Source of the DNA: Candidatus Aminicenantes bacterium
GTDB taxonomy: Bacteria > Acidobacteriota > UBA4820 > DSQY01
Length of the DNA: 32,469 bases
Direction: 5' to 3'
Assembly (NCBI GenBank): GCA_027365515.1
Contig: DAHXMK010000022.1
Coordinates: 1 to 32,469 of the forward strand
In this document: piece by piece, positions 1-32,469 of the stretch
How the letters are laid out: every line of letters starts with the position of its first letter
Numbering within the stretch: position 1 is the first letter of the stretch
The notes under the pieces: model-generated
The model's input: only the letters and a program-made list of their open reading frames with translations
The model's database searches: none
Told to the model about the DNA's origin: nothing
Program-made: the position numbers and the translations under genes

Positions 1-891
1 ATAGTGGCTTCAAACCAACAAGACCTGAGGGCGGTCCTGGCGGGAGAGCTGCGCTTTGCCAAGCCGAGCGAGGTTGCACGCCTCGCTCTTCCAGGAAGCG
101 GCTACGCCTTGAAGCAGGCCCACATGGTGCCGGCTGGAATATGGCTCACCCTTTCGCGCCGCGACGAGAAAGGAGTAACGCCGGTGCTTTTGGGGGGGAA
201 GCCGGTTGAGGAGCTTCTGTGCGAAGCGCGCGGAGGCAGCGTGGAAGTGCTGCTGCCCGAAGAGGCTTTGCGCGGGCGCAATGGCGCGATCAAGATCGGA
301 ACGATCGAGCTACCAGGCCAGTGGGGCACGGGGCCCGCGACGCTGAAGGCGGGAGAATGGACCCTTGACGTTCCGGCAGGGGCGTTCGCCAGACTCGAGC
401 TGGAAGGAAGGGGCGGCACAACGGTAAACGTGACCTGCGGGCCATATTCAACGAGAGGCGGTTCTCTGCTCTCTTATCGAGCCAAAGGGAACGCCGCCTC
501 CCGGGAGGGCATCCTTTTCGGCGGAAGGTGGGCAAAGAAGCTCGATGGCCGGCCTATGAACTTAATAGGCAACGGGATCTACAGCATCGGCGAGGACCAC
601 ACGGCGCCGAGGTGGGGAGGGCTCTACTTCGCGACATTCCCGCATCTCGGGGAGCGGGAGGCGAGGCTCACGATTGAAGATTCCGGCTCCGGCCCCGATC
701 CCTACAGCCTGCACGTGATGCTTGACGGCCATCCCATCTTTCCCGACTGGCATTCGGCCGCGCGCCAGGTCCGCGTTGACCTGACGGGGATCGCGCCCGG
801 CCGTCACGTGCTGTCGGGGCGATGCTCGGACAGGGCCGGCAACTCCGCCGTTCTCGCCCCTGTAGTCTTTGTCCTCGAAGGCAATCGGTGA
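1..891 (+). CDS. hypothetical protein, probably 5'-truncated by the window edge; C-terminal Ig-like segment suspected
   Basis: The frame is open from base 1 (the track starts at GTG 4, and codon 1-3 is in frame with no stop). The stop is at 889-891. The C-terminal stretch GRHVLSGRCSDRAGNSA resembles the HxLxVxAxDxAGN pattern of bacterial Ig-like domains. No other family was recognised. Confidence 0.5.
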   Translation: MVASNQQDLRAVLAGELRFAKPSEVARLALPGSGYALKQAHMVPAGIWLTLSRRDEKGVTPVLLGGKPVEELLCEARGGSVEVLLPEEALRGRNGAIKIGTIELPGQWGTGPATLKAGEWTLDVPAGAFARLELEGRGGTTVNVTCGPYSTRGGSLLSYRAKGNAASREGILFGGRWAKKLDGRPMNLIGNGIYSIGEDHTAPRWGGLYFATFPHLGEREARLTIEDSGSGPDPYSLHVMLDGHPIFPDWHSAARQVRVDLTGIAPGRHVLSGRCSDRAGNSAVLAPVVFVLEGNR

Positions 892-990
892 GACAGGGCG
901 GCATATTCTCTCGTAAAGCGAAATGGGGTAAAATACAGGTCTGTGCAGTCGGCGCCACAGGGCGCCTTCATTTCGCATCAAGGAGGGGTC

Positions 991-3087
991 ATGAAGGTCT
1001 ACGGTCCGAAGGAGATTCGCAACGTGGTGCTGTTGGGACACGGTGGCGTGGGCAAGACGACGCTCACGTCGGCGATGCTTTTCGCCTCGAAGTCGGTGAG
1101 CCGGTTCGGCAGGGTGGACGACGGCACCGCCTTTACCGACACCGAGGATGATGAGATCGAGCGCAAGCTTTCGATCTCCACCGGACTCGCCTTCTGCGAA
1201 TGGAACAAGCTCAAGGTCAACATTCTGGACGCGCCCGGTTATGGCAACTTCATCGCCGAGGCCAGGGGGCCGATCCGCGTTTCCGACACGGCGATGGTGC
1301 TGGTTTCCGCCGTTTCCGGCGTCGAGGTTATGACGAACAAAGGGTGGGAGTACGCCGAGGAGTTCGGCGTCCCGCGCGTTCTGGTCATCAACAAGATGGA
1401 CCGCGAAAACGCCTCCTTTGACCGGGCGCTGGCCAGCATAACCGAAAACTTCGGGCGGCTCGCCGTTCCGGCGATGCTCCCTCTTGGCCAGGAAAAGGAC
1501 TTTACCGGGGTCATTGATCTCGTCCACGGCAAGGCGCACGTATACTCCGGCGACGAATCGGGCTCGTACAAGGAAGAAGAGATCCCAGCCGGCCAAAAGG
1601 AGGCCGTGGCCAAGGCGAGAGCCGCGCTGGTAGAAGCCGTAGCGGAACTGGACGAAAAGCTGATGGAGAAGTATTTCGAGGCGGGCGATCTAACTCCTGA
1701 AGAGCTGACGGCCGCGTTGCGGATCGGCGTCGCGCAGGACAAGATCTTCCCGGTGCTCTGTTGCGCGGCGAGCAAGAACGTCGGCGTCTCGGATGTCCTC
1801 AACTTCCTCGCCGAGTTCGGCCCATCGCCGTCCGACCGACCCGCCTGGCAAGCAAAGGGCGCCGACGGCGCAGATGTTGAGATTGCCGTTGATGCCGCCG
1901 GCCCGGCTACGGTCTTCGCCTTCAAGACCATCTCCGACCCGGCGCAGGGCCGCATCACGGTTTTCAAGGTGATCTCCGGCACGCTTGACGCCGACGCGAC
2001 CTTATTGAATTCGAGAACGGGAAACCCTGAGAGAATGTCGGGCCTCTTCGAGATGAAGGGCAAGGAGCGCGTCAAGTGCGAGCAGGCCGCCGCTGGCGAC
2101 ATAGCGGCCGTGATGAAGCTCAAGGAGACGCAGACGGGCGACTCGCTGTGCGCCAAGGAAAAGATCGTCACGTTTCCGCCGGTCAAGTACCCGATTCCGG
2201 CCATCTCCTTCGCGGTCGAGCCCAAAAGCCGCGGCGACGAGGAAAAGATCGCTCAGGCTCTCACCAAGATGGTGGAGGAGGACCCGAACTTCAAGGTCGG
2301 GCGCGACCCGCAGACCAAGGAGATGCTCGTCTCCGGCCAGGGGACCCAGCACGTCGAGATCGTGGTTGCGCGCGTGCAGAGGCGCTACGGCGTCCAGATG
2401 AACATGAAGCAGCCGAAGGTGCCTTATAAGGAGACGATCAAGGGGCGCGCCGAAGTCCACGCCAGGCACAAGAAGCAGACCGGGGGCCACGGCCAGTTCG
2501 CCGACATTCAAATCAAGATGGAACCTCTGCAGAGGGGCTCGGGCTTCGAGTTCAAGGATGACATCTTCGGGGGATCCGTGCCTCGCAACTTCATCCCGGC
2601 CGTCGAGAAGGGCATGCTGGAATCGCTTGAGCGCGGTGCTCTGGCCGGGTACCCGGTCGTTGACCTTCGCGTGACGCTTTTCGACGGCGGCTTCCACCCC
2701 GTAGACTCCTCCGAAATGGCCTTCAAAATAGCCGCCCACATGGGGTTCAAGGAGGCGATGGAGAAGTGCAGGCCCACGTTGCTCGAACCGGTGATGAACC
2801 TGGAAGTCGTTGTCCCGGAAGAGTGCATGGGCGACGTAATGGGCGATCTGAACAGCCGCCGCGGCCGCATCCAGGGCATGAGCCAAAAGGGCCATAACCA
2901 GGTGATCAAGGCTCAGGTTCCGCTTGCCGAGGTCTTGACCTACGCATCCACATTGAAGTCAATGACGGCCGACCGGGGCTCGTTCTCGATGGAGTTCGCC
3001 TCCTACGAGGAAGCCCCCGCAATGATTCAGCAGAAGATCGTCGAGGAGGCCAAGAAGGCCAAAGAGGCCGAAGAGGCCGAGAAATAG
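991..3087 (+). CDS. elongation factor G paralog (EF-G2-like translational GTPase)
   Basis: ATG 991 follows AGGAGG at 981-986. The G1 motif is LLGHGGVGKTTL, with DAPGYGNF (G3) and INKMD (G4). EF-G domains II-V are recognisable through the C terminus. The GHxxxGKTTL form of G1 matches my memory of Thermus EF-G-2 rather than the canonical AHIDAGKTT. No rpsL, rpsG or tuf neighbours are present. Confidence 0.9.
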   Translation: MKVYGPKEIRNVVLLGHGGVGKTTLTSAMLFASKSVSRFGRVDDGTAFTDTEDDEIERKLSISTGLAFCEWNKLKVNILDAPGYGNFIAEARGPIRVSDTAMVLVSAVSGVEVMTNKGWEYAEEFGVPRVLVINKMDRENASFDRALASITENFGRLAVPAMLPLGQEKDFTGVIDLVHGKAHVYSGDESGSYKEEEIPAGQKEAVAKARAALVEAVAELDEKLMEKYFEAGDLTPEELTAALRIGVAQDKIFPVLCCAASKNVGVSDVLNFLAEFGPSPSDRPAWQAKGADGADVEIAVDAAGPATVFAFKTISDPAQGRITVFKVISGTLDADATLLNSRTGNPERMSGLFEMKGKERVKCEQAAAGDIAAVMKLKETQTGDSLCAKEKIVTFPPVKYPIPAISFAVEPKSRGDEEKIAQALTKMVEEDPNFKVGRDPQTKEMLVSGQGTQHVEIVVARVQRRYGVQMNMKQPKVPYKETIKGRAEVHARHKKQTGGHGQFADIQIKMEPLQRGSGFEFKDDIFGGSVPRNFIPAVEKGMLESLERGALAGYPVVDLRVTLFDGGFHPVDSSEMAFKIAAHMGFKEAMEKCRPTLLEPVMNLEVVVPEECMGDVMGDLNSRRGRIQGMSQKGHNQVIKAQVPLAEVLTYASTLKSMTADRGSFSMEFASYEEAPAMIQQKIVEEAKKAKEAEEAEK

Positions 3088-3126
3088 CCCCTTCGCAGTG
3101 CCTGGACATGGGTTCCTGAATGCTTT

Positions 3127-3165
3127 CGCCGGGATGCAATGGTTTGGCTCCCGGCGTTTGTTTCT
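3127..3165 (+). terminator. rho-independent terminator candidate after the EF-G paralog
   Basis: An 8-bp stem pairs cgccggga (3127-3134) with tcccggcg (3149-3156). The loop is 14 nt and is followed by tttgtttct. Confidence 0.55.
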
Positions 3166-3183
3166 AAGACAAGGAGGCGCGAC

Positions 3184-3672
3184 ATGCTTGGCATTCCGTA
3201 CCTTCATCCGGTCCTGGTGCATTTTCCGGTGGCTTTCCTTCTCCTGGCAGCCTTCACCGCGTTCGCATGGCTGATTCGAGGCAAAACATTCTGGCGCCAA
3301 GCTACCGCGCTGTTGCTTGCCGCGGGCGTGCTCGGCGGCTTTGCCGCGTATTATACCGGGGACGACGTGGCCGAGGCCTTCAAGGATAAGCCTTCCGTCA
3401 AAGCCTTGGTGGAGCAACACGAGGATGGCGCGCTCTGGACGATGATCTTTGGCTGCGCGGCGCTGGCCGGGTTTATTGCCGCGGAGATATCCTCCAGGGA
3501 CAAAGAGAGAAAGGGGTTGGACGGGCCGGATCGAAAGCTCCGCCTCCGTGCCCTCCTTTTCGTCCTGGCCTTCGCGGCGGCCGTCCTAGTGGGATACACG
3601 GGCCACCTGGGCGGGACGATGGTTTGGGGCTCGGCGCCCGCCAGGCCGGCGCCTGACAGTGGAATGAAGTGA
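3184..3672 (+). CDS. DUF2231-like integral membrane protein
   Basis: ATG 3184 follows AAGGAGG. The N-terminal HPVLVHFPVAFLL motif and about four hydrophobic helices fit DUF2231. The longer track start at 3139 lies inside the upstream terminator hairpin, so I disfavour it. Confidence 0.75.
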   Translation: MLGIPYLHPVLVHFPVAFLLLAAFTAFAWLIRGKTFWRQATALLLAAGVLGGFAAYYTGDDVAEAFKDKPSVKALVEQHEDGALWTMIFGCAALAGFIAAEISSRDKERKGLDGPDRKLRLRALLFVLAFAAAVLVGYTGHLGGTMVWGSAPARPAPDSGMK

Positions 3673-3703
3673 CATATTTTTCTAAAAGCCGTATGATGTA
3701 ACC

Positions 3704-3814
3704 CGCGCAGGGAGTGCGGCCTGGCGAGCTTCTTATTGAGGGCCGCTGAGAGGCGTCTCGCGGACGCCAACCCCTTGAACCTGAACCGGGTAATGCCGGC
3801 GGAGGGAATGCGTT
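3704..3814 (+). promoter_or_regulatory. TPP (THI-box) riboswitch aptamer upstream of thiC
   Basis: The sequence contains GGGAGTGC...CTGAGAGG...ACCCCTTGAACCTGAACCGGGTAATGCCGGCGGAGGGAA, which matches the conserved THI-element core (CUGAGA, ACCUGAuCnGGnUAAUnCCnGCGnAGGGA). It is closed by a short P1 helix (cgca 3706-3709 with tgcg 3809-3812). It sits about 80 nt upstream of the thiC start. Confidence 0.9.
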
Positions 3815-3816
3815 GA

Positions 3817-5691
<1,875 letters not shown>

Positions 5692-5707
5692 TTTGCTCAC
5701 GCCTCGC

Positions 5708-6892
5708 TCATTTCGCATCCGCGCGGAAGGCTTCATAGCCCGTTATATCGGCCCCTACCACGAGCTTGTGGATGTCGTGGGTTCCTTCGTACGTGTACAC
5801 GCTTTCAAGGTTCTGCATATGGCGCATCGCCTGGTATTCGTCGAGGATGCCGTTGGCGCCCAAGATGTCCCTTGCGTCGCGGGCCGTGTCTCGCGCCATC
5901 GAAACGCATAACATCTTCGCCAGGCTGACCTGCTGGTGGCGCAGAGTGCCGGCGTTCTTCAGGCCGCCCAGCCTCCAGACCAGAAGCTGGGCCTGCGTGA
6001 TGCTGGCCACCATTTTGACGAGTTTGTCCTGGACAAGTTGGAACCTGGCGATCGGGCCGTCGAACATTATCCGCTCTCTGGCGTACCGCAACGCCTCGTC
6101 GTAACAGGCTTGAGCCGCCCCGACAACGCCCCACGCTATGCCGTAGCGCGCCTGATTCAAGCAGGAGAGCGGCGCTCGCAAGCCGAGCGCTTTGGGAAGG
6201 CGGCTCGATTCGTGTAGGCGGACATCCTCGAAGACGAGCTCCGAAGTGACGGAGGCCCTTAGCGAAAGCTTGCCCTTCATCTCCGGGGCGCTGAAGCCCG
6301 GCGCGCCCTTCTCAACGAGGAATCCGAGTATGCCTTCCTCCGATCGCGCCCACACCACCGCGACATCCGCGATAGTCCCGTTGGTGATCCACATCTTCGA
6401 ACCGTTGAGAACCCAGCCGTCACCGGCCTTGGAGGCGCGCGTCTTCATTGAGCCCGGGTCGGATCCGGCGTCCGGCTCCGTCAGGCCGTAGCACCCTATC
6501 GCCTCGCCCCTGGCCAGCTTCGGAAGCCAGCGGTGCTTCTGCTCTTCGGAGCCGTAGGTGAATATCGGGTACATGACGAGGCTGCCCTGAACGGAGGCGA
6601 AAGAACGGACGGCCGAATCACCCCGCTCCAGCTCCTGCATGATCAAACCGTAGGCTATGTTGTCGAGCCCCGCGGCCCCGTACTCCTCGGGCAGGTTTGC
6701 TCCCAAAAGGCCGAGCGCCCCCATCTCGGAGACCAACTCCTTGGGAAACGTTCCTTCTCTATAGTGGGCGGCAATGATGGGAAGGACCTTTTCGTCAACC
6801 CAGGCCCGTACCGTGTCCCGAACCATTTTCTGTTCAGCCGTGAAAAGCTCGTCGCAGCGGTAATAGTCCAATCCTTGGAATTTAGCAGCCAT
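5708..6892 (-). CDS. gcdH: acyl-CoA dehydrogenase, glutaryl-CoA dehydrogenase-like
   Basis: The full-length protein (394 aa) shows a close motif-by-motif resemblance to GCDH as I remember it: GCYGLTEPDAGSDP, KMWITNG, FSLRAS, ARYGIAWG and YEGTHDIH with the catalytic Glu. Confidence 0.85.
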   Translation of the reverse strand: MAAKFQGLDYYRCDELFTAEQKMVRDTVRAWVDEKVLPIIAAHYREGTFPKELVSEMGALGLLGANLPEEYGAAGLDNIAYGLIMQELERGDSAVRSFASVQGSLVMYPIFTYGSEEQKHRWLPKLARGEAIGCYGLTEPDAGSDPGSMKTRASKAGDGWVLNGSKMWITNGTIADVAVVWARSEEGILGFLVEKGAPGFSAPEMKGKLSLRASVTSELVFEDVRLHESSRLPKALGLRAPLSCLNQARYGIAWGVVGAAQACYDEALRYARERIMFDGPIARFQLVQDKLVKMVASITQAQLLVWRLGGLKNAGTLRHQQVSLAKMLCVSMARDTARDARDILGANGILDEYQAMRHMQNLESVYTYEGTHDIHKLVVGADITGYEAFRADAK

Positions 6893-7089
6893 ACTATGAA
6901 CCTCTCGACAACGCTTGTTCCGCTTCCTAGTTCAGTTCCACATTTCTCCCCGGCTCTTAACCATCGCCACTGCCCCCCGATTGACACTGTAACACCGGCG
7001 CCAATGGATGGGCAAGCCGTTGCCGGCTGCTTCCACCATGCCAACAGGCCACGTTTCGTGTTCGTGTGCTAACATCTCCATCCCATGGC

Positions 7090-7118
7090 TTGTCACAAAG
7101 GCTTTCAGGTGTTACATT
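7090..7118 (+). promoter_or_regulatory. sigma70-like promoter candidate for the ATPase module
   Basis: TTGTCA (7090-7095), a 17-nt spacer, then TACATT (7113-7118). It lies about 20 nt upstream of the Shine-Dalgarno sequence (SD) and ATG at 7140. This rests on hexamer matching alone. Confidence 0.3.
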
Positions 7119-7139
7119 GGGGAAGAGGGAGAAGCGGTC

Positions 7140-8363
7140 ATGGCCGAAAAAGTTGTCTTTGAATCAGCCAGGAAGTCCGATGCGGACATGCGGCAGGCCA
7201 GAAACCCAGTCGAGGACAAGAACGTAATCGAGGAGGTTGACAAGGTTATCTCGGGGGCCGCGGAGTCGGGCGCGACGGAGGTTCACCTAGAGCCGGTGCA
7301 GGACGGATATGTCATCAGGGTAAGAGAGGGGACGGCACTTCGCAAAGTCAACGAGATCCCCGAAAGGTTGAAACTCAACGTAGCCAACAGAATCAAGGTC
7401 CTGGCCGGGCTCGACATCACGAAGAACCGGATTCCCCAAAACGGCTACTTCAAGCTGGTCCACGGGGAAAAGAAGCTCGAACTGAACGTATATACGATAC
7501 CTATGCTTTTCGGCGAGTCCATCGTGATCAAGCTTTCCTACAAGGTTAGCGCCACGATGAGGCTCAACCAGCTTGGAATGCAGCCGGCGGTTCTGGCAGC
7601 CTACCAGAAGGCGCTCGCCAGGGGCTCAGGCCTCTACCTGGTCACCGGGCCGCCCGGATCGGGAAAGCGCACCACGATTTATGCTTCGATCCTGGAACAG
7701 CTCCGTCCAGACCAGCTTGCCTTGGGGTTTGATCCCGTCGTCAAATATGAGATAGAGGGAATGATCCAGGGCAAGCCCGAAGAGAAGAGCGAGTACACCT
7801 TCGCCGAGGCCATCGTGGCTTTAATGAGGCAGGAGCCCGACGTGGCATACATCGGCGACATCAGCAGCGAGCCAGACGCCAGGGCGACGATCCAGGGCGC
7901 CTTCGCGAAGAGGCTGGTTCTGGCGCGAATGACGGCCAACGATTCGGTGAGCACCATACAAAACCTTATAGACATGGGAATCCAACCATTCCTGATCGTT
8001 GCCTCTCTGGCCGCAGTCATCAACCAGCGAATGGTGAGGCGGCTTTGCCCCTCCTGCCGCCAGCCCTATCCGGCAAACGCCGACATCGAAAAGGAGATAG
8101 GACTGAAGCTGCCACAGGGGGCCAACTTCTTCAAACCTCAAGGCTGTCAGGCGTGCCAGGGGACCGGTTACCGCGGAATCATCTGCCTCTACGAGCTATA
8201 TAAGCCCAACGAGGAGTTGGGCAAGATGATCATAGCGAAGGAACCGGTTCAGCAGATAAGGTTGAAAGCGTTCAAGGAACAAACCTTTACGCTGAAGGTT
8301 GATGGAATTATGAAGGCTTTGGGGGGCTACGCCTCTCTCGAAGACGTGCTCAATTGCCTATAA
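7140..8363 (+). CDS. GspE/PilB-family secretion-type ATPase homolog with degenerate catalytic motifs
   Basis: ATG 7140 follows GGAAGAGGGAGAAG. Recognisable family features are ATEVHLEP, RIPQNGY, Walker A GPPGSGKRTT and a C-terminal tetracysteine (CPSCRQ...CQACQGTGYRG). The Asp box, Walker B Glu and His box are substituted (see findings). Confidence 0.85.
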   Translation: MAEKVVFESARKSDADMRQARNPVEDKNVIEEVDKVISGAAESGATEVHLEPVQDGYVIRVREGTALRKVNEIPERLKLNVANRIKVLAGLDITKNRIPQNGYFKLVHGEKKLELNVYTIPMLFGESIVIKLSYKVSATMRLNQLGMQPAVLAAYQKALARGSGLYLVTGPPGSGKRTTIYASILEQLRPDQLALGFDPVVKYEIEGMIQGKPEEKSEYTFAEAIVALMRQEPDVAYIGDISSEPDARATIQGAFAKRLVLARMTANDSVSTIQNLIDMGIQPFLIVASLAAVINQRMVRRLCPSCRQPYPANADIEKEIGLKLPQGANFFKPQGCQACQGTGYRGIICLYELYKPNEELGKMIIAKEPVQQIRLKAFKEQTFTLKVDGIMKALGGYASLEDVLNCL

Positions 8364-8377
8364 GGGAGGTACTCTGA

Positions 8378-8773
8378 ATGCAACAAAAGCTCATCCTGAG
8401 ACGGCGCGACGGGGCCATGGTGAAGTGCTGCACCTATTCGCATTTTTCCGCCGCCTTCAAGAGTATCAAGGTGATCAATACCGACGGGAAGGTCGAATCG
8501 GTGCCGCTATCGGATCTCAAAGCCATCTTCTTCGTGAAAGACTTCGGCGGGAACCCCCATTACCACGCCCACGGCGATTTTTCCGACGAATCCCCGAAGG
8601 CCGGACAGGTAGTGAAAGTGACTTTTCACGACGGCGAGACGATGCGCGGCAGGGTCATCAACATGGCCGAGGGCCACTCTGGTTTCTTCATCTTTCCGGC
8701 GGACCCTTTGGACAATAACGAGAAGGTCTTTATCGTGCGCTCCAATGATATCCGCGTAGAGGTGGAAGGTTGA
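8378..8773 (+). CDS. small hypothetical protein (131 aa) with an apparent internal duplication of a beta-rich unit
   Basis: ATG 8378 follows GGGAGG. The gene starts 14 nt after the GspE-like stop, and its stop overlaps the next gene's TTG start (TTGA). I recognised no family. Confidence 0.7.
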   Translation: MQQKLILRRRDGAMVKCCTYSHFSAAFKSIKVINTDGKVESVPLSDLKAIFFVKDFGGNPHYHAHGDFSDESPKAGQVVKVTFHDGETMRGRVINMAEGHSGFFIFPADPLDNNEKVFIVRSNDIRVEVEG

Positions 8774-11700
8774 CGCTTTCGCTCAGTGAAGCGCTGGATA
8801 AGGCGCGGGAAAGGCTGGCGTTTCTTTCGGTTGCCGCGCCAAGCCGCAAGGAGGGCGGGGATTCCGCCAGCGAGGAAGCGTATTCATTTCTCGCGGAGGC
8901 TTTTTATATGGTCACCGCCGCTGGGATGGCCGGAAGCGCCCAGAAGAACAACTTCATCAAGGAGCTTGCGCAACGTGCGATTGCCGCGATGCAGGACCCA
9001 TCTATGGAAAACCACGCGGGGTTCCAGGGACGACTCTTCGCGCGCTACAGGGATCTTTTCGCCCAAGTATTCCCCGTCCATGGCGCCAGCCGGGACTTGG
9101 TACCGCTTTATCTTAGAAAGTACCAGCAGATACTTGACGACATGGCCCATCTCTCCTCGCTCCAACCCTCCGCCAGAAAAGGTCCTGATGTCGAAAGGGC
9201 TCTCGTTGATGCCTTGACCTTCTTTGTCAACAACTGGACGGGGGCTCTCGCTATCGTCAGGCCTTCATCTCAGACGATGGAAGCTCCGGAGGTGGAGGTG
9301 CTGCCAGGGAACAACGGGCTGGCGGTCTCCAGGCTGAAAAGCCTCTCGCGCCAGATCAGGGATGGGTTGTATCTAGTGCACGAAACGGTTCCACCCCTTC
9401 CGCTTTATCCCTTTTTCTTCACGGACGAGAACAAATCATATATTTTCAGGATGCTGACCTCCGAAGGAGTATTCTACAGGGCCCTTGGCTCCGACGGCTA
9501 CAGCCTGATGTTCGCCACGCAGCTTGTCATGGACTTGGCCGAGTCGCTACTCAGGCTGGGTGCCTACGGGAAGGCTATCAACCTTTACAGAATCGCCGGC
9601 GGCAAAAATAGAGAGGCCGCCCTCTACGCATCGGTCCTAACACACTGCTTAAATGCCCAGGACTATTCGTCCCGCGGAGAGCCGGCGAGAGCGGTAGGGG
9701 AGTGGGAACTCGCCCTGACCGTCAAGCCTGACTACCCGGTCCTTTACCATGAAATGGCTAACGACTGCCTCGCCGCCAATAGGCCGCAGCAAGCTATATC
9801 AGCCTTGAACAGGCTCCTTGAAAGGTTCCCCGTCAGCGATGAAGCTTATGTATCGTTGGGCGACGTTTACGCCGCCAAAGCGGATTGGGGAAGGGCCCAG
9901 CGAGCCTACGAAAAGGCTATGATTCTCAATCCGCACCATCCTGCCGCATCCGAAAAACGCCAGGTGGCGCGAATCAAGCTTGAGGCGAAAGGAGCCGCTG
10001 AAGCAGGAGAGAAGGGGAGCACTCCGCAGGAAGAGTTGGTTTCTTCTCTAACGGACTTGGTAGCTAACAGGCCCAGAGTGGCGCTGGCGGGAAGGGAAGC
10101 TGAAGTAGCGCAGATCATCGAAGTTCTTTCTTGCCGCGATAAAAGAAACGCCTTGTTGGTAGGGGAGGCGGGAGTAGGCAAAACGGCCATTGTTGAAGAA
10201 GTGGCTTTGCGCCTGCATGAAGGCACGGCGCCCGAGCACCTGAAAGGAAAGCGAGTCCAATCCATTAACGTTCCGGCTTTGATCGCGGGAGCCAGATTTC
10301 GTGGCCAGTTCGAGGAACGCGTTCTTGATCTCGTAAGAAAGCTGCGGGAGAAAGGCGAGTTGGCCGTCATCGAAAACATGCACCAGCTCGTTCACACGGG
10401 CGGGTCGCGCGGGGCATCGCTGGATTCGGCGGCGCTCCTGAGCCCCGCGCTCTCGCGGGGCGAAATACAGGTCATAGGAACCACCGACGAGGAGGCGCTC
10501 TCGAACCTGCTCGAGAAAGACCCGTCGCTTCTTAAGAACTTTCACGTCATTCGAATAGAGGAACTGCCTCTAGAGGAAATCAAGAAGGTTTTGTGCCTGC
10601 GGCGCCCTGTTTATGAGGCTTACCATACCGTCTCGATTCCCTCGGGACTATTTGAAAACAGCCTCGACCTGATCCGGGCCTCGATAAATACGAGGTGTCT
10701 CCCAGAGAGCGCGCTCGACTTGATGGATCGCGCCGCTGCGCGCGTCGCGATGCGCGAGCCGTCCGGAGAATGTCTAGAAGTGACGCGAGAGGACATGCTC
10801 CAGACCCTCGCGGAGATGTCCGGTGTCTCATTGGACCGGTTGGCTCTTCTCAGCCACGATCGGCTTGCGAACATTGAACATATGCTCTCGGAAAAAGTAG
10901 TCGGGCAGGAGCGGGCCGTAAGCGCGGTAAGCAGGGTTGTGCGAAGCTGCAAGCTTGGCATGGACCTGGACGCGGACAGGCCAGACGGCGTCTTCCTTTT
11001 CGTGGGTCCCACTGGCGTAGGAAAAACCGAACTGGCAAAGCGCCTTGCCGAAGTTCTTTTCGGCGACGAGGAAAAGCTGATTCGCATTGACATGAGCGAA
11101 TACATGGAACGCATCAGCACTTCGAGGCTGATAGGCACGGCTCCGGGTTACGTCGGATATTACGATCAGAACCAGCTCGCCGACCGCGTCAGGCGCAATC
11201 CTTATTGCGTAGTCCTCTTTGACGAGGTCGAGAAGGCCGACCCCCAGGTCATGAACCTTTTCCTCCAAATATTTGATGCCGGCCGGCTAACCGACGGGAA
11301 AGGCCGAACCGTAAGATTCCACCACTCCACGATTATTATGACCAGCAATATTGGGACGGAGATGTTCTCTCATGGAATGCTCGGATACCGGGAGGAAACT
11401 GGCTCCTCTGGCCTGGACGAAGCTGTCATGAGGCAAGTCCGCTCGAATTTCGCCCCGGAATTTTTGAACCGCGTTGACGAAATAATAACGTTTGACAGCC
11501 TCGGTCCGGAGACAATGGAGTCCATTGTTGACCTCCAGCTGCAGGACCTGAAAGAGCGGCTTGCCCGGCAGGGAAAATCGCTGATACTCTCTTCCGGCGC
11601 CAAAAGACTCTTGGCAAGCCTGGGCTACTCATCGGAGTACGGCGCGCGAAACATAGGAAGAATTCTCAGGCGCCATGTCTCGGAACCGCTGGCACTTCTT

Positions 11701-11853
11701 TCGCTTAAGCCCGAATGGCCGTCTGCGGGAAGAATTCTTGCCGAAGCAAGCGGTGGTGCTATCAAGATTTCTCTTTGGCGCGACGCCGATAAGATCGAAG
11801 CAGAAATGAACCAAGCCGAAGCAGCCGCGACCGAAGAGAAGAGGGGATATTAA
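8770..11853 (+). CDS. TPR-repeat / ClpA-ClpB-type double AAA+ ATPase (D1 degenerate, D2 intact, no M-domain)
   Basis: TTG 8770 lies about 8 nt after GAGGTGG. TPR-like repeats are most evident at about residues 300-400 within an N-terminal region of about 440 aa. The Clp D1 signature is LVGEAGVGKTAIVEEVA...RFRGQFEERV. D2 shows FVGPTGVGKTELAK, VVLFDEVEKA, IIMTSN, PEFLNRVDE and GARNIGR. Confidence 0.85.
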   Translation: MTLSLSEALDKARERLAFLSVAAPSRKEGGDSASEEAYSFLAEAFYMVTAAGMAGSAQKNNFIKELAQRAIAAMQDPSMENHAGFQGRLFARYRDLFAQVFPVHGASRDLVPLYLRKYQQILDDMAHLSSLQPSARKGPDVERALVDALTFFVNNWTGALAIVRPSSQTMEAPEVEVLPGNNGLAVSRLKSLSRQIRDGLYLVHETVPPLPLYPFFFTDENKSYIFRMLTSEGVFYRALGSDGYSLMFATQLVMDLAESLLRLGAYGKAINLYRIAGGKNREAALYASVLTHCLNAQDYSSRGEPARAVGEWELALTVKPDYPVLYHEMANDCLAANRPQQAISALNRLLERFPVSDEAYVSLGDVYAAKADWGRAQRAYEKAMILNPHHPAASEKRQVARIKLEAKGAAEAGEKGSTPQEELVSSLTDLVANRPRVALAGREAEVAQIIEVLSCRDKRNALLVGEAGVGKTAIVEEVALRLHEGTAPEHLKGKRVQSINVPALIAGARFRGQFEERVLDLVRKLREKGELAVIENMHQLVHTGGSRGASLDSAALLSPALSRGEIQVIGTTDEEALSNLLEKDPSLLKNFHVIRIEELPLEEIKKVLCLRRPVYEAYHTVSIPSGLFENSLDLIRASINTRCLPESALDLMDRAAARVAMREPSGECLEVTREDMLQTLAEMSGVSLDRLALLSHDRLANIEHMLSEKVVGQERAVSAVSRVVRSCKLGMDLDADRPDGVFLFVGPTGVGKTELAKRLAEVLFGDEEKLIRIDMSEYMERISTSRLIGTAPGYVGYYDQNQLADRVRRNPYCVVLFDEVEKADPQVMNLFLQIFDAGRLTDGKGRTVRFHHSTIIMTSNIGTEMFSHGMLGYREETGSSGLDEAVMRQVRSNFAPEFLNRVDEIITFDSLGPETMESIVDLQLQDLKERLARQGKSLILSSGAKRLLASLGYSSEYGARNIGRILRRHVSEPLALLSLKPEWPSAGRILAEASGGAIKISLWRDADKIEAEMNQAEAAATEEKRGY

Positions 11854-11922
11854 AGCCGATGGTCCTGGTTACTGTTGCGCCGCTCAAGCATCTGTATTAC
11901 CCTTTGAAAGGAGGGTCCGCAG

Positions 11923-12108
11923 ATGTTGGACCGAGTGCTCCGAGGAATTGGTGGGCTCTTAGTGGTTTTGAGCGTGACGCTTGGATACTTCGTTCATCCG
12001 GCCTTCTATTTTTTTACGGCGTTCGTAGGGTTGAACTTGTTCCAGTCCGCTTTCACTAACTGGTGTCCCATGATGCAGCTTCTTAAGAAAGCTGGCGTAT
12101 CACATTGA
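11923..12108 (+). CDS. DUF2892 (YgaP-like) small membrane protein
   Basis: ATG 11923 follows AAAGGAGGG. The 61-aa product has two hydrophobic helices and the characteristic FVGLNLFQSAFTNWCPM motif. Confidence 0.8.
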   Translation: MLDRVLRGIGGLLVVLSVTLGYFVHPAFYFFTAFVGLNLFQSAFTNWCPMMQLLKKAGVSH

Positions 12109-12255
12109 CAACAAGGGATTTTATCACCCTAGCCTTGGTCCTTGGGGCTTGGTACATTGTCAACCGTTTCCTGCTGCCCAGAATGGGCGTAAGTACTTGA
12201 AGTGCCAACGCATGCGAGGTCGAGTTCGACCCCACGAAAACAGGGAGGAAAGATA

Positions 12256-12582
12256 ATGGCTCACAACGTAAGTGAAATCACCGACGCGACCTTTCAGACG
12301 GAAGTCCTCGATTCTTCAACGCCTGTCGTTGTTGACTTTTGGGCGCCATGGTGCGGCCCGTGCAGGATGGTAGCCCCGGTTATGGAGGAATTGGCGGGCG
12401 AAATGGCTGGACAGGCCAAATTCACTAAAATGAACATAGATGACAATCCCACCACTCCCAATCGGTTTGGCATAATGGCCATTCCAACGCTGCTTGTTTT
12501 TAAGGGCGGCCAGCTAGTCGGCCAGCACGTTGGTGCTCTTAGCAAGCCGGCCCTGAAGGGGATGATACAGAAGTCGCTGTAA
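12256..12582 (+). CDS. trxA: thioredoxin
   Basis: ATG 12256 follows GGGAGGAAAG. It carries the WCGPC active site in a thioredoxin of typical length, about 108 aa ([17 protein letters not shown]...[10 protein letters not shown]). Confidence 0.95.
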
Positions 12583-12597
12583 CTTTAAGGACTAAAG

Positions 12598-12807
12598 ATG
12601 CCTATATATGAGTACCGCTGCAGTGATTGCGGCGTAAAATTCGAAAAATTGGTGTTTAAGAAAGACGCGCCCGTCCCGGCGTGCCCATCGTGCAGGTCAG
12701 CGAAGGTCGCCAAGTTGATGTCCGTCCCGTCAGTTGGAGGATCGGCGGGGACCGCTTCATGTGGCGCTGCACGATCTGGTGGAGGGTGCGGCAGCGGCTT
12801 TAGTTGA
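12598..12807 (+). CDS. FmdB-family zinc-ribbon protein
   Basis: MPIYEYRCSDCG...CPSCRS shows paired CxxC motifs, followed by a Gly/Ser/Cys-rich tail. This is typical of the FmdB / CxxC_CxxC_SSSS family. Confidence 0.85.
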   Translation: MPIYEYRCSDCGVKFEKLVFKKDAPVPACPSCRSAKVAKLMSVPSVGGSAGTASCGAARSGGGCGSGFS

Positions 12808-12864
12808 GCGGGTTGAGTCTATCGGGCGCCGTGAGCGCCTGTGATGTTTCTGAAGACGAAAAGG

Positions 12865-12892
12865 GGCCCCTGAAAGTAGAGGGGCCTTCTTA
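12865..12892. terminator. bidirectional rho-independent terminator candidate
   Basis: GGCCCCT (12865-12871) pairs with AGGGGCC (12880-12886) around an 8-nt loop. It is followed by TTCTT on the + strand and preceded by GAAAAGG, which gives a T-rich run on the - strand. Confidence 0.6.
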
Positions 12893-13295
12893 ATATAAAT
12901 GGCCCAAGGTACGTACGTCTGATAAGATATCTTATGTCTATATATTGGCGCTGACAGGGCTGTGTCCTTCAGCATTAACTCTCCCGGTCTCTCGCTTCGT
13001 AATCTCGGCAATTCGTGCAGACCACTTCGAACATTAACCATCACGGCGAATGCCCTGATGCATTACCCTGCAACATAAGCCGGTTGTCAGACGTTTTATC
13101 ATATTTCAGATCATATTGATAGCCGTTTAATATAACCATTTCAACTAATTATTGGATATTTATTGATTATACTGGTAAATAATCGGCAATATCTCATGAA
13201 AGAAAAGATATTATTGTTAGCTCAGTAACGAGTAATATCGTGTGTATTTGCTTAGTTATCAATGTATAATCAATTCTTACTAAGTAATATACTGG

Positions 13296-13913
13296 CTAAA
13301 GACGACCAATTTTAGGCAGCAATTCAACTAACGAGGCAATACCTTTTTGAATAACGGGCAAGGATGATGAAAGGAGGGACCCTGGAGTCGCGGCCACTCC
13401 CCTACTCTCATTGACGATAACTTCATCGGGGGCTACTTCCATGCAGCTCTTGCCAGATGGCCAGGGCCCAAAAAGCGTTGTCACTATGAATTCTGCGAGG
13501 CTTATCGCTCCAATTGATCCTCCAGATGAGGCGGTTTCAAGAAGAAATTGGGCAACCTCAGGGTGAATTGTACGAGGATTATTCATGTCACCAAAATTGG
13601 TGATCCAATTCTTGACGGCGCCTTGGCCGCCGGGCAAGACAACGCCATTAAGGAGTTTGGGCGATATCTCTTTTAACAAGAACAGCTTGCCTTTCACTAA
13701 GCGAGACGCTTCTGTATATTGCGACCGAGACTGCTCTGAAATATCAAGCATAGTTGAATGGTCGCAAACTTGGAATTGCGGCTCCTCGATTGATAGATAC
13801 ACGACGTCATAGCCCGCTCTCTGTAATTCCAGAGTGGCAAGGACGGCCTCATGCACGTCACTACCGTCAAGAGCCCCGCAGCCATTTAGAAGAAGCCCGA
13901 ATCGAAGCTTCAC
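13296..13913 (-). CDS. ElbB-like DJ-1/PfpI (class I glutamine amidotransferase-like) family protein
   Basis: The N terminus GLLLNGCGALDGSDVHEAVL and the VLPGGQGAVKN motif match my memory of E. coli ElbB (ILSGCGVYDGSEIHEAVL, VPGGFGAAKN). The start overlaps the nrnA stop (ATGA). G+C is lower than in neighbouring genes. Confidence 0.7.
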   Translation of the reverse strand: MKLRFGLLLNGCGALDGSDVHEAVLATLELQRAGYDVVYLSIEEPQFQVCDHSTMLDISEQSRSQYTEASRLVKGKLFLLKEISPKLLNGVVLPGGQGAVKNWITNFGDMNNPRTIHPEVAQFLLETASSGGSIGAISLAEFIVTTLFGPWPSGKSCMEVAPDEVIVNESRGVAATPGSLLSSSLPVIQKGIASLVELLPKIGRL

Positions 13914-14908
13914 CGCTCGGCCGTCTCGCTTTCTAACGCCGACACAGCCTCTCGTATCAATAGCTCTTCGGCCTCATCTATTGGGATATCCAATCGGACG
14001 CCGGCGGCATTTTGGTGACCGCCCCCACCCCAGGGCGAAACGAAGCGATCAATAGGGAAATTCCCTCTTGAGCGGCATGAGACTTTTGTGTGGTTATTCC
14101 CTAACTCCTTAAAAAAGAAGCCAGCTACGACACCATCAACCTGTACTGTAAAATTAACAAGATCGTCCGCGTCTTCCATCCTGGCCCCGACCTGCCGGAT
14201 CATCTCATGGCGCATCTCTATCCAGGCGACCTTTCCACCAGGCGAACGCCGGAGAGTAGAGAGAATCGCGCCGGTAAGCTTCAGCCGCGTGGGGCTTTGG
14301 CGTTCGAAAATTTCGCTGTATACCCTCTGCGGTTCGACGCCCGCTGAGAGCAACTCCGCCGCAAGCCGGTGAGTTTTCGGGGTAGTGCTTGGATACCTGA
14401 AGCTGCCCGTGTCTGTAAGAATAGCGGCATATAAAGGCTCAGCGATTTCGACGCTGAGCGGAACATCGAGATGATTGATTACCTCCCTAACAATCGCCCC
14501 CGTTGCGCAAGCATCCTCGTCTATGAGGTAAGTTACTCCTTTTTCCTGGTCCAGCCTGTGGTGATCTATGACGATGATCCCTTCACTCTGGCGCGAAAGA
14601 GGCAGAACCGCCCCGAGCCTTTCAAAGGCCCCCATATCAACCACGACGGTCCACGCTGATCTGAAGAGCTCCTCTGGCGCTTGAATATCCCTGGGAGTGA
14701 CTATTTCGGCCGGTTCTTTGAGCAAAAACCTAAGGTTTTCCGGGACTTGGGTGGGATTGATCAGTGCCACTTCCTTGCCGAGGCCTCTAAGCGCCCTCCC
14801 CAAAGCGAGCTGGCTTCCAATGCCGTCTCCGTCACTGGACATATGTGTCGTCACGACGAATTTCTCACAAGAAGCTAATTTCGCAACCACATCTAGAAGC
14901 TGGTTCAT
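13910..14908 (-). CDS. nrnA: DHH-family phosphoesterase, NrnA-like oligoribonuclease / pAp phosphatase
   Basis: Diagnostic motifs are HMSSDGDGIGS, VIDHHR (DHH) and the DHHA1 motif GGGHQNAAG. The length is 332 aa. Confidence 0.85.
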   Translation of the reverse strand: MNQLLDVVAKLASCEKFVVTTHMSSDGDGIGSQLALGRALRGLGKEVALINPTQVPENLRFLLKEPAEIVTPRDIQAPEELFRSAWTVVVDMGAFERLGAVLPLSRQSEGIIVIDHHRLDQEKGVTYLIDEDACATGAIVREVINHLDVPLSVEIAEPLYAAILTDTGSFRYPSTTPKTHRLAAELLSAGVEPQRVYSEIFERQSPTRLKLTGAILSTLRRSPGGKVAWIEMRHEMIRQVGARMEDADDLVNFTVQVDGVVAGFFFKELGNNHTKVSCRSRGNFPIDRFVSPWGGGGHQNAAGVRLDIPIDEAEELLIREAVSALESETAER

Positions 14909-14994
14909 GGCTCCCCTTCCTTTAACCTCTTATTTTAGCAGGGAATTGTACGCCATGCAAAGAGAACCATACACATAACCACACCAACAACCGC

Positions 14995-15558
14995 CTAGAG
15001 AGCCCCAAGCTTCGCTAGAAGCGCGTTGAGTTCCGATTCCAATGTATCAATTGAGCCATTATTCTCAAGAATATGATCGCTCAGCTTGAGAGTGGCCTCC
15101 AGCTGCTGGCTTGTTGGATCGGATCCGTTCTCTTCGGCCTCCTTCTGAAGAAACGCGTCGAGCCCGGATGTGGCATCTCCAGTACGTCCTCTATCAACCG
15201 CCCGCTGATAACGGACCTCTGGCGATGCGGTAACCCCTAAGAGCATGAACCCTGCCAGCCCCACGCGCAATGCCTGCACCTCTGCAGGGTTGCGAATCGA
15301 ATCCACCACGTCACGTGACCCCAGTCTCGGCAATATCCTTAAAGCCAAAGCGGATGGGCCGCCTTCCCGCCTGATCCTGTTTCCAGTGGCGATCAAGTGG
15401 TCACGGCCAGTGGTTAGGCCTTCAGAAAGAGCCTCCTCCCTTACGATGTCGGAGAGGCTGTGGTATTTGAATCCGCGGCTCTTCAGCATCGCGGCGACCG
15501 TTCCCTTTCCTGAGGCGTTCGGGCCGGTCAGGCCAATTATGAGAGGGGCGCCCGTCAC
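14995..15558 (-). CDS. P-loop nucleotide kinase-like protein (dephospho-CoA kinase / UPF0200-like)
   Basis: GTG 15558 overlaps the upstream stop (GTGA), with GAAGG about 8 nt upstream. The N-terminal Walker A is IIGLTGPNASGKGT. At 187 aa it is small-kinase sized. Substrate is unknown. Confidence 0.7.
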   Translation of the reverse strand: MTGAPLIIGLTGPNASGKGTVAAMLKSRGFKYHSLSDIVREEALSEGLTTGRDHLIATGNRIRREGGPSALALRILPRLGSRDVVDSIRNPAEVQALRVGLAGFMLLGVTASPEVRYQRAVDRGRTGDATSGLDAFLQKEAEENGSDPTSQQLEATLKLSDHILENNGSIDTLESELNALLAKLGAL

Positions 15559-16835
15559 TGGATTGCCTTCTTTTTGGCCGTGGCAAGCTGAACCAGCAGA
15601 GGATTTTCGGGCTCTCTTGCCGCCGCAATATATTCTGGCAGAGCCATTGGAGAATACCCCATCATCTGGTAGCTCCTACCCAAGAAATACGAGGCCTTGG
15701 ATTGGAGTGATGTAGTGTAGGGCAAATTTGTCAGCAGGTCGGAAAGTTCCCTGGAAGAGTCCTCGTACTTTCCCAGCCTGTAGTTGCAGTAGCCAAGCCA
15801 ATAGGTGGCGTCTCCAGTATAGAGGTCAAGCGGCTGTTCCTTGACGAAGTTTCTCAAAAGAGGGGCTGCTTCCTCCTCCCGCTGCTCCCTCAGGAGAGAA
15901 ATCATGCCCAGCAGGTTGTCTCGATTGGCGGTTTTGTCCTTCAGGTAAGCGGAAGCCCATTCACGGTAGCTTAAGTTCAAAACAGCCTCATCTTCACCGC
16001 ACGCCTTAAGCGCTGACTGCCAGTCGGCACCCTTTTGAAGGGAGCCCAGTATCAGTTGAATTGCCTCGTCTCCACGCCGCGCCTCGATGCTTCTGAAAGC
16101 CCAGTAGCCGTTGAGCCACTGGCGCTCGCGGCCCGTCCCAAGGCCCGAGATTGCCTGAATCGGGGGGACGCTCAGCGAAAGAAGCGACCGGGTCTCATAG
16201 ACATGGCCAAAATCAGTGAGGTTCAGAACCAGGCCGGCTTGAAACCATTCAGGCGCTGCTGAATACCCTGGACAATTTTCATCCAACAATATCTGGCAAA
16301 GCGCCGCTGCAAAAAGATCTCTGGCGGCCCACCATTTCAGCATTATCGGTTCTACGGCAAATTGCGCTTTCCACCACCCTGAACCGCCTTTTGCCACCGA
16401 GAATGGCTGCTTGAATGAACAGGCCTGATAATCGGATGGATTAAATTGAGCTAGGTTCTGCGCCGAAGGGTAAAGGCCGGAACCGTCCTTCAAATCCTTT
16501 ATGGCTTCAACCAACGCTTCATCAAGATCGCCAAGCGCTCTGGCTGCATCGCCGTCACCGGCAAACCTTCCCGAGTAGGCCTCCACCTTCAATCCTGCCC
16601 ATGACATCGGGCGCTCAGGCTGGGCGGCAATGGGCTTTGCAGTTGGCTCGGACTTCTCCTGTTTTGCGTTTGTCTCAGGCCGCGCCACCCTTTCAATTCT
16701 TGGCGGCGCGGGCTGGTCCGGAATAAATAGATAAGCCAACTCTTTTCTGTGGCGCCAACCCACAAGCCCAAGGCAGGCGATGAGAACGAAGAGGCCCAGC
16801 AATAGCGCGAAGAGGGTTCTCCACAACCGGTTCAA
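15555..16835 (-). CDS. membrane-anchored protein with C-terminal TPR repeats
   Basis: I favour TTG 16835, which has GGAGG 4 nt upstream and overlaps the BatE-like stop (TTGA). This gives an N-terminal TM helix WRTLFALLLGLFVLIACLGLVGW. The C terminus is TPR-like (YWLGYCNYRLGKYEDS...). The 562-aa track ORF extends antisense-like through the upstream gene and I do not believe it. Confidence 0.7.
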   Translation of the reverse strand: MNRLWRTLFALLLGLFVLIACLGLVGWRHRKELAYLFIPDQPAPPRIERVARPETNAKQEKSEPTAKPIAAQPERPMSWAGLKVEAYSGRFAGDGDAARALGDLDEALVEAIKDLKDGSGLYPSAQNLAQFNPSDYQACSFKQPFSVAKGGSGWWKAQFAVEPIMLKWWAARDLFAAALCQILLDENCPGYSAAPEWFQAGLVLNLTDFGHVYETRSLLSLSVPPIQAISGLGTGRERQWLNGYWAFRSIEARRGDEAIQLILGSLQKGADWQSALKACGEDEAVLNLSYREWASAYLKDKTANRDNLLGMISLLREQREEEAAPLLRNFVKEQPLDLYTGDATYWLGYCNYRLGKYEDSSRELSDLLTNLPYTTSLQSKASYFLGRSYQMMGYSPMALPEYIAAAREPENPLLVQLATAKKKAIQ

Positions 16836-17572
16836 GGAGCCTCCAAGTTGGACGATTCGGTCCAACCGCTGCCTTCTCCCCACATCAAAAGGCTCCACTC
16901 TCCAGCGGAGGCGACGCGCACAACTTCGGAGCCGGGAGGAAGCGTTGCAAGTTCCGCCCCTTCGTTGGCCGCCTTCTCCGTCACCTTCGCAGGCGACACT
17001 ATCACAACTGGCTGATGCATCGGTGCCACTCTGACCGCGTAGTACAAACAGCCTCCCGATACGGCCGCGGCAATGAACAGGCCGGTCATTACCGCGGCGA
17101 GGCTTCTTCTTGCCTTTCCGGGGCCGAGGAACAGGGCGATCCATAGAAGCACGTTGCCAGCAAAAGCCAGAAACAGCGTGATTACCGTGAACACATTTGT
17201 CCCGACCGACGTTATCGCCGCCTCCCAGGGGGGGGGCTGCCATGCCACCGCTTTCGCCGGAAGCAGCCTGCGCGCGGTGGCCAAGTTGGTCATCGCGGCT
17301 TTCATCTTTGAATCGAAGAGGAGCGCCCTGCGGTAGGCCACGATCGCCCGCGCCACGTCCCCGCCCTTGAGAAAGCTGTTTCCGAGGTCGAATTGCACTT
17401 CAGCGCCGTCATGGCCCGATGAAGCCATAAGCGCATAAAGCTTAGCCGCCTCCGCGTAGCGACCCTGTTCGTAAGCCTGGCTCGCCTGCGAGGCCATTGC
17501 CGAGGGGACCTGGGCTAGCAGCGCCGACGCCGAGGCCCACAAAAGAAAGGCGAAAGCAGTGATTTTAGCCAC
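16832..17572 (-). CDS. BatE-like protein (signal peptide, TPR, TM segments, C-terminal SH3b-like domain)
   Basis: GTG 17572 lies 7 nt after GGAGG and overlaps the batD-like stop by 8 nt. The TPR segment is AYEQGRYAEAAKLY...GNSFLKGGDVARAIVAYRRAL. The C-terminal GEWSLLMWGEGSGWTESSNL resembles SH3b. The position after BatD fits the Bat operon order. Confidence 0.7.
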   Translation of the reverse strand: MAKITAFAFLLWASASALLAQVPSAMASQASQAYEQGRYAEAAKLYALMASSGHDGAEVQFDLGNSFLKGGDVARAIVAYRRALLFDSKMKAAMTNLATARRLLPAKAVAWQPPPWEAAITSVGTNVFTVITLFLAFAGNVLLWIALFLGPGKARRSLAAVMTGLFIAAAVSGGCLYYAVRVAPMHQPVVIVSPAKVTEKAANEGAELATLPPGSEVVRVASAGEWSLLMWGEGSGWTESSNLEAP

Positions 17573-19313
17573 GCCACGCCTCCTCTACAAGGCGCCGAAC
17601 CGTTTCGTAACGCGCCGCCAGATCTTTTTTCGTTACTGTTTCTCCGGCGAATTCCGCCGATTCGAGCTGGTCCAACAGGGAAATGATGTCGGAACAACGC
17701 TCTTTGCTCACACCGGCTTCAGCTAATGCTTCCGCTAGCGAGCCTCTAGTTAGTCCCGCCGCGGACCTGCCGGCCATGAGGTTCAGGCCGGCGTAGAGCG
17801 CCTGAATTGCCTCGGCGTGGAAAAGTTGCGCGTGCCTGACATCGAGGTTTTTTCGCGACAGCCTCAAGTGGTGGCGCGCCCTCCTGTACTGCGCCCTAGC
17901 GGCTTTCTTTTCCGGGGATGCGAGCTTGGTCCTGTATAGCCAGAGCCACGAAGCAAGGAAAATGCTGGCGATGAATGGCAGCGCTAGAAGCGGAAAGAAG
18001 GCGTCACTCGAGAAGAGGTGTTTCTTTGGTTTGGAAGGACGCGGGTCCTGGATAAGAGGCGCCAAGGCGAGATTCTGTCCGCCGGAGATACCGGTGCCAC
18101 TTACCATGAGTTTCAGTCCAGAGACCTCCGACGTCTGATACTTGCCAAGCGCCGGGTCGAAGTAGACCAGCGCCGCCGCCGGCAAAACGGCATCTCCTTG
18201 GAGCTTAGGCAGAAGAGACATGTTCAAAGTGCGATTGACCATGAAAACGCCGTTCATGAAGCTGCTTTCATCGTGAGAAGTCGCCGGATAGGAAGTGAAA
18301 AATGGAGTATCTTGCCAGCGGACCGGATTGTCCGGCAGAAAACCGGAACCTGTCACGCTGTAGGCAAGCGTGAAGGGTTGGCCAACCGAAGCCTGCGGCG
18401 GGATTCCGTTTTGCATCTTGAGCGTGAATGAGCCAACAGCGCCGCTGAATCCTGGAGGTGCAGGAGGCAGCGCTATCGTCTGCAAATCGGCTTTCCCGCC
18501 GGAAATTCTGGTCGTAACCACCCTGCCGCCCGCTTCGCGAGACTCGACCCTCAAAAGAGCCTCGAATGGTGAAATAGTCAAAGTACCCTGCTCAATGGGA
18601 AAAAGCGTATAACGGAGCACGGTCACGTCAAGGAATGTCAAGCCGTCCCGGGAAAAGGGCCGCGACCGCGGCGGCGTCTGCTCCGGCGCCTCCACCTTTC
18701 TGAAACCCTGGAAATCCGGCCGCTTGGTGATCTCGAAATTCCTGACCGAAGAATGGGTGACCAGATGAAGGGTATAGGTAACCGGTTGCCCGACGTAGGC
18801 TCTCGGCGATGAAAGCTCGCCTGTCAGGTACAGTTCACCGGCCGGAAGCGGAGCGGCCGGCGCTGGAACCACCGGAAGCGCCTTCTCTTGGCTTGTCGCA
18901 GCGCCCTGCTCGACATCCACGGCGAAACCCGGGACGCTCCTTGTCTGGCCTCCGATTCGAAGGCTCAAGTCCGGAACCACTATGTGGCCCGATCGCGTCG
19001 GCGAAAAAAGGTAGTGGTAGGCGAATATCATTCCACCGTTCTGCGCCGTCTCGACGGTCTGGTACTGTCCCTGCAATTTAAGCCCGTCTATCGGCGGCAG
19101 CGGAGGCTGGGGGATGGCGGAGCCCGGGCCCTTCAGGCGCAACGTGAAGACGAGGCCCTCCCCTATGCGCATGGAGGTTTTGTCGGCCGAAGCACTGATT
19201 TCGAGGTTTTGTGCCACCAGCGCCACGGAGAGCAAAGCCATCAGGGCGGACGCAAGGACAAGCTTCACCATCGTCGAGCTTGCCTCGCGCCTACTTAATG
19301 CCTTTGCGCCCAT
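17565..19313 (-). CDS. batD: BatD-like (oxygen-tolerance family) membrane protein
   Basis: It has a signal peptide, repeated beta-rich segments typical of BatD (ISASADKTSMRIGEGLVFTLRL, YVGQPVTYTLHL), a C-terminal TM helix and a charged helical tail. An alternative start is ATG 19271 (MVKLVL...). Confidence 0.7.
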   Translation of the reverse strand: MGAKALSRREASSTMVKLVLASALMALLSVALVAQNLEISASADKTSMRIGEGLVFTLRLKGPGSAIPQPPLPPIDGLKLQGQYQTVETAQNGGMIFAYHYLFSPTRSGHIVVPDLSLRIGGQTRSVPGFAVDVEQGAATSQEKALPVVPAPAAPLPAGELYLTGELSSPRAYVGQPVTYTLHLVTHSSVRNFEITKRPDFQGFRKVEAPEQTPPRSRPFSRDGLTFLDVTVLRYTLFPIEQGTLTISPFEALLRVESREAGGRVVTTRISGGKADLQTIALPPAPPGFSGAVGSFTLKMQNGIPPQASVGQPFTLAYSVTGSGFLPDNPVRWQDTPFFTSYPATSHDESSFMNGVFMVNRTLNMSLLPKLQGDAVLPAAALVYFDPALGKYQTSEVSGLKLMVSGTGISGGQNLALAPLIQDPRPSKPKKHLFSSDAFFPLLALPFIASIFLASWLWLYRTKLASPEKKAARAQYRRARHHLRLSRKNLDVRHAQLFHAEAIQALYAGLNLMAGRSAAGLTRGSLAEALAEAGVSKERCSDIISLLDQLESAEFAGETVTKKDLAARYETVRRLVEEAWRG

Positions 19314-19502
19314 AGTCGCCTTTCGCGTTGACGCGGGCCCGTCTTACGCCCGGGCCGCTTCGATTTTAGTATAGCACTATTGCCATTCTCGCGACGTGAA
19401 TCTTTCTTGATTCGTGGGCGTATAATAGAAACGTCGTTTGTCGGGGGATTTCTGCGTCTCCCTAAATTTAAGGTAGCCGGAGAGAGAAGAAAGGAGAATT
19501 TC

Positions 19503-21020
19503 ATGCGGAACAGAGGCCGAATCTTGTTTCTGGCCGTCATCGCGCTGGTGCTTTGCGCGTTGCCGGCCCTGGCGGGCGACCCCGGGTTCAAGCAGCTTGA
19601 AGGCGAGGTCTTCCAGACTACTCTGCCAAACGGGTTGACCGTCATCATCCTGCCGCGCCACGAGGCGCCCGTAATCTCGTTCGTCACCTACGCCGACGTC
19701 GGCGGGGTGAACGAACAGCAGAACGCCACGGGGCTGGCCCACATCTTCGAGCACATGGCCTTCAAGGGAACCACGACGCTCGGAACCAAGGATTACCCGA
19801 AAGAAAAGGCGGCCATGGACAAGGAGGACGCGGCCTTCACGGCGTTGCGCGCCGAAAGGCTTCGCCGTCCCAAGCCGGACCCCGAAAAGCTGAAAGCGTT
19901 GGAAGCCGAATTCAAGAAGACTCAGGAAGAGGCCCAGAAGTACTCGGACACCGGCGCCTTCGACAAGGTTCTTGAGCGCGAAGGGGCGGAAGGGCTCAAC
20001 GCTTTCACCGCCTTCGACCAGACCGTTTACCACTACTCCCTTCCCTCCAACAAGCTCGAACTTTGGGCCGCGCTGGAGGCCGACAGGTTCACGAACCCTG
20101 TCCTTCGCGAGTTCTACAAGGAGAAGGACGTGATTATGGAAGAAAAGAGGATGGGCGAGAGCCAGGCCATCGGCCGCCTCTTCGCCGATTTCTTCCCCGT
20201 TGCATTCAAGGCCTCGATGTACCGCTCTTGGGTCATCGGCCATATGAGCGACCTCCAGGCCATCACAAGGCAGCAGGCGATGGATTGGTTCAACAAGTAT
20301 TACCGCGCGAAGAATTTGACCGTGGCCATCGTCGGCGACGTTGACCCCAAAACGGCGATGCCGGTTCTCGCGAAGTATCTCGGCGACATACCTGCTGGCA
20401 CGAAGCCGGAGGGGCCGGTGACGGTGGAGCCTCCTCAGCGCGAGGAAAAGCGCATCATCATGGATGACCCCTCCCAGCCTTTCCTAATCATCGGCTACCA
20501 CCGGCCGGACGTGAACGACCCCGACGACCCGGTTTACGACGTCATCAACGATATCCTGGCCGGCGGCCGCTCGTCCCGCTTGTACACGTCCCTGGTCAAA
20601 GAGAAGAAGCTGGCGCTCGCGGTTGAAAGCGCCTCCTCGATCGAAGGGCAGAAGTACCCAGGCATTTTCGGCATCTTCTGCGTGGCTAACAAAGGAAAGA
20701 GCAACGCCGAATGCGAACAGGCCATCTACACTGAACTCGACCGCCTTAAGAACGAGCCGGTGTCAAAGGACGAACTTGAAGGGGTGAAGGCTCGCGCGAA
20801 GATGCACTTCATCGAATCAATAGACAGCAACATGGGGCTTGCCATGCAGCTCGCTTTCTACCAGAACCTACAGGGCGACTGGCGCTCGATGTTCAAGGCG
20901 CTCGACCGCATTGACGCCGTGACCCCTGAAGACATCATGCGTGTTGCAAAGCAGACCTTCGTCAAGAACAACCGGACGGTGGGCATGATCGAAACGACGC
21001 CAGCCAAGGCGGAGAAGTGA
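19503..21020 (+). CDS. secreted M16-family (pitrilysin/insulinase) zinc peptidase, catalytic subunit type
   Basis: ATG 19503 follows GAAAGGAGAA. It has a signal peptide (LCALPALAG) and an intact inverted zinc motif HxxEH (HIFEHMAFKGT). Confidence 0.9.
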   Translation: MRNRGRILFLAVIALVLCALPALAGDPGFKQLEGEVFQTTLPNGLTVIILPRHEAPVISFVTYADVGGVNEQQNATGLAHIFEHMAFKGTTTLGTKDYPKEKAAMDKEDAAFTALRAERLRRPKPDPEKLKALEAEFKKTQEEAQKYSDTGAFDKVLEREGAEGLNAFTAFDQTVYHYSLPSNKLELWAALEADRFTNPVLREFYKEKDVIMEEKRMGESQAIGRLFADFFPVAFKASMYRSWVIGHMSDLQAITRQQAMDWFNKYYRAKNLTVAIVGDVDPKTAMPVLAKYLGDIPAGTKPEGPVTVEPPQREEKRIIMDDPSQPFLIIGYHRPDVNDPDDPVYDVINDILAGGRSSRLYTSLVKEKKLALAVESASSIEGQKYPGIFGIFCVANKGKSNAECEQAIYTELDRLKNEPVSKDELEGVKARAKMHFIESIDSNMGLAMQLAFYQNLQGDWRSMFKALDRIDAVTPEDIMRVAKQTFVKNNRTVGMIETTPAKAEK

Positions 21021-21024
21021 GGAG

Positions 21025-23223
21025 ATGGCCATGAGAACGAAAACGATAACTCGAACATTCGCCGCGGCCGCCCTGCTCCTCGGCCTTTCGGTGGTGCCAT
21101 TCACCGCGCAGGTCAAGCCGGCGCCATTGGGGAAGCAGGTGGTTGACCACCTCAAGTATCCCAAGCTCAACCCGATTCAAATGCCAACAGTCACGAGAGA
21201 GACGCTCCCGAACGGAGTCAAGCTGATTCTGATCGAAGACCATGAGTTCCCCGTCGTCTCGCTGCGCGCCCTCGTCAGAGGCGGCAAGCTCGCCCAGCCT
21301 CAGGACAAGCCGGCCCTGGCCCCTCTGTTCGGCGAGGTTCAGCGCACCGGCGGCGTGAAGAGCATGTCGGGCGACGAGATGGACACCTACCTCGAAAGGA
21401 TCGGCGCCTCCATCGAAACGAACGTCAGGGACGATTACGGCACGGTGACGGCAAAAACGCTGAGCGAGCAGTTGGACAAGGTCCTTCCCCTCTTCGCGGA
21501 GGAGCTCGAATCTCCCGCATTCGCCCAGGAGAAGCTCGACCTTGCCAAGACGCACCTGAACTCGGAAATATCGAGGCGAAACGACCAGGTAATGGGAATA
21601 GCGAGGCGCGAGATACTGAAGCTCTTTTACGGCCCCAAATCCCCATACGCCCGCCAGATCGAATACGACGACGTGGCCGCGGTCACGCGTGAGGACCTTC
21701 TGAATTACCAAAAGCTCGTTTACCGCCCCGACTCGACCATCATCGCCGTCTGGGGCGATTTCAAGACCCCCGACATGAAGGACCGGCTTGCCATCGCCCT
21801 TGGCGGCTGGGAAGCGAAGGGAGCAACGCCAGTTTACAAGGCCCCGGAGCTCCCCGCTCCCGCTGCGTCGGTGAATTACGCCGAAAAGAAGGACGTCGAG
21901 CAGACAACGGTTTTGATGGGGCATCTCGGCCTCAGGCTGGACGACCCCGATTATCCGGCGGTTGATATGCTCTCGGAAATTCTCGGCGGCGGCATGGCTT
22001 CGAGAATGTTCATGAACATCAGGACGCTGAAGGGGCTTGCTTACGGAGCCGGCGGCTTCATGGTCCCCGCCTACGACCACGCTGGCGCATTTTACTTCTA
22101 CACGGCCACCAAGCCTTCGACCACCGCCGAGGCGATGGAGGCCATGCTTGAAGAGATCAAGAAAATCCGCGAGGCGCCGGTCACCGACGAGGAGTTGACG
22201 AGGGCGAAAGAGGGCTACCTGAATACTTATGCCTTCGAATTCGATTCCACCGAGAAGATCGCCACGCGGCTTGCGACTTACGAACTCTACGGCTACCCCG
22301 CCGACTTCAACGTCAAGCTGAGAAACGCCATCGAAAAAGTAACGAAGGAAGACGTGCTGCGCGTCGCCAAGAAGGACCTCCACCCGGAGCTTCTGACCAT
22401 CCTGGCGATTGGCAATCAATCGCAATTTGACAAGCCGCTCTCCACCTTCGGCAAAGTCAACGACATTGACCTGACGATTCCCGAGCCGAAGCCGAAAGAG
22501 GTCATTCCAGAGGCGACACCCGAAAGCTTGAAGGCGGGCACGGCGCTTCTGGTAAAGGCGGCGAACCTCATGGGCGGCAAGGCTCTCGCCGGCCTCAAGG
22601 AGATGACGCTCGAAGGGGCGAGCACGATCGTGACCCCGATGGGCGAAATGGAGCTCAAGGGAGAAGGGACATTCGTCTTCCCGGACAGGCTGCATAACCA
22701 GGTTCAGACCCCGATGGGCGCTATGATCACCGTGCTCGACAAGGACAAAGGCTTCATGGTCATGGGGCCGCGAGTCAAGGACCTTCCTCCCTCAGCCGTA
22801 ACAGAAATGGCGGGAGAGCTTTACACCGAATCGGGCTGCGCCCTTCTTCTCCAGCGCGCGCTGCAAGGCAAGCTCGAAGGCCAGTTGATCGGGAAGGCGC
22901 AATTTGAAGGCCAGGAAACGGACGACCTGCTCGTGAAGATCGGCGATGCCTCGGTAAGAGTTTATCTGGACAAGGATGGCCGCGTGGCCGGGGTCAAGAA
23001 GCACGCGATAACTCAGCAGGGCCCGGCGGAAGTCATTCAGATTTTCAGCGACTACAGGCCGGTTGACGGCCTCAGCCTGCCGTTCCAGACCGTTGAGAAG
23101 GTCAACGGCGAGGTAAAGGCGACGAACAGGTATTCGGCAATAAAAGTCAATGCCGGCTTCAACGAGGAGCTTTTCAAGAAACCGGCACCGGCCGCCGCTG
23201 CCTCGGCCCCGGCCGAGAAGTAA
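21025..23223 (+). CDS. M16-family peptidase homolog lacking HxxEH, with a C-terminal extension of about 250 aa
   Basis: It starts 4 nt after the upstream stop, with GAGGAG overlapping that stop. It has a signal peptide. The M16 fold is recognisable, but the zinc-motif position reads LAPLFGEVQRTGG. The extra C-terminal beta-rich domain runs from about residue 480 to 732. Confidence 0.85.
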   Translation: MAMRTKTITRTFAAAALLLGLSVVPFTAQVKPAPLGKQVVDHLKYPKLNPIQMPTVTRETLPNGVKLILIEDHEFPVVSLRALVRGGKLAQPQDKPALAPLFGEVQRTGGVKSMSGDEMDTYLERIGASIETNVRDDYGTVTAKTLSEQLDKVLPLFAEELESPAFAQEKLDLAKTHLNSEISRRNDQVMGIARREILKLFYGPKSPYARQIEYDDVAAVTREDLLNYQKLVYRPDSTIIAVWGDFKTPDMKDRLAIALGGWEAKGATPVYKAPELPAPAASVNYAEKKDVEQTTVLMGHLGLRLDDPDYPAVDMLSEILGGGMASRMFMNIRTLKGLAYGAGGFMVPAYDHAGAFYFYTATKPSTTAEAMEAMLEEIKKIREAPVTDEELTRAKEGYLNTYAFEFDSTEKIATRLATYELYGYPADFNVKLRNAIEKVTKEDVLRVAKKDLHPELLTILAIGNQSQFDKPLSTFGKVNDIDLTIPEPKPKEVIPEATPESLKAGTALLVKAANLMGGKALAGLKEMTLEGASTIVTPMGEMELKGEGTFVFPDRLHNQVQTPMGAMITVLDKDKGFMVMGPRVKDLPPSAVTEMAGELYTESGCALLLQRALQGKLEGQLIGKAQFEGQETDDLLVKIGDASVRVYLDKDGRVAGVKKHAITQQGPAEVIQIFSDYRPVDGLSLPFQTVEKVNGEVKATNRYSAIKVNAGFNEELFKKPAPAAAASAPAEK

Positions 23224-23238
23224 TATCGCTAGCACGAT

Positions 23239-23278
23239 GGGGAGGCGCTTGTTGCGCCTCCCCTCTCTTCATTTTCTG
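23239..23278. terminator. rho-independent terminator between convergent genes
   Basis: A perfect 10-bp stem pairs ggggaggcgc (23239-23248) with gcgcctcccc (23254-23263) around the loop ttgtt. It is followed by tctcttcattttctg. Confidence 0.7.
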
Positions 23279-23916
23279 AAAACAAGAGTGAGCAGCTCCT
23301 TCCCGTTAGGCATGGTATTCAAACGCGAAGATATGTGACTGAAGCCAAGAGCTTCCGCCCGGCCGACGACGGCCTCTGGCGAAACCAGGCTGATGTGAGG
23401 CGCCAGCACTTCAAGGCTTGAGAATGGGGATGGAGTGACCTCGGGGAGCGATTCGCAAGGGAGTTGCACTACGCACGCCAAAATCCCTCCCCTCTCCAGC
23501 GACTCCAGCGCGAACCGCAACAGCTTCTCCGGCTGAACATACTCCAGAAGCAGTCCCGCGAAAACAAGACTGACAGGCTTGAACGGGACTTCTCCATCTG
23601 ATGCCACGTCGCAAACGACCGGCTCGAAGGTGGCAAACCGGCGGCCGTGCCGTTTGTCGGCGGCGGCGACAAATGATGGGTTGATATCGAGCGCCACGAC
23701 CCGCGAGGTCACCGCCGGATCCACTTCACCAAGACCATTTCCGCCTGCACAGCCCACCAGCGCGACAGAGGCTGGCTTGAATTCCAGAAGAAGCCTTCCA
23801 AGCTCGCGCGCCAGCGCCTGAGCCTGCCCAACCTCCGGCAGACTCATATGCGCTTCATAATCGGCCAAAGAAATCGAGAGCCAAATGTTTTCGGCGGAAG
23901 GCGGCTTTTGCTCCAT
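23269..23916 (-). CDS. class I SAM-dependent methyltransferase
   Basis: ATG 23916 follows GGGGAGAG (the track's longer form starts at TTG 23940). Motif I is VALVGCAGGNGL, with an acidic residue at the end of beta-2 (VVALDIN). The size, about 215 aa, fits. Confidence 0.75.
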   Translation of the reverse strand: MEQKPPSAENIWLSISLADYEAHMSLPEVGQAQALARELGRLLLEFKPASVALVGCAGGNGLGEVDPAVTSRVVALDINPSFVAAADKRHGRRFATFEPVVCDVASDGEVPFKPVSLVFAGLLLEYVQPEKLLRFALESLERGGILACVVQLPCESLPEVTPSPFSSLEVLAPHISLVSPEAVVGRAEALGFSHISSRLNTMPNGKELLTLVFRK

Positions 23917-24130
23917 CACTCTCCCCTGTCCACTAGGCAATAACCCTTTCGGAACTCCTATTGCTCATGTGACTTTCAAGCCGGCGCGCGAAACCGGCCA
24001 GCCTCGCATCTTAGATTGCCCGGCTTTCTTCGAGAAGTCAAACCAATGCCATTATGCCACTGCGTCGTGGCACGGGTACTTGCCAAGCCGCCGGTTTGAA
24101 TCTATATTAGTGGCTTGTGGCGGAGGTGCC

Positions 24131-24610
24131 ATGATGAGCAAGAGCATCGGCCAATGTTTCGCCTTAGCGCTCGCCGGCATGATAGCTGGTTTCTCTTTCA
24201 ACGCCGTCTCGCCGAAGAAACTGCCCCTCGTCCCGGCGAAGGACCAGACCGTCCAGGGGTTCAGGATGGTGACGACCGACGAGGTGAAGTACTACCTCCA
24301 TGAAGAAAAGGGAACGGTTCTCGTGGACGCCCGCTCCCACGAGGAGTACTCCCTCGGCCACATTCCTGGGGCGCTAAACGTCCCCGAGGACGATTTCGAA
24401 GCCTCGTTTACAAAGGTCAAGCCTTCACTCGAGAAGGCCCGCACCATAATCGTTTACTGCTCCGGAGGGTCGTGCTCGACCTCGGAGATCGTCGCCCAGA
24501 TGCTTCGTGACAAGGGCGGCCTGCCTGGGGACAAGCTCTGGATATACTCCGACGGCTTCCCGGGCTGGATGCGCGGCAAGAACAAGATCGAAAGCGGACT
24601 GAAGCCCTGA
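24131..24610 (+). CDS. membrane-anchored single-domain rhodanese-like protein
   Basis: ATG 24131 follows GGCGGAGG. It has an N-terminal TM helix (CFALALAGMIAGFSF). The rhodanese fold reads VLVDARSHEEYSLGHIPGALNVP, with the active-site loop YCSGGSCSTS. Confidence 0.8.
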   Translation: MMSKSIGQCFALALAGMIAGFSFNAVSPKKLPLVPAKDQTVQGFRMVTTDEVKYYLHEEKGTVLVDARSHEEYSLGHIPGALNVPEDDFEASFTKVKPSLEKARTIIVYCSGGSCSTSEIVAQMLRDKGGLPGDKLWIYSDGFPGWMRGKNKIESGLKP

Positions 24611-24612
24611 CG

Positions 24613-25245
24613 ATGGCGAAGCAGGAAGTCACCGGCCACCCCGGCCTCTGGGTCATCGGACTCTCTTACGTCGGCTTGGCCTGTTTTATCGGCCTTGAGC
24701 GCGCCGCGATCGCGAAAGCCTTCGAGGCGCTCCTGCCTCCCCTTCCGGGCGGTCCTCTAATAGGCGCATGGTCGCTCGTTGCCGTTTGTCTGATCTTGGG
24801 CATTTTGATTATCGGCGGCATCGTGGGCGAATCGTGGGCTTCGCGGCTTACTCGTTGGGTCCTGGGCATCGTCTTCCTTGGGGCGGCGCTTCCCAAGATA
24901 TTCGACCCGGCGGGTTTCTCGATGGACATACGCCATTACGATGTCCTTCCGCTGATACTGGTCAACGGGCTCGCCATTGTTCTTCCCTGGATAGAAGCCG
25001 TCATGGCGCTCGCCCTCATTTGCGGCCTGATGCGCGACGGAGCCGTCCTGCTCGTCAATTTGCTGCTGGTGGTCTTCATGGCCGGGCTTGTCCAGGCTTA
25101 CCTTCGCGGCCTCGATATAAACTGCGGCTGTTTCGGCCACGGCACGGCAGCGTCGGAGCCGATCACCAAGGCCATCGTCCGTGACATCTTCTTCCTGGGA
25201 TGGTCCATTCCCCTCTTCTTCACCGAGCGCAAAAAGAACTTCTAG
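24613..25245 (+). CDS. MauE/DoxX-family redox-associated membrane protein
   Basis: It starts 2 nt after the rhodanese stop. It has four or five TM helices and the family-typical NCGCFG motif. Confidence 0.75.
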
Positions 25246-25294
25246 CCCGGCAATATCAACGCCTCCCAATCTGTTTAACGGTCTTGGAGGCCGC

Positions 25295-25840
25295 ATGGCC
25301 ATTCGCCGAGCATTACTTTCCGCGGGAGTCGCCCTGACAGTCTTAACCGCAATGACGTTCTTTTTCCAGCGGGCTCGATCCCCGTTGCTTGGCCAAAGCG
25401 CCGATGCCCAGACTGTTACTTCCAAAGGAGATGCACCGATGAAATTTCCGGTGACTAAGAGCGACGCCGAGTGGAGAAAGATACTCACCCCAGAGCAGTA
25501 CGAGGTCACGAGGAAAGGCGGAACCGAATGCGCCTTCAGGGGAGCTTACTGGAACTTTCACGGAACCGGAGAGTTCGTCTGCGTCTGCTGCGGCAACCCG
25601 ATCTTCTCGACCAGCGACAAGTTTGACTCGGGGACCGGGTGGCCGAGCTTCACGAAGCCCCTCGCCGAAGGCAGGGTCCTGACGCGCCAGGACGATTCAC
25701 TTGGAATGGAACGGACCGAGGTGCTCTGCGCCAGGTGCGGCGCCCACCTCGGCCACGTCTTCAATGACGGCCCGCCTCCCACCGGCCTCAGGTACTGCAT
25801 CAACTCCGTCGCCCTGAAATTCGTCCCAAGCAAACCTTAG
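25295..25840 (+). CDS. msrB: peptide-methionine (R)-S-oxide reductase MsrB with an N-terminal export signal or anchor
   Basis: ATG 25295 follows GGAGG. The hydrophobic N terminus ends in ADAQ. Two zinc CxxC pairs are present (CVCCGNP and CARCGAH). The catalytic Cys is in RYCINS, and the GTGWPSF motif is present. Confidence 0.9.
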
Positions 25841-25904
25841 AAGGGTCACCACCAAGCCGCCAACACACCAAAGAGTGCGAAATAGCGAAGCAGAGACGCG
25901 CGGT

Positions 25905-26237
25905 TCATTTCAAGAGCCGCACGATTCTCTCTATAGTCTTTAGCCCCGTCTCCGGCGTCCCCCCGGCGATCAGCATGAGATTCGTCGTCCTCGCCGCAGG
26001 CTGGCCGTTTTCAATCGCCGTGTAGGCGTAATCGGGATACGTCCCCATCCTCATCGAGGCATTTGGCTGCAAGCTCGCAAGCCACGGCTCCGCGCCCGCC
26101 TGCGCCATCGTCCCCTCGCCCCACGCGCACAGCCCCTTCGCCTGAACCGCCCCGATCACGAACCCCGGCGCGCTGCCTTGTTTTCTGAAGGTGCCCAGCC
26201 CGATGATCGCACCGGTCAGGTTCCACTTGTTGCCCAA
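25905..26237 (-). CDS. hypothetical protein (110 aa, TTG start, no obvious SD); possibly a gene remnant
   Basis: Codon third positions are strongly G/C-biased, like the host genes, which argues for real coding sequence. An in-frame stop lies directly upstream of the TTG. I recognised no family. Confidence 0.4.
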   Translation of the reverse strand: MGNKWNLTGAIIGLGTFRKQGSAPGFVIGAVQAKGLCAWGEGTMAQAGAEPWLASLQPNASMRMGTYPDYAYTAIENGQPAARTTNLMLIAGGTPETGLKTIERIVRLLK

Positions 26238-26243
26238 TCAATG

Positions 26244-27332
26244 TTATGGACAGCGCCTGCTATAGCGCTCGAATTCCTCTTTATCGGGCCACACATCTCT
26301 ATATAGATTATTTGAACCATCTGGATTGGTGCATCCTTCGAGATGTATGTCCAGCATATTGTTGTTGCGTAGCCCAATGACGATGTTCAACCAATAATAT
26401 CTGCCGTTCAGGCTGTCCCTGGCGTATAGGTATTTTGATACTCCGGCTCCCTTGTTTCCCTCCACTCTCATTTTCCAGTGCAGGCTATCTGTATAGCCGT
26501 CAGTAGGTGCGTAGCTTACATAATCATCATCCGTTTCACGCAACAAGAACCTGCCATTGCCGTGAAGATTCATTGACCATTCCACTGGAGTGGCGGACGG
26601 CGTTGCTTTGCTCCATCCCATGAATATCATTTCTTCCGCAGCGGCCATTCGCGCATTGTCCACGCGAATAAGTAGCTCGCCTTCCGGCGTGGCGCCTCTG
26701 ATCGAATGAATGCCGACTGTCGTGCCTCCAGCAGGGGCCGCCAACGCCACTGGGCTTGCCGGATCAAAGGCGAAGATGTTCACGGCTTCAGCCGGGAATT
26801 CCTTGTATGGGGTGGAGAATTGAAGCAGCTTTGGAGGTGGATCGTGACGGATCACTTTTAGTTGAATAGGCTGAGGAATATCAACGAGCTTGGGCATTGG
26901 AACTGTCCCCATATCTCTCAGGCTCTTCGAAAAGACATAACGAGCAGTAGACACCTCCCGCAGAAGCGCTAACCCTGCCTTTCTTCCTGGCTTATCTAGC
27001 AGGGCAAGACCCTCATCGTTGGTTGTGACGCGGTAGCATTCATCAGCCGTCCAGGAAAAGAGCCATAAAAAGGTGTGCAACCGAGTCAGCGCGATCTTAA
27101 ACTCGTAACGCTTTGCTGGTCGCCCATCTTGATCAACCATCTTGATGGCGAGATGCATCGGCCTTGCGTCCCTGTAAAACGCAGCGGTGTACTCTTCCCT
27201 GACCGTGCGCTGTTTCTTCGCATCCGCACTTGATGAACCACACCCTACTGCTAAAAGAATCAGCGGCATAATAGTCAGTAATGCGCCACGTGCAACTCCG
27301 GCGACGCATTTATGGCTGAGGTTTATTGGCAT
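26244..27332 (-). CDS. putative lipoprotein of unknown function
   Basis: ATG 27332 lies 9 nt after GAGGAG and 13 nt downstream of the hydrolase stop. The signal peptide has a lipobox-like LLAVGC. G+C is low (sample lines count about 42-48%). I recognised no family. Confidence 0.7.
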   Translation of the reverse strand: MPINLSHKCVAGVARGALLTIMPLILLAVGCGSSSADAKKQRTVREEYTAAFYRDARPMHLAIKMVDQDGRPAKRYEFKIALTRLHTFLWLFSWTADECYRVTTNDEGLALLDKPGRKAGLALLREVSTARYVFSKSLRDMGTVPMPKLVDIPQPIQLKVIRHDPPPKLLQFSTPYKEFPAEAVNIFAFDPASPVALAAPAGGTTVGIHSIRGATPEGELLIRVDNARMAAAEEMIFMGWSKATPSATPVEWSMNLHGNGRFLLRETDDDYVSYAPTDGYTDSLHWKMRVEGNKGAGVSKYLYARDSLNGRYYWLNIVIGLRNNNMLDIHLEGCTNPDGSNNLYRDVWPDKEEFERYSRRCP

Positions 27333-27345
27333 AGCGATCTGCTCC

Positions 27346-28422
27346 TCATTGTGATAACAAGGCCACAACCTTCTCCCAGTATCCTTGGTGTCTCGAATAC
27401 GTCCCCCGCAATTCCCCGCTATGGTAGATATGATCATCCGTATACTCAAGTGGCGGAGCCTGTAGGTTGAACGAATCCTCCGCCCTAAACGGCCCCACCG
27501 TTTGCGCAGTGGCACCTAGAGGAATCCCCAGGAACTGCGCGTAGCTTGAGAACATCTTGAACCTTTGGCCAACGTCGTCAACGTCCAATGCCTGGCCTGT
27601 TGGATGGCATGTTATAACGCTAGGGCCACCGTATGGATCGGGTATTGTCACGCATTCGTTCAGCCGGAACAAGTGTTCACTCCACACGTATTGATACCGC
27701 CCTGCAACATCTAGACGCCCTCTGAACAAGTCATTGTCAAGTTCGAATACGCTTTCCCTGCGCTCACTAAGCTTATTGCATATTTCAGTCACGAATGCGT
27801 TCAATCCAGGGTGGTCATATAGCCACCAGTCTAGGACCCAGTATTTCTGCAACGTTGTAACGTCATCACCCATGGCCCAATCCGCAGGGTTATAGAAATT
27901 GACCCACTTCGCTGCCATCTGTCTTGCCGGCTCAAGATACGGCAATTCGCTTGCGTAGCCATGCGGGTAGTGGCCCATCACATCGTCGTTGTCGTATGCC
28001 CCACGCTCTGGAATCCGCTCTTTGTATCGCGGCACATCCGCCTGGTAATAGCTTGCCGAAATAGCGGCCTGACTTGCGATATACACCTTGACGAGCGGTC
28101 TTGGAGCGCTTGTATCAAGTCCTGCCTCCCGCAGAGCTTCGCCCGCTACAATGTTGCCCTGGCTGTGGGCAAGCAAATACACACCAGCGGCCAAATGGTT
28201 GCCATTCTCTCGCACCAGAAGGTCTTTGAGGCCCGTTCCTGACAACCACGCGTTGTATTCACTCTTGTCGAAATCCAGCGCGCTGAGGCTGCACGGCCAG
28301 TCATATTCGCCAAACCGCCCCTTGTAACCTGACCACCAGAGGCGCTTGTATGCTGTTTGCGCGAATCTTGGCTTCTCCCAATCCTGCACATTGAACCCAT
28401 GAACGAAGATGACATAAGGCAC
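27346..28422 (-). CDS. alpha/beta-hydrolase-fold protein (lipase/esterase-like, DUF900-like), no signal peptide
   Basis: The beta-1 strand YVIFVHGF and the nucleophile elbow LLAHSQGN (GxSxG-type) are present. I favour GTG 28422, which has AGGTGG 8 nt upstream. The maximal ORF extends to TTG 28569, but that part lies inside the inverted-repeat-bounded RAYT unit and overlaps the transposase gene. Confidence 0.7.
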   Translation of the reverse strand: MPYVIFVHGFNVQDWEKPRFAQTAYKRLWWSGYKGRFGEYDWPCSLSALDFDKSEYNAWLSGTGLKDLLVRENGNHLAAGVYLLAHSQGNIVAGEALREAGLDTSAPRPLVKVYIASQAAISASYYQADVPRYKERIPERGAYDNDDVMGHYPHGYASELPYLEPARQMAAKWVNFYNPADWAMGDDVTTLQKYWVLDWWLYDHPGLNAFVTEICNKLSERRESVFELDNDLFRGRLDVAGRYQYVWSEHLFRLNECVTIPDPYGGPSVITCHPTGQALDVDDVGQRFKMFSSYAQFLGIPLGATAQTVGPFRAEDSFNLQAPPLEYTDDHIYHSGELRGTYSRHQGYWEKVVALLSQ

Positions 28423-28493
28423 GTCTGGCGCCACCTGCGGCGTGTACGCGAATCCCTCAGGTTGTGCAGGCAACGCTTTGGGCGGATTTGTAT

Positions 28494-29239
28494 TTCCGGG
28501 GACACAATACTCATTTCTCCTCTGTTCTCTTCTTTCGCCCTGGTTTCTGGGGCTTGAGGGTTCTTCCAAGGGCTACCTCCAGTTTCTCGACGAACCCGGC
28601 GGAACCCAGCGGCCGTCCTGTCCTCTCACCGCGCCGGATGGCTTCGGCTTCTGCTTCCGCCATACCGCCTTTCAGCAATGACGCCCACTCCCCACAGTCC
28701 CTCAGAGGCTTCGCAGAACGTATGAGCGCGCCATACTCTCCGCTCAGATGAGCACGGGCGCTGCTCCACGGCCACTGTTCCGGACGCTTGCATAGCTTCG
28801 CCCGCACAGCGTTCAACTCGATATACCGCGCGCAGGCAATCGCATATCTTCGCTCCATCGGAAACGAGGCGAACCTCCCCTGCCACAGGTACCCCCGCCA
28901 CCGTTCCCGGAAATTGATTAGCCTCGTATAGCGGCGATGAACTTCTCCGACTGCCCTGGCAAGACCGTCAGCACTGTGCGGCACCAGCATCAGATGGACA
29001 TGGTTCGGCATGAGGCAGTAGGCCCAGACATCCACCTTGTGCCTTTTGCACCATGCGCCAAGCAGATCCAGATATGCGCTATAGTCGTCGTCACAGAAGA
29101 ACACCGGCTGACGCCTGTTCCCGCGCTGCGTCACGTGGTGAGGGTACCCGGAAGCAACCACTCGCGCCAGTCTCGCCATGAAGCGATCCTATCCCTACCG
29201 CCACTGCATTGTCAACATATCAGTATTGTGTCCCCGGAA
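28494..29239 (-). mobile_element. RAYT / IS200-like unit 1: Y1 transposase gene bracketed by 18-bp perfect inverted repeats
   Basis: ttccggggacacaatact (28494-28511) is the exact reverse complement of agtattgtgtccccggaa (29222-29239). I verified this base by base. Confidence 0.75.
28511..29179 (-). CDS. REP-associated tyrosine transposase (RAYT) / IS200-family Y1 transposase
   Basis: It has the HUH motif (PNHVHLML), the catalytic Tyr context (ARYIELNAVRAKL) and the family N terminus YHVTQRGNRRQPVF. Confidence 0.85.
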   Translation of the reverse strand: MARLARVVASGYPHHVTQRGNRRQPVFFCDDDYSAYLDLLGAWCKRHKVDVWAYCLMPNHVHLMLVPHSADGLARAVGEVHRRYTRLINFRERWRGYLWQGRFASFPMERRYAIACARYIELNAVRAKLCKRPEQWPWSSARAHLSGEYGALIRSAKPLRDCGEWASLLKGGMAEAEAEAIRRGERTGRPLGSAGFVEKLEVALGRTLKPQKPGRKKRTEEK

Positions 29240-29271
29240 TCCCAAACGTGAATCGAAAACCACATTCATCG

Positions 29272-29625
29272 TCACTTGCCTTGTTGCCCCAGCCGCCAGC
29301 GGGGGGCGAGAACTACACCCTCATCCTGTGCTACCTTCTTGCCAGTCTTAGGAGAGATGCCACCCGGCCAGCCTATTTGCACTTCAAGAGGATCACCCTC
29401 GTGTCCTTCCAAGGAAACTTTAAAGGATGTCTTATCCCCCATTCGGGTGTACTCCGTACCTCGCAGCCCATGATTCAAGACGGTAAACCCCGCCCCAGCC
29501 TCGACGGCCCCCTCCTCGCCCTCGACGATGAGCGTATTCTCCTTGTTCGGGTCCGCGTACGCCCAAATCTTGCGTTGGTCAACAGTAGGAACGTCCTCTT
29601 TGAAGGATACGGGGTCACATCTTGC
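29272..29625 (-). pseudogene. start-less coding fragment between the two RAYT units
   Basis: The minus-strand frame is open from the TAG at 29629-29631, which lies directly inward of the unit-2 repeat core, down to the TGA at 29272. It reads DPVSFKEDVPTVDQRKIWAYADPNKENTLIVEGEEG...GQQGK. No ATG or GTG lies near its 5' end. The track offers only an internal TTG (68 aa). Confidence 0.35.
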
Positions 29626-30576
29626 TTTCTAGCAGTTTCAGTTCGCATCGCGCTCTGCCAGTTTGAGAAGCCTTCCGGCGGTGGCGTAGTGAACGCCTAG
29701 GTGTTTCGCGATCAGAGCAAGCGTGTATCCGTGAATCACGTGCGCCTCGCGCACTTGCGCGGCCAAGCCGGCTTTTCCGTCCGCCTTCTTCCGGTCTACA
29801 ATCTCTCCCACCGGAGGCCTTCCCGCCACACGCTGAAAACGCTGGTGCTCCTTTACTTCCCGTCTGGCTTCGGCCTTCTCACGCCACGCTTCCACGAACT
29901 CCGCCGTGCCCAGCACCATCTGAGCCGCCACTCGCCCAAACGGGCTCTCCTTTTGCCGCAATCCTTGCGCCACGTACCGCCTGTAGAGCCTTTGCGCTTT
30001 CGCTTTCTCTCGGTGAAACTGCGAAAGCACCCACGTCGTGCTCAGATACGGCGGACGCTTCACCTCTCCGGCCGTCGCCCGATAACTGCTCCACCACCAA
30101 TCACCAGCGCGTTCCACCATTTTGGCCCGAACGGGGTTCAGCACCACGTAGCGGCACACCTCCAGCAAATAGCTCTCTTTCTGCACTAATACAGCCTTGA
30201 AACGCCCCTGGAAAAGATGCCCGCAGCGCCGGTGCCGGCGGTTGAACCCCTGCGTATACTCTCCGTTGATCCGTTGCATGCCCAGAGAAAGGTTGGCTTT
30301 CGGCGTCTCCACCAGCAGGTGGTAATGGTTGTCCATCAAGCAATAGGCATGAATGATGAACCCGTACCTGGACGCTCCGGCCGCCACCGCTTCAAGAAAC
30401 GCGGCCCGGTCCCGCTCGTCAAGAAATACCCGCTGCCGCGCATTCCCGCGCGACGCCACATGATAAACCGCCCCAGGGAATTCAATCCTCAGTGGACGCG
30501 CCATCGCAGATTCCCTCTCATCACCCTTACGAAATAATCATAGCACCAAGAATGCTATAAAGCAAGATGTGACCCC
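29611..30576 (-). mobile_element. RAYT / IS200-like unit 2: Y1 transposase gene bracketed by 18-bp perfect inverted repeats
   Basis: ggggtcacatcttgcttt (29611-29628) is the exact reverse complement of aaagcaagatgtgacccc (30559-30576). A second copy of the latter lies at 30605-30622. The match extends to about 24 bp with one mismatch. Confidence 0.75.
29638..30504 (-). CDS. RAYT / IS200-family Y1 transposase with a C-terminal helix-turn-helix extension
   Basis: It has the HUH motif (DNHYHLLV), the Tyr context (CRYVVLNPVRAKM) and the N terminus YHVASRGNARQRVF. The C-terminal segment GYTLALIAKHLGVHYATAGRLL looks like an HTH, possibly DnaA-domain-IV-like. Confidence 0.85.
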   Translation of the reverse strand: MARPLRIEFPGAVYHVASRGNARQRVFLDERDRAAFLEAVAAGASRYGFIIHAYCLMDNHYHLLVETPKANLSLGMQRINGEYTQGFNRRHRRCGHLFQGRFKAVLVQKESYLLEVCRYVVLNPVRAKMVERAGDWWWSSYRATAGEVKRPPYLSTTWVLSQFHREKAKAQRLYRRYVAQGLRQKESPFGRVAAQMVLGTAEFVEAWREKAEARREVKEHQRFQRVAGRPPVGEIVDRKKADGKAGLAAQVREAHVIHGYTLALIAKHLGVHYATAGRLLKLAERDAN

Positions 30577-30633
30577 AATTCGTTTATGACCCCAATTCGT
30601 TTATAAAGCAAGATGTGACCCCAATTCGTTTAT
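30556..30633. repeat. short direct-repeat array (32-bp unit x2, with an extra 18-bp partial unit)
   Basis: tataaagcaagatgtgaccccaattcgtttat occurs at 30556-30587 and 30602-30633. tgaccccaattcgtttat occurs three times (30570-30587, 30587-30604, 30616-30633). Confidence 0.9.
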
Positions 30634-30647
30634 TTATAAAAAATCAT

Positions 30648-30672
30648 AAGCGGGAGCACCGGGCTCCCGCTT
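30648..30672 (-). terminator. rho-independent terminator downstream of ssrA (potentially bidirectional)
   Basis: A 10-bp stem pairs aagcgggagc (30648-30657) with gctcccgctt (30663-30672) around a 5-nt loop. T-rich runs follow on both strands. Confidence 0.65.
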
Positions 30673-30681
30673 GCGAGTTTT

Positions 30682-31026
30682 TGGTGGAGGCGGCGGGAGT
30701 CGAACCCGCGTCCGGAGAGGTCGGCCAAGGAAGCGTCTACGCACGTAGCCGGTTCCCAATCATTTCGCTCGGCGCCAATGGAGCCGGCAATTCGGCGCCT
30801 CGCTATCCTCAGTAGTCTTAGCCCCGGCGGCTGAGGCGCCCGCCGGAACGCATCCCGCTAGCGACGCCTTGCCGAAACCCGCGGGAGTGATTTCGGGGGC
30901 GTGGCGGCTTACGCCGCCAGAGCCAAGTTGTTGTTGGCTTTTGAGGTTTTCCGGTCGTTTTTCGAGAGCCCGGAACTCGGTGCGCAGCCTCCTCCCGCAC
31001 ATCCCCGTCGAGACCGTTTCGCCCCC
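30682..31026 (-). ncRNA. ssrA: tmRNA (SsrA), tag peptide ANNNLALAA
   Basis: On the reverse complement, the 5' end GGGGGCGAAACGG pairs with the 3' end CGCCTCCACCA, including the G3:U wobble. The T-arm is GGGTTCGACTCCCGCC. The tag reading frame is GCC AAC AAC AAC TTG GCT CTG GCG GCG TAA. The length is about 345 nt. Confidence 0.93.
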
Positions 31027-31043
31027 ACGCGCGTGCAGCCGCT

Positions 31044-31072
31044 AATATATGCCCTGGCGGCGCTCGGGTCAA
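31044..31072 (-). promoter_or_regulatory. sigma70-like promoter candidate for ssrA
   Basis: On the minus strand: TTGACC (31072-31067), a 17-nt spacer, then TATATT (31049-31044). It lies about 17 nt upstream of the mature 5' end, which is consistent with a processed precursor. Confidence 0.45.
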
Positions 31073-31395
31073 GGACTATGAACCTTCGGGAGCGCCCGCC
31101 TTCGGTTGAGCACACAAATCCTCAATAGCTCGAAGAGTTGACCGCGACCGCTAAGACCACGGGGGAAGAAGCCTTCAACTACGGAGGAGCGACGCTCCGC
31201 GCGCTCCCAAGCTCGTCCTGGCTCCGCGCATCCGTACTGAATTCCCCTAGCCGCTGTCCATTTTTCTTGGTGCCGTTCTGTCCCCGTGGCTTGGCCTCTT
31301 CGCTCTTCTTGCTCTTATGAAGGCTCTGCCGGTAAAATGGCCTAGGCGTTGCGGAGAGGCCGCGGCCAATCGTTATCATCATCAGGAGACCGAGA

Positions 31396-32469
31396 ATGAC
31401 TGCTGACAATGAAGCTAACATCCACCCTCTGAAAAGAATCGCGTTGCTCTTTTCCGGCGGGCCGGCGCCAAGCGCCAATGCCGTCATATCTTCGGCGGCG
31501 CTCTCTTTCCTTGACCACGGAATAGAGGTCATCGGGATGGTGGAGGGCTTTTCTCATCTGGAATCGGTCTCGTCCGGTTTGGTTGAAGGGCAACACTACC
31601 TGGTGCTCGATCCAACAATCTCGAAAATACGAAACGAGCGCGGGGTTTATATTCGCTCATCGAGGGCCAACCCAGGCAAAGCGATAAAGTGCCAGGCGGA
31701 CCTGTCCGACCCGAAGAAACGCGAGAAGCTGAAGGCGGTGGTGGATGGACTTAAGAGCTTGAAGGTGGACGCTCTCGTGACGATGGGAGGCGATGACACC
31801 CTCAAGACGGCGAACTTCATCCATCTCATGGGGATGCCGACGATCCACGTCCCCAAAACCATTGACAACGATTACTTCGGCATCGCCTGGACCTTCGGCT
31901 TCTGGACGGCCGTGGACGCGGCAAAGGTTCCGCTTCTTACGCTGAAAGCGGACGCCGATTCTACGAACGCATACTTTCTCGTCGAGATGATGGGGCGCAA
32001 GGCTGGCTGGATAACCTATGCCGCCGGATTGGCTGCCGAGGCATGCGCCATGATAGCCGCCGAGGAGATCGAGGGCGACCTCGACCTTGAAGCCCTGGCA
32101 TCAAGCCTTGCTGACATGATCATCGCGAGAGACGCCGACGGCAGGACCGCCGGGATCATCTGCATCGCAGAGGGGCTCGCCGACAAGCTGCCGGAGTCGG
32201 CGAAGCCCAAGGAGATTGACCAGCACGGCAACGTTTATTTCGGCAAGGCCGAGCTTTGCAAGACGCTGGCCGACCGCATTTCCGCCATCTACAAGGAGCG
32301 CACAGGCAGGCAGAAGAAGATCAACCCTAAGCAGATCGGCTACGAAACAAGGACAGCCGCGCCGATAGCATACGACACCGTCCTCGCCTCGATGCTCGGC
32401 TATGGGGCCTACAGGCTCGCTTCCGAGGGAAAGTTCGGCCACATGGTCAGCGTCAGGGACAACTTCGAC
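31396..32469 (+). CDS. pfp: pyrophosphate-dependent 6-phosphofructokinase (PFK family), 3'-truncated by the window edge
   Basis: This ORF is not in the supplied track because it runs off the window. ATG 31396 follows AGGAG, and I translated 358 codons by hand without a stop. Motifs are IALLFSGGPAPSANA, GGDDT, PKTIDND, VEMMGR and IGYETR. Confidence 0.85.
   Translation, partial: MTADNEANIHPLKRIALLFSGGPAPSANAVISSAALSFLDHGIEVIGMVEGFSHLESVSSGLVEGQHYLVLDPTISKIRNERGVYIRSSRANPGKAIKCQADLSDPKKREKLKAVVDGLKSLKVDALVTMGGDDTLKTANFIHLMGMPTIHVPKTIDNDYFGIAWTFGFWTAVDAAKVPLLTLKADADSTNAYFLVEMMGRKAGWITYAAGLAAEACAMIAAEEIEGDLDLEALASSLADMIIARDADGRTAGIICIAEGLADKLPESAKPKEIDQHGNVYFGKAELCKTLADRISAIYKERTGRQKKINPKQIGYETRTAAPIAYDTVLASMLGYGAYRLASEGKFGHMVSVRDNFD

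Follow-up and report, generated by a model that had tools for sequence, protein, structure and literature searches.

Relation to described Clp and secretion-ATPase systems

The clpC operon of Bacillus subtilis has the gene order ctsR-mcsA-mcsB-clpC, and ClpC, which works with adaptors (among them MecA), is the best solved relative of protein C, the third product of the locus reported here. The two share a double AAA+ architecture and a ClpP-type loop, and each has partner genes directly upstream. In ClpC-type systems, adaptors on the accessory N-domain gate assembly or activity (PMC5515868). Protein C, however, lacks both Clp_N and the M-domain, the two docking sites of MecA and McsB, its first ring (D1) is degenerate, and its putative partners, proteins A and B, are unrelated to MecA, McsA/B and ClpS. 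Escherichia coli ClpA is like C a class-I protein in which the M-domain is absent, D2 is the main motor and the ClpP-docking tripeptide is in the same position; in C, by contrast, a 430-aa orphan domain takes the place of the Clp_N/ClpS-binding domain, and D1 has lost its Walker B and arginine finger.

Protein A shares with PilB/GspE of type IV pili (T4P) and type II secretion systems (T2SS) a full-length T2SSE domain, consisting of N2D and CTD, and the tetracysteine zinc module, but it is without the N1/GSPII domain, the Walker A Ser/Thr, the Asp box, the His box and the arginine finger, and it is encoded away from platform, pilin and secretin genes. PilB-type ATPases have small beta-barrel partners, as in Hfq-EbsA-PilB of cyanobacteria (PMC8092324) and PilZ-FimX-PilB of Pseudomonas/Xanthomonas (PMC11656802), and these pairings of a small all-beta protein with a PilB-family hexamer resemble B and A. 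However, B has no sequence relation to Hfq or PilZ, and A, its putative PilB-family partner, appears non-catalytic and has no pilus context.

Swapping of the N-domain retargets the Hsp100 motor in ClpV, ClpE, ClpG/ClpK and human Skd3/CLPB, the last with ankyrin helical repeats. The N-terminal domain of C has likewise been swapped, and as in Skd3 includes helical repeats; none of those other proteins is known to join a TPR-containing orphan domain to both a ClpP-type loop and a degenerate D1, or to be linked to a homolog of secretion ATPases. Against the ClpV, ClpG and ClpK equivalogs C scores far under the cut-offs. Finally, the archaellum pair FlaH-FlaI offers a non-hydrolysing RecA/ATPase-fold partner that is structural or regulatory within a system of secretion-ATPase type. 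There it is a KaiC-like partner that is inactive and FlaI, of the PilB family, that is active, whereas here the PilB-family member (A) is itself degenerate and the active partner is a Clp protein (C).

A conserved three-gene operon

The window (the whole stretch analysed, 32,469 nucleotides) carries three genes on its forward strand, on which all features below also lie: gene A (7140..8363), for a 407-aa PilB/GspE-family protein; gene B (8378..8773), for a 131-aa DUF6982 protein; and gene C (8770..11853), for a 1027-aa class-I Hsp100/Clp-like double AAA+ protein. The preliminary description had presented these as tightly packed co-directional ORFs with a 14-nt gap and a TTGA overlap, and the positions are exactly so. 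The A-B spacer (8364-8377) holds GGGAGG, read as the ribosome binding site, and genes B and C share 4 nt (gTTGA), C starting with the TTG at 8770 and B ending with the TGA, an overlap also kept in loci L001 and L002-L004. The real start of A is the ATG at 7140, since all orthologs start at the aligned position (gene calls of 407-408 aa); a start at 7008 was rejected. The promoter candidate that had been noted upstream exists as a sigma70-like site (TTGTCA-17-TACATT, with TG before the -10; 7090..7118), 22 nt before the ATG of A, but sites of this kind were not enriched over shuffled sequence (4 vs. 2.2 +/- 1.3), so it remains only a candidate.

Linkage was counted over loci with a close B homolog, covering at least 17 lineages. 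The order A-B-C was identical in all 15 first-scan loci whose B homolog shares 58% identity or more, and recurred in six metagenome loci found later (L087, L090, L091, L167-L169). Across loci the three proteins co-vary in their identity to the window, the genes up- and downstream are unrelated from locus to locus, and dN/dS ranges from 0.025 to 0.12 over the three genes. The co-localisation that the preliminary description had made decisive for its claim is thus present well beyond the window. One locus (L089) has an A ortholog with the same degenerate motifs and neither B nor C adjoining. On these sequence grounds A, B and C are shown to form a single conserved operon whose genes are translationally coupled. 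Every named host belongs to Thermoanaerobaculia or Aminicenantes, showing the unit to be limited to one part of Acidobacteriota (Thermoanaerobaculia and Aminicenantes-type MAGs).

A domain search of the other large ORFs of the window detected no pilin, PilC/GspF, secretin, ClpP or T6SS domain, in agreement with what had been seen at the outset. A few ORFs of the window are without a Pfam match. None of the A-B-C loci lies in a T2SS, T4P or T6SS cluster, and PilC and prepilin-like ORFs are absent from them within 8 kb, which argues against a displaced fragment of such a system; a search for ClpP linked to A-B-C found nothing. No description of the A-B-C unit was found in papers or curated families, so the statement that it maps onto no described system still holds.

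Protein A, a degenerate PilB/GspE-fold protein

Protein A matches Pfam T2SSE at 252 bits and is 33-36% identical to canonical PilB/GspE, and it reaches only about half of the NCBIfam equivalog cut-offs (GspE, 322 bits vs. 630; PilB, 301 bits vs. 675). Its motifs were compared by alignment to EpsE and PilF and among 13 sequences, namely that of the window and 12 orthologs. RIPQNGY (7428..7448) replaces the arginine-finger motif R[LV]PQDGR, with PQ[NST]G[YF] in 13/13 sequences. The Walker A variant GPPGSGKRTT (7647..7676) keeps the Lys, while the Mg-binding Ser/Thr has become Arg (GPTGSGKS to GPPGSGKR; G170-R177 are invariant in alignment A3). The Asp box [TV]EDP[IV]E[FY] has degenerated to GFDPVVKYE (7725..7751; EDPIE to FDPVVK), the Walker B region, canonically DPDVxMVGEIRD, reads EPDVAYIGDISS (7833..7868; GEIRD to GDISS), and the His box, canonically LTGHLVxSTLHTN, has lost its histidines and reads FAKRLVLARMTAN (7902..7940; TGH...STLHTN to AKR...ARMTAN). 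The tetracysteine (CxxC...CxxC) zinc module of the CTD is retained (8046..8156), with C303, C306, C336 and C339 invariant.

These substitutions are mostly identical across all 13 sequences, and purifying selection on A is strong (dN/dS about 0.03-0.1). An exception is the acidic residue of Walker B, which is Asp in the window and Glu in 4 of the 12 orthologs; some residual nucleotide turnover by A is therefore possible. The motif losses, conserved as they are in orthologs, bear out the earlier view of A as catalytically impaired, and we read the protein not as a motor but as a scaffold or ligand sensor, non-catalytic and probably hexameric.

Protein B, a DUF6982 double beta-barrel

The sole family assignment from profile searches on B was DUF6982 (PF22478; 97 bits vs. 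a cut-off of 24.5 bits, E 1e-27), whose function is unknown. The AF2 model (pLDDT 86.8) has 5+5 strands and the two halves are related by profile-profile alignment (hhalign probability 93.5%, E 2e-7), B being an internally duplicated five-stranded beta-barrel. Family alignment A1 yields two signature motifs, DLKAIFFVKDFxGN (8513-8554) and GFFxFPADPxxNNxxVF (8681-8737). The best fold matches are tandem Tudor/Agenet domains, and are weak (best E 8e-3, TM about 0.3).

Distant DUF6982 genes were found at 70 loci across many phyla, standing solo with no conserved neighbour, which argues that the ancestral role of B was not Clp-specific. At 65 of these 70, PilB/PilC homologs and prepilin-like ORFs are both absent within 8 kb. 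In two Atribacteria loci, DUF6982 genes occur as a pair within a type IV pilus cluster, flanked by pilC, two genes for sigma factors and a prepilin gene; this is an independent link between DUF6982 and PilB systems. In one deltaproteobacterial locus, DUF6982 directly follows a gene for a prepilin-like protein.

Protein C, a Clp-like unfoldase with an orphan N-domain

Pfam finds TPR, AAA_lid_9, AAA_2 and ClpB_D2-small in C and does not find Clp_N, whereas canonical Clp matches do carry PF02861. The closest PDB match is ClpC, with the M-domain segment missing. C scores 510 bits vs. a ClpA equivalog cut-off of 993, and its orthologs are set well apart (25 full-length proteins at 1079 bits or more vs. 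ordinary Clp proteins at 463 bits or less). Replacement of the usual Clp N-domain, as proposed in the preliminary description, stands; its all-helical/TPR character does not, because the replacing domain (about aa 1-430; 8770..10059; AF2 pLDDT 86.3, pTM 0.85) is confidently modelled as a helical bundle (about 1-155), a beta subdomain (about 159-247) and then 4-5 TPR-like hairpins (about 250-414). Foldseek matched the TPR part only, and a Pfam search with aa 2-260 returned nothing. Among 1.84 billion representative proteins the first 259 aa had 6 matches in total, four strong (orthologs or their fragments) and two weak and partial. Profiles thus place neither B, beyond DUF6982, nor this N-terminal region in a known pathway.

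In the D1 ring (10162..10551) the Walker A motif GEAGVGKT and the pore loop AGARFRG are preserved, whereas Walker B has changed from DE to EN (VIENMH) and the arginine-finger site from RR to KN (LLKNFH), a pattern shared by all 10 sequences compared. By comparison with ClpC and orthologs the D2 ring (11005..11652) is fully canonical, with Walker A GPTGVGKT, pore loop GYVGY, Walker B LFDEVEKA, sensor-1 MTSN and sensor-2 GAR. In the HMMER alignment to 3j3t, 'gmlgyr' falls opposite 'kyvgfn', which puts the GMLGYR loop (11374..11391) at the position of the ClpP-docking VGF of B. subtilis ClpC; the loop is [LVM]G[YF] in 10/10 sequences, and in the window ends in Tyr vs. the usual Phe or Leu. We infer that D2 of C is the only complete ATP-hydrolysing site in the A-B-C unit. 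D1 probably binds nucleotide for assembly without driving unfolding, since it keeps its P-loop and pore-loop aromatic but is without the Walker B Glu and the arginine finger.

Proposed mechanism and alternatives

Accessory N-domains are the docking sites of Clp adaptors, which can activate the unfoldase (PMC5515868). Our preferred reading, which we hold tentatively and at somewhat less than an even chance, is that C is an adaptor- or scaffold-gated Clp unfoldase and that A, B and C work as one machine. A together with B would be the dedicated partner of C, and their docking site would be its lineage-specific N-domain (helical bundle, beta subdomain and TPR), in the place of the adaptor-binding N-domain of other Clp ATPases. 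Once docked, they would gate assembly of the unfoldase or its choice of substrate, much as McsA/McsB or MecA do on ClpC, and the chosen protein would be threaded through the pore of C. The substrate would then most likely be passed to a ClpP encoded elsewhere, given the hydrophobic-Gly-aromatic loop at the ClpP-docking position and the lack of an M-domain.

The same synteny and coupling would be seen if A, or A with B, were instead a dedicated client that C remodels, disassembling or recycling a pseudo-PilB ring or polymer as ClpV does the contracted T6SS sheath and NSF the SNARE complexes, with ClpP optional. A protein conserved yet non-catalytic, like A, is what one expects of a structural element, and in ClpV-type precedents a specialised N-domain recognises a co-encoded structural protein. 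We nonetheless think this unlikely: neither A nor B gives any sign of polymerisation, the ClpP-type loop suits degradation better than recycling, and partners upstream with clp downstream is the arrangement of adaptor operons such as mcsA-mcsB-clpC. A little less probable again is a detached accessory of a T4P or T2SS-like envelope machine encoded elsewhere, in which A, docking on a PilC/PilM-type platform without activity of its own, would compete with or regulate the real PilB, with B as a PilB-binding cofactor and C as the means of turning over pilus components. The N2D-CTD fold and zinc module kept in A, the Atribacteria and deltaproteobacterial loci, and the control of PilB by small cofactors (PMC11656802) are all consistent with it. 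Against it, A is missing the N1/GSPII domain that assembly ATPases carry, about 20 trio loci are all free of PilC, prepilin-like ORFs and other pilus genes over 8-10 kb, and 65 of the 70 solo DUF6982 loci lack PilB/PilC homologs and prepilin-like ORFs within 8 kb.

Two further readings start from single observations. In one sub-lineage the operon runs on into a gene of 356-359 aa, either a few bases after C or with an 8-nt overlap (L002-L004/L012, L015, L016, L168, L169), that has a full-length match to ArnD (NCBIfam E 1e-35 to 4e-40; PDB 8t0j E 7e-23), and the trio might thus control or quality-control a cell-envelope glycan or lipid-linked sugar pathway or enzyme (an ArnD-like, NodB-fold deformylase/deacetylase). 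This we regard as improbable: the product scores far under the ArnD equivalog cut-off (127-138 vs. 382 bits), the gene is missing from the window (tblastn) and from the window's sub-lineage (L001, L167), and no further envelope-glycan gene is conserved nearby. Matches of C to the PADLOC models DolB and PDC-M37B (E 1e-30 to 1e-35) could suggest an anti-phage defence or stress system around a ClpB-like ATPase, as in Dodola DolB or the candidate system PDC-M37, but we give this very little credence, because the matches are confined to aa 682-867, the generic AAA_2 region of D2, neither A nor B matches a defence family, the flanks are housekeeping genes rather than defence islands, and the one-lineage distribution with co-varying identities looks vertical, not mobile.

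The A-B-C unit probably represents a novel type of module for regulated protein unfolding. If A and B gate C as an adaptor or scaffold, the reading that we favor, it would be a cytoplasmic module for regulated unfolding and degradation, and neither a secretion nor a pilus motor.

Gene order, conservation and distribution of the unit

Genes A (encoding a PilB/GspE-like protein with degenerate motifs, 7140–8363), B (a DUF6982 protein, 8378–8773) and C (a Clp-like double AAA+ protein, 8770–11853) all lie on the forward strand, at the positions that the preliminary description had assigned to them from the sequence. A 14-nt spacer containing GGGAGG separates A from B, and the TTG start of C overlaps the TGA stop of B (gTTGA). 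A longer ORF for A is possible from 7008; we take the ATG at 7140 as its start because the orthologs all begin there and gene calls elsewhere give 407–408 aa. The sigma70-like promoter candidate proposed for the unit is present as a site (TTGTCA-17-TACATT, 7090–7118, forward strand), but the frequency of such sites was not above that in shuffled sequence. No riboswitch or other known RNA from Rfam was found upstream of A. A TPP riboswitch (RF00059, 64.7 bits) occupies 3700–3825 (forward strand), directly upstream of thiC (3895–5691).

A, B and C form a conserved, coupled operon. With the DUF6982 alignment as query we searched a single genome for each GTDB species, kept the best 80 of the 199 confirmed loci, and added five loci from earlier look-ups. 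In this set of 85, all 15 loci with a B at least 58% identical to that of the window had A directly upstream and C directly downstream (11 of these trio loci being GTDB species representatives), and all 70 loci with a B at 43% identity or less were without A and without C. Three more look-ups yielded additional trio loci with yet other flanks, so that the co-localisation across genomes on which the preliminary description had staked its claim is borne out by the 15 close-B loci and beyond. Across loci, the three proteins co-vary in their identity to the window's A, B and C, and the flanks differ: acyl-CoA dehydrogenase in the window, YmdB and RNase Y at L001 and L167, TruD at L002, PolA at L169 and an ABC exporter at L168.

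A metagenome scan seeded with A returned orthologs at 60–67% identity, followed by canonical PilB/GspE proteins at no more than 36%. Three of its five A-ortholog loci carried the trio, one was at a contig edge, and one, L089, had A alone. That A (L089:5995-7221; 60% identity, with the same GKR and no-His motifs) had neither B nor C within 2.2 kb, convergent unrelated genes lying downstream instead; a selD-like gene and a 198-aa ORF lie upstream of it. The unit is rare, at about 25–35 clusters at 90% identity among 5.8 billion proteins, in one lineage. Named trio hosts were all Acidobacteriota MAGs, from Thermoanaerobaculia apart from one labelled Aminicenantes. One trio locus was assigned to Thermoanaerobaculum aquaticum, a species with a cultured type strain, which makes ideas about the unit experimentally testable.

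Protein A: a PilB/GspE fold with degenerate catalytic motifs

Relative to PilB/GspE, A (407 aa) keeps the fold and fails most of the defining catalytic features. It is a full-length T2SSE match (PF00437, 252.5 bits against a cut-off of 24.9, profile positions 4–369 of 370) with the bilobed N2D + CTD arrangement, aligning with residues 115–495 of EpsE and 12–385 of PilF, our canonical reference ATPases. Since the alignment starts only at EpsE residue 115, A is without the N1/GSPII domain found in assembly ATPases, and profile search gave no T2SSE_N match in it. Against the curated equivalogs it scored roughly half the cut-offs (322 bits vs. 630 for GspE, 301 vs. 675 for PilB).

In Walker A, GPTGSGKS has become GPPGSGKR, with the Lys kept and Arg standing for Ser/Thr in 13 of 13 sequences. 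The Asp box, EDPIE in EpsE/PilF, reads FDPVVK in window A ([FY]DPxxK among orthologs); both histidines of the His box are replaced (TGH...STLHTN to AKR...ARMTAN, with AKR...[MV]TAN among orthologs); and the N2D arginine finger has gone from PQDGR to PQNGY (PQ[NST]G[YF] among orthologs). The catalytic glutamate of the Walker B motif hhhhGE is a defining feature of PilB/GspE ATPases (PMC11656802). The corresponding region of A has GDISS for GEIRD: the Arg after GEI is lost in all sequences, and the window and eight orthologs have Asp as the acidic residue, four orthologs Glu. Four zinc-binding cysteines are retained.

These replacement residues are conserved over 12 orthologs (59–95% identity), with the exception of the acidic residue in Walker B, which is Asp or Glu, and dN/dS of A against close relatives was 0.025–0.10, with dS saturated. 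Conserved replacements together with low dN/dS argue that A is not a decaying gene. The catalytic impairment suspected in the preliminary description is thus supported by motif changes relative to EpsE and PilF that the orthologs share, and A is very probably a conserved protein that gave up Mg-ATP hydrolysis. Its C-terminal tail, LEDVLNxL-COOH, is invariant in the ortholog alignment and could, as a speculative idea, be a TPR ligand.

Protein C: a Clp-like subfamily with an orphan N-domain

C contains two AAA+ modules with AAA_lid_9, AAA_2 and ClpB_D2-small (Pfam), and matched ClpC, ClpB and ClpA in the PDB at E values of about 1e–107 to 1e–132, Bacillus subtilis ClpC being the closest solved structure. 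The second ring (D2) is canonical (GPTGVGKT, pore loop GYVGY, LFDEVEKA, MTSN, GAR). The first ring (D1) keeps the P-loop GEAGVGKT and the pore-loop aromatic (ARFRG); its Walker B is changed from FIDELH to VIENMH and its arginine finger from ERRFQ to LKNFH, both changes being conserved in 10 of 10 sequences. We infer that D2 is the sole motor and D1 an assembly ring. The M-domain, a 55-residue segment, is missing (ClpC residues 406–461 are unmatched, query 663 being followed directly by 662), a gap common to all C orthologs. At the position of the ClpP-docking VGF of ClpC, window C has LGY, and 10 of 10 sequences have [LVM]G[YF]; the expected form of this loop is hydrophobic-Gly-Phe/Leu, and that of window C ends in Tyr.

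No Clp_N match (PF02861) was found in C or in 25 orthologs, and all canonical matches carry that domain. The 430-aa N-terminal region was modelled confidently by AF2 (pLDDT 86.3, pTM 0.85) as a helical bundle, then a beta subdomain, then TPR-like hairpins. That is, the usual N-domain has indeed been replaced, as first described, but the replacement is not made of helical/TPR repeats throughout. Foldseek matched the TPR part alone. The first 259 residues (aa 2–260) gave no Pfam match at E ≤ 10, and an exhaustive HMMER search with them through 1.84 billion representative proteins gave six matches, four strong ones that were orthologs or fragments thereof and two weak, partial ones; a word-indexed search with the N-domain, swamped by TPR proteins, returned 2 matches.

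In the 5.8-billion-protein collection we found 25 full-length C orthologs at 1079 bits or more, below which scores fell sharply: ordinary ClpC/ClpB reached no more than 463 bits and 61% coverage, and all had Clp_N. C differs from ClpC/ClpB in Clp_N, the M-domain and D1 features, and its scores are well short of every curated Clp equivalog cut-off (437 bits vs. 885 for ClpV/TssH), with ClpA-like topology and a putative ClpP-type loop retained. Its orthologs stand apart as a strongly conserved subfamily of Hsp100/Clp proteins, in which D1 has been inactivated in nature and the orphan N-domain is modelled with confidence. In almost all cases a pseudo-ATPase of the PilB/GspE family is linked to this subfamily.

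Protein B and its stand-alone relatives

B belongs to DUF6982 (PF22478; 97 bits vs. a cut-off of 24.5, E = 1e–27, profile positions 2–127 of 134) and carries the signature motifs of the family alignment, KAIFFVKDFxGN and GFFxFPxDPxxNN. The family is spread across numerous anaerobic phyla (Nitrospirota, Desulfobacterota, Acidobacteriota, Atribacteria), and our literature search found no paper mentioning it. The AF2 model (pLDDT 86.8) has 5 + 5 strands, and the two halves are homologous by profile–profile alignment (probability 93.5%, E = 2e–7). Foldseek against the PDB gave nothing at E ≤ 1e–3, the best matches being tandem Tudor/Agenet domains, weak at a TM of ~0.3; against BFVD there were two unnamed matches just below 1e–3 (TM 0.34), and the family profile found no PDB sequence at E ≤ 10. 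Comparison of B with the helical bundle and beta subdomain of C by hhalign gave a probability of 0.1%, and homology to either was rejected; a PilZ-like identity was rejected by eye, the RxxxR / DxSxxG pattern being unconserved in the family alignment.

Trio-type B has 14 clade-specific conserved positions. Stand-alone DUF6982 proteins also occur in Thermoanaerobaculia (L017, L030, L059), so the trio B looks like a recruited paralog. All-against-all ORF clustering around the 70 stand-alone loci yielded no consistent partner, the commonest neighbour being a sigma54-type activator (present in 12 loci, its position varying). The sole genomic link of stand-alone DUF6982 that we saw recur is in two Atribacteria MAG contigs (L084:1924-9836 and L076:405-4332), where a tandem pair forms part of a canonical type IV pilus cluster in the order intact PilB, GAF/HD-GYP, PilC, two sigma factors, two DUF6982 genes, prepilin. 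In a deltaproteobacterial MAG (L036:7315-8402), a single prepilin-like gene (122 aa, with the motif KGFTLIEL) immediately precedes the stand-alone DUF6982 gene and runs in the same direction. The family is sparsely, and independently of the trio, associated with PilB-type machinery.

Other features of the window

The tmRNA gene (30682–31026, reverse strand, 150.8 bits) adjoins two IS200/Y1-transposase-like genes (28511–29179 and 29638–30504, both reverse), a region that may be a mobile-element insertion zone. A Bat-like cluster on the reverse strand (15555–19313) comprises a BatD-domain protein (17565–19313), a TPR protein (16832–17572) and a 562-aa ORF without Pfam match (15555–17243). Two adjoining M16 (insulinase-type) peptidase genes occupy 19380–23223 on the forward strand (19380–21020 and 21025–23223), and the long antisense ORFs overlapping them are probably spurious. 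GC content falls to 0.45 at 13001–14000, from ~0.58 elsewhere in the window; within this dip a 205-aa ORF without Pfam match (13296–13913, reverse) adjoins a DHH/DHHA1 phosphoesterase gene, a pair also found after the trio in L001.

Readings of the unit

The window holds no platform protein, pilin, pseudopilin, secretin or T6SS domain; in the 15 trio loci from the initial scans, tblastn detected neither a PilC homolog nor a prepilin-like ORF, and the annotated neighbours of trio loci included no domain of T2SS, T4P or T6SS. An E. coli ClpP query had no tblastn match in the window or in ~165 loci. The isolation of the trio from pilin, platform, secretin, ClpP and T6SS genes, reported earlier for the window, holds for the scanned trio loci as well by domain and tblastn searches. 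We found no described system of this composition: literature search turned up no GspE + ClpC + TPR operon, and for Hsp100 proteins with TPR N-domains and for degenerate PilB only general reviews. Outside this unit, to our knowledge, members of the PilB/GspE family have been described solely as active motors driving envelope machines.

The N-domain of Hsp100 proteins is a docking site for adaptors and dedicated partners (PMC5515868), and the N-domain of C is unique to the clade carrying A and B. On the simplest reading, the products of A and B would be partners dedicated to C. They would act as an adaptor or scaffold pair gating the unfoldase C, itself probably ClpP-coupled. Small beta-barrel proteins binding a PilB-family hexamer have precedents in Hfq–EbsA–PilB (PMC8092324) and PilZ–FimX–PilB (PMC11656802), which lend support to a contact between A and B. 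Alternatively, A and B could be clients of C rather than its adaptors, or the unit could be a regulator that has become separated from the pilus it serves, whose genes lie elsewhere. A link to envelope glycans is a further alternative, suggested by one trio sub-lineage in which an ArnD-like NodB-fold deformylase/deacetylase gene (356–359 aa; NCBIfam E = 1e–35 to 4e–40, PDB 8t0j E = 7e–23) begins no more than a few bases past C, or overlaps its end by 8 nt (L002:11473-12546, L015:11470-12549, L016:5131-6201, L168:13488-14561 and L169:13463-14533); the gene is missing from the window. We disfavour a defence system, given the genomic context and the generic nature of the AAA matches in PADLOC, whose models had no meaningful match to A or B; for the known systems Dodola and PDC-M37, the matches to DolB and PDC-M37B were confined to the generic D2 AAA of C.

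The partnership of A and B with C might take the form of a new two-ring cytoplasmic machine, in which a secretion-ATPase-derived pseudo-hexamer of A, bridged by B, stacks on or caps the Clp protein C through the orphan N-domain and selects or gates substrates; we put this forward tentatively, as a rather unlikely arrangement. If such a machine exists, A would be the first PilB/GspE-family member put to new use as the non-catalytic specificity ring of an AAA+ protease, and the first function of DUF6982 would be that of a PilB-family binding module. If the three proteins cooperate, the Clp adaptor repertoire would be wider, secretion ATPases would have a new evolutionary fate as catalytically dead scaffolds, and there would be a first functional handle on DUF6982.

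Follow-up and report, generated by a model that had tools for sequence, protein, structure and literature searches.

The locus considered here raises the question of why a serine hydrolase and a lipoprotein of no recognized family should be encoded side by side on a contig of Candidatus Aminicenantes bacterium (DAHXMK010000022.1; the 32,469 nucleotides analysed are referred to as the window). A sequence-only reading of this stretch had proposed a lipase-type effector with a periplasmic immunity protein, arranged in the manner of the Tle phospholipases and Tli immunity proteins of the type VI secretion system (T6SS). Our results suggest that the general form of this proposal is the best-fitting reading, while its T6SS version is not, and we lean towards regarding the pair as an orphan cassette of a system in which a lipase-type toxin is exported by Sec and immunity to it is periplasmic. 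The gene layout first described was borne out by the open reading frames (ORFs) and the sequence. Both genes lie on the minus strand; the hydrolase gene (27346-28569, 407 aa, start TTG) is followed, after a gap of 13 nt (27333-27345), by the intact gene for the partner lipoprotein (26244-27332, 362 aa, start ATG). An AGGAG in this gap overlaps the hydrolase stop codon and stands 9 nt ahead of the partner ATG, making translational coupling of the pair plausible. In the pairs examined, this one included, the genes overlap by 4 nt or are 13-29 nt apart, the overlap (ATGA) being frequent in relatives.

Patchy occurrence among relatives and atypical composition support the view that the pair is accessory. 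Its G+C content had been given as 42-48%, a figure that proved too low: region 26244-28569 has 52.5% (hydrolase 53.9%, partner 51.2%), and only seven of its 38 60-nt lines are at or below 48%. The value of about 63% given for EF-G and the RAYT genes was likewise off (61.5% and about 60%, respectively). The direction of the claim nevertheless stood, in that the genome has 60.4% G+C and the pair region falls at the 3rd percentile among genome windows of the same size. Third-position G+C (GC3) is 0.59 for the hydrolase (8th percentile) and 0.53 for the partner (3rd percentile), the genome mean being 0.735 with an SD of 0.087. The hydrolase was found in none of four same-genus genomes and in two of 24 same-family genomes, and the window copy falls apart from both of these in the tree. 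The accessory patch that holds the pair starts at the 3' end of the tmRNA gene ssrA (30682-31026, minus strand, terminator hairpin 30638-30682); within 25700-31200, no ssrA-derived direct repeat of at least 14 nt that might bound an island was found. At the ssrA-msrB locus of the same-genus genomes, the contigs break at the tmRNA.

The translated hydrolase ORF contains both of the motifs reported for it, VIFVHGF and AHSQGN, and the segment 27346-28488 (minus strand) retains a complete DUF900 (PF05990) alpha/beta-hydrolase catalytic domain. The Pfam match scores 26.0 bits against a gathering cut-off of 20.5, covers residues 53-154 and was recovered again in a six-frame search of the genome. At E up to 1 the scan returned DUF900 and Abhydrolase_6 and nothing else, leaving DUF2235 and DUF3274, two families that had been named as candidates, unmatched. 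Alignment places the triad at Ser136 (AHSQGN, 28162-28164), Asp230 (NPADWA, 27880-27882) and His383 (HIYHSG, 27421-27423), all read on the minus strand and all invariant over 19 homologues. In the AF2 model, whose core adopts an alpha/beta-hydrolase fold (pTM 0.74), these residues come after strands 130-135, 219-226 and 366-368; alignment and model together indicate that the Ser-Asp-His triad is intact and in the canonical alpha/beta-hydrolase order. Fold searches gave generic matches only, to ordinary lipases, esterases and PHB depolymerases, with the Acinetobacter LipA:LipB complex at low rank and Tle3/Tli3 at rank 23 (TM <0.25). Sequence searches of solved structures with both families returned nothing significant, the matches being limited to pancreatic-lipase nucleophile elbows (E 0.02-0.1). 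Compared with its counterpart in L001, a related locus, the last 134 codons of the hydrolase have a dN/dS (omega) of 0.156, so selection has acted on the catalytic domain, and even the short form may have a function.

The missing signal peptide had been taken to mark a cytoplasmic-type enzyme. This description holds for the ORF as it stands but not for the type of enzyme, in that the signal peptide is lacking because the 5' end of the gene was cut off at a RAYT unit. This unit (RAYT unit 1; 28487-29246, minus strand, gene 28511-29179) encodes a Y1 (IS200-like/REP-associated) transposase and is bounded by 28-nt inverted repeats at 28487-28514 and 29219-29246. The start of hydrolase homology (NPPKALP, 28488) abuts the outer end of the former repeat. 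In tblastn searches with ten homologues, homology began at 28413-28503 (28500 for P0002, the closest relative), and their 70-380 N-terminal residues found no match in the window or the genome. Since homology begins exactly at the outer end of unit 1, the N-terminal part of the hydrolase is gone. What precedes the homologous part is a 5' extension of 27 codons, MEEPSSPRNQGERREQRRNEYCVPGNT (28489-28569, minus strand), which aligns to no homologue and reads across the left inverted repeat and the 3' end of the RAYT1 gene; the frame starts with the TTG at 28569, and a GGAGG (28576-28580) lies 6 nt upstream. The signal peptide, variable N-terminal region and PAD_M-like domain of relatives are all missing from the window hydrolase, as is their conserved YERW[ST]VG segment. 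Judged by these alignments, the hydrolase is a 5'-truncated remnant and no natural cytoplasmic enzyme. The sequence of L001 stops short of the hydrolase/RAYT junction.

Upstream of unit 1, and separating it from a second RAYT unit, lies a spacer (29247-29610, minus strand) with a start-less frame of 118 codons that has no Pfam match. That the spacer holds the lost N-terminal part of the hydrolase was considered and rejected as not demonstrable, HMMs of the family's N-terminal domain giving E values of about 1.5-7 and a Smith-Waterman comparison with the N-terminus of P0002 giving p = 0.38 against shuffles.

The partner carries, as had been claimed, a lipobox after its signal peptide, LLAVG-C31 (27240-27242, minus strand, read from the sequence); its N-terminus, MPINLSHKCVAGVARGALLTIMPLILLAVG-C, read by eye, agrees with the PROSITE-type lipobox pattern. 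It had also been described as belonging to no recognized family, and scans against Pfam, NCBIfam and PADLOC all ended without a match. Its domains comprise a transthyretin/CarboxypepD_reg-like beta-sandwich with the motif VDQDGRP, further beta domains and a C-terminal family motif, NPDGSNNL. Homologues are 88%, 56% and 37-38% identical, the full-length ones sharing its termini, and the family alignment shows P58, D67, A275-P276, G279-Y280, N336-P337 and L343 to be invariant. The AF2 model is all-beta or nearly so, at low confidence (pLDDT 56), and a fold search with this low-confidence model returned no match at E ≤0.001 and no known immunity fold. Across relatives, the partners bear TM anchors, signal peptides or lipoboxes. 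Sequence and model point to a new family of beta-rich extracytoplasmic proteins. With a dN/dS of 0.155 against L001, the partner in the window is under purifying selection.

Linkage of the two genes in other genomes, on which the sequence-only reading depended, was confirmed. In 79 loci from other genomes a partner ORF lies directly downstream of 78 of the 87 hydrolase ORFs; three of the remainder reach a contig end and six have no detected partner. A wider set of 84 loci contains the hydrolase in 84 and the partner in 80, and only these two recur, the next commonest families being response regulators and integrases (11 each). The pair is kept in L001 (90% nucleotide identity), L002 (66% amino acid identity) and L003 (45% amino acid identity). 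By this sequence evidence, hydrolase and partner form a genuinely linked two-gene module that is widespread and previously undescribed. The family comprises 277 loci in species-representative genomes, mostly of Verrucomicrobiota, and some of its loci are in genomes labelled Lentisphaerota, Desulfuromonadales and Omnitrophota.

Intact relatives of the hydrolase are mostly 1000-2750 aa long, with the DUF900 domain at the C-terminus, and most hydrolase ORFs of more than 1000 aa begin with a Sec signal peptide. Towards the N-terminus they carry domains such as FN3, TSP3, Ig, LamG and transglutaminase. The hydrolase and the PAD_M-like domain preceding it are conserved among relatives, while the N-termini differ; in L011, the same PAD_M-like domain is joined to a divergent hydrolase. 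P0002, with 453 aa and no signal peptide, is short like the window copy. None of the known toxin-delivery and pre-toxin domains was found in the relatives. A broken hydrolase beside an intact partner, as in the window, was encountered in L011, where the cassette adjoins an IS110 fragment, and also in L071, L077, G010 and G021; L060 and L092 provide further cassettes of a 5'-truncated hydrolase and an intact partner. Partners also occur in tandem (H-P-P, H-P-P-P), and there are arrays of the type H-P-Hs-P.

A T6SS effector of the Tle phospholipase type with a Tli-type periplasmic immunity lipoprotein would fit the layout, in which a nucleophile-elbow serine hydrolase precedes a lipoprotein, and Tle3/Tli3 did appear among the weak fold matches. 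The earlier remark that no secretion apparatus is visible holds for the window and also for the 65%-complete metagenome-assembled genome (MAG), in neither of which one was found. TssC (VipB) and Hcp were sought in this MAG without result, as was TssC in five genomes (2.9-5.5 Mb) that carry the module, and the Tle/Tli reading fails because no T6SS sheath gene was found in the MAG or in these five genomes. Further against it, Pfam gives no match to DUF2235, DUF3274, Lipase_3 or PGAP1, the relatives contain no PAAR, VgrG or Rhs, no T6SS gene family recurs near the module in the 84 loci, and most long relatives are Sec-signalled, a kind of signal that T6SS effectors do not need. We consider this reading very improbable. 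As the MAG is only 65% complete, the assembly could have missed a full-length hydrolase copy or a secretion system.

The reading that we prefer assigns the following roles. In intact relatives, gene 1 encodes a giant Sec-exported protein in which a signal peptide is followed by variable adhesin-like domains, the conserved PAD_M-like domain, of calcium-binding type, and, at the C-terminus, the DUF900 Ser-Asp-His hydrolase. The product of gene 2 is a beta-rich protein that a TM anchor, signal peptide or lipobox keeps at the periplasmic side of the inner membrane. The hydrolase would be a lipase- or phospholipase-type antibacterial toxin attacking the cell envelope, both its substrate and its toxicity being presumed, and the partner its cognate immunity protein, which would block and so neutralize the enzyme in the periplasm of the producer and would also guard against hydrolase copies released by neighbours. 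In the window, all that preceded the catalytic domain in gene 1 has been lost, with the break exactly at the outer end of the RAYT unit. What remains is a probably undeliverable catalytic domain and an intact, selectively maintained immunity-type lipoprotein in an accessory patch beside ssrA.

Conserved linkage, the export signals of long relatives and of partners, orphan cassettes, extra partners, purifying selection on the partner, the invariant triad with the predicted alpha/beta-hydrolase fold, the accessory status of the pair and the bactericidal activity of cinquedea, discussed below, all speak for toxin and immunity. Against this reading, a conserved C-terminal enzyme behind variable N-termini is the reverse of what classical polymorphic toxins show, giant proteins with FN3, TSP3 and Ig domains equally resemble surface enzymes or adhesins, toxin-delivery and pre-toxin domains of known type were not found, the partner (model pLDDT 56) matches no known immunity fold, and the 3' part of the hydrolase has an omega of 0.156. 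In the main rival, by analogy with lipases and their Lif foldases, the hydrolase would be a secreted or surface enzyme serving to acquire nutrients or remodel the surface, the partner a dedicated periplasmic helper in its folding, export, anchoring or activity control, and the window copy a decaying remnant. The near-constant position of the partner directly after the hydrolase, with a 4-nt overlap or 13-29 nt between them, recalls lipA-lif operons; the adhesin-like N-termini (FN3, TSP3, Ig, LamG, transglutaminase), the conserved rather than polymorphic enzyme domain, the failure to find toxin-delivery domains and the fold matches to ordinary lipases, esterases and PHB depolymerases, with LipA:LipB at low rank, all agree with it. 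A helper, however, would be expected to decay along with its client, whereas intact partners stand beside broken hydrolases in the window and in L011, L071, L077, G010 and G021, and in the window purifying selection acts on a partner that stands next to a hydrolase with no export signal. The extra tandem partners, and an all-beta prediction with no Lipase_chap/Lif match, also count against a helper, which we regard as somewhat unlikely.

The short form could, instead, be a working cytoplasmic hydrolase of 407 aa that starts at the TTG at 28569, is possibly cotranscribed with RAYT1 and has a non-toxin role with the lipoprotein or acts in two-gene defence. Its 407 codons are open and keep every invariant catalytic residue, the GGAGG 6 nt before the TTG resembles a Shine-Dalgarno sequence, the 3' part has the low omega given above, and the closest relative, P0002, is short too. 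Upstream of RAYT1 there is a promoter-like site, and no terminator separates it from the pair, but the promoter scan yielded fewer sites than expected by chance. Moreover, the first 27 residues are unconserved and read through a transposase repeat, the YERW[ST]VG segment is lost, and the two products would be in separate compartments. Neither protein matched a PADLOC family at E up to 0.01, so nothing supports a role in phage defence. We consider a working short form quite unlikely.

Akin to polymorphic toxins such as CdiA-CT/CdiI and Rhs-CT/RhsI, among which the toxin domains Tox-ABhydrolase-1 to -3 have been described (Zhang et al. 2012, PMC3482391), the module includes, in relatives, a large exported multidomain protein ending in an enzymatic domain, with a small protective-type gene immediately after it (the position seen in 78/87). 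Cassettes or arrays of 5'-truncated enzyme fragments with intact partners (window, L011, L060, L071, L077, L092, G010, G021), association with integrases and transposases and a patchy distribution extend the likeness. The module differs in that its C-terminal enzyme is conserved while the N-termini vary, and in that it contains no RHS, filamentous-haemagglutinin, PAAR, LXG or pre-toxin domains and is apparently exported by Sec only. With Tle1-4/Tli it shares a nucleophile-elbow serine hydrolase followed by a periplasm-facing (lipo)protein, tandem immunity paralogues and the cell envelope as likely target; unlike them, its enzyme is of DUF900, no described family and no solved structure corresponds to its partner, and its relatives are Sec-exported giants with no T6SS found. 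The LipA/Lif systems of Pseudomonas, Burkholderia and Acinetobacter likewise place the gene for a membrane-anchored periplasmic partner after that for a Sec-exported lipase, but Lif is all-helical, whereas our partner is predicted to be almost all-beta with no Lipase_chap match, and Lif systems are not known to include orphan partners or arrays of them. At the family level, the module also resembles cinquedea of Haloferax larsenii, a secreted bactericidal phospholipase A, 69% of whose archaeal homologues match DUF900 (bioRxiv 10.64898/2026.06.10.730825). Cinquedea is a secreted alpha/beta-hydrolase that kills through phospholipid hydrolysis; unlike the module, it is a small archaeal protein encoded as a single-gene unit with no partner.

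If the toxin and immunity reading is correct, the 277 loci would represent a large family of antibacterial weapons, in phyla from which hardly any such weapons have been described, relying on Sec export only and bringing with them a new immunity fold, and a role would be assigned to the Pfam family DUF900. The window provides one example of module decay, in which the delivery part was lost at a transposase unit and the immunity-type gene kept, and an annotation of 27346-28569 as a cytoplasmic hydrolase would be wrong.

Both units upstream of the pair resemble RAYT and IS200-like Y1 elements, in that they encode Y1 transposases and their inverted REP-like repeats begin with GGGG(T/A)CACA. Unit 2 (29611-30576, minus strand, gene 29638-30504, 24-nt inverted repeats) exceeds the NCBIfam REP_Tyr_transpos cut-off of 80 with 88.9 bits and, as is typical of RAYT, its REP is dispersed in the genome (nine exact copies, 17 allowing up to 2 mismatches). 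Unit 1, by contrast, stays below the cut-off at 68.1 bits, and its repeat occurs in the assembly only at its own two arms. A RAYT-like ORF is present in only one of the 79 other hydrolase-partner loci, so that adjacency to RAYT is anecdotal and not a general feature; in L054 (Opitutaceae), the RAYT-like gene lies downstream of the pair. On account of this gene, the unit end at the homology start in the window and an array in G021, one might speculate, though we think it doubtful, that RAYT-like units repeatedly land at or recombine with modules, stripping the delivery part, sparing the immunity gene and possibly moving cassettes, a Y1-transposase route to 'disarmed' immunity cassettes. The array in G021, a same-family genome, consists of three units that are 94-96% identical, which is IS-like and unlike RAYT. 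Small cargo segments are interspersed between the units, and one such segment is a hydrolase fragment with an intact partner.

A truncated hydrolase gene and the lipoprotein gene that follows it (the partner) form a two-gene module with counterparts in other genomes. Reading of the sequence bore out both ORFs (hydrolase, 27346-28569; partner, 26244-27332; minus strand), the 13-nt gap between them, the VIFVHGF and AHSQGN motifs of the hydrolase and the lipobox of the partner (LLAVG-C31). In minus-strand order the pair is preceded by the tmRNA gene ssrA (30682-31026, minus strand), its terminator, a small REP array and two inverted-repeat-bounded Y1-transposase genes of the IS200-like/REP-associated (RAYT) type: unit 2 (gene 29638-30504, minus strand; repeats 29611-29634 and 30553-30576) and, after a spacer of 364 nt, unit 1 (gene 28511-29179, minus strand; repeats 28487-28514 and 29219-29246). 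Downstream of the partner lie a GC-rich 110-codon ORF and then a convergent msrB.

The hydrolase matches Pfam DUF900 above the cut-off, a family that the sequence-only reading had put forward, and its homologues range from 450-700 aa on short contigs to as many as 2750 aa in genomes. By tblastn, ten homologues align with the window only from 28413-28503 (28500 for P0002, the closest) to the stop codon, and their N-terminal 70-380 residues found no match in the window or the whole assembly. In the family alignment, residues 1-27 of the ORF align with nothing and the conserved part begins with NPPKALP at 28488, right where the left-hand repeat of RAYT unit 1 has its outer end (28487). Judged from these alignments, the hydrolase is a truncated remnant. 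Within the assembly, the unit 1 repeat is confined to the two arms of the unit itself, and repeat-mediated misassembly at the junction is therefore unlikely. The spacer upstream of unit 1 was considered as the missing N-terminal part, which could not be demonstrated. Ser136, Asp230, His383 and all other invariant positions of the alignment are retained in the window hydrolase, and in its AF2 model the alpha/beta-hydrolase core is predicted with confidence (pTM 0.74), the fold search returning generic lipases, esterases and depolymerases; the catalytic domain is thus intact.

Most relatives longer than 1000 aa begin with a Sec signal peptide, followed by variable FN3, TSP3, Ig-like, LamG or transglutaminase domains, then by a conserved domain that is marked by DANRDG, WxNDDxD and RDLEDFxRL and weakly matches PAD_M, and finally by DUF900 at the C-terminus. 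Since most of the long intact relatives carry Sec signal peptides, with DUF900 at the C-terminus, the earlier description of a cytoplasmic-type hydrolase without a signal peptide must be regarded as an artefact of truncation.

The 362-aa partner matched no family in Pfam, NCBIfam or PADLOC. A word-index search returned a single close relative (88% identity) and an exhaustive search returned 22, of which one is 56% identical across the 252 C-terminal residues and two are full-length at 37-38%, with a C-terminal ending common to all. The genes 3' of distant hydrolase homologues belong to the same family, whose members carry a TM anchor, signal peptide or lipobox at the N-terminus, a VDQxGxP beta-sandwich (named carboxypeptidase regulatory-like in some sources), further beta domains and the motifs APxxGY and NPxGSxNL. 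For the partner, AF2 gave an all-beta model of low confidence (pLDDT 56); no solved structure was matched by sequence or by a fold search with this low-confidence model as the query.

The pairing first proposed from this single locus holds elsewhere. It is present in the culturable Opitutaceae strains TAV3/TAV4, where the hydrolase has 1120 aa and the partner 353 aa, in several Verrucomicrobiota MAGs and in two genomes from the same family as the window. Locus L001 is 90% identical at the nucleotide level over window positions 27750-26246 and keeps both genes, the similarity stopping at the partner stop codon; P0002 (66% identity) overlaps by 4 nt a partner that is 45% identical to that of the window. 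At 79 loci from species-representative genomes, out of 277 matched, a partner ORF lies directly downstream of 78 of the 87 hydrolase ORFs; three meet a contig end and six had no partner detected, although at one of these (L051) separate inspection found it present. Clustering of neighbouring ORFs over a wider set of 84 loci gave only the hydrolase (84) and the partner (80) as recurrent families, the next commonest neighbours being response regulators (11), integrases (7 and 4) and relaxase/helicase genes (6), with no recurrent secretion apparatus. On one JGI metagenome contig (L007, 8799-13674), the hydrolase homologue P0003 and a 286-aa partner lie between two 328-aa MlaD genes, 3' of MlaE and an ABC ATPase, an arrangement suggestive of cassette insertion accompanied by mlaD duplication.

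Modules take the forms H-P-P, H-P-P-P and H-P-Hs-P(-P), where H is the hydrolase, P the partner and Hs a short form of the hydrolase lacking a signal peptide. Intact partners also accompany broken hydrolases, at loci L011, L071 and L077 and in genomes G010 and G021. Locus L011 (4425-11095) brings different states of the module together. There a 1254-aa protein joins the DANRDG/WxNDDxD pre-domain to a divergent hydrolase domain and precedes a 323-aa lipoprotein partner; after these come a fragment of an IS110 transposase, a C-terminal DUF900 fragment of 147 aa and a second partner of 364 aa, which is intact. Comparison of the window with L001 gave dN/dS values of 0.155 (partner) and 0.156 (final 134 codons of the hydrolase). 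Synonymous divergence in the same comparison (26244-27750) is uneven: dS is 0.19 at the 3' end of the hydrolase, 0.26-0.32 over the partner's first two thirds and 0.80 over the remaining third, a pattern suggesting a recombination mosaic.

A 2024 review (PMC11878206) lists DUF900 among families of unknown function. In a 2026 preprint (bioRxiv 10.64898/2026.06.10.730825), the secreted archaeal hydrolase cinquedea is shown to be a phospholipase A that kills bacteria, with DUF900 matched by 69% of its archaeal homologues; alpha/beta-hydrolase toxin domains are also known among polymorphic toxins (PMC3482391). The best reading of the pair, which we hold to be somewhat probable, is an orphan cassette derived from a module in which a Sec-exported lipase-type toxin is paired with periplasmic immunity. 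Its main rival, an enzyme, secreted or at the surface, that has a helper of its own, would fit the adhesin-like N-termini of the relatives and an enzyme domain that is conserved rather than polymorphic, but orphan and tandem partners, and a partner predicted to be all-beta and non-Lif, argue against it, and we consider it rather unlikely.

The toxin-immunity reading differs in its delivery route from the model first suggested, a Tle phospholipase effector of the type VI secretion system (T6SS) with its Tli immunity lipoprotein. That model is not supported: TssC and Hcp were not found in the MAG (65% complete), and five carrier genomes (2.9-5.5 Mb) yielded no TssC either. It is also conceivable that the window encodes a functional short cytoplasmic form of the hydrolase, given that the frame is open, that omega is well below 1 and that GGAGG at 28576-28580, inside the unit 1 coding sequence, stands 6 nt before the TTG (28569) at which the maximal ORF starts.

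The source MAG comprises 2.0 Mb in 424 contigs at 60.4% G+C, the window being contig C185. The low G+C first ascribed to the pair was overstated, the region having 52.5% instead of 42-48%, with 7 of its 38 sixty-nt lines at or below 48%. The claim that it is atypical withstood genome-wide comparison: the region falls at the 3rd percentile for G+C among equal-size genome windows, and the hydrolase (0.59) and the partner (0.53) both have a GC3 below the genome mean of 0.735 (SD 0.087). The hydrolase was present in 2 of 24 same-family genomes and was not found in the four same-genus genomes searched; the tree puts the window copy together with P0002 on a separate long branch, away from the same-family copies. 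Patchy distribution, tree, composition and the position beside ssrA and two RAYT units together support placement of the pair in accessory, horizontally moving DNA. The patch showed neither an integrase nor an att repeat, and the tmRNA is a break point in all the same-genus contigs. The 3'-terminal 25 nt of the tmRNA (window 30682-30706) recur exactly at the start of another contig of a same-genus genome (G003:C100:39-63, locus L027); this copy has the look expected of an att repeat from an ssrA-integrated island.

The REP sequence of unit 2 (GGGGTCACATCTTGCTTT; window 29611-29634 and 30553-30633) has nine exact copies in the assembly, and 17 with at most two mismatches. In the same-family genome G021, contig C35 (locus L121, 7200-12560) carries three RAYT-like (Y1_Tnp) units of approximately 1030 bp, mutually 94-96% identical and bounded by 25-31-nt inverted repeats (TGGGGTCAGGCTTGCGCAATTGCGT), a multi-copy, IS-like pattern in a gene of RAYT type. 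The cargo segments that alternate with them hold, in order, a hydrolase C-terminal fragment (approximately 120 residues) with an intact 350-aa partner, starting just past the right repeat of a unit, a 161-aa TM protein and a 164-aa protein. This arrangement mirrors that of the window, but with another break point and a divergent cassette. A RAYT-like gene lies near the module at only one of the 79 other loci (L054, Opitutaceae, Oleiharenicola; 4710-5162, approximately 1.3 kb 3' of the hydrolase ORF and apparently past the partner), and the association is thus anecdotal so far.

The lowest-G+C stretch of the window is 13001-13500, whose 40.4% over 500 nt is below every 2326-nt genome window, the sizes not being directly comparable. 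The surrounding 4 kb (12000-16000) has 51.5% G+C, with GC3 of 0.48 and 0.58 for the ORFs at 13296-13913 and 13910-14908, and may be a second foreign patch. An ordinary-looking TPP riboswitch (64.7 bits) lies at 3700-3825, upstream of a 598-aa ORF (3895-5691).
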